A stretch of 64,000 bases of DNA. Origin: Candidatus Allochristensenella caecavium (GTDB lineage Bacteria; Bacillota; Clostridia; Christensenellales; QAND01). Where the stretch lies: assembly GCA_904397865.1 (NCBI GenBank), contig CAJFOS010000013.1, positions 1 through 64,000 on the forward strand, in the 5' to 3' direction. The position numbers were made by a program, and so were the translations under genes. Shown one piece after another: positions 1-64,000 of the stretch (positions are counted from its first letter, which is position 1; each line of letters begins with the position of its first letter). Below the pieces are notes generated by a model. That model searched no databases. It saw only the letters and a program-made list of their open reading frames with translations, and was not told the DNA's origin.

Positions 1-173
1 ATATAATTTAAAATAAAATTGATATATCAGTTTTTTCTCCTATTGATAAGAAAACATAACAAAAGAGGAATGGAACGAAATTGTCTGATTTTCCGCGCAA
101 GGTAAAGCCGGTGATGCAACAAACCAAAGGCCTCACAAATATGAAATGAAGGCAGTCGGTGAGATTTTCAGAA

Positions 174-204
174 AGTAACCGGTAGAAATGTCGGTTACTT
201 TTTT
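174..204 (+). terminator. Rho-independent terminator of an upstream gene outside the window
   Basis: GC stem gtaaccg/cggttac with a 4-6 nt loop, followed by TTTTTT, immediately before the kinase gene RBS. Confidence 0.5.
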
Positions 205-226
205 GATAAGAGTGAGGTGAGACCGT

Positions 227-1513
227 ATGAGTGAACTGAGGTATGCCAATATCGCGCTGGATATTTTCAGCATGATGCTATCCTCGCTGCCCGTTATTTA
301 TCTGATTAGCAACCATCGATATCGGCTAAAGCTGAATCAATATTTTTTGGGAATATGTCTTTCGAATATTCTCATGACAGTGGGAGACTTGGGGGACTGG
401 ATGATGCCCGCCGTCATCACGCTATCGGATAGGGTGACGCTGATGGTTCTTACGGTTCTCTATTATGCGGCCTCTGCATTTATCTTATATTTTTTTATAC
501 GGTATATCATAGAATACCTGCAACTGAGAGGGCGTGTAAAACAGGCATGCTTGCTTTACACAATATGCCTTTGCAGCGTACAGATTATTTTTGCCGCAAT
601 AAGCCCGTTTACCGGTTCGATTTTTCGTGTTACGGTTGACGGATATCAACGCGGTCCGTTGTTTTTGTTATCACAGTTCATCCCGTTGTTTTGCTATATT
701 CTTTGCATCGTGCTGGTGATTGCCTATCGAGATAAGCTTTCGCGGCGGGAAACGATGTTCTTTTTGCTCTATATCTTTCTTCCGTTGGGCAGCGGTACTG
801 CCCAGATGGCCATGCGAGGAATTGCCGTAGTCAATGCAAGCCTCACCATTGCCATGTTATTGATTTTAATGAATATTCAATTTGAACATGAGGTGGCGAT
901 GAAAGAGCAGGAAAAGGAGCTGGCCGAACGGCATATTGATGTCATGCTCAGCCAGATACAGCCCCATTTTCTATATAATTCGCTAAGTGTTATCTATCAT
1001 TTGTGCGAAGAAAATCCTGGAAAGGCGCAAAAGTCCATCAAAGAATTTTCCGCATTTCTGCGCGGAAATATGAATAGTTTGAAAGCCCGCAAACCGATTC
1101 CGTTTGAAACGGAACTCAACCATGTTATGAATTACCTTTATTTGGAACGGCAGCGGTTTCAGGAACGGCTGCATGTGGTCTGCCAGATACAGACGACGGA
1201 TTTTTACATTCCGCCTTTAACGCTCCAACCGCTGGTAGAAAATGCCGTGCAGCACGGGATTCTCAACAAAGACGAAGGCGGCACTATTTCCATCTGTACA
1301 AACAGGACGGCGGAATATGCCATTGTGACCATCATGGATAACGGAATTGGTATGGAAAAGGCGAAGACCTATACGGCGCATGGCGCGCACGCCCACATCG
1401 GGATTGAAAATGTCCGCCAGCGATTGAAAAGCATGGTCAACGGCACATTGGATATTGAAAGCAATGAACGTGGAACAGTGGTTACGCTGCAAATTCCGTG
1501 GACGGGGAGATAG
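227..1513 (+). CDS. Sensor histidine kinase, LytS/YehU-type, multi-TM N-terminus
   Basis: About 6 hydrophobic helices N-terminal. QIQPHFLYNSLSVI matches the His_kinase (PF06580) phospho-His motif. C-terminal GHKL ATPase motifs (ENAVQHG, DNGIGM, GTVVTLQIP). RBS GAGGTGAG upstream. Confidence 0.85.
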   Translation: MSELRYANIALDIFSMMLSSLPVIYLISNHRYRLKLNQYFLGICLSNILMTVGDLGDWMMPAVITLSDRVTLMVLTVLYYAASAFILYFFIRYIIEYLQLRGRVKQACLLYTICLCSVQIIFAAISPFTGSIFRVTVDGYQRGPLFLLSQFIPLFCYILCIVLVIAYRDKLSRRETMFFLLYIFLPLGSGTAQMAMRGIAVVNASLTIAMLLILMNIQFEHEVAMKEQEKELAERHIDVMLSQIQPHFLYNSLSVIYHLCEENPGKAQKSIKEFSAFLRGNMNSLKARKPIPFETELNHVMNYLYLERQRFQERLHVVCQIQTTDFYIPPLTLQPLVENAVQHGILNKDEGGTISICTNRTAEYAIVTIMDNGIGMEKAKTYTAHGAHAHIGIENVRQRLKSMVNGTLDIESNERGTVVTLQIPWTGR

Positions 1514-1525
1514 GAGGCGAGCACG

Positions 1526-2332
1526 ATGCGTTTTTTAGCGGTAGACGACGAAATCTATATACTGGAAGAAATGGTCAAAATCCTCCGCCGTGTCCAGCCC
1601 AAAACGGAAGTGCTGTCCTTTACGCGCCCGGATGAAGCGATTCGGGCGGCTGAGCGACAAACAATTGATGTTGCGTTTTTAGACATCCATCTGGGGAAAA
1701 TGTCCGGTTTGGAGCTTGCAGTGAGACTCAAAAATATCAAGCCGGATATGCACATTATTTTCGTAACGGGCTATCAGGAATACGCTGTGGATGCATTCCG
1801 CATGCATGCAACGGGATATCTGCTCAAGCCGGTGGATGAAAATGATGTAAAGCGGGAATTAACGTTTATTTACGAGGAAGCCCCCCAGAGAAAGAGGATA
1901 TCGGTACAAACCTTTGGCGGATTTGAACTGTTTGTAGACGGACGGCCAGTTCATTTCGGCCGTGCGAAATCCAAAGAGCTGCTGGCCTACCTGGTGGACC
2001 ATCGGGGGGCAGTCGTTACGGCGGCGGAAGCGCGAGCTGCGCTGTTTGAGGAAATGGGGAATACTGGTACGTCCAAGAGTTACTTTCATCAACTGGTGTA
2101 TGAACTAAAAAATGCCTTAAAGAAGGCAGGGGCGTCGGAAATCCTTACCAAAGGATTTAATGGCTATGCCGTTGTCCCGGAAAAATTTGACTGCGATTAT
2201 TACCGGCTCCTGCAAGGGGACCCAATTGCCATTAATCAATACCAGAATGATTATATGCCGTTATATAGTTGGGGAGAAGCGCACAACGCCGAACTCTGGC
2301 TCAAGCATGTATATGCCACCCCGCCTGAATAA
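1526..2332 (+). CDS. Response regulator: receiver domain plus OmpR/SARP-type winged-helix DNA-binding domain
   Basis: Receiver signature (VDDE...DIHL...K). C-terminal FGGFELFVDGRPVHFGRAKSKELLAYLV...LWL pattern typical of trans_reg_C/SARP wHTH. 13-nt gap to the kinase gene, so an operon. Confidence 0.8.
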   Translation: MRFLAVDDEIYILEEMVKILRRVQPKTEVLSFTRPDEAIRAAERQTIDVAFLDIHLGKMSGLELAVRLKNIKPDMHIIFVTGYQEYAVDAFRMHATGYLLKPVDENDVKRELTFIYEEAPQRKRISVQTFGGFELFVDGRPVHFGRAKSKELLAYLVDHRGAVVTAAEARAALFEEMGNTGTSKSYFHQLVYELKNALKKAGASEILTKGFNGYAVVPEKFDCDYYRLLQGDPIAINQYQNDYMPLYSWGEAHNAELWLKHVYATPPE

Positions 2333-2397
2333 AAAGCAATATCCGTTCATCGGGGAACCAATGGCAGGGTAGCTGCATCAGCGCACCATTGCCGGCA

Positions 2398-2436
2398 AGC
2401 AAAAGCTCCGGGAGAAACTCCTCGGAGCTTTTGCTT
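2398..2436 (+). terminator. Rho-independent terminator after the two-component pair
   Basis: Inverted repeat aaaagctccggg-agaaac-tcctcggagctttt followed by a T-rich tail. Confidence 0.55.
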
Positions 2437-2523
2437 ATTGTGATTTAACCGGCGGATTTGTAAGGGTTTTGTGATGCGCGGTCAGTAGAATGAAATTGTA
2501 TAAGCAAAGAAGTGGGGGATACC

Positions 2524-3516
2524 ATGACAATTTTGCTCGTTGACAGCGATAAAAGGGCGCTGGACCGGGAAGCCAAACGCCTGGCGGACCAGCAATCTGC
2601 CGCCATGGTTGTCCTGCACAGCAACGCCAACGATGCCTTGAAATTTGCAATGTATCATGATGTGCATATTGTTTTTACAAGACCCGCACTGGTGGAGATG
2701 TCCGGCCAAGAATTGATTGAAAAAATACTTCGCTTCAAGCCGGAAGTGGAATGCCATATGCTCGCACAGGGCGAGGAAGTTCCGCTTGTGTACTTTCTGG
2801 GTAAAGACAAAGATGCGTTCCGTTCCGAGAACGTAAGTGACAGCCACACAAAGATGAATGATACAAAAGGTGAAATGCATACAATCAAGAATAAGAAGAG
2901 GTCGGGAAACGATTCTCCTCAAGAGGGGCAAAAGAAAGGCGATACACATATGACGGAACGGCAGTTACGCAGTTTGGGCAGAAAAGAACTTTTGGAAATG
3001 ATGATTGAACAGGGAAAAGAACTGGAGTTTGTCAAATCGGAACATGCAAAAGATTTGGAATTTGTAAAAGCGGAGCACGAGAAAGAAATAAATGCGTTAA
3101 AACAAGAGCTGGAGAAAGCCCGCGCAGCCCTGCAGAACCGGGAAATCGCTATCAATGAAGCGGGCTCGATTGCGGTGGCGGCCCTTCAGATAAACGGGAT
3201 TTTTGAAGCGGCGCAGGCCGCGAGCCAGCAATATATCGAAAATATCCGTACGCTCAATGACCGGCAGGCGGCGCTCTGTGCCCAGCGGGAGGAAGCAAGC
3301 CGGGCCGAAGCCGAACGGCGGCTGAGAGAGACGGCCGCCAAATGTAAGACCATGGAGGCGGCGTGCCGGGACAAATGCGCGGCGATGGAACGCGATGCAC
3401 AACAGCGTTCGGAAGCATACTGGACGGAGGTTTCCAAACGCCTGCAATCATTCTATGAGAATCATCAGGAGCTGAAAAAACTCCTGGGTTATAGCATCCC
3501 AGGGATTCAAATATAA
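2524..3516 (+). CDS. Hypothetical protein: degenerate (pseudo-)receiver domain fused to a long coiled-coil
   Basis: N-terminal 100 aa align to the upstream receiver (ILLVDSD...VHIVFTRPALVEMSGQEL), but the phospho-acceptor Asp position is T/R. Low-complexity linker, then a heptad-rich coiled coil with the tandem repeat ELEFVKSEHAKDLEFVKAEHEKE. RBS GTGGGGGA. Confidence 0.6.
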   Translation: MTILLVDSDKRALDREAKRLADQQSAAMVVLHSNANDALKFAMYHDVHIVFTRPALVEMSGQELIEKILRFKPEVECHMLAQGEEVPLVYFLGKDKDAFRSENVSDSHTKMNDTKGEMHTIKNKKRSGNDSPQEGQKKGDTHMTERQLRSLGRKELLEMMIEQGKELEFVKSEHAKDLEFVKAEHEKEINALKQELEKARAALQNREIAINEAGSIAVAALQINGIFEAAQAASQQYIENIRTLNDRQAALCAQREEASRAEAERRLRETAAKCKTMEAACRDKCAAMERDAQQRSEAYWTEVSKRLQSFYENHQELKKLLGYSIPGIQI

Positions 3517-3529
3517 ACGGAGTGCCGGT

Positions 3530-4114
3530 ATGAAACGCAAATCAATCACCTGTTTGCCCACGGTACAGCAACTGGAGCAGGAACTGAAACGGGAAGCCTA
3601 TCGGAAGCGGTATCGGAGAATGTTGGGCAGTACGATTTCGACGCTCATCGTTGTGGCGGCGGCTGTCGTGCTGATATCCCATCTTTTGCTGCCCATCCTG
3701 CGGATTTACGGTACGTCGATGACGCCGACTCTGACGGACGGCAACATTGTTGCAGCTATAAGAAAAGGTTCCTATGAGCGCGCAGACATCATCGCTTTTT
3801 ATTACAATAACAAAATTCTGGTAAAACGTGTGATTGGCTTGCCGGGGGAATGGATAGACATGGATGAAAACGGCAATGTGAGCATCAACGGGCAAACCTT
3901 GCAGGAGCCGTATTTGAAAGAAAAAGCGTTCGGGGAATGTGATATCCAGTTCCCTTACCAGGTGCCTGACAGCCGATATTTTGTCATGGGAGACCATCGC
4001 AGTGTTTCCAGCGATTCCCGTAACAGCGATGTAGGGTGTGTGTCAGAGGAGGATATCGTGGGGACGTTGGTCTTTCGGCTCTGGCCGCTGAACGAATTGG
4101 GCGAGATTGAATAG
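3530..4114 (+). CDS. Signal peptidase I, SipW/archaeal-ER type, pilus-associated
   Basis: N-terminal TM. Box B GTSMTPTL (Ser nucleophile). Box D VMGDHRSVSSDSR (His general base, SipW type). Sits immediately upstream of the pilin genes, as SipA/LepA does in streptococcal pilus islands. Confidence 0.8.
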   Translation: MKRKSITCLPTVQQLEQELKREAYRKRYRRMLGSTISTLIVVAAAVVLISHLLLPILRIYGTSMTPTLTDGNIVAAIRKGSYERADIIAFYYNNKILVKRVIGLPGEWIDMDENGNVSINGQTLQEPYLKEKAFGECDIQFPYQVPDSRYFVMGDHRSVSSDSRNSDVGCVSEEDIVGTLVFRLWPLNELGEIE

Positions 4115-4134
4115 TTTTGGGAGGGAGGTTTGCC

Positions 4135-7100
4135 ATGAAACCACAGGATAAACAAAATAAAATCCAGGAATATATACGGGAACACAAGTTGAGAAAACGC
4201 TGGCATAAGCTGACCGCTGTCCTGGCGGCAGCAGCGATTGTGGTAACGACTACCGTTATGGTTCTGCCGGCTCTTACCCTGGAGAACGGCCCGAAAGTGC
4301 TGGCGTGCCAGCTGAATCTCCATACCCATATTGCCAGCTGTTATGACGAATCGGGCAGCCTTGTTTGCGGATATGCGGATTTTGTTGCACATGTTCATAA
4401 CGAATCCTGCTACGCCGAAGACGGAACGTGCATTTGTTCGCTGGAAGAAATCCGGCCTCACACGCACGATGAATCATGCTACCAGGAAACACTCGCCCAA
4501 GTGTGTGGATTTGATGGTGAGGAGCATGCGCATACGGATGCTTGCTATATGATGGCGGACGAATTGGTTTGCGGGCAGGAAGAAACAGCGCCGCATGCCC
4601 ATACGGAAGATTGCTATGATGCGAATGAGGGCCTGGTTTGCAAACAATCGACAGACGCACATGTCCATACGGAACAATGTCATGCGCGTTCTGAGGAGCC
4701 AATCTGCGGCAAGGACGAGCAAATACATACGCATACCGACGCCTGTTATGAAGCCCATAGGGAATTGGTTTGCGGCAAAGAGGAAATCGTTTTGCATACC
4801 CACACTGCCAGCTGCTTTGATGCGGACGGCAAGCCGGTTTGCGGCAAGATGGAAGTCAGGGAACATATCCATGACGCCAGCTGCCTTCCTGCTGAAATCA
4901 AAACGGACAAACAAACAAGCTGGGCGACGGTGGATAAGAACGGATTCAAGGCTGCAAGAAGGCGCACTGCCGCCACAAACGCCTTGCGCGCGGCGCAGAG
5001 CGTGGACTTCACGCAGTATATTACACAAATGTCCCTTTCCAAAGCGGTTGATGGACAATGGGTACCGGTTACAGAGGTCACGACCGGCGATTCCATCCGG
5101 CTGAACATCCACTACACGATTCCAGAAAATGTGGTGGGGCCGGATTCTCGGGTGATTCACTACCAGCTGCCCAAGGGAATCGGGCTGGAGGAACAGGCAA
5201 CCGGACCGGTCACCATCGAAGGCAGTTATGCCGGCGAATACGTGATACAACCGGGAGGACTTATCCAGATTACCTTCACCCAGGCATTTGCCGACAACCG
5301 CCCCTTTACAGGGGAGCTGGAATTCCAAGGCATTGTTACCGCCACTGGCCAGGAAGGAGAAGAAGAAATTGATTTGGGCACTGCCGGCGGCACGGTCACG
5401 GTAAAACCGGATGAGGAGGCAACCGACCTTACCGTGGCCAAAGAAGGATGGTATGACAAGGAAAATAATCTTATTTACTACAGCATCACGGTGTCCAGTG
5501 AACAGGGAACGGATGGGCCGCTGACAATGGAAGATGCCTTTATGCATCAGCCGGATTATGGGGTTGTCAATTATAAAGAGGTAGTTGAATTCTATAAGCT
5601 GAATGCCGATGGAACCAAAACCCATCCCTTGGATGAGCAAAGCCTCTTGGCACTTTTGCATATAAGTGGCCAGACACCGGACAAAACCGCCTCTTTCACG
5701 CTGGGGCCCTTGCCGGCTTTAGGGGCTGGAGAATCGTATGTGTTTGCCTATACCGCTGAACCGGACCTGAATGTATCCGGCGACGCAAACGGCTATACGC
5801 AGTTTGCCAACACAGCGGTAGCCCATGACGACAGCCATTCCGCCCAAGCCAGTGTGAACATCAAAGTATCGGATACAATGGTTCACAAGGAAGGCGTATA
5901 CGACCCGTTGACGCAGAAAATCAAATGGTCGATTTATCTCAACGAGAGCCAGCGGGACATCGGCGGGCTGCGGCTGGAGGACACGCTTACCTACACGGCC
6001 AACGGACAGATATACACGGCGGATTTGCCGGAGACTGTCCAGATTGAACTGTTCCGGGATTACCAGCCGCTGGGGATTGTTGAAAACATATCGATTCCAT
6101 TCACCTTCCCGGAAAATTCCAACGTACAGTATCTGGTTACTTATGAAACGGAGATGCCGGCCAATCTCCCAGATGGAAGCTATGTTACTTTCCACAATAC
6201 GGTGCGGCTGGGAAGGTACGAGGTGGAAATTGACGTTGACGGTTACGCCCCCGGCGATTATGGGGTGATAAAGGGAATGACGGACGCCGATTCAGATACG
6301 GGCATTGTGGAATGGGCCGCGTCTATCGCACACCCGACACCCCTGGATATTCAAAAGCTGCACTATGTGGATTGGATTCCCAATCTGCTTCTGGCAGACG
6401 GCACATTTTTGCCGGGTAGCCATTACACTACCCCGCGGCTTCTGGCCGATTCGCTTCGGATTCAGGCGGTGGAGGGAGCGTTTCTGCAATACGGAACCGA
6501 CTATACGCTGCAGGCAGTCTCCAAAGCAGACGTTGAAGCCCTGATGGAGGAACTTAACCTGACGGATGAGAACCTGACCTGGGCAGTGCAGGAACTTTCA
6601 TATGAAGAGCTGTCGCAATACTTCCGCCTGCAGCCTATCGGAAGCTTTGAGCAGGATGAACCGCTTGGGCTGTTCTCCATCGAATTTCAGACGAGCGCCA
6701 TAGGGAAAATCGGCGAAGCCAGTCTTTTGCTTACCTACCACACGCAAGTGAATGTGAGCAATTTACCCGCAGGGGTTGAACGGGCGACGGTGGGGAATCT
6801 GGGGCGAATTCCGGATGGCTATATGCTGGCGCGGGGCAACATGTCCTTTGGTGCGAGGCTGAATAAACAGGCCAGCCAGACCGGTATCCCTGAGGCGGGC
6901 AAGGATTCCAGCTCCTATACCGATGTTCCGCTGACCGTCCATTCAGGCGATACAGATGGAATCCTACACTACCGAATCCTGATTTCCGATTATAGCAAAT
7001 ATAACGATGAGAATGCAGTCACGGTGACGGATACGCTGCCGGCCGGGGCCAAGCTTGTAAAGGATTCAGTCGTCTTGCGCAGCCATCCCAACGGGTTTAA

Positions 7101-8700
7101 CACCTTCGATGTCCAAACGACGGACCCCTGGTATATAGCGCAAGTTTCCACAGTTGAAAACCCGGACGGAACGACGGCGGTCACTTTCTTCATCTCGCAT
7201 ATCAAGGACCTAAGCGGAGCTCCCTTCGGCATCTACTATGACGTTTCCGTTGCGCAAGACGGAGAACTTATCAGCAGCGGCGAAAAGCAATATACCAACA
7301 CCGTGGCCTGGGATGGGGAAACCGACAGCACGACCACCACGGTAAAACACACCTTGCCCCGTCTGGAAAAGGTGGGAGAGCGGCTCCAAGCGGCGGAGGG
7401 GGCGGAAGAGCTTTCCGACAGGTTGCGCTACTATGTCACTATCAACCCGACGGGCGAACGGCTGAATCCGTATGACAACCACCTGACCTTGGAGGATGTG
7501 CTGAGCATCCCGGCTGGCAGCAGTGCGAGTTTTCCGCCGGATAGCGTAAGGCTTTACCGCTATAATTCAGCCGATGCGGAAAACCACTTCTGCGGGGAAG
7601 CCATCGACCCGTCGCTGTATTCCGCCGAGTACGATGGTGCGACACGGACGATTACGTTCACAATACCGGACCGGACCGCCTGCGTCCTGGTTTATGACTA
7701 TATCATTGACCGTGGAACAGCCGCCGGGGATTTGAACATCTTTAACACGGTAAAACTCAGCGGGCATGGGGAATTCTCTTCCGAATCGGGAATCGTTATG
7801 GAAGAGGAACAATCCTCCGCCACGGTGAATAAGGCGACGGTGACGATTTATAAGCACGAAAGCGGCAACTCGCTGCATCTGCTGCCTGGAGCAACGTTCC
7901 GGCTGGAACGATATGAACAGACCGGCGCTGGATACGAATGGCGGCAGACCTCCGCCACGGCGACAGGTGCGGGCGGATTGTTCGTAGTCGGTGAGGAAGG
8001 CAAGATTGTGCTGAGCTTTGTGAACGAAACCTCGCTGTACAATACGCTGTACCGCCTGCAGGAGATTGACGCCCCGGATGGGTATTTGAAGAGCGACGCC
8101 ACGTACTACTTTATCTGGGGTGAGCGGGGCGAGACAAAAGAGGCGGCGCTTGCGCGGATGCAGGAAAACGGAGCGCTGGGCAATGTGCCCCTGGAACAGA
8201 TTGGCTTTGTTGCTTTTTCCACCTCCCATGCCATCTATGTTCCCAATGAGCCCGATGCGTTGACCGTCGTCAAGACATGGCGCAACGACGCGGGCGAGGT
8301 TTTAGAACAAGCGCCGATAGGGGAGGTTACCATCCAGCTGTACCAGTGGAAGGACGGCGTGAAGACCGCCTATGGCAATCCGGTGGAACTAAATGCCGGA
8401 AACGGCTGGTCGTATACCTGGAATGCGCTGCCCAAAGTGGATGGGGACGGGAAATCTTATCATTACACGGTGGAGGAAGACCCCTTATCCGGTTTCCAGA
8501 TTGCATATGTCAACAATGAAGGCGTTCAGACTGGGATGATTGAGGTCGTCAATACGCAAAACGAATATGTCCTGCCGGAAACCGGTGGAGCGGGGCCAAG
8601 GTTCTTTTTCCTTGCAGGGCTGCTTCTTGCCGGAGCGTCTGCCGCCGGATACGTATATTTGAGGCGCAGACATCGGAAGGAGGGAATGCCCCTTCAATAA
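4135..8700 (+). CDS. Pilus tip adhesin / LPXTG surface protein with N-terminal Cys/His-rich tandem repeats
   Basis: Signal/TM segment. About 9 tandem H-x-H...C-Y...L-V-C-G units (aa 64-256). Central beta-rich region. E-box-like YRLQEIDAPDGY. C-terminal CnaB/SpaA-type isopeptide domain (VVKTWRND...YHYTVEE). LPETGG, hydrophobic span, then RRRHRK tail. The ORF track starts at TTG 4117; ATG 4135 follows RBS GGGAGGGAGG. Confidence 0.85.
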   Translation: MKPQDKQNKIQEYIREHKLRKRWHKLTAVLAAAAIVVTTTVMVLPALTLENGPKVLACQLNLHTHIASCYDESGSLVCGYADFVAHVHNESCYAEDGTCICSLEEIRPHTHDESCYQETLAQVCGFDGEEHAHTDACYMMADELVCGQEETAPHAHTEDCYDANEGLVCKQSTDAHVHTEQCHARSEEPICGKDEQIHTHTDACYEAHRELVCGKEEIVLHTHTASCFDADGKPVCGKMEVREHIHDASCLPAEIKTDKQTSWATVDKNGFKAARRRTAATNALRAAQSVDFTQYITQMSLSKAVDGQWVPVTEVTTGDSIRLNIHYTIPENVVGPDSRVIHYQLPKGIGLEEQATGPVTIEGSYAGEYVIQPGGLIQITFTQAFADNRPFTGELEFQGIVTATGQEGEEEIDLGTAGGTVTVKPDEEATDLTVAKEGWYDKENNLIYYSITVSSEQGTDGPLTMEDAFMHQPDYGVVNYKEVVEFYKLNADGTKTHPLDEQSLLALLHISGQTPDKTASFTLGPLPALGAGESYVFAYTAEPDLNVSGDANGYTQFANTAVAHDDSHSAQASVNIKVSDTMVHKEGVYDPLTQKIKWSIYLNESQRDIGGLRLEDTLTYTANGQIYTADLPETVQIELFRDYQPLGIVENISIPFTFPENSNVQYLVTYETEMPANLPDGSYVTFHNTVRLGRYEVEIDVDGYAPGDYGVIKGMTDADSDTGIVEWAASIAHPTPLDIQKLHYVDWIPNLLLADGTFLPGSHYTTPRLLADSLRIQAVEGAFLQYGTDYTLQAVSKADVEALMEELNLTDENLTWAVQELSYEELSQYFRLQPIGSFEQDEPLGLFSIEFQTSAIGKIGEASLLLTYHTQVNVSNLPAGVERATVGNLGRIPDGYMLARGNMSFGARLNKQASQTGIPEAGKDSSSYTDVPLTVHSGDTDGILHYRILISDYSKYNDENAVTVTDTLPAGAKLVKDSVVLRSHPNGFNTFDVQTTDPWYIAQVSTVENPDGTTAVTFFISHIKDLSGAPFGIYYDVSVAQDGELISSGEKQYTNTVAWDGETDSTTTTVKHTLPRLEKVGERLQAAEGAEELSDRLRYYVTINPTGERLNPYDNHLTLEDVLSIPAGSSASFPPDSVRLYRYNSADAENHFCGEAIDPSLYSAEYDGATRTITFTIPDRTACVLVYDYIIDRGTAAGDLNIFNTVKLSGHGEFSSESGIVMEEEQSSATVNKATVTIYKHESGNSLHLLPGATFRLERYEQTGAGYEWRQTSATATGAGGLFVVGEEGKIVLSFVNETSLYNTLYRLQEIDAPDGYLKSDATYYFIWGERGETKEAALARMQENGALGNVPLEQIGFVAFSTSHAIYVPNEPDALTVVKTWRNDAGEVLEQAPIGEVTIQLYQWKDGVKTAYGNPVELNAGNGWSYTWNALPKVDGDGKSYHYTVEEDPLSGFQIAYVNNEGVQTGMIEVVNTQNEYVLPETGGAGPRFFFLAGLLLAGASAAGYVYLRRRHRKEGMPLQ

Positions 8701-8768
8701 CGCATGCCCCACGAATGTGAAATAACCTAAGGCGACCATGTTTCAAACAAAGGGAGGAGAATATTTCC

Positions 8769-10487
8769 ATGAAAAAACTGAAAAAACTGGCGGCGGCTTT
8801 ACTGTCGCTGGCCATGACGGCGATGCTCGCTGTCCCGGCCTTTGCGCAGGCAGGTGATTATTCCATCACCATCAGCAACACAAATGCAAACCATACCTAT
8901 ACCGCCTACCAGATTTTCAAGGGCGATGTTTCCGGCGGGACTGGGGATGGCACAACGGGCAACAGCACCTATCTTTTATCCAACATTGAATGGGGCTCCG
9001 GCGTGCAGAATATCAGCGGTCTGCTCACTGCGCTGAAAACCCAAGCGGGATTTACATCGCTAACCGACCAGTCCACCGCTGCTGATGTGGCAAAGCTGCT
9101 GGACAGTGCCGCGGATTTGGAGACCTTCCTGACGGTGCTCAATGGGACGCCCGGTTACCTGAGCAGTACGGCCGCGGGGACAGCTACGCCTGGCGCAGGG
9201 ATGACTGCATGCACCATCAACCTGACCGAGGGCGGTTATTATCTGGTCAAGGATAGCCTTGCCGGAGAAACCCCCGACGACTTCGTCAGCGATTATATCG
9301 TTCAGGTCCTGGGCCAGGAAACCATGGCCCCCAAAGGCGATAAGCCCACCGTTGAAAAGAAGGTCTATGAGGAGAGTCTCTCCGCCGCCACCACGGACTG
9401 GGGCAATGGCTACAACGACGTAGCGGACTATGATATCGGTGATGCCGTCCCCTTTAAGATTGTTGCCTCCATCCCTGACATGACCGGTTATAACGGTTAT
9501 GAGTTTGTTATCACTGACACCCTCTCCAATGGACTGACCTTGGCCGAGGACACGCTTCAGGTCTACGTAACCGCTGCCAAGGACACCGCGCTGGATGCGC
9601 TGACTCCGCTGAGTGCGGGAACGGATTACACGCTGGCCACTACGGACATTGGTGATGCGAGTTTTACCCTCACCTTTGAGAACATGGAGGAGAATGAGGA
9701 TTTTACCGCTTCAGATGATAATTACATCATTGTCACTTATACTGCAACGCTGAATGAAAATGCGGAAATTGGCCTGGACGGCAATCCCAACGAGGTTGAC
9801 CTGACCTATTCCAATGACCCCAACGGCAAAGGCAAAGGGAAAACCCCCAAGGATTATGTTGTCGTGTTCACGTATGAACTGGACGGCACGAAGGTCGATG
9901 GAAAAAATACGGAGACCAAACTTAAGGATGCGGAATTTGTCCTGTTGAACAACGCCGGTACTCAGGTAGCGAAGATAGACAGCAACGGCAAGTTTGACGG
10001 CTGGGTGAATGTGCCGGATGGTTCCGGTGACGCCGGTGCAATCACCTATGGTGACTGGACGACATTTAATCAGACCCACAAGGTCATCATGACCTCTGCG
10101 GAGACATCCGGCAGCTTCGGCATTTCCGGGCTGGACGAGGGCGCCTATCTCCTGCGGGAGATAAAGGCTCCTGAGGGCTACAATCTAATCAAGAACGACC
10201 AGACGCTGGTCATCGCCGCCAGCACCGGCGAAGTGCAGAATTATAATGGGACGGCTTCCAGTGTACTGACTACCCTGACGCTTAAAGTCGGCGAGGAGGA
10301 ACCGAAGGCCGGCAATGTGGCCGACGGTACCGTGGCCATTGAGGTGCCCAATAATGCCGGCGCTACGCTGCCTGAAACCGGGGGCGTCGGTACGACTATC
10401 TTCTTCGTGCTGGGCGGTGTGATGTTGCTTGGAGCGGGCATCCTTCTGACTGTGCGAATTCGCATGAAGGCTACCAATCGCCAATAA
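8769..10487 (+). CDS. Major (backbone) pilin subunit, LPXTG-anchored
   Basis: Signal peptide MKKLKKLAAALLSLAMTAMLAVPAFA. E-box YLLREIKAPEGYNL. LPETGG plus TM plus RIRMK tail. Thr/Gly-rich Ig-like regions. Strong RBS GGGAGGAG. Confidence 0.85.
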   Translation: MKKLKKLAAALLSLAMTAMLAVPAFAQAGDYSITISNTNANHTYTAYQIFKGDVSGGTGDGTTGNSTYLLSNIEWGSGVQNISGLLTALKTQAGFTSLTDQSTAADVAKLLDSAADLETFLTVLNGTPGYLSSTAAGTATPGAGMTACTINLTEGGYYLVKDSLAGETPDDFVSDYIVQVLGQETMAPKGDKPTVEKKVYEESLSAATTDWGNGYNDVADYDIGDAVPFKIVASIPDMTGYNGYEFVITDTLSNGLTLAEDTLQVYVTAAKDTALDALTPLSAGTDYTLATTDIGDASFTLTFENMEENEDFTASDDNYIIVTYTATLNENAEIGLDGNPNEVDLTYSNDPNGKGKGKTPKDYVVVFTYELDGTKVDGKNTETKLKDAEFVLLNNAGTQVAKIDSNGKFDGWVNVPDGSGDAGAITYGDWTTFNQTHKVIMTSAETSGSFGISGLDEGAYLLREIKAPEGYNLIKNDQTLVIAASTGEVQNYNGTASSVLTTLTLKVGEEEPKAGNVADGTVAIEVPNNAGATLPETGGVGTTIFFVLGGVMLLGAGILLTVRIRMKATNRQ

Positions 10488-10500
10488 TCCCTTTTTTATG

Positions 10501-10544
10501 GCTGCCACGGCCGGGGGCGTTCTCCCTTCCGGCCGTGTGGCAGT
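10501..10544 (+). promoter_or_regulatory. GC-rich stem-loop between the major pilin and sortase genes (partial terminator/attenuator)
   Basis: gctgccacggccgg-(15 nt loop)-ccggccgtgtggcag is a 13-bp stem with one 2-nt bulge. No U-tract, so read-through into srtC is likely. Typical pilin>sortase stoichiometry device. Confidence 0.45.
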
Positions 10545-10558
10545 AGGGAGAACCTTGC

Positions 10559-11419
10559 ATGAAAAATGATGATTTAAAAAAGAACAAGAGAGTTTCCATC
10601 CTGTTGATAATCGTTTTTTTTGCAGGGTTGTTTTTACTGCTGTATCCAGTGGTCAGCGATTATTGGAACTCGCTGTATCAATCACGTGCTATTTCCTCTT
10701 ATGTAGATGTGGTGACGGAGATGGATGACGACTCGTATGAAGACATGTGGAAGCAAGCGCAGGCGTATAACGCCGCCCTGCAGGGCAATCCAAACCGTTT
10801 CCAGCCCAGTGAGGAGCAAAGGAAAAACGGTGAAAAGCTGTTGGATGTCACGGGGAATGGCATCATCGGCTATGTCGAAATTCCATCGATTGACGTCATG
10901 CTGCCCATTTATCACGGAACCGATGAGGAGGTTTTGCAAGTCGCCATTGGACATGTTGAAGGCTCCTCTCTCCCGATAGGCGGTGCAGGAACGCATTGTG
11001 TCATATCCGGTCACCGTGGGCTGCCTTCCTCCAGATTGTTTACCGACCTGGACCAGCTGGCGGAGGGAGATATCTTCATTCTGCGGGTGTTGGATGAAAC
11101 GCTGACCTATGAGGTGGACCAAATCCGCATTGTAGAGCCGGAGGATATCTCTTTATTGGGAATCGAAGAGGGGAAGGACTTTTGTACCTTGGTGACCTGT
11201 ACGCCGTATGGCGTCAATTCCCACCGCCTTTTGGTACGGGGCCATCGGGTAGAGAATCAGCAGACATTCCAAACGCTGCGCGTTACGGCGGATGCGATGC
11301 TGGTTGATGCACGCCTGGTTGCACCAATACTCGCAATCCCCATTCTGCTGGTTCTTGTATTGCTGGTGGCGCTGCGGCCGCTGATGAGAAAAAGAAAATC
11401 CGAAAGAGGTGATAAATAG
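10559..11419 (+). CDS. srtC: Class C (pilus-polymerising) sortase
   Basis: N-terminal TM. Catalytic His (VISGHRG). TLVTCTPYG Cys motif. LLVRGHRV Arg. C-terminal hydrophobic anchor plus KRK tail, typical of class C. Confidence 0.85.
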   Translation: MKNDDLKKNKRVSILLIIVFFAGLFLLLYPVVSDYWNSLYQSRAISSYVDVVTEMDDDSYEDMWKQAQAYNAALQGNPNRFQPSEEQRKNGEKLLDVTGNGIIGYVEIPSIDVMLPIYHGTDEEVLQVAIGHVEGSSLPIGGAGTHCVISGHRGLPSSRLFTDLDQLAEGDIFILRVLDETLTYEVDQIRIVEPEDISLLGIEEGKDFCTLVTCTPYGVNSHRLLVRGHRVENQQTFQTLRVTADAMLVDARLVAPILAIPILLVLVLLVALRPLMRKRKSERGDK

Positions 11420-12364
11420 ATGAAAATCCGCATGCCTTGGAAGCGCATTGGAGCGACGTTATTGGCTGTCGTGATGGGAATCGGCTGCATATCGGCTGCC
11501 GCGTTTGCCCGGGAAAGTATCGAGACTGACAGGGCAACTTCGCTAAGCATATATTTTGGTGCAGATGGAATCGGGTTTTCTGCAGTGAACTTTTCCATTT
11601 ATCGCGTGGCAAATACTTCGGAAAACGGCGCCTTCACATTGACGGGAGATTTTGCCGACTATTCCGTCAACCTGGAGGACCTGGATAGCTCCGGCTGGCG
11701 GGCGCTGGCCCAGACGCTCGCCGTTTATACGGCACGGGATGAATTGAAACCGCTTCGTACGCAGAGAACCGGACAGGGTGGACGGGTCAGCTTTGCGGGC
11801 CTTGCCGTGGGATTGTATTTGGTAATCGGTGAGGAATATGCAGATGCAAACGCCATCTATACCCCGGAACCCATGTTGGTATCCCTTCCGGAATGGACGG
11901 AGGAGGGGGACTGGAACTACGGCATAGAGGCCACATGTAAATTTGACCGTAGGGATAAGACGCCTGGGCGGGTAAGCCGTAAGGTACAGAAGGTTTGGAA
12001 GGATGACGGCAATGAGGACACGCGGCCCAAAGAGATTTCCGTGCAGCTTCTGGAGAACGGGACTGTTGTCGATACCGTCCTATTGAACAAGAAAAATAAC
12101 TGGGAATATACGTGGGAGAATTTAGACAGCAACGCAAGGTGGCAGGTGGTCGAATCGGAAGTGCCGGCTGGATACACCGTCACCGTAGCGCAGGAAGGAA
12201 CGATATTTGTCATAACGAATACCCGCCCGTATGAACCGCCGCCCAAACTGCCTCAAACAGGAATGCTGTGGTGGCCAGTGCCAGTGCTTGCCTGCGGCGG
12301 ATTGTTGTTGGTATTAGCTGGATGGATGGTGCGGCGTAAGCAGGGAGATTCCCATGGAAAGTAA
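11420..12364 (+). CDS. Minor/basal pilin with CnaB-type domain, LPQTG-anchored
   Basis: Signal peptide. CnaB-like KVQKVWKDDGNEDTRPKEISVQLLENG...YTVTV. Pro-rich PYEPPPK preceding LPQTGM plus TM plus RRKQ. Start overlaps the srtC stop (translational coupling). Confidence 0.75.
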   Translation: MKIRMPWKRIGATLLAVVMGIGCISAAAFARESIETDRATSLSIYFGADGIGFSAVNFSIYRVANTSENGAFTLTGDFADYSVNLEDLDSSGWRALAQTLAVYTARDELKPLRTQRTGQGGRVSFAGLAVGLYLVIGEEYADANAIYTPEPMLVSLPEWTEEGDWNYGIEATCKFDRRDKTPGRVSRKVQKVWKDDGNEDTRPKEISVQLLENGTVVDTVLLNKKNNWEYTWENLDSNARWQVVESEVPAGYTVTVAQEGTIFVITNTRPYEPPPKLPQTGMLWWPVPVLACGGLLLVLAGWMVRRKQGDSHGK

Positions 12365-12980
12365 AAGAAAAGGAGGAACAGCCCTTATAGCGCTCGGGCT
12401 GCTGCTCATTGCAGCGGCCCTTTTTCTAATCGGATATAATCTGTTTGACGAATACAGAGCCGGGAAAACGGCTCGCCGAGTATTGGCAATGCTGCGGGAA
12501 CAAGCCCCCATTGACGCTGGCATCCCGGAAGTATCGTCGCCGGGCAAGGAAGTCGTTCCAGATTACGTGCGCAACCCGGACATGGAGATGCCGACCAGAG
12601 AGGTTGAAGGCAATGATTATATCGGGATTTTAGAGATTCCGTCATTAGAGCTTTCTTTACCGGTGATGAGCAGATGGAGCTATCCCAAGCTGAAAATTGC
12701 GCCATGCCGCTACAGCGGCTCCGCTTACGAGGGAAACCTGACGATTGTAGCGCATAATTACCGCACCCACTTTGCATCGGTGCGAGATGTTCCGGTTGGG
12801 ACCCGGGTGCTGTTTACCGATGTAAAAGGGCGCATCTTTGCTTATGAGGTTGCGGCGATTGAAACAGTTGAAGCCAATGCCGTCCAGGAAGTGGTGAACG
12901 CTGCATGGGATTTGACGCTTGTTACTTGTACGCCAGGCGGGCAGGCCCGTGTCGCTGTGCGATGTGTAAAGGCGGGATAA
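12354..12980 (+). CDS. Second sortase-family transpeptidase
   Basis: N-terminal TM. His (IVAHNYRTHF). LTLVTCTPGG Cys motif. conserved Arg (ARVAVRC). Overlaps the basal pilin gene end. Confidence 0.7.
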   Translation: MESKRKGGTALIALGLLLIAAALFLIGYNLFDEYRAGKTARRVLAMLREQAPIDAGIPEVSSPGKEVVPDYVRNPDMEMPTREVEGNDYIGILEIPSLELSLPVMSRWSYPKLKIAPCRYSGSAYEGNLTIVAHNYRTHFASVRDVPVGTRVLFTDVKGRIFAYEVAAIETVEANAVQEVVNAAWDLTLVTCTPGGQARVAVRCVKAG

Positions 12981-13218
12981 TTATACTCACCCGTTACCAC
13001 ACATTACTTCCAGTATATAAAAGGATGCAATCAAAAATCATTTTATAGAGAGATAAGACAATCAGCCCATAGCAAAATGAGAAAATGCAAGCATAAAAAC
13101 AGGTGAACCCCATCCCGTGTGGTTGCATCTGGGTTGGGTAGGGATGAGGAAAAAGGGAATGTGTGACACTACTGCCTGTGAAAATGGCGGGGGGTATAGT
13201 GTAAAGAAATAAAAAGTG

Positions 13219-13253
13219 AAAACCCGGCCGCGTAAATGCGCGGCCGGGTTTTA
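13219..13253. terminator. Bidirectional Rho-independent terminator closing the pilus operon and the convergent gene
   Basis: aaaacccggccgcg-taaat-gcgcggccgggtttt is a perfect 13-bp GC stem flanked by A and T runs on both sides. Confidence 0.7.
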
Positions 13254-13269
13254 TAAACAAAGGAATTTT

Positions 13270-14100
13270 TTACAGAGAGGAACGAAGCGAAACCGTTGTA
13301 CAAGGAACGGTTCCATCAAGCAAATCATGCAGACGATGACGGGCATGTCCAATTAGTACGCGCGTTCCTTCCATGGCCGGACCCAGGACATATTCCAATT
13401 TAGCTCGTGCACCGTTGGCGCCGGCACGGCTGGCACCGATACAATGCTCTTGCTGTTTGCGGACATTTTGCAACAGTTCTTCCGGTGTATCGCCAACAAT
13501 CTCCTGAATCAGGGTGGAGGGGTCATGCGGGTCTTCATAAATGCCCTCCACACTGGAGAGAATTACCAGCGTATTGGCTTGCACAAGGCTGGTAATCACA
13601 GCGGCTGTTTCGTCGTTGTCAATACATTCCACGACCTGCTGATGTTGTGCACGCAAAGCCGAAAGTTCCATGCGTCGGTTTTCCTTGGCAGAAACGGGGT
13701 CATTATAGTTGACGATGGGAATAGCGCCCTGTGCAGGACAGCGGAGTAGCATTTGGCGGATATGTTCACGCTTTTGTGGATTATTGAAGTGCTGATGTTC
13801 GACCAACACCTGCCGGATGGAAAAGGACGGGTCGACAAAACGGCGGTAATTTTCCATCAGAATAGCCTGCCCCTGTGCTGCATAGTCGGTTTTGATATCG
13901 TCCAGTTCCCCCTGTAGCTCATGGCCGGTACGATGGCAGTAATCCACACGCCCAATTTCCGTTGCTCCGGAAGAGACAACAATCATCCCCGGACGCAAAT
14001 CTGCGCTTAATCGGGAAAGGGTATTGTAGTCGACTGCGTTATCCTCTTGACGAATCAGGGCCATTGAGCCTATCTTGACGACAAGATTGATGGCGTCCAT
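13270..14100 (-). CDS. Amino-acid kinase family protein, glutamate 5-kinase-like (no PUA domain)
   Basis: VVKIGSMALI, VVSSGA, IPIVNYNDPV and LVILSSVEGIYEDP align with ProB core motifs. ATG at 14100 is preceded by AGGAGG. The ORF track start 14133 is probably too long. Confidence 0.5.
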   Translation of the reverse strand: MDAINLVVKIGSMALIRQEDNAVDYNTLSRLSADLRPGMIVVSSGATEIGRVDYCHRTGHELQGELDDIKTDYAAQGQAILMENYRRFVDPSFSIRQVLVEHQHFNNPQKREHIRQMLLRCPAQGAIPIVNYNDPVSAKENRRMELSALRAQHQQVVECIDNDETAAVITSLVQANTLVILSSVEGIYEDPHDPSTLIQEIVGDTPEELLQNVRKQQEHCIGASRAGANGARAKLEYVLGPAMEGTRVLIGHARHRLHDLLDGTVPCTTVSLRSSL

Positions 14101-14104
14101 GGGA

Positions 14105-15454
14105 TTATTCCTCCTCTTGTGATTCAAAATCATCTTCCGTCACACCTGTATCCAGCGACAACAGGGCGGCGGTATCTGTTTCCGGCAGGCTTTCAACGCT
14201 GCGTAGTTTGCGTTGGATTTGCCGTGTACGCACGCCAACCAAATCCTCCAGTTTATTGTTGGCCTGTTCCAACTGCTTCTGGGTGGCAGCGAGTACATCG
14301 CCGAATTTATTAAATTCGGTTTTTACGGCCCCCAGGATATTCCATACCTCGCTGGAATGCTTTTGAATCGCCAGCGTGCGGAATCCCATCTGCAAGCTGT
14401 TGAGGATAGCGGCCATGGTTGTGGGGCCGGCAATGTTGATATGATAATCCCGTTGGAGCGTTTCGACAAGCCCCCTGCGCACCACTTCGGCATACAGCCC
14501 TTCAAAAGGAAGGAACATAATGCCAAAATCCGTGGTATTGGGCGGGTCGATATACTTATCGCGGATATCCTTAGCAAACTGTTTGATGGTTTTATCCAGG
14601 TTTTTACCAGCGGCGTCAATCGCAAGCTTGTCGCCTGCCTCATAAGCATCTTGCAGGGCGCTGTAGGCGTCCATGGGGAATTTGGCATCTATGGGGAGGT
14701 AAACCGTGCCGGTGTCATCGCCAGGAAGCTTGATGGCGAATTCAACCGGTTTTCCACTGCCGCGTTTGGTCACGACGTTGGTCTCGTATTGTTCGGGCGG
14801 CAGAATTTGTTCTAAAATCGCGCCCAGTTGAATTTCGCCCAGAATACCGCGTGTTTTAACACCGGAGAGCACTTTTTTCAAATCCCCTACACCGGTGGCC
14901 AGCGTTTGCATTTCGCCCAAGCCTTTATAGACCTGTTCCAACCGGTCGCTGACGAGTTGAAAGGACTGACCAATGCGGTCTTCCAACGTTTTTTGCAGTT
15001 TTTCATCAACGGTAGCGCGCATCTGTTCCAGCTTTTTGCTATTATCCTCCTGCAGGGAGGTCAGCTGTTTTTCCATGGTAGTACGAACGTTTTCCAGTTT
15101 CTGTTCGGTTTCTTTGGAAAAATGCGCCAACCGGAGGTCGATATTGCGCATGCTATCGTTGACGGTTTTTTGCAGCATATCGTTGCGCTGAGTTAGCTGG
15201 GCGTTCAATTCGCCCAGCCGCTTATCCTGCACCTGATTGGTTTGTGTCTGTGAAGATTTGAGCATCTCGCCCAAGGTAAGCAAATTGCTCTGGATGGATT
15301 GCGCAACCTCTTGCCTGGTGGCTCGCAGTTCACGCTGCAATTCCTGGCGAAGCGAATCGTTTTGTCCACGGCGGGCACATAAACGCACTTGAATCAAAAT
15401 AAACACACAGAGCAGTACGGCGATGACTGAACAGCCAAGGACGACCCATTCCAT
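14105..15454 (-). CDS. rmuC: DNA recombination protein RmuC
   Basis: N-terminal TM, long coiled coil (QELQRELRATRQEV...), C-terminal RmuC nuclease-like domain (GEIQLGAILEQILPPEQYETN...LPIDAKFP). Confidence 0.8.
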   Translation of the reverse strand: MEWVVLGCSVIAVLLCVFILIQVRLCARRGQNDSLRQELQRELRATRQEVAQSIQSNLLTLGEMLKSSQTQTNQVQDKRLGELNAQLTQRNDMLQKTVNDSMRNIDLRLAHFSKETEQKLENVRTTMEKQLTSLQEDNSKKLEQMRATVDEKLQKTLEDRIGQSFQLVSDRLEQVYKGLGEMQTLATGVGDLKKVLSGVKTRGILGEIQLGAILEQILPPEQYETNVVTKRGSGKPVEFAIKLPGDDTGTVYLPIDAKFPMDAYSALQDAYEAGDKLAIDAAGKNLDKTIKQFAKDIRDKYIDPPNTTDFGIMFLPFEGLYAEVVRRGLVETLQRDYHINIAGPTTMAAILNSLQMGFRTLAIQKHSSEVWNILGAVKTEFNKFGDVLAATQKQLEQANNKLEDLVGVRTRQIQRKLRSVESLPETDTAALLSLDTGVTEDDFESQEEE

Positions 15455-15520
15455 GCAAAAACCCCCTTTGGAAAAAAGCGCTGTGCCACGCGTGCGTGTA
15501 CAGCGCTGAAATGACGGACA

Positions 15521-17497
15521 TTAAGCACGTTGCATACTGGTTTTGGCTTTTCCCACGACGTTTTCAGCAGTGAAGCCATATGCCTCAAATAACTTTGCCG
15601 CCGGTGCACTGCCGCCAAAATGGTCGATGCAGACCAGCTCGCCTGCATCGCCAACGATAGCGCGCCAGCCGAAAGAGCTGCCAGCTTCCACACCCACACG
15701 CGCCCGGCATGCCGGGGGCAGAACACTTTGCTGATAATCAACGTCCTGACGAAGGAATACCTCCATGCTTGGCATGCTGACGATGCGCACTGCAGTGCCT
15801 TGCGCACGCAGCATCTGTGCTGCTTTGACGCACAGCTCAAGTTCGCTGCCGGTACCGATAAGGATGACATCCGGCATTCCTTCGCAATCTTCCAACACAT
15901 AAGCGCCTTTGAGCGCCTGGATACCCGTCCCTTCATAGAGGGGCAGGTTTTGGCGTGAAAGGGCGAGCAGTGTCGGGCCGGCATGCCCTAAGCCATATAC
16001 GTATGCCGCTGCAACCTCCCGCGCATCTGCAGGGCGGAAAATGGAACAGTTGGGCATGCAACGATACGATGCTAAATGTTCAATCGGTTCATGTGTGGGG
16101 CCATCTTCACCAACGCCGATACTGTCGTGCGTCAGGATATACAAAACGCTCTGCTTCATCAAAGCACTCAGGCGTACAGCGTGGCGCAAATAGTCGGAGA
16201 AGACCATGAATGTAGCACAATAGGGACGTACGCCGCCGTGAAGCGCCATACCGTTGCAGATGGCAGCCATGGCAAATTCACGGATGCCGAAATGGATATT
16301 ACGGCCTTGGCGGCAGGTGGGGCTGAAATAGGGTTCGTCATGGAGCAGTGTCTTGTTACTGGGCGCCAAGTCGGCGCTGCCGCCGAACAAGCTGGGCACC
16401 ATATCCTTGAGCAGGTTCAACACCGTGCCGGAAGAACTGCGCGATGCGGCCGGTTTAGCCGCCGCCATCAAGGCTTCCACATCGACACTCGGCGGCAGGC
16501 CGGGCGTATGGGCCTGTTGGTAGGCCTCTGCTTTTTGCGGATACGCCTGGGCATAACGAATCATCATATCCTCCCAGGCCTGATGTGCATCGCGGCCATG
16601 CTGTGTACGTTCGCGGCAAATGGCATAGACCTCCTGCGGTACGGCAAAAGGTTCGTCAAACGGCCATTGCAGCGTTTGGCGGAGAGCGGCAACGTTTTCT
16701 TCGCCCAGCGGTTCGCCATGCGTTTTTTCACTGCCTTCCAATGCACTGTATTTACCAATCTTGGTATTAACGACCAACAGCGAGGGCGCGTTAGCCTGCT
16801 TGGCTGCAGCGATTGCCTGGCTGATGGCATGCGTATCCTCTCCATCAATATTTTCGATGACATGCCAGCCATATGCACGATATCGTGCAGCAACATCCTC
16901 ATCAAAAGCGACATTGATATCGCCTTCGATGCTGATTTGGTTACGGTCATAAAGGACGATTAGTTTATTCAGTTTGAGTGTACCGGCTAAGGAACACGCT
17001 TCACTGGAAACACCTTCTTGCAGACAGCCATCGCCTACCAGCGCATAAGTATAATGGTCGACGACCGGATAATCCGGTTCGTTGAATTGCGCAGCCAGAT
17101 GTGCTTCTGCCATGGCCATGCCGACGGCCATGGAAACGCCTTGCCCCAGCGGGCCGGTGGTAGCGTCAATGCCGGGCGTATGACCGACTTCTGGATGTCC
17201 GGGCGTCAGGCTGCCCCATTGGCGGAATTGGGAAAGTTCTTCGACGGGGATTGCATAGCCAAAGATGTGCAGCAGGGCATAGGCAAGCATGCTGCCGTGT
17301 CCGGCCGAGAGAATGAAACGGTCCCGGTTATCCCAACTGGGGCAGGAGGGGTCATGTTTCATCTGTTCCGCATAGAGCGTGTACGCCATGGGTGCGGCAT
17401 CCAATACGATACCGGGATGGCCACTCTTGGCCTTTTGAATGGCGTCGACGCCAAGAATGCGGATGGCGTTGATACAAAGGGTGTCTTTGGGATACAT
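15521..17497 (-). CDS. tkt: Transketolase
   Basis: SGHPG thiamine-PP motif near the N-terminus. Full-length 658 aa with pyrimidine-binding and C-terminal domains. RBS AGGAGGAG. Confidence 0.95.
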   Translation of the reverse strand: MYPKDTLCINAIRILGVDAIQKAKSGHPGIVLDAAPMAYTLYAEQMKHDPSCPSWDNRDRFILSAGHGSMLAYALLHIFGYAIPVEELSQFRQWGSLTPGHPEVGHTPGIDATTGPLGQGVSMAVGMAMAEAHLAAQFNEPDYPVVDHYTYALVGDGCLQEGVSSEACSLAGTLKLNKLIVLYDRNQISIEGDINVAFDEDVAARYRAYGWHVIENIDGEDTHAISQAIAAAKQANAPSLLVVNTKIGKYSALEGSEKTHGEPLGEENVAALRQTLQWPFDEPFAVPQEVYAICRERTQHGRDAHQAWEDMMIRYAQAYPQKAEAYQQAHTPGLPPSVDVEALMAAAKPAASRSSSGTVLNLLKDMVPSLFGGSADLAPSNKTLLHDEPYFSPTCRQGRNIHFGIREFAMAAICNGMALHGGVRPYCATFMVFSDYLRHAVRLSALMKQSVLYILTHDSIGVGEDGPTHEPIEHLASYRCMPNCSIFRPADAREVAAAYVYGLGHAGPTLLALSRQNLPLYEGTGIQALKGAYVLEDCEGMPDVILIGTGSELELCVKAAQMLRAQGTAVRIVSMPSMEVFLRQDVDYQQSVLPPACRARVGVEAGSSFGWRAIVGDAGELVCIDHFGGSAPAAKLFEAYGFTAENVVGKAKTSMQRA

Positions 17498-17509
17498 GAT
17501 GCTCCTCCT

Positions 17510-18175
17510 TTAAATGGAAAAAGTTTGGAAAAACGAATACAAAGGTTGCAGAGTGCGGAAATCCTCAGCCAGTTGGTCGACCAGTGCAGGCTGCATGGTT
17601 TGCTGCAAGGAAATGGGTTTTTCATAGGCCAGCCATTTGCGGCTGACAACATCCATCAGTATGGGGTCGTCTGAACGCAGTGGCGGCCGTTTGTAACGTG
17701 AACCATGGAGCGAAAATCCAGCACTGACCACTTCGAGATGCAAGGCTTTATACCGCGCGCCGTTGGCGAGGATATGCTGACGCAACAAGGTCATTTGCGA
17801 AGGGGTCAGCCCATGTACGCCGATACCGCAGTCTGCGCCGCGGGGGGAAAGGTCAAAATAGAGACCGAAATGTCCCTGTTCCCGTTTGCGCCGGAATTCA
17901 AGCCACATATTATCCCGATAAGGCGATTTATCGCGTGTAAAGCGGGTATCTCTGCGGATACGGGAGATGGTTCCCCCCATCACCGGACGCAGGTCCATCT
18001 GCGGGTCAATGGCCATCATGGTGGGTGCCAGGGCGTTGGATAACGCCTTCAGTGGCGTCAACACATGCGCTTGAAAAGCAGGCCGGTTCTGTTCAAAACA
18101 GGAAGGGGTATTATTGAATGCAATCATCATGAAAAAGGAGAACGTATCCTCCGTAAATCCAGTAAACGTATGCAT
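17510..18175 (-). CDS. DUF2461/TIGR02453-family conserved hypothetical protein
   Basis: FTEDTFSFF...FEQNRPAFQAHV...FRIRRDTRFTRDKSPY pattern characteristic of this family. ATG at 18175 follows GGAGG. Confidence 0.6.
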   Translation of the reverse strand: MHTFTGFTEDTFSFFMMIAFNNTPSCFEQNRPAFQAHVLTPLKALSNALAPTMMAIDPQMDLRPVMGGTISRIRRDTRFTRDKSPYRDNMWLEFRRKREQGHFGLYFDLSPRGADCGIGVHGLTPSQMTLLRQHILANGARYKALHLEVVSAGFSLHGSRYKRPPLRSDDPILMDVVSRKWLAYEKPISLQQTMQPALVDQLAEDFRTLQPLYSFFQTFSI

Positions 18176-18338
18176 GATTTCCTCCAAGCATTTATTATAT
18201 CCTGATTTGCGGGGACTTTAAAGCCCCCGCCTGAACAAATAGGGAAGGAAATAAAGGAAAAGAATTGAACGAGGGAATACGGACATGCCAGACCCCAAAA
18301 ACAAAACCCCTACGATTCGTTCGCAGGGGTTTTGTCCT

Positions 18339-20741
18339 TTAACGTTTACGCGTGCGGCGCGGAATATCCAAATCGTCCTCCTCCAAAGAACGGGAACGAC
18401 GACGCGGCACATCATCTTCTTCCCAATCGCGTGCGGTTTCACGGCGGGCTACGGGACGCCGTACAGCCTCCTCTTCATGCATGGTACGCCGGCTGATACG
18501 GCGCGCCGGCACGGGCGCGGTATCGTCCAAATCCGCCACGGTCATCCGCCGGCGCGTACGCGGCACATCTTCTTCCCAATCCGTCACGGGACGGCGTGTA
18601 CTGCTGCGGCGTGAAACAGGCGTATCCTCCTCCAAATCAGCTACGGTTGCGCGGCGCCGTGAAGGCCGGTTTTCTTCTGGAGAATCCGGTGCCGTGCGCC
18701 GGCTGGAACGACGGGAGGAGACCGATGGTTCGTCATCCAAATCCGCCACCGTCCGGCGCCGTGCCCGCGGTTCATTGGAGGCATCTGATGATTTACGGTT
18801 CGAATCTGTTGGACGAACGGGCGCAAACATTTGCGTCTCCTCGGCATTTTCCGAAGGGTTCAACGGCGTGCGATGCCCTTCCTCATCGAGCGTATACACC
18901 TTGCGGCGCGAGGAAGCGTCGGCGGCGACTGCACCGGCAAACAGGCCGGCTGCAGCGGCTTGGGTTCCCATGTGTTCCTGGGAATTCGACGCGCGCAAGT
19001 CCTCGTTATAAGGCGTGTTGGATTTGGGTAGAGAAGTCACGGAAGCATCATCCGCGTCCACCGGCGGCCGCCGACGGACCGGACGTACATTTTCATCAGA
19101 CGTCCGGCGTTCCTTGTTACGGGAAGCGGAATCCGGCTCATGCGGGAGGGCACGGTCACGGCTGTTGCGCACGCCGCTGGACGGGCCTTTGCCATCCGGG
19201 CCTTTACCGCCTGGTCCTTTTCCGTTGGGGCCCTTTCCTTTTGGGCCTTTTCCGTTTTTTGCCCGTTTTTCCTGAATCATCAAAACGGTGAGCGCTACAC
19301 CGGCGAGAATAATCAATACGACGATGATAATCATCCAGACGAACAACGAGCCAAGCTGCCCGGAATCTGCCGGATTGATGACATCCGGGGTCGGCGTGGC
19401 CGAATCCGTCAGCGCCACAGTGGGAGCCACATTGGTTTGCGTACTGCCGTCTTCTCCGGTACCGGAAACTTCAAAGACATAGCTGGAAGCCGAGGTGACC
19501 ACCGCTTCCTTGGTAACGGTTTTGCTTTCGCCCGCTTTCAGGGTGTCAATTGTAGCGATGGTTCCCAAACGCGATTCACTGACCACGACGTTGGTCAAGT
19601 CCGTTGCGCCGGAGTTTTTTACTTCAATCGTAAAGACAACGTTGCCGGGGAAGGTCATTTCCGTTGGGGAAGCGGATGCAGTAATGGACAGGTATGAAGA
19701 AGTGCCCGGAGCCGGCGTAGAAAAGCCGGATACATGGACATAGATAGCATCGCTGGACACGGATTTCGTATCATCGCCCGACTTAAACGTAGCGGTAAAG
19801 ACCGCGTTGCGCGGCTGATTGACGACGGTTTCATAGGTGATGGATTTCATCTGCGGGTTGTCGTCCGAGCCGGCCGGTACATCGATGGAGGAACGAACGA
19901 CATTGCCTTGTTCGTCTACCACCTTGATATCATTGACCGCCACCTTGCCTGCATTGCGCAGGGCAATGGTGAAGGTGACCTTATCACCAGCCTCTACAGT
20001 GGACTTATCCGCGATGGCGGAAATGGAAAGGGAAGGATTGCTGACCGTAATCCTTTCGCTGTCCAGGTTTTTGGTATATGTTTTGCCATTTGCTGTATAG
20101 GACAGTTTGGGCGTGGAGGTAACGGATTTATCGACCGTAATGGTTTTGCTGTATTGTTTGGATGAACCGGCCGTGATGGTCACGCCGGAAGCAATCGCAT
20201 CGCTGCCGACGGCGGCATCGGTCAGTTTGACGTCGGTGATGTCGGCGGTGCCGGTGTTTTTGATGTTATAGGTCAGTTTTACGCTGGAGCCGGGCGCCAC
20301 AGTGGTCTTGCTCAACGTGCGGGTGAATGAAACGCTGACCGTCTCCGCCTTCTTATTGACGCGGAAGGTGGTGGTTGCCGTCCCCGCGTTGGTATCGGCG
20401 GTCAGCGTAACGCTATTGCCGACATCAGCTGCAGCAAAGGGTACCCCGGTCAGTGAAAACGTACGCGAACTGCCTACAGCAATTGTTATATTTTCAAATA
20501 GTTTGCTGTAGTCCGCATTATTGCTGAATGTAAATTTAACACTGGTGATTTCTGTATCCGAATTGTTTTTGACTGTGGCTTTCACCGTGGCATTTCCACC
20601 ACCAGCAGGAACGGTCACATCCTCCGCCGTGACGGTCACGCCGGCGGCTTGCGCCGTGGGTGCCGGAGCCTGGAACACGGCTAGGCTCAGCAACATGCAA
20701 AACGCCAGGAACAGCGCAATACGAGATTGTCGTTTTTTCAT
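18339..20741 (-). CDS. Type I membrane protein: signal peptide, tandem DUF11/CARDB-like ectodomains, single TM, 311-aa Arg-rich repetitive cytoplasmic tail
   Basis: Signal peptide MKKRQSRIALFLAFCMLLSLAVFQAPAPTAQA after RBS AGGAGG. Repeated VxxGxxVTxTxxVKNxGxxxxTxVKxTD modules. TM LGSLFVWMIIIVVLIILAGVALTVLMI. Tail has GKGP x5 and three RRR-x-TVADL-[DE][DE] repeats. Confidence 0.8.
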   Translation of the reverse strand: MKKRQSRIALFLAFCMLLSLAVFQAPAPTAQAAGVTVTAEDVTVPAGGGNATVKATVKNNSDTEITSVKFTFSNNADYSKLFENITIAVGSSRTFSLTGVPFAAADVGNSVTLTADTNAGTATTTFRVNKKAETVSVSFTRTLSKTTVAPGSSVKLTYNIKNTGTADITDVKLTDAAVGSDAIASGVTITAGSSKQYSKTITVDKSVTSTPKLSYTANGKTYTKNLDSERITVSNPSLSISAIADKSTVEAGDKVTFTIALRNAGKVAVNDIKVVDEQGNVVRSSIDVPAGSDDNPQMKSITYETVVNQPRNAVFTATFKSGDDTKSVSSDAIYVHVSGFSTPAPGTSSYLSITASASPTEMTFPGNVVFTIEVKNSGATDLTNVVVSESRLGTIATIDTLKAGESKTVTKEAVVTSASSYVFEVSGTGEDGSTQTNVAPTVALTDSATPTPDVINPADSGQLGSLFVWMIIIVVLIILAGVALTVLMIQEKRAKNGKGPKGKGPNGKGPGGKGPDGKGPSSGVRNSRDRALPHEPDSASRNKERRTSDENVRPVRRRPPVDADDASVTSLPKSNTPYNEDLRASNSQEHMGTQAAAAGLFAGAVAADASSRRKVYTLDEEGHRTPLNPSENAEETQMFAPVRPTDSNRKSSDASNEPRARRRTVADLDDEPSVSSRRSSRRTAPDSPEENRPSRRRATVADLEEDTPVSRRSSTRRPVTDWEEDVPRTRRRMTVADLDDTAPVPARRISRRTMHEEEAVRRPVARRETARDWEEDDVPRRRSRSLEEDDLDIPRRTRKR

Positions 20742-20882
20742 TGGATTCCTCCTAACAGCAAAGAGCGCTGTGGGATTTTGCCGAATTTCGTTCGGCCATA
20801 AGAATAGGAAGAGGGCGCGTGCAAGCACCCCTTTTTCCATTATGTTCCGTTTTTGGCTTCCTCATACCAAACACGGACGGTT

Positions 20883-21947
20883 TTATAGCGAGAGCGTCCA
20901 GCCCATCGGGTCTTCTTGCGTGCCGAACTGGATACCCGTTAATGTATCGTAAATCTTCTGTGCGGCGGGGCCCATTTCGCCGCCGTTAATGGCGATTTCC
21001 TTTTCCCCCCAGACCAGCGCGCCCACCGGCGAAATAACGGCCGCCGTACCAGTGCCGAACACTTCTTCCAAGGTGCCGTTTGCATGCGCGTTGAACACGT
21101 CTTCGATGGTCAGCCGCTCCTCGCGGACGGGATAGCCGAGCGTCGGGGCGAGCTTGAGCACACTGTCACGCGTGATGCCGCCCAGGATGGAGCCCAGCAG
21201 GGGCGGGGTAATCAATTCCCCGTTTATCTTGAAGAAAATGTTCATGGAACCGACTTCTTCGATGTATTTACGCTCTACGCCGTCGAGCCAGAGCACCTGT
21301 GCGCAGCCGTGGTCCTGCGCGGCATGTTCGGCAATCAAACTGGCGGCATAGTTGCCTGCCGTTTTGGCGAAGCCCATTCCTCCGCGTACGCTGCGCACAT
21401 AATCATTTTCCACAAAGATGCGCACCGGTTTGAGGCCTTCGGCATAATATGCGCCGACAGGCGAGAGAATGATGAAAAATACATAGTGTTTAGCTACATG
21501 CACGCCCAGCGTCGCGTCCATAGCAATGGCCGTCGGACGAATGTACAGCGATGTACCGGGATTGTGCGGCACCCAGTCTTTTTCGATATCGACCAGCGTT
21601 TTCATGCATTCGAGCACAAAATCCGTATCAATCGGCGGGATACATAACCGTGCGGCGCTGCGATTAAAACGCTTAAGATTATCCATCGGACGGAACATCT
21701 GTACCGAACCGTCCGGTTTGCGATAAGCTTTGAGTCCTTCAAAAATCGATTGTCCATAATGGAGAACCATGGCGGACGGGTCCATTTGCAAAGGCGCGTA
21801 GGGAACGATGCGGGGGTCATGCCATCCCTGGCCCTCAGTATAGTCCATCATAAACATGTGGTCGGTGAAAATCTGCCCAAATCCGAGCTTGCTTTCATCG
21901 GTGGGTTTTGCCTTCGGTTGTTTCGTCCTTTCAATCGTAAGTTGCAT
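20883..21947 (-). CDS. ilvE: Branched-chain amino acid aminotransferase (class IV PLP)
   Basis: FTDHMF...YGQSIFEGLKAYR...EVGSMNIFF motifs. ATG at 21947 follows AGGGGG. Confidence 0.9.
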   Translation of the reverse strand: MQLTIERTKQPKAKPTDESKLGFGQIFTDHMFMMDYTEGQGWHDPRIVPYAPLQMDPSAMVLHYGQSIFEGLKAYRKPDGSVQMFRPMDNLKRFNRSAARLCIPPIDTDFVLECMKTLVDIEKDWVPHNPGTSLYIRPTAIAMDATLGVHVAKHYVFFIILSPVGAYYAEGLKPVRIFVENDYVRSVRGGMGFAKTAGNYAASLIAEHAAQDHGCAQVLWLDGVERKYIEEVGSMNIFFKINGELITPPLLGSILGGITRDSVLKLAPTLGYPVREERLTIEDVFNAHANGTLEEVFGTGTAAVISPVGALVWGEKEIAINGGEMGPAAQKIYDTLTGIQFGTQEDPMGWTLSL

Positions 21948-22010
21948 GCGAGATATACCCCCTGTTTGTTGTGCGTTTATTGTAGCTTTTCCATTTTGTG
22001 GTGTCAATTC

Positions 22011-22655
22011 TTATGCTCCACTTGGCGCAGGCCAAGCAACCAGTTCCTCGCCCAGCAGGCCAATTTCCACTTTACCGTCACAGAAATTCCGCAATTGGGT
22101 CTGAAAGTTTTCGGCGTGGGTTGTCTGTACCAGGACTGTGCAGCGAACATCAGCGGCAAAATCCGTTGTTTGCACCAGCACGTTCTGCAAGCCCAACCAA
22201 TGCTCCACCCGTCCCCATAACGGATAGGAACAGGCACACTGGATGCGCTGTGCCGGCGTCATGACGCTTATGCCCGCTGCATCCACTGCCGCGCCGGCTG
22301 CACCGGCATAAGCGCGCACCAGACCGCCGGCGCCCAGCAGCGTTCCGCCAAAATAACGGGTGACGATAACCAGCACATTGGTCAGGTCTTTCTTTTGCAG
22401 GACATCCAGCATTGGCATGCCTGCCGTCCCCTGTGGTTCGCCATCATCCGAAAAGCGTTTTTGTTCGCTATTTTCTCCGATAATATAGGCGTAACAATGA
22501 TGGCTGGCATCCCAGGATTGCTTGCGGACAGCCTCAAGGTGGACAAGCGCCTCATCCACCGTTTGTACAGGATATGCTGCACCGATAAAACGGCTTTTTT
22601 TGATAACATGTTCCACCGCCGCCCTCTGTGCGATGGTACGAAATCCCTTTTTCAT
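22011..22655 (-). CDS. yigZ: YigZ/IMPACT-family protein
   Basis: [42 protein letters not shown]0029 signature. Confidence 0.8.
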
Positions 22656-23878
22656 TCGCCCAAGAGAATGCGGTGATAGACCTTTTTGCCCTTGCGCAAA
22701 ACAATCCCCTTACGCAAGGCGGCCTCCTCCGGTTCCGCAGCAATATCGGTCACCTTCGCGTCATCGATGGTGACGCCGCCGCCTTCAATCAACCGCCGGG
22801 CTTCGCCTTTGCTTTTTGCTACGCCGGTCAGCGCCATCAGGTCGACGACCTTTGGATTCTCCGCCCATTGCACCGGAGTGAGCACCGTGGTGGGCATATG
22901 TTCCAGAGAGCCGCCGGCGCCGAACAGTGCTTCACTGGCTTCGGCCGCTTTCTGCGCATCTTCTTCGCTATGAACGAGTTTGGTGACCTCAAAAGCGAGT
23001 ACCTTTTTGGCTTCATTGATGGCGCTGTCCTTCAGCGCGCCCAACCTGCGCACCTCATCCATGGGCAGGTAGGTCAGCAATGCCAGACATTTCTCCACGC
23101 TTGCATCCTCGATATTGCGCCAGTACTGGTAGAATTCATACGGGCTTGTCCGCTGCGGGTCAAGCCAGAGCGCGCCTTTAACGGTTTTGCCCATCTTCAC
23201 TCCATCAGAAGTGGTCAGTAGCGAGAAAGTCATCGCAAAAGCGTCGGCATGGTCGACACGGCGAATCAAATCCGCGCCGGAAAGAATGTTGCTCCACTGG
23301 TCGTCGCCACCCAGCTGTAAGGTTGCGCCGTGTGTGCGGAACAGGTGCAAAAAGTCGTAGCTCTGCATGAGCATGTAGTTGAATTCGAAGAAGGTCAGCC
23401 CGCGTTCCAGACGGTTTTTATAGCATTCCGCGGCCAGCATACGGTTGACGGAAAAATGCACGCCGATTTCACGCAAAAACTGAATGTAATTCAAATCCAG
23501 CAGCCAGTCACCATTGTTGACGGCAATGGCGTCGGACGGCCCGTCTCCGAAGGTCAGGAATTTTTTCATCTGGCTGAGCATCGCCGCACCGTTGGCATCA
23601 ATCTGTTCGCGGGAAAGCATCTGGCGCATGTCCGTTTTGCCGGAAGGGTCGCCGACCATCGTCGTGCCGCCGCCGATAAGCACAATGGGCTTATGACCCG
23701 CACGCTGCATATGGCTCATGGCCATCAGCTGCAGGAAGTGACCGACATGCAGGCTGCCTGCCGTGGGGTCGTAACCGGTATAGAAGGTGACGTTTTTTTG
23801 CGCCAACACATCCCGGAGCTCCGGATGGCTTACCTGTTTGATAAAACCGCGTTCCATCAATACGTCATATACGTTCAT
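22652..23878 (-). CDS. tyrS: Tyrosine--tRNA ligase
   Basis: HVGHF (HIGH) and KMGKT (KMSKS) motifs. C-terminal S4 domain. Confidence 0.95.
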
Positions 23879-23912
23879 CGTGTAAACTCCTCATCGTTTT
23901 TTGGGGATTGGT

Positions 23913-25094
23913 TTATTTTTGTTGCGCCTGCGTGAACACCTGGCCCAGCGTCCGCATGCCCGAGGCAATCTGTTCAACGGAACACATGGAGAAATTCAGC
24001 CGGAAAGTATGGTCATGCCCACCTTCGGGATAAAAATGCGTGCCTGGGACATAGGCCACTTTGTGGTCGACCGCGGTTTGCATCAGAGCAGTGGCGCTGA
24101 GGGAACCGGGCAGTTCACACCAGACGAACAGACCACCTTGCGGAGTGGTGTGCATTGTGCCCTGTGGGAAATGGACGAAACCGTCAAGCATGGTATGTAG
24201 TTTATCCCGATAAGCCGGGATAATTTCCGCGATATGCGGGAAATAACGGTCTTGGCGGATGTACGCATCAATCAACGCCTGGCTGAGGTTGCTGGTGTGG
24301 GTATCCATACCCTGCTTATTCACAGTCATTTTGCGCAGAATATCCGGTTTGCCAATGGCAGCCCCGACACGCAGCCCCGGCGAGACGGTCTTGGAGAAAC
24401 TGAGTAGATGGATGACGTGCCCGCTTGGGTCCAGCGAATATATGCTGGGTAAGTCCTCTCCAGCATAGCGCAGGCTTCCATAGGGGTCGTCTTCCAAGAC
24501 CATGGTGTCCGTCTGTGCGGCCAGTGTAGCCAGCTGCTGCCGCTTGGCAGGGCTCATGGTGATGCCCGTGGGATTCTGAAAGGTGGGGATGGTATAGATG
24601 AACTTGGGCCGATACTGCGCGATAGCCCGCTCCAGTGCGGCCATTTCCATCCCGTCCTCTTCCATGGGAATACCAACCACTTTGGCCTGGTAGGTGGCAA
24701 ACGTTTGCAACGCACCGAGGAACGTCGGCGTTTCACAGAGAATGACATCGCCTGGATTGATGGAGATTTTGGTGAACAATTCAATCCCCTGGCTGGAACC
24801 GGTGAGAATCAGAACTTCTTCCGGCGAGACGCGCATCCGGCGGGGTTTGACAACCTGGCAGATGGATTCCCGCAGCGGCGCCCAACCCTCCGTCGTCCCA
24901 TATTGCAGAATACGTGCGCCTTCTGATTGCAGAAGCGAGCAGGACAGCTCGGCCAGTTCTTCGGTGGGGAAGCTGTCTGCACTGGGGTTGCCGCCGGCAA
25001 AGGAAATGATGGCAGGGTCGACCATCAGTTTAAGAATTTCACGTATGGCGCTGCCGCTAATTCCATCCGTACGGGCAGCAAACGAAAAGGACAT
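23913..25094 (-). CDS. PLP-dependent aminotransferase, class I/II (aminoadipate/MocR-like fold, no HTH)
   Basis: ISFAGGNPSADSFP start, PLP-Lys region SFSKTVSPGLRVG, typical length 393 aa. Confidence 0.75.
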   Translation of the reverse strand: MSFSFAARTDGISGSAIREILKLMVDPAIISFAGGNPSADSFPTEELAELSCSLLQSEGARILQYGTTEGWAPLRESICQVVKPRRMRVSPEEVLILTGSSQGIELFTKISINPGDVILCETPTFLGALQTFATYQAKVVGIPMEEDGMEMAALERAIAQYRPKFIYTIPTFQNPTGITMSPAKRQQLATLAAQTDTMVLEDDPYGSLRYAGEDLPSIYSLDPSGHVIHLLSFSKTVSPGLRVGAAIGKPDILRKMTVNKQGMDTHTSNLSQALIDAYIRQDRYFPHIAEIIPAYRDKLHTMLDGFVHFPQGTMHTTPQGGLFVWCELPGSLSATALMQTAVDHKVAYVPGTHFYPEGGHDHTFRLNFSMCSVEQIASGMRTLGQVFTQAQQK

Positions 25095-25207
25095 CCAAAT
25101 TCCCCCAATCTATCTATTCTTTTTATTATACAACATCACCGGGGGAGGTCAACGGGCAAGGCGATATAAAAACTTGCATAAAACCCATAAAATCCGTGGG
25201 AAAATGC

Positions 25208-25235
25208 TTGTTCCCATCCGCGGTTGTGGTATAAT
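25208..25235 (+). promoter_or_regulatory. Sigma-70-type promoter for the NifU-like/GGGtGRT pair
   Basis: TTGTTC-16 nt-TGG TATAAT (extended -10) about 58 nt upstream of the ATG at 25294. Confidence 0.4.
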
Positions 25236-25293
25236 AAAGTGGTTTTTCAAGAAGAAACTATTTTTGTAAAAAAGGGTAAGGAGGAACATTCCA

Positions 25294-25985
25294 TGCAGTA
25301 TTCACACGAAGTGGAACAGATGGTTTGCGTGGCCAAAGGCCCCAAACACGGCCCTGCACCCATTCCTGAAGAGGGGAAATGGGTCAAAGCCAAAGAAATA
25401 AAGGACATCAGCGGCCTGACGCACGGCATTGGCTGGTGTGCACCGCAGCAGGGCGCCTGTAAATTGACATTGAACGTAAAAGAGGGAATCATCCAGGAGG
25501 CGTTGGTTGAAACGATTGGTTGCTCCGGGATGACGCACAGCGCCGCCATGGCGGGTGAAATTCTGGTGGGGAAAACGATTTTGGAAGCGCTGAACAGCGA
25601 CTTGGTTTGCGATGCAATCAACACCGCGATGCGCGAACTCTTTTTGCAAATCGTATATGGCCGCAGCCAGACTGCGTTCAGTGAAAACGGCCTGCCGATT
25701 GGCGCGGGACTGGAAGACCTGGGCAAAGGCCTGCGCAGCCAGGTAGGAACCATTTTCTCGACAAAAGAAAAAGGCGTCCGTTATCTGGATTTGGCAGAAG
25801 GCTACATCCTGCAGATGGGCCTGGATGAAAACGGAGAGACCATCGGATATAAATTCCTCAAGGTCGGCCCGTTCCTGGAAGAACTGAAAAAGGGCGGCGA
25901 CGCAAACGCGCTGATGGAAAAATACACTGCCGTCTATGGTCGCTTCAACGATGCGGTTCAATTCATTGACCCGCGTCACCAATAA
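25294..25985 (+). CDS. IscU/NifU-like Fe-S scaffold-domain protein
   Basis: GWCAPQQGACKLTLNVKEGIIQEALVETIGCSGMTHSAAMAGEILVGKTILEAL parallels the IscU GAPACGD...GCGSAIASSS...GKTL core, with the three Cys retained. RBS AAGGAGGA. Confidence 0.6.
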
Positions 25986-25999
25986 GGAGGGACAGTGCA

Positions 26000-26995
26000 A
26001 TGATTCGCTTTGAAGGATATGAACGCCGGATTGCCAAGATTGAAGCCGAGATGAAAAAATACGGCATCAACAGCTTGGAAGAGGCGAAAGAAATTTGTGA
26101 CCAGAAGGGTGTAGACGTGGACAGCATTGTCCGTGGCGTACAACCCATCTGCTTCGAAAATGCGGTATGGGCGTATACGCTGGGTGCAGCGATTGCAATT
26201 AAAAAAGGTTGCACCACGGCGGAAAAAGCGGCGGAAGCCATCGGCTTGGGTCTGCAGGCGTTCTGTGTGCCGGGTTCGGTAGCAGACCAGCGTAATGTAG
26301 GACTGGGGCATGGTAACCTGGCGGCGATGCTGCTGCGTGAAGAGACCAAATGCTTCTGTTTCCTGGCCGGGCACGAGTCCTTTGCGGCGGCCGAAGGTGC
26401 GATTGGCATTGCGCGTACGGCCAACAAGGTGCGTACGGAACCGTTGCGCGTCATCCTCAACGGCTTGGGCAAAGACGCGGCTTACATCATCAGCCGCATC
26501 AACGGCTTTACCTATGTGGATACGGAATACAACCAGGAGACGGGCGAGCTGACCATTAACTACGAAAAAGCATATTCCGATGGCGACCGTGGCAAGATTC
26601 GCTGCTATGGTGCGGATGATGTATCCGAAGGCGTAGCCATTATGCGCAAAGAAGGCGTGGATGTTTCCATCACGGGCAACTCCACCAATCCCACGCGCTT
26701 CCAGCATCCGGTAGCGGGCACCTATAAAAAATGGGCGACGGAGAATGGTGTAAAATATTTCTCCGTGGCTTCTGGTGGTGGCACGGGCCGTACGCTGCAC
26801 CCGGATAACATGGCGGCGGGTCCGGCTTCGTACGGCATGACCGATACCATGGGCCGCATGCATTCCGATGCGCAGTTCGCAGGTTCTTCCTCCGTTCCGG
26901 CGCACGTGGAAATGATGGGCCTCATTGGCATGGGCAACAACCCGATGGTTGGCGCGACGGTCGCAGTCGCCGTTGCGATTCAGGAAGCCAACTAA
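26000..26995 (+). CDS. GGGtGRT-family conserved hypothetical protein
   Basis: Contains the eponymous SGGGTGRTLHP motif. Several conserved Cys/His. 14 nt after the NifU-like gene, same strand. Confidence 0.6.
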   Translation: MIRFEGYERRIAKIEAEMKKYGINSLEEAKEICDQKGVDVDSIVRGVQPICFENAVWAYTLGAAIAIKKGCTTAEKAAEAIGLGLQAFCVPGSVADQRNVGLGHGNLAAMLLREETKCFCFLAGHESFAAAEGAIGIARTANKVRTEPLRVILNGLGKDAAYIISRINGFTYVDTEYNQETGELTINYEKAYSDGDRGKIRCYGADDVSEGVAIMRKEGVDVSITGNSTNPTRFQHPVAGTYKKWATENGVKYFSVASGGGTGRTLHPDNMAAGPASYGMTDTMGRMHSDAQFAGSSSVPAHVEMMGLIGMGNNPMVGATVAVAVAIQEAN

Positions 26996-27016
26996 TATAG
27001 TACAAAAGACAGGGGA

Positions 27017-27054
27017 AAACAGAGCATCGTTTGATGCTCTGTTTTTATTTTTTT
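27017..27054 (+). terminator. Rho-independent terminator
   Basis: aaaacagagcatcg-tttg-atgctctgttttt followed by a T-run. Confidence 0.7.
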
Positions 27055-27152
27055 GAAATAAAGAACCGAAAATACGGTTAAAAGATTGCTTATAGAAAAT
27101 ACTAGATTGTTATTTACAGTCAAATGACCGTATGATATAATCGTAAAAAGAG

Positions 27153-27728
27153 GTGGGAGAGATGAAAATGTTTTTGCCGGGCACTGTCCTGGAGATGAAA
27201 ACCAAAGGGCCGGACGAAGCGGCCATGATTTTAGGGCACATCTTTGCCGGCGGCGGGCTGGTGCTTTCACAGGTTTCCAATTTAAGCGGCGCTCCGTTGC
27301 ATACGATTCAAAACTGGGTAAAGCGGGGATTTTGCTCATCGCCGGTGGCTAAGAAATATTCCAAACGCCAGTTTTGCCGGCTGGTAATGATTAATGCGCT
27401 AAAAGACAGCCTGTCAATTCCACAGATTGTGCAGCTGATGTCCTCGCTCAACGGACATCTGGACGACGAAAGCGATGACATGATTGAGGATGACGTGTTG
27501 TATCTGTATTTTGTCCAGCTCATATTGCGGTTGGAGGATAGGAACGTATCGGAGCAGACGCTCTATCAGGGGATTGAGGAGGTGCTCGATGCATACCGGG
27601 AACCCTTTTCCGGCGCAAGAGAGCGGCTGGCCAAGGCGTTGCAGATTATGACCTATGCGTATTTTTCAGCCCATTTGCAAAAAATGGCGGTTACGCAGTT
27701 GGAGAGATTGAAACAGGAGGAAGTATGA
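27153..27728 (+). CDS. Hypothetical protein, DUF1836-like putative HTH
   Basis: TIQNWVKRGF...KKYSKRQFCRLVMINALKDSLSIPQI pattern. First gene of the NfeD-flotillin cluster. DUF assignment is from memory. Confidence 0.45.
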   Translation: MGEMKMFLPGTVLEMKTKGPDEAAMILGHIFAGGGLVLSQVSNLSGAPLHTIQNWVKRGFCSSPVAKKYSKRQFCRLVMINALKDSLSIPQIVQLMSSLNGHLDDESDDMIEDDVLYLYFVQLILRLEDRNVSEQTLYQGIEEVLDAYREPFSGARERLAKALQIMTYAYFSAHLQKMAVTQLERLKQEEV

Positions 27729-27729
27729 T

Positions 27730-28380
27730 ATGACAGCGTGGTGGGAAAGCCTGTCGATTCTTGAACAGGCGTTTGCTTGCATTGCAGTTCCTGCGACGAT
27801 TGTGTTGCTTATCCAGACCGTACTGCTGCTGATTGGCCTGGGCCATGATGGGCAAGCAGATATCGCTGTGGAAACGGATGTGGATGGCGATTTGGACCTG
27901 GATACGGCGAATGCCGGCGATGGTGTGTTTGGCGAATCCAATATGGAGGAATATGCCCATGATGTTAATGACCACGGGCTGCGTTTGTTTTCCGTTCGTA
28001 CAATCGTTGCATTCTTTACGGTGATGGGATGGACGGGGCTGGTCATTTCACGCGGCGGCGGAAGTCCGGCGTGGGCGATTGCGGGCGCGCTGCTAGCCGG
28101 CGTTGCGGCCATGTTCTTGATGGCAATAGCCATGCGTGCGTTTACAAAACTGCAGACGGATGGAAACATCGATATCCGCCATGCTATCGGAAAGGAAGCA
28201 ACCGTTTATTTGACGATTCCAGCCCAGCGCGGCGGAATGGGCAAGGTGCATATGGTGTTGCAGAATACGTATTCAGAATGGAATGCCGTGACGGATGAAC
28301 CGGAGCCACTCGTTTTTGACACGCCTGTTGTCGTGACAGCTATTGTGGGCGAAAGCACACTGGTTGTTGCGCGCAAATAA
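27730..28380 (+). CDS. NfeD-family membrane protein (YuaF-like)
   Basis: Two N-terminal TMs, acidic spacer, two more TMs, C-terminal OB-fold beta region (KEATVYLTIPAQRGGMGKVHMVLQN...VVVTAIVGESTLVV). Confidence 0.7.
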   Translation: MTAWWESLSILEQAFACIAVPATIVLLIQTVLLLIGLGHDGQADIAVETDVDGDLDLDTANAGDGVFGESNMEEYAHDVNDHGLRLFSVRTIVAFFTVMGWTGLVISRGGGSPAWAIAGALLAGVAAMFLMAIAMRAFTKLQTDGNIDIRHAIGKEATVYLTIPAQRGGMGKVHMVLQNTYSEWNAVTDEPEPLVFDTPVVVTAIVGESTLVVARK

Positions 28381-28398
28381 CCAAGAGGGGGAATCAAT

Positions 28399-29802
28399 AT
28401 GCCAGTTGAAACCATTATTCTAATCAGCGTAATCGCAGTGCTTGCTTTTTCGCTGCTGCTTATGCTGCTGACACGGTATAAGAAATGCCCATCGGATAAA
28501 ATCATGGTGATTTATGGACGGGTGGGGCAAAACAAGGACGGTACGGCACGCAGTGCCAAATGCATTCACGGCGGTGCGGCCTTTATCTGGCCAGTCATTC
28601 AATCGTATGAGTTTTTGGATTTGACGCCGATTTCCATTTCGGTGGATTTGCAGAATGCGCTTTCGCGCCAGAACATCCGTATTGATGTGCCCTCCCGTTT
28701 TACGGTAGGCATTTCGACGGAACCGGGTGTGATGCAAAACGCGGCTGAACGGTTGCTTGGCCTGGACCTGAATGAAATTCAGGAACTTTCACGCGACATC
28801 ATTTTTGGCCAGTTGCGGTTGATTATCGCGACGATGGACATTGAGGAAATCAATACTGACCGCGATAAATTCCTTGAACAGGTCAGCCGCAATGTTGAAA
28901 CGGAATTGAAGAAAATTGGACTGCGGCTGATAAACGTTAATGTTACGGATATCAGCGATGAATCCGGTTATATCATCGCATTGGGAAAAGAAGCGGCCGC
29001 CAAAGCGATTAACGATGCGAAAAAAAGCGTGGCGGAAAAAGAGCGCGATGGCTCCATTGGTGAATCGCAAGCCAATATGACCGAACGAATTGAGGTATCC
29101 AAGGCCAATTCACAGGCGATTAAAGGCGAAAACGATTCCAAAATTGAAATTGCGATGTCCAATGCGAATTTACGGGAAAAAGAGGCGGAAGCGCAGCGCA
29201 TTGCAACGACTGCGGAAAAAATCCAGGCAGCCCGCGCGCTGGAAGAGGCATATGCAGCGGAACAATCCGCCGAGCAGGCACGTTCGGCCCGCGAAAAAGC
29301 AACGCTGGAAGCAGACGTCATTGTCAGCACGGAAATCGCCAAACGCAAAATGGAATTAGAAGCTGAGGCGGAAGCAGAACAAATCCGCCGGCGTGCGCAG
29401 GGTGATGCGGATGCAATTTATGCAAAAATGCTGGCCCAAGCCAAGGGCATTGAGGAAATTTTGACACGGCAGGCGGCCGGCTTTGAAAAGGTGGTCACAG
29501 CAGCAGGCGGCAATGCGGAAGACGCGATGAAACTGATGATTGCGGATAAGCTTGAAGAGTTGATGCGCGTACAGGTGGATGCGATAAAGAACATCAAGAT
29601 TGATAAAGTTACCGTCTGGGACGGTGGTGAAAAGGGAGATGGAAAGAATGCCACGGCGTCCTTCCTCGCAGGGCTGATGAAATCCATCCCACCGATGAAC
29701 GAGGTGTTTGCGATGGCAGGTATGCAGCTGCCGGAAATTTTAGGCAAGGCAAACGAACCTCAGGCTCCGCAGGCGATGGATGCGCCGCAGAAGGAAGTGT
29801 GA
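28399..29802 (+). CDS. floT: Flotillin-like SPFH/Band-7 protein (FloT/YuaG-like)
   Basis: N-terminal TM, SPFH domain, long EA-rich coiled coil (AEAQRIATTAEKIQAARALEEAYAAEQSAEQA...). Confidence 0.85.
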   Translation: MPVETIILISVIAVLAFSLLLMLLTRYKKCPSDKIMVIYGRVGQNKDGTARSAKCIHGGAAFIWPVIQSYEFLDLTPISISVDLQNALSRQNIRIDVPSRFTVGISTEPGVMQNAAERLLGLDLNEIQELSRDIIFGQLRLIIATMDIEEINTDRDKFLEQVSRNVETELKKIGLRLINVNVTDISDESGYIIALGKEAAAKAINDAKKSVAEKERDGSIGESQANMTERIEVSKANSQAIKGENDSKIEIAMSNANLREKEAEAQRIATTAEKIQAARALEEAYAAEQSAEQARSAREKATLEADVIVSTEIAKRKMELEAEAEAEQIRRRAQGDADAIYAKMLAQAKGIEEILTRQAAGFEKVVTAAGGNAEDAMKLMIADKLEELMRVQVDAIKNIKIDKVTVWDGGEKGDGKNATASFLAGLMKSIPPMNEVFAMAGMQLPEILGKANEPQAPQAMDAPQKEV

Positions 29803-29850
29803 AGACAGACCGTCGATGGTGAAGTGGTGAAGGGTTGCAGTTGAAAAATA

Positions 29851-29879
29851 AAAAAGCAGGCGGGTATCGCCTGCTTTTT
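29851..29879. terminator. Bidirectional terminator between floT and the convergent membrane-protein gene
   Basis: aaaaagcaggcgggtatcgcctgcttttt. Confidence 0.7.
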
Positions 29880-29892
29880 GCATATGGAATGT

Positions 29893-31020
29893 TTAGGCTT
29901 CCTTATCCGGCTGTACAGGAACGCCGCGTGATTTGGCGCTGCTGACACCCAGCGCACCGCGCATACCATCATACATGACGAAAAACGAACCGAAAAGGAT
30001 GTTGGCATAATAGGTAGCGAACCGCCAGAGCAACATGGCCAGCGGCATAATGGTGCCGGGAAAAATCAGGGCAAAAAACAGATAAAATCCACCTTCACTT
30101 GCTCCGGCAGCCCCTGGCAGAGGTACAAACGAAACCGTGAGGAACAAAAATGCCTGCATGAAGATGATGTTCCAATACGAAACGCCCGAAAGGTCAAACG
30201 CGCGGTAGATACAATACGTGATGGAATACTGAATCAGCATCTGCCCCGCCATAAGCAGAAAACTGCCGATTAGAACACGCTTGTTTCCGCGCAAAAGGCC
30301 GGCGCTGGAAGCAAATTCGTTCAGGGTGTTGTTTAGGGAATCCAGCGCCCGTTGTGGATTTTTAATCAGGTAAAACCGGCCGATATGGATTTTATGCAGC
30401 CATACAACCAGCCGTGCAGCCAACACCTGCAATTTGTGTTTGCTGAAAATAGCAGCCAGTGCCAGCGAAGCCAAAAAGGCATTGAGTGCAAATCCAAGGC
30501 AGGTCAGATAGAAAACCTGTGTCCGCCCACTGAAAAAAGACAGCCCATCGACCGCCAGACCAACGATAAAAAACGTACACACAACAAATTCAAACACGAT
30601 AAATTTGACACAGAACATACTGGTGCTACGGCCTACCGGCACGCCATCGCGTTTCATATGCATGACCTGCATGGGTTGCCCGCCAGAAGAAAACGGCGTC
30701 AAGGCGCTGTAATAGACGCCAATCATCGCGGTTTTGAATGATTTGAGATGACCAAATCCCCGATGGATAAATTTGGTCATGTAATGCACGGTTTCGCCTT
30801 CCAGGAGCCAAAATAACAGCATGCCAAACAGCGCCGCCCCAATCCACATCGGTTTAAGGGTGGTGAGCAGGTGCGGGATATTGCGCGCATTCGGGTCCAA
30901 CAAACAGATAACGACCATGATACAGATGGTCAAAAAAATATAGAATACGTTCCAAAGAATCCGTTTCTTGGGTGATTTGGCCTTTGCTTTTGTGGTTGTG
31001 TTGTCATTGTCCATCCCCAT
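29893..31020 (-). CDS. UPF0104 / lysyl-phosphatidylglycerol-synthase-TM-like (flippase-like) membrane protein
   Basis: 8 predicted TM helices. KAKAKSPKKR N-terminus. Topology and length typical of the UPF0104 family. Confidence 0.55.
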   Translation of the reverse strand: MGMDNDNTTTKAKAKSPKKRILWNVFYIFLTICIMVVICLLDPNARNIPHLLTTLKPMWIGAALFGMLLFWLLEGETVHYMTKFIHRGFGHLKSFKTAMIGVYYSALTPFSSGGQPMQVMHMKRDGVPVGRSTSMFCVKFIVFEFVVCTFFIVGLAVDGLSFFSGRTQVFYLTCLGFALNAFLASLALAAIFSKHKLQVLAARLVVWLHKIHIGRFYLIKNPQRALDSLNNTLNEFASSAGLLRGNKRVLIGSFLLMAGQMLIQYSITYCIYRAFDLSGVSYWNIIFMQAFLFLTVSFVPLPGAAGASEGGFYLFFALIFPGTIMPLAMLLWRFATYYANILFGSFFVMYDGMRGALGVSSAKSRGVPVQPDKEA

Positions 31021-31227
31021 GACAACCTCCCCTCCCGGATATCTATCCTATGTTATCATCGATTTTTGAGAAACACAACCCTTTGCAGGAACGCTTTACC
31101 GGCAACGTCATATTTTAACAGGGAGAGGCGGCGCGTGGAAGCGCGCACCTATCCCGTGTATCCGGCATGCACCGGATACCGTTTTTATAAAAATCCCCCT
31201 CCCGTATGCGGGAGGGGGATGTGTTTT

Positions 31228-31875
31228 CTAACGCAGTAATTCAGGTGGAACAGGGGCGGTGAAGGTCATGCGCTCTTTCCGGGTCGGATGTAAAAACGAC
31301 AATCGGTATGCCCACAACGCCAGTTGGCGGCCGCCCGACCCATACCGTGCATCGCCTGCCAGCGGCCACCCGCGTGAAGCAAATTGAACGCGGATTTGAT
31401 GCGCTCGGCCGGTATGGAGAGCAACTTCACATACGGAACCGCCGCCCGGCATACGTTCAAGCACCTGATAGGAAAGCTCTGCATACTTTCCACCGGGCGT
31501 ATCAGCCGGTACGGCGCGTACCATACCATCTGCCCCCTTTTGCAGTGTGTCAACCAGTATTCCGCTTTCATCCGCCGGGCCGTTTGCCGTGCGCAGTCGA
31601 TAGGTTTTTTGCATGGCATGGCAGCGTACCTGTTCGCTTAGCCGGGCCGCGGCTTTGCTGGTGCGGGCAAAGACCATCACGCCTCCTGTCGGCCGGTCCA
31701 GCCGATGTACCAGGCCTAAATACACGGCACCGGGTTTTTGATATTTTTCTTTTATATAGGCCTTACATAGCGACAACATATCCATATCGCCGCTGCTATC
31801 CGCCTGTGAAGGCACGTTACAGGGTTTGACGGCAACCAACACATGATTGTCTTCGTACAGAATATCTAACGCCAT
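31228..31875 (-). CDS. RluA-family pseudouridine synthase
   Basis: HRLDRPTGGVMVFARTSKAA catalytic-Asp motif. Probable start MALDILYEDNHVLVAVKP (31875). The ORF track start 32067 overlaps the upstream gene by 200 nt. Confidence 0.75.
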   Translation of the reverse strand: MALDILYEDNHVLVAVKPCNVPSQADSSGDMDMLSLCKAYIKEKYQKPGAVYLGLVHRLDRPTGGVMVFARTSKAAARLSEQVRCHAMQKTYRLRTANGPADESGILVDTLQKGADGMVRAVPADTPGGKYAELSYQVLERMPGGGSVCEVALHTGRAHQIRVQFASRGWPLAGDARYGSGGRQLALWAYRLSFLHPTRKERMTFTAPVPPELLR

Positions 31876-32726
31876 GGCGTCCACCGAGCTGTTGCTCCGC
31901 AGGGCAGCACCATGCCGCGTCCCATAGGCAGACCGATGTTCTCGCTCTGCACGTGCCCTTTGGGTAGGGCGCATGTAAGCGCGTTGCCGGCCACAGCCGG
32001 CGCAAAGCCAGCCGTGTAACTGTTTAACACAAAGAACAGCGGCGTATCTGAAAGAATCCGTGCACAAGCCTGGATGAGCGGATAGACGTCCTTTTCGAAT
32101 TTGAACATCTGTCCATTAGGCCCCCGGCCATAGGACGGCGGGTCCATCACGATGCCGTCATAACGGTGCCCACGTCGTTCCTCTCGCTGAACAAATTTGA
32201 GCGCATCATCCACGATATATCGAATGGGTGCGCTTTCCAGTTTGCTTTTCTGCGCATTTTCCTTGGCCCAGGCCACCATGCCCTTGGCCGCATCCACATG
32301 CACGACACTGGCGCCTGCTGCGGCGCAGGCCAGCGTTGCGCCGCCCGTATAAGCGAACAGATTCAGCACGCTGACCGGACGATTGGCCCCGCGAATGGCC
32401 TGTGCCATCCAATCCCAGTTGGTGGCCTGTTCGGGGAAAAGCCCCGTGTGTTTAAACCCGGTCGGCCGTACTTGAAAACGGAGCGAGCGCCCATAGGTAA
32501 CCTCCCATGCATCGGGCAGCGTTCGCCGGAATTCCCAGTGCCCGCCGCCTTCACTGCTTCGATGATAGACGGCGTCTGCCTGTTGCCAGGCTGCCTGTTC
32601 CTGCTGTGGCCAGATAGCCTGCGGTTCCGGCCGGGCGAGAAGAATCTCGCCCCACCGTTCCAACTTCATGCCATCGCCGGTATCCAGCAGTTGATAATCG
32701 CGCCAGGTATCGGAAAGCCACATCAC
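31866..32726 (-). CDS. Class I SAM-dependent RNA methyltransferase (RlmI/YccW-like)
   Basis: VLNLFAYTGGATLACAAAGASVVHVD SAM motif I. DPPSYGRGPNG motif IV. Confidence 0.75.
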   Translation of the reverse strand: MMWLSDTWRDYQLLDTGDGMKLERWGEILLARPEPQAIWPQQEQAAWQQADAVYHRSSEGGGHWEFRRTLPDAWEVTYGRSLRFQVRPTGFKHTGLFPEQATNWDWMAQAIRGANRPVSVLNLFAYTGGATLACAAAGASVVHVDAAKGMVAWAKENAQKSKLESAPIRYIVDDALKFVQREERRGHRYDGIVMDPPSYGRGPNGQMFKFEKDVYPLIQACARILSDTPLFFVLNSYTAGFAPAVAGNALTCALPKGHVQSENIGLPMGRGMVLPCGATARWTPWR

Positions 32727-35700
32727 GCATTCACTCGCTTTACATACAAGGTAGCGGCCAGTCCATTAATCTTCCATTCCTTTTGTACGCCCTCATGAGC
32801 ATCAGGGGTTACCTGTACGGCCAGCACGTCCTTTTGAATCATTTCCGCATTGTCCGCAATGGCCTTAGCCAAGGCCTCCTCGGCTTGATAACCAACGATG
32901 ATACGGTCGGTGACCTCAAAATCCGCTTCCTTGCGCATGGTCTGAATCTTGGAAATGACTTCGCGCACCAGACCTTCTTCCATCAGTTCTGGCGTCAGGC
33001 GAACATCCAGCACCACGCATACGCCGTGGTCACTTTGCGCGGCAAAGCCCTCCTTTTGCACCGTTTCAACCAACAGGTCCTCCGCGGTGAGCGATACAGT
33101 CTGGCCGCCGATTTCCACGGTGAAGGTGCCGCCGTTTTCTACAGCTGCCACAATGGCCGTACCGTCTGCCTGTTGCAGATAGGTGCGGATGGCGGGCAGA
33201 ATCTTTCCGTACTTGGGCCCCAGCGTTTTCAACTGCGGCTTGACGGCATAGGCGATATAGTCACTGGCGTCGTCGATGGCTTCCATGGCTTTGACGTTCA
33301 GCTCATCCAGAATGATGGACTGTACCGCTTCACTGGTCACAGATTCTCCCTGAACGAGCATACGCGCCAGCGGCTGCCGGTTTTTCACTTTGGAAGCATT
33401 CCGTGCTGCCCGCCCCAGGACGACGATATCGCGTGCAGCGTCCATTTCCGCCTCCAGCGCGGAGTCTATCCAGCGTTCATCCACGGTGGGGAAATCGCAC
33501 AGGTGCACGCTTTCCGGGGCGTCCGGATGGACGGAGCGCACCAGATTTTGATAGATGGATTCCGTCATAAACGGGACAAACGGCGCGCACAGCCGGGCCA
33601 GCGTTTCCAGCACGGTGTAGAGCGTGAAGAATGCGGCCGATTTGTCCGCCGTGCGTTCACCGCCCCAATACCGGTCACGGCCGCGGCGAACATACCAATT
33701 GGACAGTTCGTCCACAAAGGCATTGATAGCCCGTGCCGCCTCGGTGACATGATAGCCATCCAGCTCTTCCGTCACGGTCTTGACCAGCGAATGCAGCTTG
33801 CTCAGCACCCATTTATCCATTGTATTATAGGCTGGCTCCGGCCAAGATGTATCAAAGGGGCTGTATTGGTCAATATCCGCATAGAGGATGTAGAACGCAT
33901 AGGTGTTCCAAAGCGTACCCATGAATTTACGCTGCGCTTCGGATACCGCTTCGTCATAGAAACGCGAAGGTAGCCAAGGCGCGCTGCCGGTGTAAAAATA
34001 CCACCGGATAGCATCAGCCCCTTGTTTGTTCAGTACATCCCAGGGATTGATGACGTTGCCCTTATGCTTGCTCATCTTCTGGCCGTCCTTGTCCTGCACG
34101 TGGCCCAGGACGATGCAGTTCTGGAAGCTGGGTTCGTCAAACATCAGCGTCGAAATGGCCAGCATGGTATAGAACCAGCCACGCGTCTGGTCCACGGCTT
34201 CAGAAATGAACTGTGCCGGATAGAATCGTTCAAACAGTTCCTTGTTTTCAAACGGATAATGGAACTGGGCAAACGGCATGCTGCCGCTGTCATACCAGCA
34301 GTCAATCACTTCTGGCACACGATGCATGGGCTTGCCGCAATGCGGGCAGGGGAAGGTAACGCGGTCGATAAACGGCTTGTGCAGTTCGATGGTATCCGCA
34401 TCCTCCACGCCGCGGTCTTTCAAATCCTGCCGCGAACCGATGGCTTCCATATGGCCACATTCACACGTCCAGATGGGAAGCGGCGTACCCCAGTAACGTT
34501 CGCGCGAGAGGCCCCAATCCACCACGTTTTCCAGGAAATTGCCCATACGGCCTTCTTTGATGGTCGCAGGCAACCAGTTAATCATGCGGTTGCGTTCGAC
34601 CAGCTGGTCACGCAATTCGGTCATGCGGATGAACCAGGTGCTGCGGGCGTAATAGATAAGCGGCGTGTCACAGCGCCAGCAGAACGGATAGCTGTGTTCA
34701 AATTCCGGCGCATCGAACAGCGCGCCGCTCTGTTCCAGTGCCTCGATGATTTTGGGGTCAGCGTCTTTGACAAACAGACCGTCCCACGGCGTGCCGCCGC
34801 ACATTTCGCCTTTGGTATTGACCAGCTGAATAAATGCGATGCCGTTCTCACGGCACACGCGTGCGTCGTCTTCACCGAAGGCAGCCGCGTTGTGTACGAT
34901 GCCGGTGCCGTCGGTGGTTGTGACGTAATCGTCGGCAATGACGATGTGAGCCTTCTGTCCCTGGCAAGCTTTCTGCGTACACGCAAACAGTGGTTCATAG
35001 GAGCGGCCGACCAATGCGCTGCCCGGGAAGGTATCCAGCACTTGTACATCTTCGCCCAGCACGGAGGCGACCAAATCACGGGCGAGGATATAAACCACGC
35101 CGTCCTTTTTCGCCCGGCAATAGGAAACCGAAGCATTGACGCACAGTGCAACATTGCTCGGAAGCGTCCAAGGGGTGGTCGTCCAAGCCAAATAGTAAGC
35201 ATCTTCATCTGTGCATTTGAATTTGGCAGTGGCGGAACGTTCCTTGATATCCTTATATCCCTGCGCCACTTCATGGGAGGAAAGCGCTGTGCCGCAGCGC
35301 GGGCAATAGGGGACGACTTTGTGGCCCTTGTATAATAGGCCGCGGTCGAAGATTTTTTTCAGCGACCACCATTCGCTTTCGATGTAGTTGTTGTCATAGG
35401 TAATATAGGGGTTTTCCATATCCGCCCAATAGGCGATACGGTCGCTCATCGCTTCCCATTCACCCTTATATTTCCAGACGCTTTCCTTGCACTTTTCAAT
35501 GAAAGGTTCCACGCCGTAGGTTTCAATTTGCTCTTTTCCATCCAGGCCGAGCTGTTTTTCTACTTCCAGTTCCACAGGCAGCCCGTGCGTGTCCCATCCT
35601 GCTTTGCGCAGCACATCATAACCGCGCATGCGGTAATAGCGCGGAAACAGGTCCTTAAAGCTCCGCGTAATCAGATGGCCGATGTGCGGCATGCCGTTGG

Positions 35701-35848
35701 CTGTGGGTGGGCCGTCGAAGAATGTCCACGGTTCCCGTTCCGGCCGCGGTTCCAAGCTTTTGCGGACGATATCATGGTCCTTCCAAAAATCCAGCACTTC
35801 TTTTTCGCGCGTGTTGAAATCCAGGTCTGTTGACACTTTGCGATACAT
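32723..35848 (-). CDS. ileS: Isoleucine--tRNA ligase (type 2, archaeal/eukaryote-like)
   Basis: PTANGMPHIGH (HIGH), KMSKHKGN (KMSKS), CP1 editing domain. No C-terminal Zn-finger extension of type 1. Start MYRK at 35848 chosen relative to the leader. Confidence 0.9.
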   Translation of the reverse strand: MYRKVSTDLDFNTREKEVLDFWKDHDIVRKSLEPRPEREPWTFFDGPPTANGMPHIGHLITRSFKDLFPRYYRMRGYDVLRKAGWDTHGLPVELEVEKQLGLDGKEQIETYGVEPFIEKCKESVWKYKGEWEAMSDRIAYWADMENPYITYDNNYIESEWWSLKKIFDRGLLYKGHKVVPYCPRCGTALSSHEVAQGYKDIKERSATAKFKCTDEDAYYLAWTTTPWTLPSNVALCVNASVSYCRAKKDGVVYILARDLVASVLGEDVQVLDTFPGSALVGRSYEPLFACTQKACQGQKAHIVIADDYVTTTDGTGIVHNAAAFGEDDARVCRENGIAFIQLVNTKGEMCGGTPWDGLFVKDADPKIIEALEQSGALFDAPEFEHSYPFCWRCDTPLIYYARSTWFIRMTELRDQLVERNRMINWLPATIKEGRMGNFLENVVDWGLSRERYWGTPLPIWTCECGHMEAIGSRQDLKDRGVEDADTIELHKPFIDRVTFPCPHCGKPMHRVPEVIDCWYDSGSMPFAQFHYPFENKELFERFYPAQFISEAVDQTRGWFYTMLAISTLMFDEPSFQNCIVLGHVQDKDGQKMSKHKGNVINPWDVLNKQGADAIRWYFYTGSAPWLPSRFYDEAVSEAQRKFMGTLWNTYAFYILYADIDQYSPFDTSWPEPAYNTMDKWVLSKLHSLVKTVTEELDGYHVTEAARAINAFVDELSNWYVRRGRDRYWGGERTADKSAAFFTLYTVLETLARLCAPFVPFMTESIYQNLVRSVHPDAPESVHLCDFPTVDERWIDSALEAEMDAARDIVVLGRAARNASKVKNRQPLARMLVQGESVTSEAVQSIILDELNVKAMEAIDDASDYIAYAVKPQLKTLGPKYGKILPAIRTYLQQADGTAIVAAVENGGTFTVEIGGQTVSLTAEDLLVETVQKEGFAAQSDHGVCVVLDVRLTPELMEEGLVREVISKIQTMRKEADFEVTDRIIVGYQAEEALAKAIADNAEMIQKDVLAVQVTPDAHEGVQKEWKINGLAATLYVKRVNA

Positions 35849-35877
35849 GGTTGTTGGTTCCATCCTTTCCAAGAAAA

Positions 35878-36130
35878 ATCAAAAAAGCCTTTCCATCCCA
35901 AACGGGACGGAAAGGCTTTGCTTCCGCGGTACCACCCGAATTGACGCCGCCCAGCAACAGGGCTTCGTCCACTCTTTTATCCTTTTAACGCAAGGAAAAC
36001 GTTTCGGCCTACTTGCTTCAGCCGAACCCTCCGAGGTGATGTCCGCTGCGGTTTTCCGTGGCGCGGCTTCCACCGTTTCCGCGTTCGCTTGCCGGAGATG
36101 CGCCGCAGGGCGCGTCCTCATCGCTGGTTT
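35878..36130 (-). ncRNA. T-box riboswitch leader controlling ileS
   Basis: Minus strand reads ...AATTCGGGTGGTACCGCG... (T-box consensus AGGGUGGNACCGCG at 35927..35945). Then terminator aaagcctttccgtcccgtttgggatggaaaggcttttttg. UGGU bulge fits a discriminator-A tRNA-Ile. AUC-A specifier candidate in GGACAUCACC. Confidence 0.8.
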
Positions 36131-36136
36131 GTCCAT

Positions 36137-36165
36137 CCATTATAAAGGCCGGATTTACTTTTGTA
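36137..36165 (-). promoter_or_regulatory. Sigma-70 promoter of the ileS T-box leader
   Basis: Minus strand TTTACA-17 nt-TATAAT, near-consensus. Confidence 0.65.
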
Positions 36166-36180
36166 AAGCCCTGCGTGGGG

Positions 36181-37527
36181 TCACTGTCCGGCGATGCTCA
36201 AACCACTGACCAGCAGCGATGGACTGCCAAAGCACATGCCGCTTGGTATGCCCATGTACAAATCGTTCCCGATGCCCTCGACGGATTGGAGCAGGGCATA
36301 AAAATTGCCGCTGAGCACAATCTGTTCAACCGGCGCGCCCAGCTGGCCGTCCACGATGCGCTGCCCTTTGCTCAGCAACGAAAAATCGCCCGACACAGCG
36401 TTGACTCCGGCATGCAGCCCGCTGACTTCCTTGATAAACACGCCGTTCTGCGCCTTTTCGTACAGGACTTGCGCGTCGTCGTGGCCGGGTTCGATATAGA
36501 AATAGTATGGGCCGATGACCACGGATGAGCTGTATCCGCGCCGTGCATTGCCCGTCGGTGCCACCCCGGCACGCTTGGCTGTGGTCGCGCTGTGCAGCAG
36601 CGTGGTGAGCGTACCGTGGTCAATCACGGCTTTTTTATGCGTAGGCATGCCTTCGCCGTCAAAAGGCGTGGCAAAGGGAAGCGTCGGATGCTGTGGGTCA
36701 TCCCAGAGCGTGATATCGGGTTTGGCAATGACTTGTCCTTCTTTGCCTTTGAGGAAGGAAAGCCCCTTTTGCGCCTGGTCGGCAGAGAAAACCGGTACAA
36801 AAGCCTGCAATAAATCCGCCATGGCTTCGCCGGCCAGCACCACCGGCATTTTACCGGAGGGAATTGAGGTGGCGCCGTAATAGGCCATGGTACGGTCCAT
36901 CGCACGCTGTGCAGTGCTCTCGATATCCAGAGCATCCATGGTTTCCGCGACATCAAATGCCCAGTTGCTGTCCGTCCAGTCGCCTTTTTTGGCCACGGGC
37001 TGCGCAACAAGCGCGGACGCGTTCTGCCCATAACTGCCGCATACACCGGCACTGTTGGCGAACCAGATGCGAGATTGTTCGGTTTCCGCCTCACAGCCCT
37101 GCGTATTGACCGCGCCGCGCGCCTTCAACGCTGCGAACAGCTGCAGCGCCGCTTGTACCACCGCCGCTTCATCCATTTCCTGTACAGGTAGGGCGGTGGA
37201 TTCTATGCCCGGGCCTTCAAAGATGCATGCGGCCGGGTCAGCGTCCGTGATGGCGGCGCTTTGCAGGGCTGCCTGGGCGGTGGAGGCAATTTCCTCTGGA
37301 TTTTCCGTATAGGCATAGCCCACGCGCTGGTCCTTGATAACGCGCACGCCTGCACCGCGCATCAGGCTATGGGTAAAGGATTCCACTTCCCCATCGTATA
37401 CATTGGCGCCGATACTGGTCGTTTCCATACAGATGGCGTCTGCGGCGTCTGCACCCAAGGCCATCGCGCTTTCAACGAGTTGCTGACAAATTTTCTGCAT
37501 GATTTCAGTCCTCCCTTCCGCCGACAA
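36181..37527 (-). CDS. pmbA: TldD/PmbA-family metalloprotease component (PmbA/TldE-like, no HExxxH)
   Basis: Family-typical length and Gly-rich C-terminal segments. Overlaps the tldD gene end. Confidence 0.75.
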   Translation of the reverse strand: MSAEGRTEIMQKICQQLVESAMALGADAADAICMETTSIGANVYDGEVESFTHSLMRGAGVRVIKDQRVGYAYTENPEEIASTAQAALQSAAITDADPAACIFEGPGIESTALPVQEMDEAAVVQAALQLFAALKARGAVNTQGCEAETEQSRIWFANSAGVCGSYGQNASALVAQPVAKKGDWTDSNWAFDVAETMDALDIESTAQRAMDRTMAYYGATSIPSGKMPVVLAGEAMADLLQAFVPVFSADQAQKGLSFLKGKEGQVIAKPDITLWDDPQHPTLPFATPFDGEGMPTHKKAVIDHGTLTTLLHSATTAKRAGVAPTGNARRGYSSSVVIGPYYFYIEPGHDDAQVLYEKAQNGVFIKEVSGLHAGVNAVSGDFSLLSKGQRIVDGQLGAPVEQIVLSGNFYALLQSVEGIGNDLYMGIPSGMCFGSPSLLVSGLSIAGQ

Positions 37528-38905
37528 TCATTTCGCTGACGCGAATGCGCGGCTGGCCGACGTTGGTTGGTACGCTGCCCGAAACCGAACCGCACATGCC
37601 CTGGCCCAACGAGACGCCTTTTTCCACGCCGTCGATACGCATGAGCACTTCGCTGCCTTTGCCAATCAGCGTTGCGCCGCGAACCGGGCGGTCAATCTGT
37701 CCATTTTGAATCCAGTATCCTTCTGTGACGGCGAAGTTAAATTCGCCCGTCAACGGATTGACACTGCCGCCGCCCATCCGCTTGGCGTACAAGCCGTTAG
37801 GGACTTCCCCGAGCACGTTTTCATCCGTCCCGTCGGCGATAAAGGTATTGGTCATGCGGGAGGTCGGCGCAAAGCGATAATTCTGCCGCCGCCCGCTGCC
37901 GGTAGGCGCCATGTTCATGCGGCGGCCGCCCAGAATATCAATCATATAGCCGGTTAAAATGCCATCGCGAATCAGTACGTTGCATTGGCTGGGATTGCCT
38001 TCATCATCATAACCGATGCTGCCCCATTCGCCCTGCATCGTTCCGTCGTCGATGGCCGTCACTTTTTTATTGGCAATCTGCTGGCCCATCTTGCCAGCAA
38101 ATTCGCTGTTGCCGCGCGCGACAGCTGTTGCCTCCAGCGAATGACCGCATGCTTCGTGGAAAATCACGCCGCCGAATCCGCCGTCAATCACAACCGGTAC
38201 GCGTCCGGCCGGACAAAACGGCGCATGCAGCATGGTCACGGCTGTTTCAGCCGCTGTGCGTGCCGTGCCTTCAATATCCAGCGTGTCGAAGAATTCAAAG
38301 CCGGCGCCGGCGCCCGGGCCTTCAAAGCCAGTCTGCATTTCGGCCCCCTGTGCAGCGACGGCCTGGATGGCCAGCCGCGCGCGGGAACGTTCGTCCTCTA
38401 CCCATACGCCGGTAGAATTGGCGATGACAACATGCTGGTGCACGTCCATCACCGTGCTCATCGCCTGCACAATCTCCGGTGAAAACGCTCGCGCGGCCTC
38501 ATAGGCGCGCTTGGCCACCTGAGCACGTTGTGCCATGCTAACATCCTGGGGGTGGATGGCGGCGGGTTGCAACGGCCGTGCGGGGCGCAGAACAAAGTCT
38601 TTGCACATCTCGCCTTTTGCAGCCTGTAAGGTCTGCGCGGCAGCCAGGGCCGCCTGTTTAAGCGCCGCTTCAGAAACGTCGCACGTGTAGGCGTATGCAC
38701 AGTTGGTGCCGCTCAGTACACGTACGCCCGCTCCATAATCACAGCCGGAAAGCGCCGTTTCGACCTTTCCATCCTTGTACCCAACGGTCGTGCGCCGCGT
38801 ATCTTCAAAAAAGACCTCGGCAAAATCCGCCCCGTTGGCAATACCGGCCGCAAGAGCGGCCTGAATCGCTTGCTTGTCAATCATGATTCGGTTCCTTTCT
38901 TCCAT
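37505..38905 (-). CDS. tldD: TldD-family metalloprotease
   Basis: HEACGHSLEA HExxxH motif. GGFGGVIF. 466 aa. Confidence 0.8.
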   Translation of the reverse strand: MEERNRIMIDKQAIQAALAAGIANGADFAEVFFEDTRRTTVGYKDGKVETALSGCDYGAGVRVLSGTNCAYAYTCDVSEAALKQAALAAAQTLQAAKGEMCKDFVLRPARPLQPAAIHPQDVSMAQRAQVAKRAYEAARAFSPEIVQAMSTVMDVHQHVVIANSTGVWVEDERSRARLAIQAVAAQGAEMQTGFEGPGAGAGFEFFDTLDIEGTARTAAETAVTMLHAPFCPAGRVPVVIDGGFGGVIFHEACGHSLEATAVARGNSEFAGKMGQQIANKKVTAIDDGTMQGEWGSIGYDDEGNPSQCNVLIRDGILTGYMIDILGGRRMNMAPTGSGRRQNYRFAPTSRMTNTFIADGTDENVLGEVPNGLYAKRMGGGSVNPLTGEFNFAVTEGYWIQNGQIDRPVRGATLIGKGSEVLMRIDGVEKGVSLGQGMCGSVSGSVPTNVGQPRIRVSEMIVGGRED

Positions 38906-40200
38906 TGTCCGCGCCGTATCATCGTTTCGCGGATATTTTTTTCCTGCCCCATATCGCTGGGCTGATAATACACATGCCCTTTGACCGATGGCGGCGCATA
39001 CTCCTGTTCAATATAATGCCCCGGAAAATCATGAGGATACTTGTATCCAACGCCATGCCCCAGTTGTTCGGCGCCGCTGTAATGCGTATCACGCAAATGG
39101 ATAGGCACGGGTTCTTCGGCATAATCGCCCACGTCGGCCATTGCGCTGTCAATTGCCATCACCACACTGTTGCTTTTCGGGCTTTGGCATACGTAGATAA
39201 TCGCTTGCGCGAGGGATAGTTTGGCCTCTGGCATGCCGATAAATTCCAGCGCCTGCGCGGCGGCGACCGCCTGCACCATGGCCTGCGGGTTGGCCAAGCC
39301 CACATCTTCGCTGGCGTGGGCGATGACACGCCGCGCAATGACGCGCGGGTCAACCCCGGCATAAATCATGCGTGCAAACCACGCCAGCGCCGCATCGGCA
39401 TCGCTGCCGCGCAGGGATTTGCAGAACGCGCTGAGCATATTGTAAAAATGTTCGTCATCGATGTTCATCATCCGTTTCTGGATGCTTTCCTGTGCCACTT
39501 CCATGGTGATGTGCACGCTGCCGTCCGCCTCCGGCGGCGTACTGCCCACGGCCAGTTCCAGCGCGTTGAGCGCGGTGCGCGCATCGCCGTTTGCAACGTT
39601 GGCCCAGTGTTCCCGCACGCCGGGGTCCAGTATGATTGTGCGGTCTCCATAGCCGCGTGGGTCGGTAAGGGCACGGTCGATGGCGGTGATGACGTCCGCA
39701 GCCCGCAAGGGATAGAACTGAAAAACGCGGCAGCGGCTGACGATGGCGGCGGTCATAGCAATCATGGGGTTCTCCGTCGTTGAGCCAATGAAGCGAATCG
39801 TCCCACTTTCCAACGCCGGCAGGATGGTGTCGCTCTGTGCGCGCGTCCACCGGTGACATTCATCCAGTAAAACGTAGGTGGATTTGCCGTACAGTTTTAA
39901 ATCGCTCTGCGCCTGTTCGATGATGCTGCGCATCTCCTTAACGCCGGTGGAAACAGCGTTGATTTTCACAAAATGGCTTTGCGTGGCGTTGGCGATGATG
40001 GATGCCAACGTCGTCTTGCCGCACCCGGGCGGCCCAAAGAAGATGCTGCTGGTCAGCGAATCGGTCTCAATGGCGCGGCGCAGCAGTTTGCCGGGGCCTA
40101 CGATGTGCTGTTGACCGATGAATTCATCCAGCGTACGCGGACGCATGCGGTCGGCCAGCGGAGCCCGTTGGGCTGCCGCTGCGGAGAAGAGATCGAACAC
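38881..40200 (-). CDS. rarA: Replication-associated recombination protein A (AAA+ ATPase)
   Basis: Walker A GPPGCGKTT, Walker B LLDECHRW, MgsA C-terminal domain. Confidence 0.9.
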   Translation of the reverse strand: MFDLFSAAAAQRAPLADRMRPRTLDEFIGQQHIVGPGKLLRRAIETDSLTSSIFFGPPGCGKTTLASIIANATQSHFVKINAVSTGVKEMRSIIEQAQSDLKLYGKSTYVLLDECHRWTRAQSDTILPALESGTIRFIGSTTENPMIAMTAAIVSRCRVFQFYPLRAADVITAIDRALTDPRGYGDRTIILDPGVREHWANVANGDARTALNALELAVGSTPPEADGSVHITMEVAQESIQKRMMNIDDEHFYNMLSAFCKSLRGSDADAALAWFARMIYAGVDPRVIARRVIAHASEDVGLANPQAMVQAVAAAQALEFIGMPEAKLSLAQAIIYVCQSPKSNSVVMAIDSAMADVGDYAEEPVPIHLRDTHYSGAEQLGHGVGYKYPHDFPGHYIEQEYAPPSVKGHVYYQPSDMGQEKNIRETMIRRGQWKKGTES

Positions 40201-40407
40201 GGAACCAAACCTCCTTTGCGTCGATTGGTCCGCAGAAAACGGACAAAAGGAAAAGAAAATCCCTACAAATCGTACAAATTAAATTGGAAATGATTGTTTT
40301 CTTATTATAGCACTGATATAATAAAACCTAATATAAAATTTAGCCCATTGCGGGCCATTATTTTCTTACGGTGTGGGTCAAAGCCGCCCGTGAAAGGAGA
40401 AAGCCAA

Positions 40408-41496
40408 ATGAAGAAAAGGGTCTACAACTTTTCAGCTGGCCCTGCGGTAATGCCGGAACCGGTCTTGCAGCAAGCGGCACAAGAACTCCTCTGCCACGGT
40501 GACGATGGTATGAGCGTCATGGAAATGTCCCACCGATCTTCGATGTTTACCAAGATTTTTGACGAAGCGGAAGCCAATCTGCGCACCTTGATGCACATTC
40601 CGGACAATTATAAGGTTCTGTTTTTGCAGGGCGGCGCTTCGCTTCAGTTTTCCATGATTCCGCTTAACCTGATGCAAAAGGGCCATGCGGATTATATCAA
40701 TACGGGCTCGTGGAGCAAAAAGGCAATCAAGGAAGCAAAAAAGGTCGGTGAAGTGAACATCGTTGCTTCCAGTGAAGAGCAAAACTTCAGTGAATTGCCG
40801 CAGATTGACGCGGCCAAGATGAACCCGGACGCGGATTACCTGTACATCGTGACCAACAACACGATTTACGGCACCTGTTATCCGGAACTGCCCAAACCGC
40901 CTGCGGGCGTGCCGCTGGTAGCGGACGCTTCGAGCAATATCCTTTCCCGGCCGTATGACATCAATGATTTTGGCCTGCTTTATTTCGGAGCGCAGAAAAA
41001 CGTCGGGCCTGCGGGACTGACGATTGTTATTGTACGTGAGGATTTAATTGGACACTGCCCGGCCAATACGCCCACCATGCTGGATTATCAGACGCATGCG
41101 GATAACGGGTCCATGTTCAATACCCCGCCTACCTTTGCCATTTATATGGCGGGCCTGGTCTTCAAGTGGATGCTGGATAACGGCGGCGTAGAGGCCATGT
41201 GGGAAACCAATAAGAAAAAGGCGGCGCTGTTGTATGACTATATTGACCAGAGCGGGTTTTATAAAGGTACAGTGACCAACAAAGCGCACCGTTCCATCAT
41301 GAATGTACCGTTTGTGTTGCCGGATGAAGCGCTCAACAAGCCGTTTTTAGAACAGGCGGAAGCACGGGGCCTGGTCAACTTGAAAGGCCACCGCAGCGTC
41401 GGTGGCATGCGCGCCTCGATTTACAATGCCATGCCGGTGGAAGGCGTACAGACGCTGGTGGATTTTATGCGTGAGTTTGCGCAGAGCCACCGTTAA
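40408..41496 (+). CDS. serC: 3-phosphoserine aminotransferase
   Basis: MKKRVYNFSAGPAVMPEPVL start after RBS GAAAGGAGAAAG. PLP-Lys region FGAQKNVGPAG. The track ORF starts earlier at 40294, with no RBS there. Confidence 0.9.
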   Translation: MKKRVYNFSAGPAVMPEPVLQQAAQELLCHGDDGMSVMEMSHRSSMFTKIFDEAEANLRTLMHIPDNYKVLFLQGGASLQFSMIPLNLMQKGHADYINTGSWSKKAIKEAKKVGEVNIVASSEEQNFSELPQIDAAKMNPDADYLYIVTNNTIYGTCYPELPKPPAGVPLVADASSNILSRPYDINDFGLLYFGAQKNVGPAGLTIVIVREDLIGHCPANTPTMLDYQTHADNGSMFNTPPTFAIYMAGLVFKWMLDNGGVEAMWETNKKKAALLYDYIDQSGFYKGTVTNKAHRSIMNVPFVLPDEALNKPFLEQAEARGLVNLKGHRSVGGMRASIYNAMPVEGVQTLVDFMREFAQSHR

Positions 41497-41517
41497 AGGA
41501 TGGATGAGGAGAAAACG

Positions 41518-42693
41518 ATGAAAAAACGAATTGCGTTACTGAATAATATTTCGTCAATCATTTACAGCGCCTTTCCGGCGGACCGATATGAAGTCGGCAA
41601 GGACGTAGACGACCCGCAGGGCATTATTGTCCGCAGCGCAGACTGCAAGGAGATGCAGTTCAATCCCTCTTTGCTGGGAATTGCCCGTGCCGGCGTTGGG
41701 TATAACAACATCCCGATTGACCGCTGCACCGAAGCGGGGATTTGCGTATTCAACACCCCGGGCGCCAATGCGAACGCCGTTAAGGAATTGGTGCTCGCTT
41801 CGGCCATCATGGCGGGCCGCAACGTCTTTGAAGGCGTGCAATGGACGCAGAGCCTCAAGGGGACGGAGGGCGTCGAAAAAGCGGTGGAAGCCGGTAAAAA
41901 ACAGTTTGTCGGTCCGGAAATCAAAAACAAAAAACTGGGTGTCATCGGCCTGGGCGCTATCGGTGCCATGGTGGCCAACGATGCATATGCGCTGGGGATG
42001 GAAGTGATAGGATACGACCCGTTCCTGACGGTGGAAGCGGCTTGGACGCTGCACCGCAACATTCAACGCGCGGCAACGTTAGAGGCCCTGGTGGCGGATT
42101 GCGATATCATCACCATTCATATTCCGCTGATGGACAAAACGCGCAACATGATTGATGAAGAGATTTTCAACAAAATGCAGAAGGGGGCTATTTTGCTCAA
42201 CTTCGCGCGTGGCGGTTTGGTGGATGAGCAGGCCTTGAAGGTGGCGTTGGAAAAAGGGACGGTACGCAAGTACATCACGGATTTTCCCAACGATACCATC
42301 ATCAATTATCCCAATACCATCTGCGTACCGCATCTGGGTGCCTCTTCGCCGGAAAGCGAGGAAAATTGTGCAGAGATGGCTGCCGCTCAACTGTATGATT
42401 ACCTGCAGACGGGCAATATCCGCAATTCGGTCAATCTGCCGGCTTGCCAGCTGCCGCCGTATGAGGGTGGCCGCCTGACCATGATTCACAAGAACATGCC
42501 GAACATGGTCAGCCAGATTACCAGCGTATTGGCCAAGGAAAATGTCAACATCGCGCATATGAACAACCGCTCGCGCGGGGCGGTAGCATATACGATGATT
42601 GATGTCGACCAACCCGTGTCTGAACAGACGGTGGAAGCCATCAGTGCGATTGAAGGCATGATACGCGTACGCGTTATCAAAAGTGCTTATTGA
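41518..42693 (+). CDS. serA: D-3-phosphoglycerate dehydrogenase with C-terminal ACT domain
   Basis: NAD Rossmann GLGAIGAMVA, catalytic HIPLMDKTRNMI...FARGGLVDE...PHLGASS, C-terminal ACT. Confidence 0.9.
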   Translation: MKKRIALLNNISSIIYSAFPADRYEVGKDVDDPQGIIVRSADCKEMQFNPSLLGIARAGVGYNNIPIDRCTEAGICVFNTPGANANAVKELVLASAIMAGRNVFEGVQWTQSLKGTEGVEKAVEAGKKQFVGPEIKNKKLGVIGLGAIGAMVANDAYALGMEVIGYDPFLTVEAAWTLHRNIQRAATLEALVADCDIITIHIPLMDKTRNMIDEEIFNKMQKGAILLNFARGGLVDEQALKVALEKGTVRKYITDFPNDTIINYPNTICVPHLGASSPESEENCAEMAAAQLYDYLQTGNIRNSVNLPACQLPPYEGGRLTMIHKNMPNMVSQITSVLAKENVNIAHMNNRSRGAVAYTMIDVDQPVSEQTVEAISAIEGMIRVRVIKSAY

Positions 42694-42715
42694 GAAAAAA
42701 CCATATGGAAATAGC

Positions 42716-42747
42716 ACAAACACCCGGTGGGAACCGGGTGTTTGTTT
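42716..42747 (+). terminator. Rho-independent terminator after serA
   Basis: acaaacacccggtgggaaccgggtgtttgttt. Confidence 0.7.
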
Positions 42748-42943
42748 CATCGAAAACAAAGCCGTGCGGGCATGCAGAGTGTACGCGCGAGCAAGGGCCG
42801 CTGCATGCGCCAAATAGAAGAATGTGCGTAAATTCCCAACAAATTATTGTTGCGTGCCGGTGTTGTACAGATGCGGCCAAAGACCGTATAAGCCACCATT
42901 TCATGCGTAAGCCTCTTTTTACATACGATTAATGGGACGCTGC

Positions 42944-42971
42944 TTGACAGAACGCAAGCTGTTTTCTATGC
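42944..42971 (+). promoter_or_regulatory. Candidate promoter for selD
   Basis: TTGACA-16 nt-TATGCT about 30 nt upstream of the selD start. Confidence 0.3.
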
Positions 42972-43000
42972 TTGGCATAAAGCAAAGGAGGAATACAGAC

Positions 43001-44038
43001 ATGGCCGACCGGATTCAACTGACCAAACTGGCACATTGTGCGGGTTGTGGTGCCAAAGTGGGGGCGGGCACGTTGAGTAAGATGCTCAAAAGCTTGCCCG
43101 TGCATCATGATGAACGCCTGCTGGTCGGATTTGATACCAGCGACGATTGTTCGGTTTATCAATTGACCGATGACTGTTGTGTCATTCAAACGCTGGATTT
43201 CTTCCCGCCGATTGTGGATGACCCGTATACGTTTGGGCAAATTGCAGCGGCCAATGCGCTCAGTGACATCTTTGCCATGGGTGCCGAACCAAAGCTGGCC
43301 ATGAACATTCTCTGTACGTCCACAAAGATGACGGACATGGATGTGCAAGCGCTGTTGCAGGGTGGTTATGAAAAGGTTTATGAAGCGGGCGCGCTGATTA
43401 CGGGCGGCCATTCTATCATGGGAGAGGAACCCAAATATGGTTTATCGGTCACTGGGTTTGCTCACCCGGAGGCTGTGCTGCTTAATTCCAAAGCCAAGCC
43501 GGGCGACTGCCTGATTCTGACAAAGCCGTTGGGGATTGGCATTTTGACTACCGCCGCCAAAGGGGAGCTGGTTGAACCCGAGCTGTATCAGCGGGCGGTT
43601 GTGCAGATGTGCACGCTCAATAAGCAAGCGCGGGATATTATGGTGCAGTATGAGGTGCACGCTTGTACGGATGTGACGGGATTTGGTCTGTTAGGACATG
43701 CGTATGAAATGGCACAGGGTGCGAAAGTGACGCTGGCGGTTCAGGCGGATGCTGTGCCGGTGCTGCCAGGCGTACGCACCTGGGCAGAGATGGGCCTGTT
43801 GCCCGAAGGCATGTACCGCAACCGCATGTTTGCCGAGCCGGGGGTGCACGCAGCGCCAGGTGTGGATGCAGCCTTGCAGGATATCCTATACGACCCCCAG
43901 ACATCCGGTGGGTTGTTGATAGCTGTTGCAGAAAAGCAAGCGGATGCGCTGTGCCGCCAGCTGGCGGACACCATTCCCTGTGCATGCATCATTGGGCAGG
44001 TCGAACCGCAGCAGGAGGCGTTTGTGCATCTTTCTTGA
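43001..44038 (+). CDS. selD: Selenide, water dikinase (selenophosphate synthetase), Cys-type
   Basis: N-terminal LTKLAHCAGCGAKVG aligns with E. coli HGAGCGCKI (Cys17 and Lys20 equivalents present, no in-frame TGA). AIR-synthase-like fold motifs. RBS AAAGGAGGAA. Confidence 0.85.
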   Translation: MADRIQLTKLAHCAGCGAKVGAGTLSKMLKSLPVHHDERLLVGFDTSDDCSVYQLTDDCCVIQTLDFFPPIVDDPYTFGQIAAANALSDIFAMGAEPKLAMNILCTSTKMTDMDVQALLQGGYEKVYEAGALITGGHSIMGEEPKYGLSVTGFAHPEAVLLNSKAKPGDCLILTKPLGIGILTTAAKGELVEPELYQRAVVQMCTLNKQARDIMVQYEVHACTDVTGFGLLGHAYEMAQGAKVTLAVQADAVPVLPGVRTWAEMGLLPEGMYRNRMFAEPGVHAAPGVDAALQDILYDPQTSGGLLIAVAEKQADALCRQLADTIPCACIIGQVEPQQEAFVHLS

Positions 44039-44050
44039 AGAGTGAAGATA

Positions 44051-44078
44051 AGCGCCGGCGAACAGCCGGCGCTTTTTT
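44051..44078 (+). terminator. Rho-independent terminator after selD
   Basis: agcgccggcgaacagccggcgcttttttg. Confidence 0.7.
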
Positions 44079-44148
44079 GTATAGGCTTGTATAGGCGAAT
44101 CAGGAAGCACCCCTTGCAAATTTCATCCAAATCCATATACTGGTAGTA

Positions 44149-44174
44149 GCGTTCTATTTTTAAAAATAGAACGC
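44149..44174 (+). promoter_or_regulatory. Perfect 26-bp palindrome, probable ModE operator
   Basis: GCGTTCTATTTTT|AAAAATAGAACGC, 19 nt upstream of the modE-like start. Resembles the E. coli ModE site CGnTATATA-N-TATATAnCG. Confidence 0.5.
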
Positions 44175-44192
44175 ATGGAAAGGAATGTTTGC

Positions 44193-44573
44193 ATGAACGA
44201 ACCCAGCTTGCAGTTCACGATGCGGCTACGGCTGTATCGCTCCGATTTCTTTTTTGGACCGGGTGTGGAAGAACTTTTTACCCGCATTGAACAGACCGGG
44301 TCCATCCAAAGAGCGGCGGCCGGTATGGAGATGTCTTACAGCAAAGCACTGCGGATGATTCGCCAGTTTGAACAGGAAATGGGCGTATCTGCTGTACAGC
44401 GGCACACAGGCGGCATCGGTGGCGGACATTCATCGCTGACGCCGGCGGGCAAAGCGTTTTTGCAGCAGTATATCGCGTTTAAGCAGGCTGTATACGAAGC
44501 GGCGGATGCGTTGTTTCCACAGTATTTTGGGCCGGCAAACGTACATGCAATCACAGGAGGGGAAGAAGAATGA
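44193..44573 (+). CDS. modE: ModE-family transcriptional regulator, N-terminal wHTH domain only
   Basis: GSIQRAAAGMEMSYSKALRMIRQFEQEMGVSAVQRHTGGIGGGHSSLTPAGKAFLQQY matches the ModE N-domain (GSISQGAK...SYKSAW...ERATGGKGGGGA.LT..G..L). No C-terminal TOBE/Mop domains (about 127 aa). Confidence 0.7.
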   Translation: MNEPSLQFTMRLRLYRSDFFFGPGVEELFTRIEQTGSIQRAAAGMEMSYSKALRMIRQFEQEMGVSAVQRHTGGIGGGHSSLTPAGKAFLQQYIAFKQAVYEAADALFPQYFGPANVHAITGGEEE

Positions 44574-45346
44574 AAAAGTGGATGAGTGGAGTATTGGCGC
44601 TTGGCGTGGCGTTGTGCCTGGTGGGCTGCGGCGGTGGTCAATCCGCTGAACCTGTGGAAATCCATGTTTCCGCGGCAGCGAGTTTGACGGACTGTATGAA
44701 CGAGCTCAAACAAATGTATGAAACCGAACATCAGGGTGTTACCATCACCTGCAACTACGGGTCCTCCGGCGCGCTGCAGCAGCAGATTGAGCAGGGAGCA
44801 CCGGCAGATCTGTTCTTTTCCGCAGGAAAAAAACAGATGACGGCCCTGCAGGACAAGCAGTTGATGGCGGACGATACCGTTTCCGATATGCTGGAAAACA
44901 AGGTTGTACTGATTACGCCGAAAGAAGGCGGGCAGGCATTGGCGGATTTCCAGGCATTAAAAGGGAATTCGATTCGCAAAATCGCCGCAGGTGACCCGGC
45001 CAGCGTGCCGGTAGGCCAGTATACGGAAGAGATTTTTAAAAACCTGGATTTGCAGGACGCACTCACGGAAAAACTTGTGTCGATGTCGGATGTGCGGGCG
45101 GTGCTTTCGGCGGTTGAAACGGGCAATGCGGATGCGGGTATCGTATATGAAACCGATGCCAAAATCAGTGATAACGTGCAGATTTGCTGCCAGGCGCCTA
45201 GTGGCTCTCATACACAGGTCATCTATCCCATCGGGTTGACGGTAGAAGGAGCCAAAAATGAGGCCGCCCAGGATTTTCTGACCTTTTTAAAGAGCGAACA
45301 GGCAAGGCAGATATTTATTCAATACGGCTTTACGCCTGTGCAATAA
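44570..45346 (+). CDS. modA: Molybdate ABC transporter substrate-binding lipoprotein
   Basis: Lipobox LVGCGG. ModA fold motifs (VSAAASLTD...YGSSGAL...DLFFSA). Start overlaps the modE stop. Confidence 0.85.
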   Translation: MKKWMSGVLALGVALCLVGCGGGQSAEPVEIHVSAAASLTDCMNELKQMYETEHQGVTITCNYGSSGALQQQIEQGAPADLFFSAGKKQMTALQDKQLMADDTVSDMLENKVVLITPKEGGQALADFQALKGNSIRKIAAGDPASVPVGQYTEEIFKNLDLQDALTEKLVSMSDVRAVLSAVETGNADAGIVYETDAKISDNVQICCQAPSGSHTQVIYPIGLTVEGAKNEAAQDFLTFLKSEQARQIFIQYGFTPVQ

Positions 45347-45355
45347 GAGGTTCGT

Positions 45356-46039
45356 ATGGCTTTTGATGTCTCTCCGTTATGGATTTCCCTGCGTACGTCG
45401 GTGTGCGCAGGGGTCATTGTTTTTGTGCTCGGTCTTTGCTGTGCGCGTGCATGTTTATACGCAAAAGGCTGGGTCAAATGGTTGACGGACGTGCTGTTTA
45501 CCCTCCCGCTTGTGCTGCCACCGACAGTGCTGGGCTATTTTTTACTGATTGCCATTGGGAAAAACAGCCCGTTGGGACAGGTTTTGATGCAGTGGGACGT
45601 TTCGCTGATTTTTACCTGGCCGGCAACGGTGATTGCCGCAGTCGTTGTTGCATTTCCGCTGATGTATCGGGCGGCCAAGGGCGCGCTGGAACAGGTGGAT
45701 ATGGATATGGTCTGGGCAGCGCGCACACTGGGCATGAATGAATGGCGGATTTTCATACGCATCATGCTGCCGCAGGCATGGCCGGGCATCGCGGCCGGGC
45801 TGGTGCTGGCGTTTGCACGGGCGTTGGGTGAATTTGGCGCAACGATGATGATTGCCGGCAACATCCCCGGCCAGACGCAGACCATTCCCATGGCCATTTA
45901 TTTTGCGACCGCCGCAGGAAACATGCGGACTGCGGGCATCTGGGTGGCTATTATCACAGCGGTGTCCTGTTTGGCGTTGGCGGTTATGCAGTATTACCAG
46001 GCGCGTGCAGCCCGTACCCGCGGAAAGGGACTTTCATGA
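45356..46039 (+). CDS. modB: Molybdate ABC transporter permease
   Basis: 5-6 TM. EAA-like loop ARTLGMNEWRIFIRIMLPQAWPGI. Confidence 0.85.
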   Translation: MAFDVSPLWISLRTSVCAGVIVFVLGLCCARACLYAKGWVKWLTDVLFTLPLVLPPTVLGYFLLIAIGKNSPLGQVLMQWDVSLIFTWPATVIAAVVVAFPLMYRAAKGALEQVDMDMVWAARTLGMNEWRIFIRIMLPQAWPGIAAGLVLAFARALGEFGATMMIAGNIPGQTQTIPMAIYFATAAGNMRTAGIWVAIITAVSCLALAVMQYYQARAARTRGKGLS

Positions 46040-47043
46040 GCGTTTATGTGGACATACAGAAAAACCTGGGTTCCTTTGCGCTGGATATTCGGCTTCAGGC
46101 TGGACCCGGTATCATGGGTATTTTGGGCGCTTCCGGCAGCGGAAAAAGCATGACGCTGCGTTGCCTGGCGGGGGCGGTTACGCCGGATGCAGGTCGTGTT
46201 GTGCTGAACGACCGTGTATTGTTTGACGCCGGGCAAAATATCAACCTGCCGGCACGTGAACGGCGTGTGGGACTGATGTTTCAAAACTACGCGTTGTTTC
46301 CGCATATGACGGTGGAACAGAATATTGCCAGCGGCATCCGGGAAAGAGAACGCCGGGAAGATATTTTAATGCGCTATCTGTCTTTGTTGCAACTGGAACC
46401 GTTGCGTCAGCGCAGGCCTTCGCAGCTCTCCGGCGGGCAGCAGCAAAGGGTAGCCTTGGCGCGCATGATGGCGAGTGAGCCGCAACTGATGATGCTCGAT
46501 GAGCCGTTTTCGGCTCTGGATATGCATCTGCGTGAACAGATTGAACCGGCATTGCTGCACGCGCTACAGGCGTATAAGGGAACGGTGTTGTACGTTTCGC
46601 ACAACATGGAAGAATTATATCGCATCTGTTCAACGGTGTTGGTCATTGAACAGGGCCATGTCATTGAGCAGGGGCCGACGCGCACGTTGTTTCGTCGCCC
46701 CAAACGGGTGGAAACCGCCCGGCTTCTATCCTGCCGAAACCTTTCGCCGGTGTGCAATGGAAGGACACACTGGGGGATAAGTTTGCCGGTACAGACGTCG
46801 CATGTGGGCATCTTTGGGGAAAACGTACACCTGCTAAGCGCAGCGCAACCGGATGCCTGGCCTGCAAGCGTGGTGTCGATACAGGAGGAACGCAGCCAAT
46901 GCGTCATATCGGTGCAGCTGACCGCCTCGGGCGTGCCGCTTCAGGCCATTTGCCCATTGGGATACCGCGAGCGATGGGGCTTGGGCCAGTCGGTATATGT
47001 ACGCGTCCAAAAGGACGATATGCTTCCTTTACAGGGGAAATAA
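46036..47043 (+). CDS. modC: Molybdate ABC transporter ATP-binding protein with C-terminal TOBE domain
   Basis: Walker A GASGSGKS, signature LSGGQQQRVALAR, Walker B LMMLDEP, about 120-aa C-terminal Mop/TOBE extension. Confidence 0.85.
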   Translation: MSVYVDIQKNLGSFALDIRLQAGPGIMGILGASGSGKSMTLRCLAGAVTPDAGRVVLNDRVLFDAGQNINLPARERRVGLMFQNYALFPHMTVEQNIASGIRERERREDILMRYLSLLQLEPLRQRRPSQLSGGQQQRVALARMMASEPQLMMLDEPFSALDMHLREQIEPALLHALQAYKGTVLYVSHNMEELYRICSTVLVIEQGHVIEQGPTRTLFRRPKRVETARLLSCRNLSPVCNGRTHWGISLPVQTSHVGIFGENVHLLSAAQPDAWPASVVSIQEERSQCVISVQLTASGVPLQAICPLGYRERWGLGQSVYVRVQKDDMLPLQGK

Positions 47044-47067
47044 AAAGCATGGGCATGCCCATGCTTT

Positions 47068-47883
47068 TTATTTTGAGCTCTTGGCTTCATCACGATGTAT
47101 TTCATCAGCCAAAGCCGCATGCCTGGTAAAAAATGTTTTGTATCCGAGTGTGACAAACAGCACGACCGTCAGCGCCGTACAGCCCAGAATGGCCAGCATG
47201 ATACCGATTTGGTATTTAATTGCAGTGAGGGGAAACGTACCGGACAAAATTTGGCCAGTCATCATACCGGGCAAGGAAACGATGCCCATGGTAAGCATGT
47301 TGTTCATCGTGGGCAGGATGGCGCTGTCAAACGCATCGTTGACCACTTCATGCGCGGCCATCGCCGGCGTAGCGCCCAGCATCAATGAATTTTCAATCAT
47401 GGCGCGCTTGCTTCGCATTTCACTGCACAGCTTGTCGGCTCCCAATGCGATACCGGTCATGGAGTTGCCGATAATCATACCGGAGATAGGGATACAGTAC
47501 TGTGGGTCGAACCATGGCTGAATCCGCAGTACAATTAAAATGAAAACAGCGGCTGCGACCGCATAGCCGGCCATCATGGATAGGGCCATCAACCGGATAA
47601 GTGCAGGCGGCATGGCCGTTTTGACGCGTTTGTATGCGTTGTAGATGGCAAAGAACAGCATGACGGCCAGCATGAGCAACGTCAGCCACCAGCTTGGGTT
47701 TTCAAACACAAACATCAGCACATACCCCATCAGGGTCAGCTGAACGGTCATGCGCGTGGTGGCAATGAGTATCTGCCGTTCCCGGCGGATGCCGCGCCGT
47801 TTGAAAATAACCAGCAGCACCAGTACAAATATATAGGCAATGGCTAGGTTTAGCACGGGTAAATCCATCACGGCGTTATGCAT
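47068..47883 (-). CDS. fetB: Iron-export ABC permease FetB (YbbM/UPF0014 family)
   Basis: 7 TM. Family-typical 271 aa. Paired with the upstream ATPase. Confidence 0.7.
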   Translation of the reverse strand: MHNAVMDLPVLNLAIAYIFVLVLLVIFKRRGIRRERQILIATTRMTVQLTLMGYVLMFVFENPSWWLTLLMLAVMLFFAIYNAYKRVKTAMPPALIRLMALSMMAGYAVAAAVFILIVLRIQPWFDPQYCIPISGMIIGNSMTGIALGADKLCSEMRSKRAMIENSLMLGATPAMAAHEVVNDAFDSAILPTMNNMLTMGIVSLPGMMTGQILSGTFPLTAIKYQIGIMLAILGCTALTVVLFVTLGYKTFFTRHAALADEIHRDEAKSSK

Positions 47884-48619
47884 GTGCAGCCCCTCCTATC
47901 CGCCCCTTTTCAATGCGGATACACGCATCCGCATACCGCGCCGCTATCTGTTGGGAATGCGTGACCATAATCAGGTGTTTGCCGCGGCTTTGCACAAAAT
48001 GTTCCAGGCTTTGGATGATGAATTGTTCTGTCTGCGGGTCGAGTGCGGCAGAGGGCTCGTCCAGCAAATAGGTTTGGGCATCCATCAGTAAGACGCGAGC
48101 CAGGCACAGCCGTTGACGCTCCCCGCCGGAAAGGGTGTCGCAATACGCCTGCAATGGCTGCGCGAGCCCCACCTGTTCGAGCATGTAGGCCAGTGTATCT
48201 CGGGTAGCAGGCGGCTTTTGTGCAAAACGCAGGCCAATTTGTAGATTCTCTTCGATTGTGCCGCTATAGATTACAGGAGTCTGTCCCAGCATGACTACCT
48301 GGCGGCGCAGCACAATGGGGTCAATATCGTCCAACGAAACACCTTGATAATCAATCGTCCCGCTATCCGGCACATACAAACGGTTCAGGTGTCGTAAAAG
48401 CGTTGTCTTACCGCTGCCTGAGGCGCCCACGATACAGGTAACTGGGTGGGTGATGGTCAGATGGGGGATATCCAGAATCCGTTTATAAATCAAATGGTCA
48501 ATGGTAAAAACCGGAACCTGTCCCATGATGCCTCCTTGTACAATCTCTTGCATGTCCGTCATGGCGGTAAAGGCGGGCCTCATAGAAAGAGCAAAGCCTT
48601 TTCCATGCGTTATAGACAA
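47876..48619 (-). CDS. fetA: ABC transporter ATP-binding protein FetA/YbbL-like
   Basis: Walker A GASGSGKTT, LSGGERQRLCLAR, Walker B YLLDEP. No TM. Confidence 0.75.
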   Translation of the reverse strand: MSITHGKGFALSMRPAFTAMTDMQEIVQGGIMGQVPVFTIDHLIYKRILDIPHLTITHPVTCIVGASGSGKTTLLRHLNRLYVPDSGTIDYQGVSLDDIDPIVLRRQVVMLGQTPVIYSGTIEENLQIGLRFAQKPPATRDTLAYMLEQVGLAQPLQAYCDTLSGGERQRLCLARVLLMDAQTYLLDEPSAALDPQTEQFIIQSLEHFVQSRGKHLIMVTHSQQIAARYADACIRIEKGRIGGAAHA

Positions 48620-48773
48620 AGCTTATAAGATTATACCACTGAAGGCGCAATAAAAAACATGCATGCAAACAGCGGAAGTAATGCTGCACACCCCCGCAAT
48701 TGGGGAACATGACGGCATGCACAAATAAGAAACGGCCGCGCTTTTTCTGCTACAGCCGTTTTTTGTTTGAGGG

Positions 48774-49181
48774 TTATAGGATGCGATGGTTTTTTTGTTC
48801 GTATAAAATCAGCAGGCTCCTCAGATTTTGTGACACTGCCTGCGGACAATCCTGTATCAGCTGCAGGAGCAACAGAATTTCTGTTTCCTGTAGGACGGAA
48901 TGCATGGCTTGCTCTATCTGTCCAGCAGGATGCAAAAATTCTACCACCGACACGCCAAAGTAATCGCAGATGTCGCACAATCCCTGCAGAGAGGGAACGA
49001 ATAATTTAGCATACAGCTTACTGAGATAGGAGGCATCCTTGCCCATTTCCAGGCTGATTCGGCTATCGCTGTAATTTGTTTTTCCACTATACGCCTGCAG
49101 ACGCCCACAAATTAAATCAAGCAATTCTTCCAGCGCTTCACTTTTTTGCTTTTCTGAAGGACGGTTTTTCTTCTCTTGCAA
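48774..49181 (-). CDS. XRE-family helix-turn-helix transcriptional regulator
   Basis: ISLEMGKDASYLSKLYAKLFVPSLQGLCDICDYFGVSVVEFL HTH_3-like segment. Confidence 0.6.
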   Translation of the reverse strand: MQEKKNRPSEKQKSEALEELLDLICGRLQAYSGKTNYSDSRISLEMGKDASYLSKLYAKLFVPSLQGLCDICDYFGVSVVEFLHPAGQIEQAMHSVLQETEILLLLQLIQDCPQAVSQNLRSLLILYEQKNHRIL

Positions 49182-49259
49182 AATGATGCCTCCTTTCCTT
49201 TCTTAATTTCATTATAGAGAATTAGATTCAACACCAAGCGCCGCGGATTCTATAAAATC

Positions 49260-50015
49260 ATGTATTTCGCTTGTTTTTTTGAATTGCTGTCATTATTATG
49301 GTTTTATCGCCTAATTTTTTCGGGAATATCCGGCAATTTTTACGCGCGTTTCTTTATTTTTAGGATAAGGAAACCAGAAACGAAAGGAGGAGGATTTGAA
49401 ATCGGCACGAATTATCAGCCCGCTACATATGGGGAAAAGTTGTTGTTTGACCTGCGCATTTCGGCCGCGTTCAAAGGCCATGATTATTTGGCAAAAGCGA
49501 TAGATTTGTCGTTGCAGGATGTAGCGCTCCTGGAGAAAGGAGGGATATTCGAACGGGTTGCGCAGTTTTATCAGGTGGACGCGTCGTGCATTCAAACGGT
49601 CATCAAGACCGCGCTGGGTCACGCCCAAAACGGAACGCTTCTCTATACGATTATCGGGACGGATTATTCGCTGAATATCCATCCGATGAAGTTCCTGGGC
49701 AGCGTGTATTGGTATATCAACGGCGTACGGCCATTGTTACACCCTGGCGTACGAAACCGGCTGACGCCGCTCGGATACGCGGCGCTGGTGCTGCGGCACC
49801 GGGAGAATCATACCTTTGCTGAAATTGCGCAGATAAAGGGGACAACTTACAGCAATGTCTGCGCGGCTTACCGGTATGCGTTGCGAGTGGCGCGCTGCCT
49901 GCTTTTTGACCGGCAGAACAGGCCGAATCAATACCTGATGTATATGTACTGCGTGGACGAGGAGCAGATTGAAACCATTGTCGCCATGGAAAAGCGTCTG
50001 CAGGTACGGCGTTGA
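49260..50015 (+). CDS. Hypothetical regulator-like protein; start codon uncertain
   Basis: Open frame with RBS AAAGGAGGAGG at 49383 but no canonical ATG nearby (possible TTG 49438). C-terminal LVLRHRENHTFAEIAQIKGTTYSNVCAAYRYALRV resembles a sigma-70 region-4/LuxR-type HTH. Confidence 0.35.
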   Translation: MYFACFFELLSLLWFYRLIFSGISGNFYARFFIFRIRKPETKGGGFEIGTNYQPATYGEKLLFDLRISAAFKGHDYLAKAIDLSLQDVALLEKGGIFERVAQFYQVDASCIQTVIKTALGHAQNGTLLYTIIGTDYSLNIHPMKFLGSVYWYINGVRPLLHPGVRNRLTPLGYAALVLRHRENHTFAEIAQIKGTTYSNVCAAYRYALRVARCLLFDRQNRPNQYLMYMYCVDEEQIETIVAMEKRLQVRR

Positions 50016-50050
50016 AGAAGGGTCGGTCATCACGCGGGACCGTCAGGAAG

Positions 50051-50470
50051 TCACCACCGTACTTCGGATGAATACAGGGTGTAATCTCCTGCATCGGTGA
50101 AGAATAATACGCGTGCCCGATAGCGATATCCTTTGGTGGGCGATACGTATTTTTGCAGATAGACTTCACCTTTTCCACTTTGTTCGAAGGTGTTCACACC
50201 TACCCAACTCACACCGTTATACCGTTCCAAAACCGCATAAATACGGGCATTGGTAGAATCGTTGTTGGCAACGGCAGAAGCGTAGAGTTTCATCTGCTTG
50301 CTGTCGTATTTGGTCAGGCTGCATGCGACTTGCACAGCAGCGCGGGGCTGTACGTCTTGCGTGACTATGTGTTCCGTGCTCGGAACAGCGCTGGCAGGCG
50401 CGGCATATGCTGGGACGCACCCCAGCAGCACAAGCGCGGCACACAGGGCGCCAATTAACTGTCTTTTCAT
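50051..50470 (-). CDS. Small secreted protein of unknown function
   Basis: Signal peptide MKRQLIGALCAALVLLGCVPAYAAPASA after RBS AAAGGAGAAAG. Beta-rich, no recognisable domain. Confidence 0.55.
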   Translation of the reverse strand: MKRQLIGALCAALVLLGCVPAYAAPASAVPSTEHIVTQDVQPRAAVQVACSLTKYDSKQMKLYASAVANNDSTNARIYAVLERYNGVSWVGVNTFEQSGKGEVYLQKYVSPTKGYRYRARVLFFTDAGDYTLYSSEVRW

Positions 50471-50561
50471 TTCTTTCTCCTTTGATTGGGTTATCCGTGA
50501 TGACCGATCAATTAATAAGTCCGGCCAAAATACCAAAACCGGACAAAAAAGGAGAGATAAA

Positions 50562-51071
50562 ATGAAAACATTTGAAGACCTATGGCTGGCCCACAAACAA
50601 AATCTGTATCAATACTTACTTGTTTGTGCCCGCCAACGTACCGATGCGGACGATTTGCTGCAAACCGTTGCATGCAGAGCGGGTAAATCGTTTGACAAGT
50701 TGCGCAACCCCGAGCGTTTCACCGCCTGGTTGATGCGCATCGCACGCCGCGTAGTAGCGGATTATTACACAGAACTAAATAAGTTGCCGTATTATGAAGC
50801 CAATCCGAATAAGTTAACCACACTTACGCAGATGACTGGTTGTTATGTACGGGATTTCTCCGATGACGTTTTGATGACTGCCGTCGTCACCGATTTTATT
50901 CTCAGTTTGGATGAACCATGGGCGTCCGCATACTATCTGTATTTCTTTATGGGCATTCCCATTCGGGAATTGAGCACGATGGTCAATAAGACGCAAGTGG
51001 CTACATACAAACACATCTATCGGCTGACGCAGGAATTGAAAAAGCGGCTCAAAGGAGGAAATGAACATTGA
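50562..51071 (+). CDS. ECF-subfamily RNA polymerase sigma factor
   Basis: Region 2 (DADDLLQTVACRA...FTAWLMRIARRVVADYY) and region 4 HTH (IPIRELSTMVNKTQVATYKHIYRLTQELKKRL). RBS AAAAGGAGAGA. The track ORF at 50298 starts too early. Confidence 0.75.
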   Translation: MKTFEDLWLAHKQNLYQYLLVCARQRTDADDLLQTVACRAGKSFDKLRNPERFTAWLMRIARRVVADYYTELNKLPYYEANPNKLTTLTQMTGCYVRDFSDDVLMTAVVTDFILSLDEPWASAYYLYFFMGIPIRELSTMVNKTQVATYKHIYRLTQELKKRLKGGNEH

Positions 51072-51681
51072 ATACCTGGAAAAAAATCCGTACAGAAAAC
51101 CGAAAAAAATGGAAACACAACGAGGGTTTTTACACGTTTCAATTTCCGATGAAAAGATGAAGGCATGTTTGACACAGGCACCGCAAACGCAAACGTCCCG
51201 GCGCGTGCGGAGACGGCCGGTGGTGGCAGCGATATGCACGCTGGGGCTTGTGCTGGCCATGGTCTGTACGCCTTTGGGCAGTTACGCCACGCAGCTTCTG
51301 TTTCAGCCCGTTTCTACACAAAAACCGACGGAACAGATTCACCCCCATTATGGATTCCAGCAAGAGGCGCCCCTTACATGTCTGAGTGAAAAGACGCTGG
51401 ATGGAGTTATCACGCGCGTCTATCAGTACAGGGATTTTCACGTGCGACTGACAGAGGACCACAATCAGATGGATGCTTCTGCCCAGATTCAGGACAAAAC
51501 GGACGGGACGTTTTTTACAGCAGAGCTATGCGGGACACAGGCACAGTGTTATCAGGATGCAGACGGTGCAATCGCTTTTATCAGCGATGTTTCATTACCT
51601 TGTACATTACGAATCGCTGTTTCAGGCGCCATTGCGCGCGAAGACTTTCTCTTTCTGCTTTCGCAGATTCAACGCCTATAA
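51061..51681 (+). CDS. Putative anti-sigma factor (single-pass membrane protein)
   Basis: Start overlaps the sigma gene stop. Short cytoplasmic N-terminus, one TM (VVAAICTLGLVLAMVCTPL), extracytoplasmic C-domain. Confidence 0.5.
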   Translation: MNIEYLEKNPYRKPKKMETQRGFLHVSISDEKMKACLTQAPQTQTSRRVRRRPVVAAICTLGLVLAMVCTPLGSYATQLLFQPVSTQKPTEQIHPHYGFQQEAPLTCLSEKTLDGVITRVYQYRDFHVRLTEDHNQMDASAQIQDKTDGTFFTAELCGTQAQCYQDADGAIAFISDVSLPCTLRIAVSGAIAREDFLFLLSQIQRL

Positions 51682-51689
51682 CGTCCTAT

Positions 51690-51718
51690 AAAAAGGAAGG
51701 GAATTTCCCTTCCTTTTT
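51690..51718 (+). terminator. Rho-independent terminator
   Basis: aaaaaggaagggaatttcccttccttttt. Confidence 0.7.
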
Positions 51719-52090
51719 ATGTATGTTCATTTTTGGATAGAAGATAAAAGAAGACAGACAGGCTATCCAATGCACGCAAACGCCGGAGAAAACTTTGAAA
51801 AACAGCTTAAATGGGGATTTATCCATAAAAAAGAGGTCAAATTGGACTCATCTGATTTTTGAGTTCCAAATTTTGGCCTCTATTGACGTGGGCTTACATT
51901 ACAAAGAGACATTCGACCAAAAACATGCGTGAACAGGCAAAATAAAAAACTGAGCTTGGAACGCGATTTACATCCAGGTTCAGTCCTGTGGGTTTGCGCT
52001 ACAAAAAGAGATACCGTTATAAAAGCGAGCACAAAGCCATAGATAAAAAATAGAGCCCCGCACGCGAATTGCGTGCCGAGGCTCGCGGCT

Positions 52091-52166
52091 GGCGTCCCCG
52101 GCGCGATTCGAACGCGCGGCCTTTCGCTTAGGAGGCGAACGCTCTATCCGACTGAGCTACGGAGAC
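52091..52166 (-). tRNA. tRNA-Arg (anticodon CCU), CCA encoded
   Basis: Reverse complement GTCTCCGTAGCTCAGTCGGATAGAGCGTTCGCCTCCTAAGCGAAAGGCCGCGCGTTCGAATCGCGCCGGGGACGCCA. 7-bp acceptor stem, D-loop AGTCGGATA, anticodon loop CUCCUAA, T-loop GTTCGAATC. Confidence 0.85.
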
Positions 52167-52585
52167 ACATGATGCAGAACACTTCTGCATCCCACTTGTT
52201 ACACATTGCTCATTGTAAGGCGGGGACATTTTATTTGTCAACCAGGGATTGCCGCTGCCTGCTGTGCATAGGATGAAGGGGAGGTGGACCAGATATGCGG
52301 ATGCCTTATGGATGCCCCAGGGGGATGTGGGTACAGATGAACAAAGGAGAGAGTTTGCTGGCGTTTTCCCTGCGTTGCCGGCTGACTGTCTACACGTTAT
52401 TACGATGGAATCAGGCTGTATACCTGCCGGATATTTGCCCGGGCATGGTCTGGTTAATCCCTGCCGGGCGAAGCGGAAGAGAAAGGTGAAACGGCTGGCT
52501 ATACCCGCTTGTCAGAGGGGGGACAAGCCATTACAATAAAATGGGTGTAAGGAGATACAACTAGGCAAAAAGGGGAGGAAATTCT

Positions 52586-53521
52586 ATGGCAAAGCCAACG
52601 GCCGCACAGATTGCAGAAGTCAAAGCAAAAGGTTTTTTACACAATCGTGGAACGGAATGCTTTTCCGGCCGCGCGATTACGGAAAATGGCGTACTGACGG
52701 CAGCCCAACTGAAAAATTTAGCGGAATGTGCAGAAAAATATGGAAATGGGACGGTGACCTTCACCACGCGATTGACGGTGGAGATGCCCGGCATTCATTT
52801 CGATGATATCCCGGCTGTGCAGGCGCACGTTGCGCAGGAAGGGATGATAACGGGAGGAACGGGCGCAAAAGTGCGTCCGGTCGTAGCTTGCAAGGGGACC
52901 ACATGCGTCTACGGGAATTTTGATACGCAGGCGTTGGCTAAGGAAATCCACGACCGGTACTTTATGGGATGGAGCGAGGTGCGGCTGCCACATAAATTCA
53001 AGATTGCGGTTGGGGGATGTCCGAATAGCTGCTTGAAGCCAAGTTTGAATGACTTTGGGATTGAAGGACACAGCCATCTGATGGTGGATATGGCAAAATG
53101 CCGGCATTGCAAACGATGTTTGGTAGCGGAGCGATGCCCGATGAAGGCCGTGCAGGTGGTTGACGGCGCGCCCGTGCGCGATGAAAAGTTATGCACGACC
53201 TGCGGCGTTTGTACGCGGACGTGCCCGTTTGGCGCTTACAGCAGCCAGGGCGATGCGCTGTATCGGATTTTTGTCGGAGGGACATGGGGCAAAAAGACGC
53301 GTATGGGGACGGCGCTATCCCGCCTGGTGACACGGGAGGAGATTTTTCCGCTGCTGGAAAAGACCATGTTGTGGTTCAAGGAGAATGCGTATCAGAAGGA
53401 ACGTCTGGGTGCGGCGATTGACCGCGTAGGTGTGGACAAGCTGGAAGCCGCGCTGTTTGCGGATGACCTTATGAAAAGAAAAGAAGAAATCTTGGCAGCA
53501 CCGATTTTACAACGGGGGTAA
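52586..53521 (+). CDS. Nitrite/sulfite-reductase-family protein with siroheme/4Fe-4S motif and 2x[4Fe-4S] ferredoxin insert (AsrC-like small sulfite reductase)
   Basis: KIAVGGCPNSC siroheme-[4Fe-4S] Cys motif. CRHCKRCLVAERCP and CTTCGVCTRTCP ferredoxin motifs. RBS AAAGGGGAGGAA. Confidence 0.6.
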   Translation: MAKPTAAQIAEVKAKGFLHNRGTECFSGRAITENGVLTAAQLKNLAECAEKYGNGTVTFTTRLTVEMPGIHFDDIPAVQAHVAQEGMITGGTGAKVRPVVACKGTTCVYGNFDTQALAKEIHDRYFMGWSEVRLPHKFKIAVGGCPNSCLKPSLNDFGIEGHSHLMVDMAKCRHCKRCLVAERCPMKAVQVVDGAPVRDEKLCTTCGVCTRTCPFGAYSSQGDALYRIFVGGTWGKKTRMGTALSRLVTREEIFPLLEKTMLWFKENAYQKERLGAAIDRVGVDKLEAALFADDLMKRKEEILAAPILQRG

Positions 53522-53523
53522 AA

Positions 53524-54447
53524 ATGCAGAAAAAGAGACGGTGGATGGGCGGATGTTTGGCCTGTCTGCTATTATTGGCAGGCTGTAGCGCGCAGCTGGA
53601 GAAGCCGCAAGCGGAGGGCGTTTCCTTTACCGACGCCAATGGCAATGCGGTAACGGTAGCCTCGCATGACCGTGTTGTATCGCTGTATGGCTCATTTGCG
53701 CAGACATGGATGTTGGCAGGCGGGACGCTGGTTGGAACAACTTCGGATGCGATTGAGGAAAGGAAGCTGGATTTGGGCGAGGGCGTGCAAAATATTGGCA
53801 CGGTCAAACAACCCAACTTGGAGGCTGTGTTTGCCCTGGAACCGGACTTTGTCATCCTCAGCGCGGATATTGAAGCGCAGGCAAAATTGGACGCACCGCT
53901 TACACAGGCGGGAATTGCCCATGCCTATTTCCGAGAGGATTCACTGGAAGAATACTTATCCATGCTACAGCTGTTCTGTTCGATGACCGGCCGGGCAGAT
54001 TGCTATCAGCAATATGGAGCGGAGGTAGAGCAGCAGATTGAGCAGGTGGTGGCATCGGTACAGGGAAAACCGGCGCCCACAGTATTGTTGTTACGTGCGT
54101 ACTCATCGGGCGTAAAAGCTAAAACGGATGATAATTTAGCAGGTGTTATCCTCAAAGACCTGGGGTGTGATAACATCGCCGACCGGGTGCCGTCGCTTTT
54201 GGAAGAATTGAGCCTGGAAGCCATTGTCGCAGAGGACCCGGATTTTATCTTTGTCACAACCATGGGGGATGAACAGAAGGCATTGGACGCGCTGGAGGCC
54301 AATATGCAGACGCAGCCCGCATGGCAGGGGCTAACGGCGGTCAAAGAAGGTCGTTATGTAGTTCTGCCAAAAGATTTATTCCACTATAAACCCAATAACC
54401 GCTGGGGAGAAAGTTATGCGTATCTGGCCGATATCCTCTATCCATAA
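53524..54447 (+). CDS. ABC transporter substrate-binding lipoprotein, class III (Fe-siderophore/cobalamin/heme-type, BtuF/FecB-like)
   Basis: Lipobox LLLAGCSA. PBP fold with V(V)SLYGSFAQTWML...DFVILSADI layout. Confidence 0.7.
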   Translation: MQKKRRWMGGCLACLLLLAGCSAQLEKPQAEGVSFTDANGNAVTVASHDRVVSLYGSFAQTWMLAGGTLVGTTSDAIEERKLDLGEGVQNIGTVKQPNLEAVFALEPDFVILSADIEAQAKLDAPLTQAGIAHAYFREDSLEEYLSMLQLFCSMTGRADCYQQYGAEVEQQIEQVVASVQGKPAPTVLLLRAYSSGVKAKTDDNLAGVILKDLGCDNIADRVPSLLEELSLEAIVAEDPDFIFVTTMGDEQKALDALEANMQTQPAWQGLTAVKEGRYVVLPKDLFHYKPNNRWGESYAYLADILYP

Positions 54448-55462
54448 ACATCCTTCGAGAAAAACGACAGCCGTCCGCAACCGCGGATGGCTCTTTGCTG
54501 TGCCAGTGGCGCTAGCGGCTGTAGGGATAGTGAGCGTATGCGTGGGCGCTTCGGGCGTGTCCATCGGCCAAAGCCTGCATGCGCTTTTACAGGGTGATAC
54601 GCAGAGCGTGGCGTATCGGGTGCTGATGTATATTCGTCTGCCGCGGCTGTTAGGGGCGGTGCTGGCTGGCGCTGCACTTGCGGCTAGCGGCACGCTGATT
54701 CAGGCCGTGTTGCACAATCCGCTGGCGGGGCCCAACGTTATTGGCGTAAACGCAGGCGCAGGCTTTTTCGCCCTGTTGGGGATTTTATGCTTTCCTGGCG
54801 TGCAGGCAGCTGTACCAACGCTTGCGTTTATCGGCGCGTTGTTTACCTGCTTGCTGATTTATGGAATTGCACAGCGAACCGGCGCTTCCCGTTTAACGCT
54901 GGTGCTCGCCGGCATTGCAATCAGTGGGATTCTGGGTGCGGGCATCGATACCATTACTACGCTGGATGCAGATGTGCTTTTGCAGTATCAAAGTTTCCGC
55001 ATCGGCGGATTTTCCGGGCTCTCCTTTTCCATGTTGCAACCGGCTGTCTGGTATATTGGATTGGGGTTGATAGCTGCACTTTGCTGCGGAGCAGATATGA
55101 ACGTACTGATGCTGGGGGAACAGACGGCGGCCAGTTTGGGGTTGCACGTGCGCCGGATACGGTTTTTGCTTTTGACAACGGCGGCGGTATTGGCCGGCAG
55201 CGCGGTTAGTTTTGCTGGACTGCTGGGTTTTGTAGGGTTGATTGTACCGCATATCTGCCGACAGATTTGGGGCGAGGACCACCGCATCCTATTGCCGGCG
55301 TCCATGGGTGTGGGTGCGCTGTTTGTACTGCTGTGCGATTTGCTTAGCCGCGTTTTATTTATTCCGTATGAAATACCGGTGGGTATTCTGATGTCGTTGA
55401 TTGGTGGCCCATTTTTCCTCTGGTTACTTTTTCGGTATAGAAGGGGGCGTGCGCATGATTGA
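54416..55462 (+). CDS. FecCD-family ABC permease
   Basis: MYIRLPRLLGAVLAGAALAASGTLIQAVLHNPLAGPNVIGV signature. 9-10 TM. Confidence 0.8.
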   Translation: MRIWPISSIHKHPSRKTTAVRNRGWLFAVPVALAAVGIVSVCVGASGVSIGQSLHALLQGDTQSVAYRVLMYIRLPRLLGAVLAGAALAASGTLIQAVLHNPLAGPNVIGVNAGAGFFALLGILCFPGVQAAVPTLAFIGALFTCLLIYGIAQRTGASRLTLVLAGIAISGILGAGIDTITTLDADVLLQYQSFRIGGFSGLSFSMLQPAVWYIGLGLIAALCCGADMNVLMLGEQTAASLGLHVRRIRFLLLTTAAVLAGSAVSFAGLLGFVGLIVPHICRQIWGEDHRILLPASMGVGALFVLLCDLLSRVLFIPYEIPVGILMSLIGGPFFLWLLFRYRRGRAHD

Positions 55463-56225
55463 AGTTTGCCAGCTGTGCGCCGGCTATGCAGACCGCACGG
55501 TGTTAAAGCAGCTTTCCTTTACGATTGAGCCGGGCGAATGGGTGACGATTGTGGGGCGCAATGGAAGCGGCAAGTCCACCCTGCTGCGTTCGATGGCCCG
55601 GCTGTTGCCGCCTTTGCAGGGAGATATTCGCCTGCAAGGGAAACCCCTGGTTGATTACGGCCGTAAAGAGCTGGCGCGCACCGTCTCGGTTTTACCGCAA
55701 AGCCGTGATGTACCATCCATCAGTGTGGAGGGTCTTGTCAGCCATGGCCGATTTCCCTATCTGGGTTTATCACGCAGATTAACGGAAGAGGATGAACAAA
55801 AGATTGAGTATGCGCTCTGTTGCACCGGTGCGCAGGCATACCGGCATAGGCTGCTGCAGGAACTATCCGGCGGAGAGCGGCAGAAAGCGTATCTGGCAAT
55901 GACCATTGCCCAGGATGCGCCCGTTCTTTTTCTGGATGAACCGACGACCTATTTGGACATTGCAACACAATTTGAACTGCTTGCATTGATTGACCGCTTG
56001 CATAAAAAGGGGAAGACTATTGTCATGGTGCTGCACGATTTACAGCAGGCGCTGGCTGTCAGCCAACGTATGTTGCTTTTGGAACAGGGACGGCTGGTGC
56101 AGTTTGCACCGCCGGAAGAGATGATACGGAGCGGCGCGCTGCAGGAGTGCTTTTCGATACGGATTGAATCAGTTCGAAGCAAAAGCGGATGCACGCACTA
56201 CTGTTTTGAACCAAAAGACCGGTGA
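55455..56225 (+). CDS. ABC transporter ATP-binding protein (FecE/BtuD-like)
   Basis: Walker A GRNGSGKST, LSGGERQKAYLAM, Walker B LFLDEPT. Start MIEVCQL overlaps the permease gene end. Confidence 0.8.
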   Translation: MIEVCQLCAGYADRTVLKQLSFTIEPGEWVTIVGRNGSGKSTLLRSMARLLPPLQGDIRLQGKPLVDYGRKELARTVSVLPQSRDVPSISVEGLVSHGRFPYLGLSRRLTEEDEQKIEYALCCTGAQAYRHRLLQELSGGERQKAYLAMTIAQDAPVLFLDEPTTYLDIATQFELLALIDRLHKKGKTIVMVLHDLQQALAVSQRMLLLEQGRLVQFAPPEEMIRSGALQECFSIRIESVRSKSGCTHYCFEPKDR

Positions 56226-56398
56226 GTTTCACCGGTTTTTTGGTATACACCGACAGGACGATTATTAAAAAATATTTTGCGGAACAATAATCTTAAAAAA
56301 TGAGAATGAGATAAACAACGCAATAAGCCCTTCGGCGGGGGACGGGCCCAAACATCCTTTTACAGAAGGATGCATATACATGGGGCAGGTGATGCTTC

Positions 56399-57475
56399 AT
56401 GCAAAAAAAACGTCGGCGTATGGCGATGCGCATACGGCCGGCCCGCCCGATGCGCCGCTCGCTTGGCATGCGGCTCGGCGCTGGGCGAAAAACACGGATG
56501 CCATGGCTGTGGGATGCCCGTCGTTTGGCATGGATGCTGGGCGGTTGTGTGTTGCTGATGGGCTTGTTTGCGTATTTTCGCCTGCCTAAGGAAGACGATA
56601 CGCTGCCCCCTGTGGCGAGCAATGTGACGATTCGTGTGTATAATCACCGCGCGGATACAGTGGAAACCCTGCCGCTGGAAACCTACGTGCTGGGTGTGCT
56701 GGCTGGTGAGATGCCCGCTTCGTACGAGCTCGAAGCGCTTAAGGCGCAGGCGGTGGCCGCGCGTACGTATGCCTATGCTAAAATGATTGGCGGTGGCTGT
56801 GACCGCAAGGATACGGATATCTGTACGGACAGCAGTCACTGCCAGGCGTATTGCGACCAGCAGGCGCGCAAGGAAAAATGGGGCGGCCATTTTGAAACCA
56901 ATGAAGCCAAATTGATAAAGGCTGTCAACGAAACGGCGGGGCAGGTCATTTATTATGATGGCAAACCCATTGACGCGTTGTTCCATTCTACTTCCGGTGG
57001 ACGAACGGAAGATGTGGAAAATGTATACGCCAACGCACTGCCTTATTTGCGCGGTGTGGAGAGTGAAGGAGAGGAAGGCGCGCCGCGGTTTGAACGGACG
57101 ATGACGTTTTCCATCCAAGTTTTTAAGGAGAAATTGGAAAAAATCAATCCAAAAGTGAAATGGAACCGAAACATCGGCAAAAGCATCGGAAAGGCAAAAC
57201 GCTTTGATTCCGGACGGGTTGATACCATCGAACTGGGCGGGCAAACGTTTACCGGCAAACAGGTTCGCTCCGCTTTTGGACTCGATTCTACAAATTTTAC
57301 CATCGAGGCGCAGAATCAAACAATTGCAATTACTACCCGTGGATATGGACACGGCGTCGGCATGAGCCAAGTAGGGGCAGACGCTATGGCCAAGGACGGA
57401 AGCGGTTATCGGGACATTTTGCTGCATTACTACACAGGTGTGGAAATCGCGGCTATACAAATTCCTTCTCCCTAA
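56399..57475 (+). CDS. spoIID: SpoIID/LytB-domain protein (lytic transglycosylase / amidase enhancer)
   Basis: AQAVAARTYAYAK...DTDICTDSSHCQAY...ALFHSTSGGRTEDVENVY SpoIID signature. N-terminal TM. Confidence 0.75.
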   Translation: MQKKRRRMAMRIRPARPMRRSLGMRLGAGRKTRMPWLWDARRLAWMLGGCVLLMGLFAYFRLPKEDDTLPPVASNVTIRVYNHRADTVETLPLETYVLGVLAGEMPASYELEALKAQAVAARTYAYAKMIGGGCDRKDTDICTDSSHCQAYCDQQARKEKWGGHFETNEAKLIKAVNETAGQVIYYDGKPIDALFHSTSGGRTEDVENVYANALPYLRGVESEGEEGAPRFERTMTFSIQVFKEKLEKINPKVKWNRNIGKSIGKAKRFDSGRVDTIELGGQTFTGKQVRSAFGLDSTNFTIEAQNQTIAITTRGYGHGVGMSQVGADAMAKDGSGYRDILLHYYTGVEIAAIQIPSP

Positions 57476-57530
57476 CGAGTATGAATCCCTCCTTGCGCGG
57501 CAACAATAGGCGCAAGGAGGTGTTTGATGT

Positions 57531-58280
57531 ATGGACAACCGAAATTTTCCGCGCCGCACGCGTAAACCCAGCGTGGGCCGCGGTGGTGTAGCAGAATTTA
57601 TCAATCGACAAGGCGTATATCTCGTGCTATTCGTGTGCCTGGCTGTCATTGGCGTCACAGCGTATTTCACCATGGGACAAAGCAATGATGTAGCGCAGGT
57701 GCCCTCGCCGTCTCCACAGGGACAGGCCGCGGCGAACCCGCAGGTTCCTACGCTGGATGAAGAGATTAAGCGCCTGCAGCAGGCGGCCAGCCCCACGCCG
57801 GCGGTAACCGCCACGCCGGCGCCGACGGCGACGCCCAGCCCTACGCCCGCAGCAACGGCCACGCCGGCGGCAAAGCAGACGGCCATTCTGCCGGTACAGG
57901 GCGAAGTACTCCGCGGTTTTTCTGCCAAGGACCCCGTGTTTTTTCCCACGCTGAACCAGTGGATGGTGCACAAGGCAACCGATATCCAGGCTGCGGAGGG
58001 AACCGAAGTGAAGGCGGCGCTGGATGGAACGGTGAAAAGCGTTGGCAACGATGCGGAGACAGGCTACACAGTCGTGTTGGAACATGACGGCGGCATTCAA
58101 ACCGTCTATGGGAATTTGCAGGCTCCCGAGAACATAAAGAAGGGACAAACCGTGCAACAGGGCGATGTGATTGGCAAAGTTGGCAAAAGTGCGGCCAATG
58201 TACAGGATGACCCAGCCCATCTGCATTTTGCATACCTGGTCAAAGGAACAGCCAAAGACCCGATGAAAGTATGTAAGTAA
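57531..58280 (+). CDS. M23-family peptidoglycan metalloendopeptidase with N-terminal TM and Pro/Thr/Ala linker
   Basis: HKATDIQA (HxxxD), catalytic HLHFAY, N-terminal anchor, PTPAATATPA linker. RBS AGGAGG. Confidence 0.75.
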   Translation: MDNRNFPRRTRKPSVGRGGVAEFINRQGVYLVLFVCLAVIGVTAYFTMGQSNDVAQVPSPSPQGQAAANPQVPTLDEEIKRLQQAASPTPAVTATPAPTATPSPTPAATATPAAKQTAILPVQGEVLRGFSAKDPVFFPTLNQWMVHKATDIQAAEGTEVKAALDGTVKSVGNDAETGYTVVLEHDGGIQTVYGNLQAPENIKKGQTVQQGDVIGKVGKSAANVQDDPAHLHFAYLVKGTAKDPMKVCK

Positions 58281-58283
58281 AAC

Positions 58284-58317
58284 AAAAAAAGAGATGCTTC
58301 AAGCATCTCTTTTTTTG
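58284..58317. terminator. Bidirectional terminator
   Basis: aaaaaaagagatgcttcaagcatctctttttttg. Confidence 0.7.
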
Positions 58318-58327
58318 TTTCATACGG

Positions 58328-59524
58328 CTACAGATGAAGTTCCCGCGCCCGGTCGGGCGTATAAGCATAGAGCAGTTTGACATATTCAGTATAAACCCGG
58401 TCTACGATGGATTCCCAGCTTGGCGCGAGCGTCTGCTGAGCCCGCCGGCCGATGGCCGCTGCCCGCAGCGGGTCCTCCAGCACCGCCTGCATCTGCGCGC
58501 ATAGACTATCCAGATTGTTTTCGCATAAAAGGCCGTTTTCACCATCCACCATCCCCTGGGCTGCATTGCAGCCGCGCACAGTGATGGTGGGACAGCCCAT
58601 GGCGCTGGCCTCCTTGACCACGCAGGGCGCGTTATCATACACGGAGGGGAAGACGAAGGCATTGGCGCGCAGATACAGAGCGCTCAACAGTTCACGGTCT
58701 TGCACGACGCCGGCAAACTGGATGACGTCATGCAAGCCTTGTTCCTCAGTCCAAGCCTGCAGTTCATGCCGGGCAATTCCATCACCGACCATCAGAAGGC
58801 GAAACCCCGGGTGGTGCTGATGAAGTTTCTGTGCCGCCTGAGCGATAAGACGAATGTTCTTTTGCCAGATATGCTGGCCGACGAACATAAAAAGGGGTTG
58901 TTCGTCCGTGACGCCGGCGAAAGTGTTGGCTTGCTGACGAGCTGCCTGGGGGTCAGCGGGCATGTGGAAATCCGTGCCGTTGGGTACCACGGTGATTTCG
59001 CCCTTATATCCATAAGAGCGAAGCGTTTCCACGGTTGAATCGCTGACCGTCCAGACGCTATTCACTTTGTTAAAGAAATGAATCACGATATCCACGCCGG
59101 TTTTGGCAAGCGTTTTGCTTTTGGTATATTCGAAAAAATCATCGTAGAACTTGGAATGAAAAGTGGCTACGATGGGAATATTTCGCTTGCGTGCGATGCG
59201 CAACGCCTCACTGCCGGAAGAAAAGGGCGAGTGGGTATGGACAAGGTCAAAGGGGATGTTATTGACCGTGCGGCGGTAGCCCCGGTCTATCTTGGGCACG
59301 CCGACCCGATAGGGCGGCCGCTTGGGCAGGGCAAAGGAGCGATAGCCCACCACGTCAAACGCTTCATGAAAAGACTGGTCGGTCTTGGTAGGTGCAAAGA
59401 GCATACATTTGGCATACTTCTGATTGAGCCAATACGTATAATTACGCGCGACGGTAACGACCCCGTCGGTCACGGGCAGATAACCGTCGTTGAATTGTCC
59501 AATAGTAAGTGGCATAGCGTCCAC
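58328..59524 (-). CDS. Family-4 glycosyltransferase (GT4)
   Basis: GT-B fold. C-terminal E-x7-E-like region FVFPSVYDNAPCVVKEASAMGCP. N-terminal PLTIGQFNDGYLPVTDGV. Confidence 0.75.
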   Translation of the reverse strand: MDAMPLTIGQFNDGYLPVTDGVVTVARNYTYWLNQKYAKCMLFAPTKTDQSFHEAFDVVGYRSFALPKRPPYRVGVPKIDRGYRRTVNNIPFDLVHTHSPFSSGSEALRIARKRNIPIVATFHSKFYDDFFEYTKSKTLAKTGVDIVIHFFNKVNSVWTVSDSTVETLRSYGYKGEITVVPNGTDFHMPADPQAARQQANTFAGVTDEQPLFMFVGQHIWQKNIRLIAQAAQKLHQHHPGFRLLMVGDGIARHELQAWTEEQGLHDVIQFAGVVQDRELLSALYLRANAFVFPSVYDNAPCVVKEASAMGCPTITVRGCNAAQGMVDGENGLLCENNLDSLCAQMQAVLEDPLRAAAIGRRAQQTLAPSWESIVDRVYTEYVKLLYAYTPDRARELHL

Positions 59525-59585
59525 TTCCTTTCCAAGCGGTGTGCATGTTTTTTTATATCGTGATTCTTACGAATGCAGTGCGAAG

Positions 59586-60287
59586 TCAACCCTCGCTGTG
59601 CAGGAGCGCCTGAGCAAAAAGCAGGTCCTCTGGCGTGGTGACTTTGATATTGCGCTTTTCCCCGGGACACAGCGCAACAGGATGGCCCATGGCATGTACG
59701 AGCGTGCAATCATCGGTGATGGGCTGTGAGATGCGTCCGTCCAGGCGTGCCTGGTGCGCCTGCCAAATCCATGCAAAACGAAAGGTCTGCGGCGTCTGCA
59801 TCTGAAAAAGGGTTTGCCGGTCCGGCGTATGGTGCATGAAGCGCCCATCTGGACTGTGTAAGATGGTATCCTGTGCAGCGATGACGGTATTGACCGCACC
59901 GTATTGGCGCCCCAGCGTGATATTGGTTTCAATGATGCGCTGTGAAACCAGCGGCCGGGCTGCGTCATGCAAAAGAACGAGGTCGTCCGGTGCACAGACG
60001 TCCCGCAGTGAGCAGAGCGCGGCAAAAGCGGAATCCGCCCGCGTTGCACCGGGCTTTGCCCAAAACCGCACTTTTGGAATGTGGGCCTGGGCAATCCACT
60101 GCCGGGCCGCATCCTGCCATGCGTCGGCTATGACAAGGCCGATGGCATCGATGGAAGGGCACCGGGCAAAGGCGCGCAGGGAATGCAGCAGCAACGGCTG
60201 GCCATCGAGGGAAAGGAACTGCTTGGGCGTGGGAGAAGAACCCATACGCGTGCCGGTCCCGCCGGCCAGAACATATGCAATTGGCAC
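59586..60287 (-). CDS. ispD: 2-C-methyl-D-erythritol 4-phosphate cytidylyltransferase
   Basis: IAYVLAGGTGTRMG...PKQFL nucleotide-binding motif. GTG start at 60287 follows AAGGGGGGTG. The track ORF start 60329 lacks an RBS. Confidence 0.85.
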   Translation of the reverse strand: MPIAYVLAGGTGTRMGSSPTPKQFLSLDGQPLLLHSLRAFARCPSIDAIGLVIADAWQDAARQWIAQAHIPKVRFWAKPGATRADSAFAALCSLRDVCAPDDLVLLHDAARPLVSQRIIETNITLGRQYGAVNTVIAAQDTILHSPDGRFMHHTPDRQTLFQMQTPQTFRFAWIWQAHQARLDGRISQPITDDCTLVHAMGHPVALCPGEKRNIKVTTPEDLLFAQALLHSEG

Positions 60288-60457
60288 GCGTTCACCCCCC
60301 TTGTGACGAAAGGAAAATCGAAACAACACTTTGTTTGCGTTTTAGTATACCAATTTAGCGAGCGATTTACCAGCCTTGGGCAGATGTGCTATAATCATGC
60401 AGGTCATCGGAGCGGATTTTATCCGCTCTTATGAATAAGGAGTCAGGAGGTACAACG

Positions 60458-61453
60458 ATGAAAAAGCGAATGGCATGCATGCTTGCCCTGTTGGTGGTTG
60501 GTATGGTGGCAATTGGCTGCGGCGGCGATAAACAGGAACCACAAGCGTCGGTCAGCCCGTCGCCGGCCCAGGGCGATGTGGCGCGCGACCCGCTGAACGG
60601 GTCAACGGAGGTGCACGAATATAAACCCATCATTTCGACGATTGATAACGCGGAGCAAGCGCGCCCACAGGAAGGGATTCAGGCGGCCGATATCGTATAT
60701 GAAATGCAGGTTGAGGGCGGAATGACGCGCTTGATGATTGTGTTGAACAGCGAAATACCCGAACAGATTGGGCCGGTGCGCAGCCTGCGGCAGTATTATG
60801 CGCAGGTTGCCCAGGAGTACGACGCAGTGGTCTCGCATGTCGGAGGACCGCATAACGGTGACGTGCTGGATATATACAAATATCTGGAGAAAAACCCAAT
60901 CAAGGTGCGCGTCGACGGGCTGTATGACAGTAAGCGGATTTATCGGGTGAGCGAGCGTAAAAAACCGCATAATGCGATGCTGGACACCAAGGCGGCGTTG
61001 GAAAAATACGATTATACACCGACGGTACGCAGCTTCCCGTTTGACCCGGCCTACGTGCCCACGGATGGCGATGCGACCCAGGTGACGATTGAGTTTGCCG
61101 CCAACGGGTTTGATGTAACGTACACATATGATGCGGCCACGGGCCTGTATACCCGCAGCCAGGGGGGCAAGGAGCATAAGGATGCGTTGACCAATAAAGC
61201 GGTGACGGTGAAAAACATCATCGTGCAAAAGGTAAAATATACGAATTACCCGGGTGGCCAGTTGGCAGATGTGATAGGCAGCGGAGAGGCGACGGTGATT
61301 AGCAACGGGAAAAAGACGGTAGGCACGTGGAGCAAAAAGAGCGCGACGGAGCCCACGGTATTCAAAGATGCCAATGGAAATGAGATTCCGTTGCAACCGG
61401 GCAATACCTGGATTCATATTCAACCGGATAATTTATCCTTGACCTGTGAATAA
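60458..61453 (+). CDS. DUF3048-domain lipoprotein (YerB-like)
   Basis: Lipobox AIGCGG. IISTIDNAEQARPQEGIQAADIVYEMQVEGGMTRLMIV typical DUF3048 N-domain. RBS GGAGTCAGGAGG. Confidence 0.6.
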   Translation: MKKRMACMLALLVVGMVAIGCGGDKQEPQASVSPSPAQGDVARDPLNGSTEVHEYKPIISTIDNAEQARPQEGIQAADIVYEMQVEGGMTRLMIVLNSEIPEQIGPVRSLRQYYAQVAQEYDAVVSHVGGPHNGDVLDIYKYLEKNPIKVRVDGLYDSKRIYRVSERKKPHNAMLDTKAALEKYDYTPTVRSFPFDPAYVPTDGDATQVTIEFAANGFDVTYTYDAATGLYTRSQGGKEHKDALTNKAVTVKNIIVQKVKYTNYPGGQLADVIGSGEATVISNGKKTVGTWSKKSATEPTVFKDANGNEIPLQPGNTWIHIQPDNLSLTCE

Positions 61454-61475
61454 AAAGAACAGGGCATAGGGAGTG

Positions 61476-61512
61476 AAAAAGGGCGCCGTGTATCGCACGG
61501 CGCCCTTTTTAT
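61476..61512 (+). terminator. Rho-independent terminator
   Basis: aaaaagggcgccgtgtatcgcacggcgcccttttt. Confidence 0.7.
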
Positions 61513-61710
61513 GAAAAAATGGAAGAGAACACGCCTTTTTTCGTCAAAGATTGGGGAATTTGCGCAAACAGAGGTTGACGCGGGCGATGGGCTCGCGTAT
61601 ACTCGATTTATTCCCACATATATATTGTTATCTGCGTTTTTTGGAAAAGACCTGCGATTTTCGCAGTGTCCCTTTGTTTTGTGTGTTTGCATATTGAGAG
61701 GAGTCATTTC

Positions 61711-63462
61711 ATGGACCGACAGACCTATATGAAAAAAGGCCTTTTGGAGCTGCGCAACATTGCGGCGTATTTAGAGATTCCAGACTGGGCGGATTTACGC
61801 AAGGCGGAATTGGTGGATGCGATTTTAGCGCACCCGCACCCCGTGGACAGCGTGCCGGAGGAAGCGGAACCGGTGGTGGAGAAAAAGCGCCGCGGGCGGC
61901 CGCCCAAACAAACCGATGCTGAAGCGAAAACGCCGGCCAAGCGCGGACGTCCTGCCAAGAAAAAGGAAGCGGACAGCCTGCCGGTTCCGGTGGGAGAAGA
62001 ACAGACGGCTGAACCGGAGACGGAAGCGGCGCCCGCTCCGGCCAAAAAGAGGGGACGGCCCCGCAAAGCGGCAGCCGAAACCGTGCCGGATGAGGTGCCC
62101 CAACAGGAGGAACAGGCGAAAGAAAATCCGGCAGAAAACACAACGGCCAGCCCAGCGGATGTACCACAGCTGTCTGTGGAAGAGCATAATGACCATGTAC
62201 CAAAATGGTCACGTCCCTGGAACCGGGGGCGCGGACAGGCGGAACCGTCTTCCAATGCGCCGAAGGAAGCGGTGGCGGAGTTGTTGCAGAGCGGAGAGTG
62301 CGGGGTGTGTGAAGGCACATTGGAAGTGCTGCCGGACGGATATGGATTTTTACGCAATTCGCAGATTCCGGGGCAGCGGGATATCTATGTATCCAACGCA
62401 CAAATTCGCCGGTTCAACCTGCGCACAGGCGACTGCATCCGTGGGAAGACAAGGCCCAACAGCGACGAGGACAGGCGGCTGGCGTTGTTGTATATTGATT
62501 CAATCAACGATATGGACCCGCATCAGGCAGCCCTGCGCACCCCATTTGACGAACTGACGCCGATTTATCCCAATGAACGGCTGACATTGGAAACACCGGG
62601 TACGCCGAGCGAGCTTTCCCTGCGGCTGATTGACCTGATTGCGCCGATTGGCAAAGGGCAGCGTGGAATGATTGTCGCCCCGCCCAAATCCGGCAAAACG
62701 GTGTTGCTGAAAAAGATTGCCAACGCGATTTCCGCCAACCATCCGGAGGTACAGCTGATTGTGCTGCTGATTGATGAACGGCCGGAAGAGATGACGGATA
62801 TGCAGCGTTCCATTCAGGGGGAGGTGGTGTATTCCACCTTTGATGAACAGCCCGAACACCACACGCGGGTGGCGGAAATGGTGCTGGAACGGGCCCAGCG
62901 CATGGTGGAGCACGGCAAGGATGTCGTGATTTTATTGGACAGCATCACACGGTTGGCGCGGGCCTACAACTTGACGATTTCACCAACGGGACGGTCGCTT
63001 TCCGGTGGGCTGGACCCTGGCGCCCTGTACAAACCCAAACGCTTTTTTGGCAGCGCGCGCAATATTGAAGAGGGCGGAAGCTTAACGGTTATCGCCACGG
63101 CGCTGGTGGATACGGGTTCGCGGATGGATGATATCATCTTTGAAGAGTTCAAAGGTACGGGCAATATGGAATTGCACCTGGACCGGAAGATGAGCGAAAA
63201 ACGCATTTTTCCCGCGATAGATATTTACAAAAGCGGCACGCGGCGCGATGATTTGTTGTTGGATGAGAAGGAGATACAGTGTGTCTGGGGGTTGCGCAAG
63301 GTGATGGCGCACACTTCACCGGCAGATGTGATGGAGACGTTGCTGAGCACCATGCGGCGCACGCCGAACAACGTCGCGTTTGTGCAGAACATGCAGGCAT
63401 ATCTGCGGATGATGGAAAAGGAAGGCTTCTCCTTCCCGCGTACGGATGACAAGCGTGGCTGA
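61711..63462 (+). CDS. rho: Transcription termination factor Rho with ~150-aa N-terminal insertion domain
   Basis: Rho_N helix bundle ([29 protein letters not shown]). K/R/P/A/E-rich insert. CSD RNA-binding ([13 protein letters not shown]). Walker [20 protein letters not shown] loops. C-terminal [26 protein letters not shown]. Confidence 0.9.
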
Positions 63463-63495
63463 ACATGATAGAATACGCCTGAGAAAGGCGGGTTT

Positions 63496-63801
63496 GTGCA
63501 TATGTTATATGCAGATTTGATTGCGATTGCAGTTCTTTCAACGATGGTGGACCGGATGTGCAAGGGCGCCGGCATCAAAAGCGGTCGGTATATTGGCGCG
63601 TTTGTGTGCATCTGGATTTCGGCAGAACTGATGGGATACGCAATTGGCACGTCGCTGCAGCTGACGGGCATATGGCTGGGGATTGTATCGCTGGCGGCAG
63701 GCGTTTTGGGCGGCATGATTGTATTTTTACAGACTAAAAAAGAGACGGACGCCTTGAAAAAGCAAAAAGAGGAACAACAAAGGCCGAAACTGGAAGATTG
63801 A
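63496..63801 (+). CDS. Small membrane protein of unknown function
   Basis: Three hydrophobic helices, KKQKEEQQRPKLED tail. Conserved position between rho and rpmE. Confidence 0.4.
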   Translation: MHMLYADLIAIAVLSTMVDRMCKGAGIKSGRYIGAFVCIWISAELMGYAIGTSLQLTGIWLGIVSLAAGVLGGMIVFLQTKKETDALKKQKEEQQRPKLED

Positions 63802-63868
63802 TGCTTGCAATTTCCAATAAGCACTGTTATAATAACGGTTGCTATTGATAAGGAAGAAGGTGGAACAA

Positions 63869-64000
63869 TTGAAGGAGAATATTCACCCGCAATATGGCGA
63901 ATGCACCGTACGCTGCGCTTGCGGAGAGACATTCACCACGGGTTCTGTGAAAAAAGAACTGAAGGTTGAAATCTGCTCCAAGTGCCACCCGTTTTATACC
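63869..64000 (+). CDS. rpmE: 50S ribosomal protein L31 (5' partial, runs off the window)
   Basis: TTG start after [37 protein letters not shown] with the IHP.Y and C-x-C Zn motifs. Confidence 0.8.

Follow-up and report, generated by a model that had tools for sequence, protein, structure and literature searches.

Does the forward-strand region at positions 2524-12980 of the window (the whole 64-kb stretch of DNA analysed) encode a complete sortase-dependent pilus, as an earlier note had proposed, and which of its enzymes process, polymerize, and anchor the subunits? The locus proved to be genuine: a cluster of genes for an adhesive, hair-like fiber on the surface of an uncultured gut bacterium, arranged as a seven-gene operon flanked by two terminator hairpins. 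The type of system is ordinary; this version is widespread and undescribed, and encodes within the cluster both a signal peptidase and a probable wall-anchoring enzyme, each linked to a conserved sorting signal. Every gene and motif previously listed (the peptidase, the two LPETGG proteins, namely tip and backbone pilin, the class C sortase, the LPQTGM-bearing basal pilin, and the second sortase) was found. The island had been listed from 2524 with the peptidase as its first gene, but that coordinate opens an unmentioned gene for a 330-aa protein (2524-3516).

Upstream lie genes for a 7TM sensor histidine kinase (227-1513; LytS/YehU-type His_kinase and HATPase_c domains, Pfam PF06580, 1.6e-20, and PF02518) and its partner response regulator (1526-2332; receiver domain, PF00072, 2e-21, and a weak winged-helix C-terminal domain, PF00486, 0.0035). 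This two-component operon ends at a terminator-like hairpin with a 16-bp stem (2397-2436, plus strand), the 5' limit of the pilus operon. The kinase gene and the pilus operon are parts of one inserted segment, and the kinase gene is missing beside the amino-acid-kinase gene in 80 relatives. The last pilus gene is followed by an AT-rich 3' untranslated spacer (12981-13218, 40% GC) and a perfect palindromic hairpin (13219-13252), whose 14 base pairs include 10 G-C and which is flanked on each side by runs of A and T. A bidirectional terminator and AT-rich spacer had been described here, and both the 14-bp palindrome and the low GC content (41.5% across 12981-13269, vs 53% for the island) bear this out; the placement needs revision, as 238 nt separate the hairpin from the last gene. 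It directly adjoins the convergent amino-acid-kinase gene, with which it is shared, and is the likely bidirectional terminator.

The center of the operon has the components of a pilus. The 572-aa backbone (major) pilin (8769-10487) matches PF16569 (85 bits), TIGR04226 (78 bits vs a cutoff of 30), and PF17802, and falls slightly under the SpaH/EbpB subfamily cutoff (86.9 vs 95). It has an AFA/Q signal peptide, an isopeptide D2 domain, the previously reported E-box YLLREIKAPEGY, a sorting signal, LPETG-GVG, starting at nt 10368, and a candidate pilin-motif lysine (K187 in MAPK(187)G) that aligns with the lysine of solved pilins. The 286-aa class C, or pilin-polymerizing, sortase (10559-11419; NF033745, 276.4 bits vs a cutoff of 160) has an N-terminal GX5YPX2S motif (Y29-P30), His152, Cys214, Arg227, and a C-terminal membrane anchor. 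Between these two genes is an intercistronic stem-loop (10501-10545; -35.9 kcal/mol, z = -3.3), whose extended pairing reaches the ribosome-binding site of the sortase gene. The 314-aa basal pilin (11420-12364; PF05738, 67 bits, and PF16555) consists of an AFA/R signal peptide, a pilin D1-like domain, a CnaB domain, a proline-rich tail (PYEPPPK), and the sorting signal LPQTG-MLWWPVP starting at nt 12248; Lys174 and Lys191 are invariant in the alignment. The two proposed sites of translational coupling were confirmed: the class C sortase stop codon immediately adjoins the basal-pilin ATG (11419/11420), and the basal-pilin and second-sortase genes overlap by 11 nt (12354-12364).

The pilus island held up, since the locus combines a tip protein and a class C sortase with an isopeptide-type backbone and a basal pilin that has a proline tail, and we think it probable that the operon directs a sortase-assembled, three-subunit pilus in the following way. 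Sec would export all subunits, the backbone and basal pilins by means of their ordinary AFA signal peptides, and the operon's own peptidase would free the tip protein at the PA[ILV]T[LM] motif that ends its long basic/membrane-anchor N terminus. The class C sortase would then cut LPET/G of the tip and backbone pilins and link these subunits via the backbone lysine of MAPK(187)G. The second sortase would take the basal pilin by its LPQTG-xLWWP signal; invariant Lys174 would accept the fiber, and the same sortase would pass the entire fiber to the cell-wall precursor, so that the cassette would have its own anchoring (housekeeping-like) sortase. Each of these steps, including polymerization, the cleavage sites, and enzyme specificity, is predicted from motifs and co-occurrence.

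The sorting signals support a division of labor between the two sortases, as had been suggested, albeit with a different discriminator. In related cassettes, LPxTG-GxG occurs without exception in the tip and backbone pilins (36 distinct sequences), with E, S, N, H, T, G, R, A, or Q at the variable third position, as does [LI]P[QP]TG-xL[WF]WP in the basal pilins (31 distinct sequences: 29 LPQTG, one IPQTG, and one LPPTG). Because one of these backbone pilins has LPQTG-GIG, the proposed choice between E and Q is not the code; the pattern points to the residues after TG. The GxG arrangement agrees with a published triple-glycine rule for class C vs housekeeping sortases (PMC5536039). In these loci the second-sortase ORF directly follows the basal-pilin ORF; all six loci checked show an overlap between the two called genes.

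The 208-aa second sortase itself (12354-12980; PF04203, 57.9 bits) is anchored once, at its N terminus, and contains the invariant segment NPDMEMP along with His134, Cys192, and Arg199; it has neither a C-terminal anchor nor a YP motif. It scores far under the cutoff of every NCBIfam class model and hence belongs to no curated class. When its AF2 model was searched with Foldseek, the best structural matches were class A enzymes (target-normalized TM about 0.7), and the enzyme looks class-A-like, although the E-values, all ca. 1e-7 to 1e-6, did not separate class A from class C or E. Multi-sortase pilus islands are common, and on the model of the pneumococcal and group B streptococcal ones, which have multiple class C sortases, this protein would be another pilin polymerase, adding the basal or tip subunit, with wall anchoring left to a housekeeping sortase encoded elsewhere. 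Its weak matches do include class C (PDB 24rr, 6.3e-05; NF033745, 34.8 bits), and our view of the genome is a 64-kb window, beyond which a separate housekeeping sortase or peptidase could sit. Nevertheless, we consider a second polymerase unlikely: 34.8 bits compares with a class C cutoff of 160, the YP signal motif and C-terminal anchor are present in the neighboring class C sortase but not here, and the top fold matches are class A. Moreover, there are relatives at 44-45% identity whose genes are solitary, far from any pilin gene, and one relative is paired with a single non-pilin substrate, a 1353-aa LPQTG-QTWWP protein. These observations favor the anchoring role proposed above.

The peptidase (3530-4114) had been called SipW-type, with a Ser/His catalytic pair. 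It fails the SipW/archaeal/ER-type model (TIGR02228, 22.9 bits, under the cutoff of 51.85) and passes the model for the bacterial P-type enzymes (TIGR02227, 121.9 bits vs a cutoff of 47; PF10502, 117 bits). The serine was correctly identified (Ser63, within GTSMTPT), but the second catalytic residue is Lys99, within LVKRVIGLPGE, and not the His of GDHR, which is a signature of the subfamily; both the Ser and the Lys align with Staphylococcus aureus SpsB, Lys99 falling in its lysine box. Among 14 complete cassette peptidases, the Ser box is retained in all, and the Lys box, assessed by a search pattern alone, matches in 11. The earlier reading of an active signal peptidase is supported, albeit as one of the Ser/Lys P-type.

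The presumed substrate is the 1521-aa tip adhesin (4135-8700). Its ORF spans 4117-8700, with the true start at ATG 4135, 3' of the ribosome-binding site GGGAGGGAGG. A basic stretch and a long membrane anchor terminating in LPALTLE are followed by a Cys/His repeat array, Ig-like domains (C-terminal SpaA and CnaB), and a sorting signal (8572-8697) composed of LPETG-GAG, a hydrophobic segment, and a basic tail. The peptidase subfamily co-occurs with this type of N terminus (a long membrane anchor plus PA[ILV]T[LM]), also outside pilus loci: in three contexts (L170, L171, and L172-174, the last with a peptidase 53% identical to the one studied here), a subfamily gene lies directly upstream of a non-pilus protein with a PA[IL]T N terminus, and no subfamily peptidase lies beside two related proteins with canonical signal peptides, which served as negative controls. 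Counting against cleavage at this motif, Thr at position -1 is an atypical signal-peptidase site. Alternatively, the peptidase homolog could act like SipA as a chaperone of assembly, or could be a general, redundant signal peptidase. SipA of Streptococcus pyogenes and of pneumococcus is required for polymerization without peptidase activity, and the pilin of S. suis is still polymerized when sipF is deleted (PMC2797073); SipA structures are detectable as relatives of our peptidase (E = 1e-8). SipA, however, is missing both of the catalytic residues present here, the Ser box of which is kept in all 14 cassette peptidases and the Lys box matched in 11, and the partnership with PA[IL]T-type proteins outside pilus loci also argues against these roles, which we judge quite improbable in comparison with a peptidase dedicated to the tip N terminus.

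The tip repeats comprise nine tandem units of 22-23 aa (HxHxxxC-x8-C; residues 58-250, 4306-4884) identified as profile matches, each with two Cys and two His. They have no match in Pfam, NCBIfam, or PDB, and the AF2 model of the region has a pLDDT of 75.7. This unannotated 23-residue Cys2His2 module is contained in about 6,400 protein clusters; at the N terminus of the tip protein the repeats probably form a metal-stabilized stalk at the distal end of the fiber.

That there is no fiber, and that the three LPXTG proteins are adhesins each separately anchored to the wall, is conceivable for an organism whose locus is known from its genes, but is made very improbable by the bona fide class C sortase, the isopeptide D2 domain, E-box, and aligned lysine of the backbone, and the proline-rich tail of the basal pilin. 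The original combination of a SipW-type Ser/His peptidase with sortases that discriminate E from Q at position 3 fits the window, where polymerized subunits have LPETG and the basal pilin LPQTG, but is almost certainly wrong given the model scores, the Lys99 alignment, and the varied third position in related cassettes.

The proposed fiber resembles several known systems. The archetype is SpaABC of Corynebacterium diphtheriae, which has a tip, shaft, and base, a polymerizing class C sortase (SrtA), and a separate housekeeping sortase (SrtF) that anchors the basal pilin (PMC5536039); there, unlike here, the anchoring sortase is class E and unlinked, and no peptidase is present. SpaCBA-SrtC1 of Lacticaseibacillus rhamnosus GG likewise has three subunits, with LPxTG-GxG on the class C-handled tip and backbone, a GX5YPX2S motif in the class C sortase, and a basal pilin, SpaB, with LPQTG lacking GxG that is a substrate of housekeeping SrtA (PMC5536039, PMC4829219). 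Its anchoring sortase gene is elsewhere ("invariably found elsewhere," according to a review; PMC5536039, PMC4829219), whereas here a non-class-C sortase gene is the last of the operon and overlaps that of the basal pilin. Our operon also adds the peptidase, a pseudo-receiver protein, and the Cys/His-repeat tip, and the invariant xLWWP is an addition to its basal signal. Signal-peptidase-family genes also occur within the S. pyogenes FCT and S. pneumoniae PI-2 clusters (SipA) and the S. suis srtF cluster (SipF); SipF, like the peptidase here, retains the catalytic Ser and Lys (PMC2797073). Unlike our locus, these clusters have no second, non-class-C sortase, and their tip subunits are not described as having any special N-terminal signal. 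Among clostridia, Clostridium perfringens has the VR-10B (CnaA/FimA/FimB) and Cpp (CppA/SrtC) pilus loci, the former combining three pilins, a signal peptidase, sortase, and a two-component system, as here (PMC8088525). VR-10B employs class B sortases, unlike our operon, and the LPQTG-xLWWP basal signal, second sortase family, and Cys/His repeats are not reported for either locus. Our backbone pilin matches C. perfringens pilin chains 5xcc/6ixy at E of about 1e-18 (2.5e-19 for 5xcc in the PDB search), and the class C sortase matches C. perfringens sortase C (6ixz) at 2.6e-48. As comparisons of single components, the nearest solved sequence relatives are a pilus-specific sortase C of Streptococcus sanguinis (8gr6, 1.5e-74) and, for the backbone, pilins 9uvr (6.7e-43) and 9uvm.

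By sequence, the cassette family is conserved in gut Clostridia (Christensenellales and Oscillospirales-type genomes). The gene order peptidase-tip-backbone-class C sortase-basal pilin-second sortase is repeated in 15 of the 31 loci with enough upstream DNA. The locus had been regarded as accessory DNA, a status that holds only between species: 80 related species lack the locus at this site, and at least four other, unrelated genomic contexts contain the same cassette, but all 10 strain-level contigs of near-identical strains carry it, its GC content is core-like (53.0% vs 53.6%), and it has no mobility genes or flanking repeats.

The first gene of the operon encodes a truncated pseudo-receiver (PF00072, 21.8 bits, below the cutoff) together with a coiled coil, and its C-terminal domain, EAGSIAxAALQxNGxFEAAQ, is invariant. 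The family has 277 members, of which the few named by their source are labeled "hypothetical protein"; where a receiver would have its phospho-acceptor, the aligned proteins have T, V, or A, and one locus (L175) has a short form. Among loci with readable flanking sequence, the gene adjoins the peptidase gene in 11, and its product may be a conserved cytoplasmic partner.

Sortase-assembled pili are major colonisation factors, and mechanistic knowledge of them comes nearly all from pathogens and lactobacilli. The locus at 2524-12980 is, with little doubt, a sortase pilus operon. An ORF list and profile searches recovered every gene named in the earlier note, all on the plus strand: a signal peptidase I (3530-4114; PF10502, 117 bits), a 1521-aa tip protein (4135-8700), a 572-aa backbone pilin (8769-10487), a class C sortase (10559-11419), a basal pilin (11420-12364) and a second sortase (12354-12980; Pfam Sortase only). 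Position 2524, given there as the start of the region, is not the start of the peptidase; a seventh gene, previously left undescribed (2524-3516, plus strand), has its ATG there; it encodes a pseudo-receiver/coiled-coil protein and is listed here as an operon member. Both proposed translational couplings were found, with the class C sortase stop codon directly abutting the basal-pilin ATG (11419/11420) and an 11-nt overlap between the basal-pilin and second-sortase genes (12354/12364). The tip ORF opens at TTG 4117, but ATG 4135 was preferred because of its strong ribosome-binding site (GGGAGGGAGG) and because gene callers choose it. The region is framed on its 5' side by a 16-bp hairpin (2397-2436) that follows the two-component system, and on its 3' side by a perfect 14-bp palindrome (13219-13252) adjoining the convergent amino-acid-kinase gene.

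The first sortase is a clear member of class C: it scored 276.4 bits with NF033745 (cut-off 160), matched PDB entry 8gr6 at E = 1.5e-74, and has both the GX5YPX2S signal motif (Y29-P30) and a C-terminal anchor. The backbone pilin passed the isopeptide model TIGR04226 (78.1 bits vs 30) and PF16569 (85.3 vs 30.5) while falling below the cut-off of the narrower SpaH/EbpB subfamily model (86.9 vs 95). It carries the E-box YLLREIKAPEGY and an LPETGGVG sorting signal, and its MAPK187G motif aligned with VAVK of the solved pilin 9uvr. The tip has SpaA and CnaB domains and a C-terminal LPETG-GAG signal, and a search of it for thioester or von Willebrand adhesin domains gave no matches. The basal pilin combines a pilin D1-like domain, a CnaB domain and a proline-rich tail that runs into its sorting signal (PYEPPPK-LPQTG-MLWWPVP). 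Signal peptides of the ordinary AFA type are present on the backbone and basal pilins but not on the tip. With a class C sortase, a backbone pilin and tip and basal pilins, this is by gene content a heterotrimeric sortase-dependent pilus cluster; the operon is genuine and represents a conserved, hitherto undescribed form of a familiar type. Its gene content, catalytic residues, class C sortase and invariant sorting signals are established at the level of sequence and comparison.

The sorting signals of the three subunits fall into two sets. In all 31 distinct basal pilins the signal was [LI]P[QP]TG-x-L-[WF]-W-P (29 LPQTG, one IPQTG and one LPPTG), whereas G-x-G followed TG in 36/36 distinct tip and backbone pilins. 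Position 3 of the tip and backbone signals was E, S, N, H, T, G, R, A or Q, with LPQTG-GIG in a single backbone pilin; the discriminator is therefore what comes after TG, not E versus Q. The central idea of the earlier note, that the two sortases divide their labour, thus survives in corrected form; it had been tied to the LPETG/LPQTG difference. As corrected, with the class C sortase acting on GxG signals and the second sortase on the basal xLWWP signal, we consider the division probable. The split agrees with the triple-glycine rule published for L. rhamnosus (PMC5536039): class C substrates are recognisable there by LPxTGGxG, and SpaB, the basal pilin with LPQTGD, falls to the housekeeping sortase. 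It also gives a testable rule, GxG versus xLWWP after LPxTG, for how operon-encoded enzymes might build and anchor a pilus.

From these features we infer a route of assembly in which the operon's own peptidase would cleave the tip membrane anchor and the class C sortase would polymerise the pilus via backbone Lys187. The basal pilin would be captured by the second sortase, the invariant basal Lys174 would attack in the joining step, and transfer to the wall precursor would complete the process. The basic picture of sortase-mediated assembly is unchanged by any of this.

The class of the second sortase was weighed on profiles, structure and context. It is not a class C enzyme: it scored 34.8 against the NF033745 cut-off of 160, lacks the YP motif (GX5YPX2S), and ends at the catalytic domain with no C-terminal anchor. 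It fell below every curated NCBIfam class model, with scores of about 27-33 for classes D, E and GN and no class A model match. Class A, which we defined by a minimal fold, a single N-terminal anchor, LPXTG without GxG, genes usually unlinked to pili and many substrates, was the other class considered. The best Foldseek matches of the AlphaFold model (pLDDT 78) were class A enzymes of S. agalactiae (3rcc), L. rhamnosus (7f87) and S. pyogenes (3fn7), with target-normalised TM scores of 0.6-0.7; class C and E structures matched at similar E-values, so the fold leaves the class unsettled. The gene lies inside the operon, and stand-alone relatives exist. At L140 and about a dozen similar loci (e.g. 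L124, L136 and L163), with relatives of 44-45% identity, the surroundings contain no homologues of the pilins, the class C sortase or the peptidase. In the only one of these inspected closely (L140:9998-10654), the sortase stands alone among transporter and regulator genes and has DPTQEMT where the family of the window has NPDMEMP. For another relative, the partner is one protein of 1353 aa with LPQTG-QTWWPVWL at its end. Within the family, NPDMEMP (residues 74-80) is invariant just ahead of the catalytic domain, as are two cysteines (residues 118 and 204) besides the catalytic Cys192; the former could act as a lid or as a pseudo-substrate, and the latter may form a disulfide or a metal site. 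We read the second sortase as an operon-borne anchoring enzyme putatively dedicated to LPQTG-xLWWP, which challenges the textbook view that pilus operons never encode their own anchoring sortase. A non-class-C sortase carried in the operon with its invariant signal is one of the two leads of most interest here; the other is the peptidase paired with the tip N-terminal signal and repeat module.

The cassette is common in uncultured gut Clostridia. Searches with the second sortase returned 4,162 relatives at E <= 1e-5, and those with named sources included Oscillospiraceae, Massiliimalia and Acutalibacter genomes. We surveyed the loci around homologues together with 80 loci from a metagenome scan. 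The order peptidase-tip-backbone-class C sortase-basal-second sortase was found in 15 of the 31 loci with enough upstream DNA, flanked in each case by unrelated genes. Two variants (L109 and L128) have peptidase, tip, basal pilin and second sortase without an intervening backbone pilin, and in L109 the peptidase is preceded by the class C sortase gene. The product of the seventh gene consists of a truncated receiver-like domain with T, V or A as the phospho-acceptor, a coiled coil and an invariant EAGSIAxAALQxNGxFEAAQ domain. Apart from a weak receiver match it belongs to no Pfam or NCBIfam family, and the few named among its 277 relatives are called 'hypothetical protein'. Its gene adjoins the peptidase gene in 11 of the loci with readable flanks, once downstream of the cassette and otherwise upstream, and a 137-aa short form without the receiver also accompanies a peptidase gene (L175:12219-12632). 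In L173, the 327-aa gene that precedes a non-pilus peptidase was considered as a further homologue and proved not to be one.

The signal peptidase had been described as SipW-type, with the serine of GTSMTPTL and the histidine of GDHR as its catalytic residues. The first assignment does not hold, since the protein fell below the archaeal/ER-type model TIGR02228 (22.9 vs 51.85) and passed the bacterial model TIGR02227 (121.9 vs 47). Nor is the histidine catalytic; it takes the place of Asn in the usual GDNR box and does not serve as the general base. Alignment to S. aureus SpsB instead placed Ser63 (GTSMTPT) and Lys99 (LVKRVIGLPGE) in the catalytic boxes. With these boxes and the TIGR02227 match, the protein is a bacterial P-type (Ser-Lys) signal peptidase I, and the proposal that it is catalytically competent emerges strengthened, with Ser63/Lys99 as the predicted catalytic pair. 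The serine box is kept in 14/14 complete cassette peptidases, and the lysine box was matched by search pattern in 11 of the 14, the other three not having been checked by eye; GDHR also recurs among cassette homologues. The alternative, an inactive assembly chaperone of the SipA/LepA type, does not fit, since that class is defined by the absence of the catalytic Ser and Lys (PMC2797073) and both are present here. An active peptidase in a pilus cluster has a precedent in S. suis SipF, which keeps Ser and Lys, whereas S. pyogenes SipA is without both (PMC2797073).

The tip begins with a 23-residue basic stretch followed by a membrane-length hydrophobic segment with LPALTLE at its end, and PA[ILV]T[LM] occurs at the matching position in every readable cassette tip. 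Residues 58-250 (4306-4884) form nine units of 22-23 residues, each with HxHxxxC-x8-C. The consensus, HtHtdxCYdexgxLiCGleExeg, describes a 23-residue Cys2His2 unit in arrays of 5-14 units (also in the related sequences P0134, P0158, P0178 and P0227). Across 3,162 units from 286 related sequences, the modal period was 23 residues and ca. 90% of units had exactly two Cys and two His; these residues could serve in metal binding. The module had no match in Pfam, NCBIfam or the PDB. A profile of the N-terminal module matched 6,426 representatives of 50%-identity clusters (2,590 at E <= 1e-30), and the 150 best matches mostly covered residues 1 to ca. 240 of proteins of 1,000-3,900 aa. Giant surface proteins and CHAP-domain wall hydrolases also begin with the module. 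The locus hints that a distinct N-terminal signal has a signal peptidase of its own, and that surface proteins share a large Cys/His repeat module that is still unannotated.

Peptidases with the GDHR signature were also found directly upstream of non-pilus proteins with a PA[IL]T anchor in three contexts (L171:750-2804; L172-174, with the pair at L174:4389-6317; and L170:8349-9777), and the L172-174 enzyme is 53% identical to that of the window. No such peptidase lies beside a CHAP protein that bears the repeats but has a canonical signal peptide (L169), or beside the LPQTG-QTWWP protein of L098, which has an ordinary signal peptide. This small sample of three positive contexts and two negative controls suggests that it is the N-terminal signal, and not the pilus as such, to which the peptidase is tied. 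Comparison of loci and their sequences establishes two linkages, one between the PA[IL]T tip and the peptidase and the other between the basal pilin and the second sortase. A broader reading, possible although we would not bet on it, is that there are two separable, undescribed enzyme/signal pairs. One would join dedicated, active GDHR peptidases to the basic, long-anchor PA[ILV]T[LM] signal, which would head thousands of giant gut-Clostridia surface proteins and typically be followed by 23-residue Cys2His2 metal-binding arrays; the other would be a new class of LPQTG-xLWWP sortase anchoring from inside the pilus operon.

Two untranslated stretches of the operon are predicted to be structured. 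A stable stem-loop (10501-10545; -35.9 kcal/mol, z = -3.3) separates the backbone-pilin gene from that of the class C sortase, and its outer pairing covers the sortase ribosome-binding site; the structure may set the pilin-to-sortase expression ratio. An AT-rich untranslated stretch of 238 nt separates the last gene from the terminator, and the spacer as a whole (12981-13269) folded better than 100/100 shuffles (z = -4.9), to which the terminator hairpin contributes in part. An Rfam scan of 1-14500 found no riboswitch or leader, just two sub-threshold sRNA matches on the terminator hairpin.

The suggestion that the island is accessory DNA was borne out in part. Neither the cassette nor the two-component system lies beside the amino-acid-kinase gene in any of 80 related species, and the cassette is also placed in other genomic contexts. 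On a longer contig, the gene upstream of the histidine kinase encodes pyruvate:ferredoxin oxidoreductase. The distance from it to the amino-acid kinase is 0.1-3 kb in five relatives (with three small metabolic genes between them in Guopingia tenuis) and ca. 13.5 kb here; thus, the block running from the histidine kinase through the second sortase looks like a lineage-specific insertion. The closest relatives of the flanking genes are in Christensenellales genomes, at no more than 71% identity. Composition gave no sign of foreign origin (GC 53.0% vs 53.6% in the rest of the window), and around this block there were no mobility or integrase genes and no boundary repeats, short repeats occurring at chance level only. 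Within the species, all ten contigs with an identical amino-acid kinase carry the island, a comparison of little power because they are at least 99.6% identical. The strains show this identity across the region apart from a gene for a CLIPPER/CARDB-type large surface protein (18339-20840, minus strand), which has two alleles, 96.6% and 99.4-99.7% identical to the window. Downstream of the island, one strain has its RmuC gene broken into ORFs of 155 and 305 aa (L181:5784-7152), which is either a frameshift or an assembly error.

Follow-up and report, generated by a model that had tools for sequence, protein, structure and literature searches.

Sortase-dependent pili are usually said to need pilins, sortases, the general secretion pathway and sometimes a signal-peptidase-like helper. 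In Candidatus Allochristensenella caecavium, a gene at the head of such a pilus operon encodes a protein made of three parts: a receiver-like domain, a disordered linker and a long helix with an 11-residue tandem repeat. What a protein of this kind does beside a two-component system and a set of pilus genes is the question raised by this locus.

The gene and its operon

The features discussed here are collected in Table 1 and lie in the first part of the window, the whole stretch of 64,000 nucleotides that was analysed. The open reading frame at 2524-3516 is genuine, with its ATG at 2524 after GGGGGA, its stop at 3516 and a length of 330 aa. The ATG is favoured over the upstream GTG at 2512 because the homologues all begin with MT(I/V)LLVDSD. 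The gene opens a sortase-pilus operon, in which the helical protein is followed by signal peptidase I, tip adhesin, backbone pilin, sortase, minor pilin and a second sortase. A gap of 13 nt separates it from the peptidase gene.

Table 1. Features of the two-component system and pilus operon (window coordinates)
Feature	Position	Strand	Basis
Sensor histidine kinase; multi-pass membrane N-terminus, His_kinase (PF06580), HATPase_c	227..1513	+	Pfam
Response regulator; intact receiver (Asp54), C-terminal OmpR/SARP-like winged helix	1526..2332	+	Pfam
Terminator-like hairpin, 16 pairs then T-run; ends the kinase/regulator unit	2397..2436	+	
Two 11-bp direct repeats (TTTGTAAGGGT / TTTGTGATGCG) at the -35 region of the operon promoter	2457..2478	+	
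Candidate -10 hexamer TAGAAT	2486..2491	+	read from the sequence
330-aa pseudo-receiver / linker / helical-module protein; pilus operon gene 1	2524..3516	+	
Truncated pseudo-receiver, aa 1-88, strands 1-4 and helices 1-3	2524..2787	+	
Disordered, poorly conserved linker, aa 99-139	2818..2940	+	pLDDT <50
Conserved N-motif of the helical module (MTERQLRSLGRKELLEMMIEQGK)	2950..3018	+	
33-nt tandem repeat encoding the 11-residue repeat ELEFVKSEHAK / DLEFVKAEHEK	3007..3087	+	
Invariant core of the helical family (NEAGSIAVAALQINGIFEAAQAASQQYIENI)	3154..3246	+	
Signal peptidase I (S26), Ser63/Lys99 dyad intact; near-obligate partner gene	3530..4114	+	Pfam, NCBIfam, alignment
Peptidase: conserved juxtamembrane tail on the cytoplasmic side (P-x-V-x-Q-L-E-x-E-L-K-R-x-x-Y-R-x-R-Y); proposed docking site of the helical protein	3530..3628	+	
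Tip adhesin with Cna_B, SpaA and LPXTG domains	4117..8700	+	Pfam
Backbone pilin	8769..10487	+	Pfam
Pilus sortase	10559..11419	+	Pfam
Minor/basal pilin	11420..12364	+	Pfam
Second sortase	12354..12980	+	Pfam Sortase match on the identical gene in locus L001

In the adjacent regulator, Pfam Response_reg was matched at E 2e-21 and Trans_reg_C weakly. The direct repeats ahead of the pilus operon are a candidate binding site of this regulator. Kindred repeats (TTTGTTGCGCT twice or TTTGTAACGCT twice) occupy the same place in 16/16 loci with a receiver-fused gene and readable upstream sequence. In each of the 15 fused genome loci, and in five regulator-linked loci in which the helical protein is free-standing, they come out as the best repeat of period 11, and the strict pattern is missing from all 56 regulator-free loci. 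At the same offset as the -10 hexamer, the homologues have TATACT, TATAAT or TATGCT; an automatic promoter scan did not call the TAGAAT hexamer owing to its poor -35. The control element ahead of the helical gene varies by lineage; the present locus has the regulator repeats, and locus L015 has an invertible-promoter-like element.

A truncated receiver-like domain

Pfam Response_reg matched the protein weakly (E 2.2e-4, 21.8 bits, below the cut-off of 30.2), over residues 3-85, which correspond to profile positions 1-81 of 111. For residues 1-88, AlphaFold2 predicts the order strand1-helix1-strand2-helix2-strand3-helix3-strand4 with pLDDT 85-98. The top Foldseek matches of this segment in the PDB were all receiver domains (PorX, RcsB, Spo0F and others), aligned over 80-85 columns with an rmsd of 1.3-2.7 Å, and a profile search with the pseudo-receiver matched PDB receivers at E 4e-6. 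A receiver fold within residues 1-110, which had been expected in an earlier note made from the letters of this DNA, is thus recovered in the predicted structure, although it is truncated after strand 4. According to the model, the helix4-strand5-helix5 portion is absent; it is the usual dimerisation face of receivers and part of their kinase-docking surface.

In the alignments, Arg53 (AGA, 2680-2682) stands opposite Asp54 of the adjacent regulator and opposite the acceptor Asp of receivers in the PDB. The loss of the phospho-acceptor reported in the earlier note is therefore confirmed. The Arg is invariant across 18 representative homologues, a second fused subfamily has Glu at this position, and an intact acceptor Asp, sought as a refutation, was found in no homologue. 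The acidic pocket, described as present, is retained in part: D7 and D9 are kept, but the second acidic residue is replaced by S8, Ala81 stands at the Thr-equivalent position, and the conserved Lys is missing along with strand 5. The protein fails all of the canonical PF00072 criteria (complete fold, gathering threshold, phospho-Asp, Thr/Ser and Lys). It agrees with the definition of a bacterial pseudo-receiver, in which the receiver fold is recognisable and the phosphotransfer residues are lost (PMC12632262). With Arg in place of the phospho-Asp and the truncation after strand 4, the domain is unable to act as a phospho-switch, and it cannot be phosphorylated.

The domain had also been called clearly homologous to the receiver of the adjacent regulator. 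Its receiver-like character stands from the Foldseek matches, but the closeness was overstated: the two share 25% identity (E 4e-4), and with the pseudo-receiver profile the neighbouring regulator scores 27.9 bits, whereas the highest-scoring unrelated receiver of the PDB reaches 30.3 bits. The scores of neighbouring regulators lie within 12-32 bits, compared with 30 bits for that unrelated receiver, so that an origin by duplication of the adjacent regulator is unsupported.

The helical module and its family

The linker recognised earlier is predicted to be disordered, and its length and sequence differ among homologues. Behind it, AlphaFold2 predicts a single long helix of ~170 residues (153-322). 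The coiled coil of about 190 aa that had been proposed holds as a long helix, but its heptad pattern is irregular; with about five shifts of register and a periodicity z-score of ~2, support for a clean heptad coiled coil is at most moderate. The near-exact tandem repeat is real, with a 33-nt period and 2.1-2.5 copies, and its copy number differs among homologues.

Two segments of the module are strongly conserved in the family alignment. The near-invariant residues of the N-motif are M143, L151, R153, L156, L157 and Q163, and the motif persists in minimal relatives of 86-106 aa. The invariant residues of the core, which is also retained in minimal forms, are A213, G214, S215, F227, A230, Q231, Q236 and Y237. 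In the predicted model of a relative, the helix breaks at the A-G-S/T position of the core. The 2524-3516 protein carries the complete family signature, consisting of the N-motif ELRxLxRxELLEMLIxQ and the core AGSIAxAALxxNGxFEAAQxAxQQY.

The C-terminal two-thirds of the protein thus belongs to a very large undescribed Clostridial family. It comprises 3,529 clusters at 50% identity with E <= 1e-10 and was found in at least 494 GTDB species genomes, spread over Clostridia and relatives. The proteins are cytoplasmic, and their commonest form is a free-standing protein of 90-200 aa. Public names of the relatives are "hypothetical protein" throughout, and an annotation of the family as "DNA repair protein" is not borne out by the names retrieved. 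Sequence and profile searches of Pfam, NCBIfam, PHROGs, PADLOC and the PDB gave no family match for the module, whose profile had no PDB relative; assignments to known families (Apolipoprotein, Rad50, ZorA and the like) were at chance level. A phage or defence-system origin is likewise unsupported.

In this lineage, the helical module has acquired the N-terminal receiver-like domain. At the same operon position, the N-terminal add-ons are interchangeable: a truncated Arg-type receiver, a full Glu-type receiver or a helix-loop-helix domain. The Glu type is represented by P0422, which joins the module to a complete receiver whose acceptor residue is Glu. This receiver resembles that of its own neighbouring regulator (33% identity, E 2e-21), and the latter is 43% identical to the regulator at 1526-2332. 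The helix-loop-helix N-domain occurs in P0386 and relatives and shows weak similarity to GpsB, which was matched at E 0.07-0.1, below significance, by a four-sequence profile. A single-sequence PDB search with this N-domain returned nothing relevant, and Foldseek found no match to its predicted model. A Pfam DivIVA match to a neighbouring gene product was also below significance (E 0.065). The 2524-3516 protein itself has no Pfam DivIVA match at E <= 0.1, and the suggestion of a DivIVA-like scaffold finds no direct support in its sequence. Five metagenome sequences (P0140, P0155, P0156, P0188 and P0189), in which the module is joined to unrelated protein fragments, were left out; they are probably chimeric assemblies or gene calls.

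Partners of the helical gene

Signal peptidase I is encoded directly downstream of the helical gene in 71 of 79 informative genome loci. The two genes overlap by 4 nt in 25 of these 71, and the gap is <=15 nt in most others. When metagenome loci were sampled independently from the peptidase side, the helical gene was directly upstream in 65/70. Helical genes without an adjacent peptidase were found in eight genome loci, and peptidases without a helical gene in five loci. The helical gene normally heads an operon for tip adhesin, pilin and sortase, and the pair with the peptidase is also found without pilus genes (e.g., L017 and L079-L081).

The peptidase carries a conserved cytoplasmic tail beside the membrane. 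In the alignment, E18 is invariant and P10, L15, L19 and R21 are near-invariant; the pattern R-x-x-(Y/H)-(R/K) is present in 118 of 147 tails, and the conservation extends across orders. The gene at 2524-3516 conforms to the family arrangement, directly upstream of a peptidase with an LExELxRxxY(K/R)xRY tail.

The receiver-fused form is tied to the two-component system. It adjoins the regulator in 19/19 loci (15 genome loci together with L005, L007, L009 and L100), and the orthologous kinase in 18 of them; the contig of the 19th (L028) ends inside the regulator gene. The term "orphan" used in the earlier note is therefore not appropriate, since the kinase/regulator pair adjoins in every receiver-fused locus examined. 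The expected co-occurrence with kinase, regulator and pilus genes was confirmed, as the gene is present in 19/19 related loci examined. Kinase and regulator are both absent from 56 of the 65 non-fused genome loci, and unfused helical proteins are found in five regulator-linked operons (L051, L053, L058, L073 and L076).

Possible functions

With a probability of roughly 0.4, the protein is an adaptor for the peptidase tail, tied to the two-component system by its dead receiver. The phosphorylated adjacent regulator would bind the two 11-bp direct repeats and turn the operon on. The helical protein would then oligomerise via its long helix and bind the signal peptidase at the Arg/Tyr-rich juxtamembrane tail. 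As a cytosolic adaptor or scaffold, it might organise where or how pilin precursors are processed and passed to the sortases, in analogy to GpsB, which binds cell-wall synthases by their tails. By way of its dead receiver, the adaptor would touch the kinase or the regulator, and this contact could co-localise signalling and assembly, or feed the operon output back onto the two-component system. The adaptor role is favoured by the pairing of the gene with the peptidase, the conservation of the tail, the restriction of the fusion to two-component loci, the promoter repeats found in regulator-linked loci only, and the interchangeable N-terminal add-ons. Weighed against it are the truncated receiver, which lacks helix4-strand5-helix5 and has no special likeness to the receiver of the adjacent regulator, the irregular heptads, and the GpsB/DivIVA likeness of the alternative N-domain, which is below significance. 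The eight unpaired helical loci and the five unpaired peptidase loci also count against it, and gene adjacency would equally fit a regulatory role. It is a bolder and rather doubtful proposal that the helical protein is an unrecognised cytoplasmic component of the sortase-pilus machinery of gut Clostridia, which would hold the dedicated peptidase by its tail and thereby also the site of pilin processing and assembly, and that the fused forms physically couple this site to the kinase or regulator.

A decoy or connector in signalling was the function first suggested for this gene. The dead receiver would compete for the kinase or bind the regulator, the helix would only dimerise, and pilus expression would be under feedback, since the operon that the regulator activates begins with this gene. 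The strict co-occurrence of the receiver fusion with the kinase/regulator pair and the regulator-specific repeats in the operon promoter agree with such a loop. So do the complete receiver of P0422, with its similarity to its own regulator and its phosphomimetic-like Glu, and the fact that pseudo-receivers commonly work by protein-protein contacts (PMC12632262). However, the conserved part is the helical module, which is tied to the peptidase and which most operons (56 of 80 genome loci) carry with neither a receiver nor a two-component system, and an invariant core of 30 residues is not expected of a simple dimerisation tag. The truncated receiver lacks the helix4-strand5-helix5 face and is no nearer to the adjacent regulator than to unrelated receivers, and the unfused helical protein also occurs in regulator-linked operons. 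A decoy role can thus not account for the core function of the module, and for the receiver part of this gene it appears somewhat unlikely.

The helical module might instead regulate the pilus operon as an anti-activator, an RNA-binding factor or the partner of an antiterminator, the adjacent peptidase being mere layout. This is suggested by its constant first position, right after the control element of each lineage, and by the dedicated upstream regulator encoded in many pilus loci. It is an improbable explanation, as no DNA- or RNA-binding domain was detectable in Pfam, NCBIfam and PDB profile searches, the 4-nt overlaps suggest stoichiometric co-production with the peptidase, the pair is found without pilus genes, and the conserved tail of the peptidase is left without explanation. 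A small helical protein of the cytoplasm, encoded beside its putative clients, could also be a secretion chaperone or targeting factor for very large pilin precursors, the tip adhesins of 1,500-1,700 aa, like the small helical export chaperones. But peptidase pairs exist without pilins, conservation tracks the peptidase rather than the variable adhesins, and there is no likeness to known chaperones, which makes this role very unlikely.

Comparison with known systems

The combination of domains had been thought to belong to no described family. This holds for the sequence family, but the joining of a pseudo-receiver to a coiled coil is already known from FrzS and AglZ of Myxococcus (PMC1974792, PMC12632262). 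These proteins share with the present one an N-terminal pseudo-receiver that has no phospho-Asp and, behind it, a long coiled coil at the C-terminus, whose coiled-coil character is moderate here. FrzS of Myxococcus xanthus is not an orphan, and controls a pilus machine through protein-protein contacts (PMC1974792, PMC9811614, PMC12632262). It differs in having a complete five-stranded receiver that works via its helix3-strand4-helix4 surface, and in serving the polar type IV pili of a Gram-negative bacterium, whereas the 2524-3516 gene sits in a Clostridial sortase-pilus/signal-peptidase operon and encodes a truncated Arg-type receiver with an unrelated helical module. FrzS was absent from the PDB sequence matches at E <= 1, the best 50 fold matches and the profile matches at E <= 0.01. 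Glu is the commonest acceptor replacement in pseudo-receivers (PMC12632262). P0422 is like these Glu-type forms, which include plant PRRs and many bacterial proteins, while the 2524-3516 protein has Arg instead, and a third of its fold is gone.

GpsB and DivIVA are cytoplasmic coiled coils of Firmicutes which bind and organise single-pass extracytoplasmic enzymes via short helical, Arg-containing juxtamembrane tails; the motifs bound by GpsB include TRxxYR and SRxxR(R/K) (PMC6335420). The peptidase tail of this locus, with R-x-x-Y-(R/K) beside the membrane, resembles these motifs, and its binding is proposed from the sequence. GpsB and DivIVA have no detectable homology to the 2524-3516 protein, and the proposed client here is a signal peptidase and not a peptidoglycan synthase.

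A gene of the signal peptidase family lies among pilin and sortase genes in the SipA/LepA loci of Streptococcus pyogenes and the VR-10B locus of Clostridium perfringens, the latter of which, like the present one, adjoins a two-component system (PMC4049620, PMC8088525). The descriptions of these loci mention no cytoplasmic helical gene. SipA is catalytically inactive and chaperone-like, whereas the peptidase here keeps its Ser/Lys dyad.

Significance for sortase-pilus assembly

The helical gene is a candidate organiser of sortase-pilus assembly sites from the cytoplasmic side. Its family provides natural experiments, with the bare module, a dead truncated receiver, a Glu-type pseudo-receiver and another helical N-domain, in operons under the control of a two-component system or, apparently, of an invertible promoter. 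Cultured bacteria that carry the free-standing form include Guopingia tenuis NSJ-63, Anaeromassilibacillus senegalensis and Floccifex porci. If the gene is only a feedback decoy, it would still be a new example of pseudo-receiver use, of a more ordinary kind. If the fused forms do couple the assembly site to the kinase and regulator, signalling would act post-translationally on secretion and assembly, besides its action on transcription.

Domain structure of the helical protein

The ATG is favoured as start codon of the helical gene over a GTG at 2512 because all homologues start with MT(I/V)LLVDSD; GGGGGA lies 7 nt 5' of it, and the product has 330 residues. Its N-terminus matches the Pfam profile Response_reg weakly (E 2.2e-4; 21.8 bits, against a cut-off of 30.2 bits) and over profile positions 1-81 of 111 only. 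In an AlphaFold2 model built with an 80-sequence alignment, residues 1-88 form strand1-helix1-strand2-helix2-strand3-helix3-strand4 (pLDDT 85-98), residues 99-139 are disordered, and residues 153-322 form one long helix. The top Foldseek matches in the PDB are receiver domains only (PorX, RcsB, Spo0F, DctD and others), aligned over 80-85 columns with an rmsd of 1.3-2.7 Å. These matches and the extent of the model indicate that the N-terminal domain, as modelled, is a receiver without its last third (helix4-strand5-helix5).

Arg53 aligns with the phospho-accepting Asp both in BLASTP against the neighbouring regulator and in phmmer and profile alignments to solved receivers, and all 18 representative homologues have this Arg. 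The loss of the acceptor described in the earlier note is therefore borne out. The acidic pocket reported there is partly preserved: D7 is retained, and the second acidic residue is replaced by Ser8. The Thr position is occupied by Ala81, and the Lys is absent along with strand 5. The homology to the adjacent regulator, which had been called clear, is generic rather than special (25% identity, E 4e-4 in BLASTP): scored with a profile of the domain, the regulator reaches 27.9 bits and the best unrelated PDB receiver 30.3 bits.

Features of the helical gene region and of related loci
Feature	Sequence or locus	Positions	Detail
Terminator-like hairpin	window	2397-2436	16 pairs, 3' of regulator gene
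Direct repeats	window	2457-2478	TTTGTAAGGGT TTTGTGATGCG
-10-like hexamer	window	2486-2491	TAGAAT
Helical gene	window	2524-3516	ATG to stop
Arg53 codon	window	2680-2682	
Tandem repeat	window	3007-3087	33-nt period, 2.1-2.5 copies
Peptidase cytoplasmic tail	window	3530-3628	
Tip-adhesin repeats	window	4321-4887	residues 69-257
Inverted repeats	L015	7653-7678 / 7893-7918	26 nt, 96% complementary
Complete-receiver fusion P0422	L100	3703-4812	
Helix-loop-helix relative P0386	L102	1512-2549	
Helix-loop-helix relative	L088	1381-1875	
Lipoprotein-like gene	L013 / L046	8513-10444	Fusicatenibacter

A widespread family of helical modules

The near-exact tandem of 11 residues is confirmed as a periodicity of the DNA. 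The proposed coiled coil stands as a long helix, but a clean coiled coil is not found: the helix is moderately coiled-coil-like, with several register shifts and a periodicity z-score of about 2. With residues 143-330 alone as query, the module turns out to occur for the most part on its own, as a free-standing protein of 135-200 aa found in many Clostridia. Among 1.84 billion representative proteins, a profile search returned 3,529 clusters (50% identity) at E <= 1e-10. When one genome for each GTDB species was scanned with a pattern, at least 494 genomes had relatives, including Oscillospiraceae, Lachnospiraceae, Christensenellales, Peptococcaceae, Tissierellia, and Erysipelotrichaceae. All relatives retrieved from RefSeq, GenBank, and UniRef are named 'hypothetical protein', and the module has no family match in Pfam, NCBIfam, PHROG, PADLOC or PDB. 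The combination had been judged not to be a described family, which holds for the sequence but not for the architecture. FrzS and AglZ of Myxococcus are the nearest precedents, joining a pseudo-receiver without the Asp to a long coiled coil. PDB sequence and profile searches revealed no sequence relationship to them; the FrzS receiver is complete whereas that of the window protein is truncated, and pilus type and phylum also differ.

The family has an N-terminal motif, M-T-E-x-E-L-R-x-L-S-R-x-E-L-L-E-M-L-I-x-Q, and an invariant core, A-G-S-I-A-x-A-A-L-x-x-N-G-x-F-E-A-A-Q-x-A-x-Q-Q-Y, and minimal relatives of 86-106 aa retain these two alone. The spacer between them varies in length and is the site of the 11-residue repeats; its length appears to evolve quickly.

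A 402-aa variant (P0016-P0120; loci L007 and L008) carries an extra helical insert of about 70 residues and falls into about a hundred clusters at 90% identity, which occur on many metagenome contigs; one member is named Acutalibacter. Five metagenome proteins (P0140, P0155, P0156, P0188, and P0189) join the module to pieces of unrelated proteins (kinase membrane region, HD domain, AlbA_2, and UVR); they were excluded as true architectures, being probably chimeric assemblies or gene calls.

Pairing with the signal peptidase

At 80 genome loci, the ORFs were matched to the window's proteins by phmmer. The helical gene is always the first cistron of the operon, and its pairing with the gene of a signal peptidase I (S26) is near-obligate: the latter lies immediately downstream in 71 of 79 informative loci, with a 4-nt overlap in 25 of these 71 and gaps of at most 15 nt in most others. 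Genes for tip adhesin, backbone pilin, sortase or minor pilin fall inside the fetched flank at 65 of the 80 loci, and the pair is found also without pilus genes. Gene calls on metagenome contigs gave the identical order. In an independent sample, metagenomes scanned for the peptidase subfamily, the helical gene directly precedes the peptidase at 65 of the 70 loci where at least 600 nt of preceding sequence were available.

The partner peptidase has a mean column identity of 69% across orders and retains the catalytic Ser63 and Lys99. Its cytoplasmic juxtamembrane tail is conserved as P-x-(V/I)-x-x-L-E-x-E-L-x-R-x-x-Y-(K/R)-x-R-Y, with E18 invariant and P10, L15, L19, and R21 near-invariant; the pattern R-x-x-(Y/H)-(R/K) occurs in 118 of 147 tails.

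At the Fusicatenibacter locus (L013 / L046), a free-standing helical gene overlaps the 5' end of a gene for a 643-aa predicted lipoprotein-like protein without family match, which takes the place of the peptidase. In the extracellular tip adhesin of the window, a unit of about 23 aa, H-x-H-x3-C-(Y/F)-x6-8-C-G, with two His and two Cys, is repeated nine times in tandem. The units resemble small metal-binding knuckles set in a row and gave a weak Kazal_2 match alone in Pfam; of 61 large tip-adhesin ORFs from related loci, 50 have at least three copies. The tip adhesin of locus L100 has a CHAP domain.

N-terminal additions and the two-component system

Receiver fusions are restricted to two-component loci, and the gene is not an orphan as first supposed. 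The regulator adjoins the fused gene at each of the 15 genome loci whose match is full-length, and a kinase of about 430 aa is adjacent too except on the truncated contig L028. Three metagenome loci show the same adjacency, with the kinase/regulator pair inverted in one; the co-occurrence asked about in the earlier note is found. Neither kinase nor regulator is present at 56 of 65 non-fused genome loci.

A second fusion type, P0422, joins a complete receiver (Pfam E 8.5e-18, profile positions 1-110 of 111) to the same module in the same arrangement: kinase, regulator, fusion, peptidase, pilus. This receiver shares 33% identity with the regulator encoded next to it, which in turn is 43% identical to the regulator of the window. 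The acceptor position holds Glu, according to a review the commonest replacement in pseudo-receivers, which are common and whose mechanisms are mostly unknown (PMC12632262).

The third addition (P0386, P0395, P0447), a helix-loop-helix domain in which the motif G-F-x-P-D-(D/E)-V is conserved, is encoded between the regulator and peptidase genes. Its likeness to the N-domain of GpsB/DivIVA does not reach significance in a PDB profile search (E 0.07-0.1), nor does the Pfam DivIVA match of a neighbouring homologue (E 0.065), and a Foldseek search gave no match. At L102 and L088 the domain is fused to the module or encoded beside it, and in such relatives the motif reads G-(F/Y)-x-x-D-(D/E)-V.

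Promoter and regulation

A hairpin follows the regulator gene, and therefore the helical gene opens its own transcription unit. All fused loci with readable upstream sequence have two 11-bp direct repeats (TTTGTTGCGCT twice or TTTGTAACGCT twice) about 62-75 nt 5' of the start codon, followed by a -10-like hexamer. Related repeats are regulator-specific, occurring at all regulator-linked loci, including five with an unfused helical gene, and at none of the 56 regulator-free loci. The regulator has a weak Pfam Trans_reg_C match. Tandem repeats over the -35 region would suit a winged-helix activator, and they are likely the binding site of the neighbouring regulator.

At the regulator-free locus L015, a tyrosine recombinase gene lies upstream of a free-standing helical gene, and between the two, inverted repeats flank 214 nt. 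This segment looks like an invertible promoter, which would imply phase-variable pili; different control devices would then feed the same operon.

Proposed function

No signal peptide or membrane segment is visible in the helical protein, and we infer that it is cytoplasmic. It may dock on the cytoplasmic tail of the peptidase and serve there as adaptor or scaffold in the processing and assembly of pilins, with interchangeable N-terminal modules adding further contacts; in the window protein this would be a dead receiver that could touch kinase or regulator. Such docking would parallel that of GpsB on the tails of cell-wall enzymes, where it recognises helical Arg motifs close to the membrane, e.g., SRxxR(R/K) or TRxxYR (PMC6335420). 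The peptidase tail LExELxRxxY(K/R)xRY resembles these motifs, to which GpsB binds in other Firmicutes (PMC6335420). The adaptor reading as a whole is tentative, with a probability of about 0.4.

The main rival is the decoy or connector of the earlier note, acting on signalling only. It accounts for the receiver fusion, but neither for the conservation of the module in operons without a two-component system nor for the module's link with the peptidase. In addition, the face through which receivers usually dimerise is missing from the truncated domain, and this explanation seems rather doubtful. The helical module could itself be a regulator, which is improbable, or serve as a chaperone, for which the chances are slight.

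The finding belongs to two known kinds: proteins that join a pseudo-receiver to a coiled coil, and accessory genes at sortase-pilus loci. Such loci with a signal-peptidase-family gene have been described for SipA (PMC4049620) and, with an adjacent two-component system, in Clostridium perfringens (PMC8088525), but a cytoplasmic helical gene is not part of these descriptions. The finding is real, and more interesting than first proposed for another reason: the helical module, not the receiver. The receiver would be an accessory, and the core a cytoplasmic partner of the signal peptidases in pilus operons, very widespread and so far undescribed.

Follow-up and report, generated by a model that had tools for sequence, protein, structure and literature searches.

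Introduction

The retroviral CCHC knuckle (C-x2-C-x4-H-x4-C; Pfam zf-CCHC) is a mini-module of about 14 residues with four Cys/His ligands that can occur in tandem, found in basic, cytoplasmic or viral binders of nucleic acids. On the surface of Gram-positive bacteria, the tandem G5-E repeats of the LPXTG protein Aap/SasG are Zn2+-dependent, the metal bridging two molecules through His, Asp and Glu. Sortase-assembled pili carry tip adhesins such as RrgA, GBS104, SpaC and the CnaA-type protein of C. perfringens, and pilus islands elsewhere are known to include a signal peptidase gene. The eukaryotic CHHC zinc finger of U11-48K, GTSF1 and TRM13 (CPX4HX9HX3C) binds zinc 1:1 and has been described as exclusively eukaryotic and RNA-binding (PMC9539491). 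The Gram-positive surface proteins PhtA/B/D/E consist of short units in tandem, and every unit has a single tetrahedral Zn site that includes H-x-H (PMC3842936).

In the window (the whole stretch of DNA analyzed, 64,000 nucleotides), the product of an LPETG-anchored adhesin gene begins, after its signal peptide, with an array of nine units that can be written C-x(4-7)-H-x-H-x3-C. The protein as a whole fits the sortase-assembled tip adhesins, as its gene is large and stands first in a pilin/sortase operon and it combines Ig-like Cna_B and SpaA domains and a collagen-binding-like domain with LPETG; literature searches found no report of an N-terminal Cys/His repeat in characterized tip pilins. 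The units resemble the retroviral knuckle in size, in having four Cys/His ligands and in their tandem occurrence, as well as in the Gly that often follows Cys and in comparable C-x4-H and H-x(3-5)-C spacings. However, the ligand set is C2H2 instead of C3H, the ligand order differs, the array is acidic, and neither a Pfam match nor a fold match to zf-CCHC was obtained. With the eukaryotic finger the array shares the Cys-His-His-Cys order and a terminal H-x3-C on a helical turn, but the two His are separated by one residue in all nine units instead of nine, and each unit takes up 12-15 aa instead of a domain of about 40 aa; the zf-U11-48K motif (C-P-x4-H-x9-H-x3-C) is absent, and no sequence or fold match was found. 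The Pht proteins have in common with the array the Gram-positive surface location and short tandem units containing H-x-H, although Pht proteins coordinate zinc through three His and one Glu and use no Cys, and their units are longer, three-stranded sheets. The pht genes show linkage to adcAII, which encodes a Zn transporter, whereas the neighbors of the array encode a signal peptidase, pilins and sortases. The HxxHxH motif does not occur in the array, which has only HxH followed by x3-C, and Pfam PF04270 (Strep_his_triad) gave no match. In contrast to the long G5-E repeats, where zinc bridges molecules, each unit has its four ligands in a stretch of at most 15 residues, as would be expected of intramolecular sites. 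G5-E repeats and the array showed no homology.

The adhesin and its locus

The features of the locus are collected in Table 1. The adhesin ATG is preceded by a ribosome-binding site (GGGAGGGAGG) and lies 20 nt downstream of the end of the signal peptidase I gene, an arrangement that recurs in 74 of 80 related loci. As the original prediction had stated, the array comes directly after the signal/TM segment (hydrophobic at aa 26-48) of an adhesin that ends in LPETG and is encoded in a sortase-pilus locus: the protein has the LPXTG signal and Cna_B/SpaA stalk domains of sortase-dependent tip adhesins, and its gene shares an operon with those for a backbone pilin and a pilus sortase. Big_8, Collagen_bind, DUF11, SpaA and Cna_B domains were identified C-terminal of the array, with matches of 4.7e-14 for Cna_B and 1.8e-5 for SpaA, each over its cut-off. 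LPETG is followed by GAGPRFFFLAGLLLAGASAAGYVYLRRRHRK, which comprises the hydrophobic segment and basic tail. The adhesin is presumed to be the tip protein of the fiber from its size, the gene order and its lack of the YPK pilin motif; the backbone pilin also lacks a literal YPK, which makes this motif uninformative on tip location.

The VLPALTLE motif of the atypical signal peptide has the consensus LPA[ILV]T[ML]E across the repeat family. The tight pairing of a signal peptidase with this unusual signal peptide points to a specialized export route for giant proteins. Tat export was considered and rejected, an RRxFLK-like motif being present in only 3 of 150 family members. The GC content of the pilus locus is similar to that of its surroundings, which gives no support to its description as an accessory island. 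A plasmid origin was discarded after a plasmid search without matches, and so was a phage origin, for which there is a single 'UNVERIFIED' phage record with the same peptidase-plus-adhesin layout that is probably bacterial.

Table 1. Features of the pilus locus and of the N-terminal array of the adhesin. Positions are those of the window.
Feature	Position	Strand	Remarks
334-aa protein, weak receiver-like N-terminus, coiled-coil-like C-terminus	2512..3516	+	Upstream of the peptidase in 63/80 related loci
Signal peptidase I, bacterial type	3530..4114	+	Ser/Lys boxes SM, KRxxGxPG, GDxRxxSxDSR intact
LPETG-anchored adhesin gene, presumed pilus tip protein	4135..8700	+	1521 aa
Atypical signal peptide, aa 1-50	4135..4284	+	Long basic n-region, hydrophobic core aa 26-48, conserved VLPALTLE
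Separable cassette, CHHC array plus 39-aa basic/Ala-rich linker, aa 53-289	4291..5001	+	Cleanly missing in two orthologs
Array, nine C-x(4-7)-H-x-H-x3-C units with C-[YF]-x7-C beta-hairpins between	4306..4884	+	aa 58-250
Unit 1, CQLNLHTHIASC	4306..4341	+	C58, H63, H65, C69; four ligand columns invariant, 41 orthologs
Unit 2, CGYADFVAHVHNESC	4366..4410	+	C78, H86, H88, C92; best-conserved unit type in the family (CGYADFVVHTH)
Unit 3, CSLEEIRPHTHDESC	4435..4479	+	C101, H109, H111, C115; extra Cys99 nearby upstream, non-conserved
Unit 4, CGFDGEEHAHTDAC	4504..4545	+	Variable middle block
Unit 5, CGQEETAPHAHTEDC	4570..4614	+	Variable middle block
Unit 6, CKQSTDAHVHTEQC	4639..4680	+	His in place of Tyr after it (C-H, not C-Y)
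Unit 7, CGKDEQIHTHTDAC	4705..4746	+	
Unit 8, CGKEEIVLHTHTASC	4771..4815	+	Conserved C-terminal unit type
Unit 9, CGKMEVREHIHDASC	4840..4884	+	Conserved last unit; no Cys after it
LPETG sorting motif, then hydrophobic segment and basic tail	8572..8586	+	aa 1480
Backbone pilin, GramPos_pilinBB + SpaA + LPETG, ordinary AxA signal peptide	8769..10487	+	Also matches RrgB_K2N isopeptide domain
Sortase, presumably pilus-polymerizing	10559..11419	+	
Minor pilin, Cna_B, LPQTG	11420..12364	+	
Second sortase	12354..12980	+	

Repeat units and their register

Translation of 4306-4884 returned exactly the peptides quoted in the original prediction, with nine H-x-H-x3-C motifs at aa 63, 86, 109, 131, 154, 176, 198, 221 and 244. 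The period is 22-23 aa rather than about 21, and the knuckle takes up 12-15 residues of it. Over 20,000 shuffles the mean number of motifs was 0.02 with the whole protein and 0.16 with the composition of the region. The array region holds 19 of the 21 Cys residues and all nine HxH of the adhesin, and is strongly acidic (41 D/E vs 12 K/R in aa 51-262). Tandem Repeats Finder detected no tandem repeat in the DNA of the array, whose units average 49% DNA identity. The repeat is present at the protein level only, and a recent expansion at the DNA level was rejected on this result.

The regularly spaced H2C2 ligand sets of the original prediction stood with regard to the invariance of the Cys and His columns, but not with regard to the register in which they had been read (HxH-x3-C-x8-C), in which Cys58 belongs to no unit and unit 9 has no second Cys. 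The sequence is better read as C-x(4-7)-H-x-H-x3-C-[YF] (CHHC), which gives nine complete ligand sets. This register is supported by the ends of the arrays and by isolated single units in homologs: in 229 arrays, a Cys is found upstream of the first HxH in 216 and no Cys after the last HxHxxxC in 166, while 18 of 20 isolated units have an upstream Cys and only 8 a downstream one. The spacing from HxH to Cys is three residues in 707 of 746 homolog cases, and the gap from Cys to HxH is most often seven (351 cases) or four (196). A unit peptide in the CHHC register is, for example, VCGQEETAPHAHTEDCY, and one in the HHCC register (H-x-H-x3-C-x8-C) is HAHTEDCYDANEGLVCK.

Conservation and distribution

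Cys and His provide the only array columns conserved at 90% or more in unguided MAFFT alignments of 121 homologs, and among 41 orthologs each of the 12 ligand positions in units 1-3 is either invariant or at least 90% conserved. A profile search matched 6,691 protein clusters at E<=1e-3. In the best 150 of these, the units hold 77.5% of all Cys. The first unit lies no more than 100 aa from the protein start in 149 of the best 150, a list biased to N-terminal arrays because the search profile took in the signal peptide, and an LPxTG C-terminal end is present in 116 of them. The hosts of the array are strictly anaerobic gut Clostridia, and its partner domains in homologs are of adhesin and hydrolase types (SpaA, Cna_B, VWA, TED and CHAP).

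Species-level orthologs have 5-11 units, or none. Within the cluster of close relatives at 90% identity or more, the five further full-length proteins all have 1521 aa and nine units, contrary to the variation in copy number between strains that had been suggested. Two orthologs (P0301 and P0302) retain the same signal peptide and adhesin with the cassette cleanly absent, which indicates that the array is a separable cassette, dispensable for the adhesin. When the N-terminal alignment of 11 orthologs was used as query, 303 related loci were found, and given this query they represent the subfamily with the signal peptide of the adhesin and the CGYADFVV unit; a single-protein query retrieved no relatives.

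Structure prediction and database searches

AlphaFold2 modeled each unit alike locally, as a three-residue helix ending at the last Cys and followed by a hairpin, with pLDDT of 82-92 in units 1-3 and 8-9 and moderate overall confidence (run mean 68.5). A second run, limited to units 1-3 and based on an in-register alignment of orthologs, had lower confidence (pLDDT 59.5) and gave an unchanged secondary-structure pattern. In keeping with the view that the repeat corresponds to no described domain, over aa 58-250 Pfam-A 2025 and NCBIfam 20.0 contained no family at E<=1 except a sub-threshold Kazal_2 match (18.3 bits vs a cut-off of 22.8), and no solved chain in the PDB was similar by sequence or structure. 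No curated family covers the repeat in 25 large family members either, and there was no likeness to known zinc fingers by sequence or fold. Literature searches on the CHHC motif, Cys-rich pilus repeats and zinc-binding adhesin repeats returned nothing relevant.

A candidate extracellular zinc knuckle

A metal site appears to be the most economical reading of the array, because it is exactly the His and Cys columns that are invariant across homologs. We consider that the array is an undescribed extracellular knuckle repeat, probably zinc-binding, and give this reading a probability of roughly 55%, the conservation of the ligands being what points to a metal. In each knuckle, the four invariant ligands would form a tetrahedral site of Cys2His2 type for a single divalent metal ion, most likely Zn2+, and the second His and the final Cys would lie in a short turn of helix. 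The C-[YF]-x7-C beta-hairpin would join successive knuckles, so that each hairpin would carry a ligand of two successive sites, and the nine beads together would make up an elongated chain of strongly acidic character. The unusual signal peptide would be cleaved off after export, the probable enzyme being the signal peptidase I of the gene immediately upstream, and this cleavage would leave the knuckle chain as the outermost part of the LPETG-anchored adhesin. The role that we favor is that of a metal-stabilized structural or adhesive extension; as a sub-hypothesis, the array could be a metal-triggered, early-folding element that aids the export of very long proteins.

Each hairpin is flanked by two Cys, the last of one unit and the first of the following unit, which makes other uses of these residues sterically conceivable, either a metal site in the HHCC register or a disulfide. 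The i to i+9 Cys spacing is found in 8 of the 8 hairpins of the window array and in 320 of about 560 homolog cases, and both Cys are close together at the hairpin base in the AlphaFold2 model. These data would suit the same metal knuckles in the HHCC register, each site being closed by the hairpin. We regard this as unlikely given the orphan conserved Cys at the start (216/229 arrays), the incomplete last site (166/229), the absence of the downstream Cys from most isolated units, and the long insertions, which are tolerated more often within the hairpin than in the stretch from the first Cys to HxH. They would also suit a Cys-rich repeat without metal, in which Cys i and i+9 were bonded and the His had another role; the Cys count is even, and actinobacterial pilins rely on disulfides (PMC5478893). 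However, i/i+9 pairing would leave the first and last Cys unpaired in most arrays, H-x-H is invariant to the same degree as the Cys and is unexplained by a disulfide repeat, and the hosts are strict gut anaerobes, so that we find bonding of this kind decidedly unlikely. Cys is largely avoided in the exported proteins of Firmicutes, many of which are without oxidizing machinery. In the model, moreover, Tyr(i+1) pairs with residue i+7, which would place Cys i and Cys i+9 diagonally, and they should then face opposite sides of the hairpin.

Metal capture, the first function proposed for the array, would have surface sites take up Zn, Ni or Cu and pass it to an uptake system, in the manner of a zincophore. 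The regular arrangement of ligand sets, outermost on a surface fiber, is in keeping with it, and a precedent exists in the tandem HxxHxH units of Pht proteins, which bind Zn and transfer it to AdcAII (PMC3842936). The genomic context offers this reading no support: the locus encodes neither a metal transporter nor a metalloregulator, AdcR-/Zur-like boxes occur at chance frequency with none near the operon, the conserved neighbors in 80 species are the signal peptidase and the receiver-like protein instead of a transporter, the domains that accompany the module are of adhesin and hydrolase types, and Strep_his_triad is not matched. Cys2His2 sites usually bind too tightly for metal hand-off, and we judge scavenging to be very unlikely. 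Zinc regulation of the operon was itself discarded on the basis of the AdcR and Zur box searches. A redox function had been proposed as well; in a redox or electron-transfer module, the sets of two His and two Cys would hold Rieske-like [2Fe-2S] clusters or copper in a redox-active pilus tip. The ligand composition equals that of Rieske centers and the hosts are anaerobic, but the Rieske pattern (C-x-H...C-x-x-H) is spaced differently, CxxCH motifs are absent, and there are no cofactor-assembly genes nearby. The proteins, of 1,000-3,900 aa, bear Sec-type signals with Twin-arginine-like motifs in just 3/150, which makes cofactor insertion before export unlikely; the redox proposal is left unsupported and highly improbable. 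As for chance composition, low complexity or a mis-called frame, the acidic bias of the region is all that speaks for them, and they are already refuted by the shuffles (at most three motifs vs nine), by the same ligands being kept in thousands of homologs, and by a frame continuous with the 1521-aa protein, whose exact sequence was found again in public assemblies. The metal-capture, disulfide and redox readings are weaker than that of a zinc knuckle.

At slightly less than even odds, a broader proposal may be put forward, i.e. that C-x(4-7)-H-x-H-x3-C defines a new class of bacterial extracellular metal-binding mini-domain at the head of thousands of proteins in gut Clostridia, namely sortase-anchored adhesins, pilus tip proteins and cell-wall hydrolases. 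It would be co-exported with a dedicated pair of signal peptide and peptidase, and its metal-dependent folding would give the fiber tip a specific function, for example metal-dependent adhesion or an export/folding ratchet for giant proteins.

Significance

Sortase-anchored adhesins and pili are the means by which many abundant gut Clostridia (Oscillospiraceae, Lachnospiraceae, Ruminococcus and relatives of Faecalibacterium) make contact with the host, with food particles and with each other, and almost none of their sortase-anchored proteins has been characterized. The module described here exposes an annotation gap, being present in more than 6,600 protein clusters and missing from Pfam, NCBIfam and the PDB. 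Should the array bind zinc, Cys-containing zinc knuckles would, unusually, be at work outside a bacterial cell; the array would also offer a simple sequence signature and a peptide-sized, testable model system, and it would link metal availability and redox state in the gut to adhesion.

The repeat array and its unit

The ATG of the adhesin gene is preceded by a ribosome-binding site, GGGAGGGAGG, and the first residues of the protein, MKPQD, are identical in the homolog P0001. A basic n-region of 25 amino acids is followed by a hydrophobic segment with VLPALTLE at its end, while at the C-terminus LPETG precedes a hydrophobic stretch and a basic tail. Downstream of the repeat, matches to Big_8, Collagen_bind, DUF11, SpaA and Cna_B were found, and in the features tested the protein as a whole conforms to a sortase-pilus adhesin.

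Translation of the array returned the peptides quoted in the original prediction, and the regular His/Cys repeat described there was confirmed: H-x-H-x3-C occurs nine times (aa 63-244), versus a mean of 0.02 in 20,000 shuffles of the whole protein and 0.16 in shuffles of the region only. The maximum in any shuffle was 3, which excludes a chance origin. The spacing measured is 22-23 aa, instead of the period of about 21 aa initially given. This strongly acidic region (41 D/E versus 12 K/R) contains 19 of the adhesin's 21 cysteines and every one of its nine HxH. Tandem Repeats Finder reported no DNA-level tandem repeat at the array, whose units share 49% DNA identity on average; the repeat is detectable at the protein level only.

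Two His and two Cys per unit were also correctly recognized, but cutting the unit as H-x-H-x3-C-x8-C (HHCC) leaves Cys58 spare and unit nine without its second Cys, whereas the reading C-x(4-7)-H-x-H-x3-C (CHHC) yields nine complete ligand sets, from Cys58 to Cys250. Homologs favour this second register. In 216 of the 229 arrays carried by the top 150 family members, a Cys precedes the first HxH by no more than 12 aa, and in 166 no Cys comes after the last HxHxxxC; isolated single units (n=20) have an upstream Cys in 18 cases and a downstream one in only 8. Metal knuckles organized in the HHCC register are hence improbable. Of 746 HxH-to-Cys spacings in 121 homologous fragments, 707 are 3; the first Cys precedes HxH by 7 (351 cases) or 4 (196 cases) residues, Tyr (79%) or Phe (10%) comes directly after the last Cys, and long insertions are commoner in the inter-unit hairpin. 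The unit consensus is [LIV]-x-C-G-x-E-E-(x0-3)-H-x-H-[TD]-[ED]-x-C-[YF].

A recurrent variant unit, C-[TE]-Q-D-T-G-C-Y, was observed in the orthologs P0001, P0291 and P0340, with no equivalent in the window. It keeps both Cys but has five residues in place of the loop and HxH, and so could not bind metal in the manner of the other units, should these do so.

Copy number and distribution

Each of the five other full-length proteins in the 90%-identity cluster is 1521 aa long and has nine units, so the copy-number variation between strains that had been anticipated was not seen among them. Orthologs at 33-57% identity (n=119) have strict motif counts of 5 to 11 (mode 10). Three N-terminal units (C.LNLHTH, CGYADFVVHTH, CPLEEI..HTH) and two C-terminal ones (C.KEEIVLHTH, CG..EV.EH.H) are conserved, the variable part being the CGQEE..GHTH middle block. 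In the orthologs P0301 and P0302 (47-48% identical), aa 53-289 are cleanly absent while the signal peptide and the adhesin are retained; the array is thus a separable N-terminal cassette, dispensable for the adhesin fold.

Searched with a profile, 1.84 billion representative proteins gave 6,691 matches at E<=1e-3, 2,986 of them at E<=1e-30. The best 150 of the 6,691 are mostly proteins of 1,000-3,900 aa with 8-45 units each, in which units make up 21% of residues but 77.5% of cysteines; 103 have an LPA[ILV]T-type signal. As to whether the array is always N-terminal in LPXTG proteins, its position is near constant, with the first unit located in the initial 100 aa in 149 of these 150 (a figure somewhat biased, since the profile contained the signal peptide), and 116 end in LPxTG. 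Partner domains include SpaA, Cna_B, DUF7601, VWA, CHAP, GBS104-like tip-pilin Ig, thioester, PA14 and M23. When species representatives in GTDB were scanned, 303 loci were confirmed, and the 80 retrieved belong to Oscillospiraceae, Lachnospiraceae, Ruminococcus, Faecalibacterium, Dorea, Blautia, Faecalicatena, Guopingia, Anaeromassilibacillus and similar taxa, which are anaerobic Clostridia from the guts of humans, chickens, rabbits and ruminants.

Other contexts were also observed. In locus L081, a 346-aa CHAP protein with a signal peptide and five CHHC units directly follows a 4,003-aa Flg_new-repeat surface protein; CHAP domains are present in 5 of 25 large family members. The loci L083/L084 encode a 351-aa protein with four CHHC units, which is present on at least 24 contigs. 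Its operon also encodes a signal peptidase, a 1,002-aa VWA protein and several proteins of 190-220 aa, one of which has a weak match to Peptidase_M73/TasA-like (TasA/camelysin-like). This operon lies on a mobile element beside Mob_Pre, ParB and serine-recombinase genes, which together place the module in a mobile, non-sortase fibre-like system as well. Locus L085, a GenBank record from human faeces named 'UNVERIFIED: Bacteriophage sp.', is probably bacterial DNA because its layout is that of the bacterial loci.

Locus organization and signal peptide

The locus reads histidine kinase, LytTR-type-like response regulator, 334-aa protein, signal peptidase I, adhesin, backbone pilin, sortase, minor pilin, sortase, with a GC content (0.50-0.55) matching the rest of the window.

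Coordinates of the features discussed (window, unless a locus is named)
Feature	Positions	Strand	Details
LytS-type histidine kinase and BtsR/LytR-like response regulator	227-2332		7TM, His_kinase, HATPase_c (kinase); just upstream of the pilus locus
334-aa protein and signal peptidase I	2512-4114		First two genes of the conserved three-gene head, completed by the array protein
Adhesin ORF, 1521 aa	4135-8700	+	Translation, RBS, homolog start
Adhesin signal	4135-4284		n-region about 25-27 aa, net charge about +6, ending LPALTLE
Repeat array	4306-4884		Nine units
Backbone pilin	8769-10487		Matches GramPos_pilinBB and RrgB isopeptide domain
Backbone pilin signal	8769-8850		Ordinary AxA
Minor pilin signal	11420-11510		Ordinary AxA
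CHAP protein locus (L081)	1-9041		
Four-unit protein loci (L083/L084)	8001-9056		
L085 (MT835974.1)	4870-10640		196-aa ORF, then 1,719-aa ORF with array

The peptidase has intact Ser/Lys boxes, and 74 of 80 species-representative loci (L001-L080) have a homolog of it immediately upstream, in the same orientation; the gene for the 334-aa protein, whose N-terminus is weakly receiver-like and whose C-terminus resembles a coiled coil, is upstream of the peptidase in 63 of the 80. The long basic signal, with the conserved end LPA[ILV]T[ML]E, is found in the adhesin and in neither of the other pilins, which suggests a substrate-specific pair in which this peptidase would be dedicated to the adhesin signal. 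The pairing persists in array-less orthologs and is therefore independent of the array. Homologs of the kinase and regulator were found in only about 10 of the 80 loci, so their association with the pilus genes is probably a local one. The backbone pilin lacks a literal YPK pilin motif, and its polymerisation lysine is not obvious.

Predicted metal binding and alternative readings

That the repeat is not a described pilin or adhesin domain was borne out. Pfam-A and NCBIfam gave no match over it at E<=1 except a sub-threshold Kazal_2, no family covers the arrays of 25 large family members, and single-sequence and profile searches of all PDB sequences gave zero matches at E<=10. The full-text literature searched held nothing on the peptide words, Cys-rich pilus repeats or zinc-binding adhesin repeats, the repeat goes unmentioned in a large survey of fibrillar adhesin domains, and the proteins carry source names such as 'hypothetical protein' or 'Cna B-type domain-containing protein'. 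The ligand order is like that of the eukaryotic CHHC finger, described as exclusively eukaryotic, with motif CPX4HX9HX3C and Zn bound 1:1 (PMC9539491), but the unit departs from its spacing and from every profile tested. Its size and C-G turn recall the retroviral CCHC knuckle and its biology the Pht histidine triads; it belongs to none of the three.

Modelled with AlphaFold2 from 121 sequences, aa 51-262 reached a mean pLDDT of 68.5, with values of 82-92 for units 1-3 and 8-9. In every unit the prediction shows a helix of three residues that ends on the last Cys and then a beta-hairpin, which begins at the Tyr and runs to the L-V preceding the next unit's Cys; a second run (units 1-3, in-register ortholog alignment) gave the same pattern with lower confidence (59.5). 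In these models the second His and last Cys would therefore lie one helical turn apart, a placement comparable to that of H-x3-H or H-x3-C pairs in classical fingers, and each hairpin would bear one ligand of two successive sites. There is a fair chance that the fold is structurally new.

Two invariant His and two invariant Cys, the rigid H-x-H-x3-C and a flexible loop point to a small metal knuckle. From the invariance and spacing of the ligands and the strictly anaerobic setting, where exported Cys can remain reduced, we propose that each CHHC unit would hold one Zn2+, giving nine metal-stapled beads chained at the exposed end of the adhesin. A disulfide repeat would leave the terminal Cys unpaired and the invariant HxH unexplained. 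Redox centres of the Rieske or copper type, a function also raised originally, are unlikely given their different ligand spacing, the Sec-type signals (Tat-like motifs in only 3 of 150) and the lack of cofactor genes nearby. Metal capture has a precedent in the Pht proteins (PMC3842936), but this role is not supported, as the locus contains no transporter and AdcR and Zur boxes are not above chance.

Ligand-binding regions of LPXTG proteins are usually N-terminal, and the repeat also sits behind the signal peptide of hydrolases. In very long proteins, its near-constant site right behind the signal peptide would fit an alternative role for the knuckles, as an early-folding, metal-triggered element preventing back-sliding during export. 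Tandem metal-binding mini-domains as such are already known; this repeat is real, highly non-random, very widespread and without annotation, and most likely represents a new extracellular Cys2His2 knuckle predicted to bind metal.
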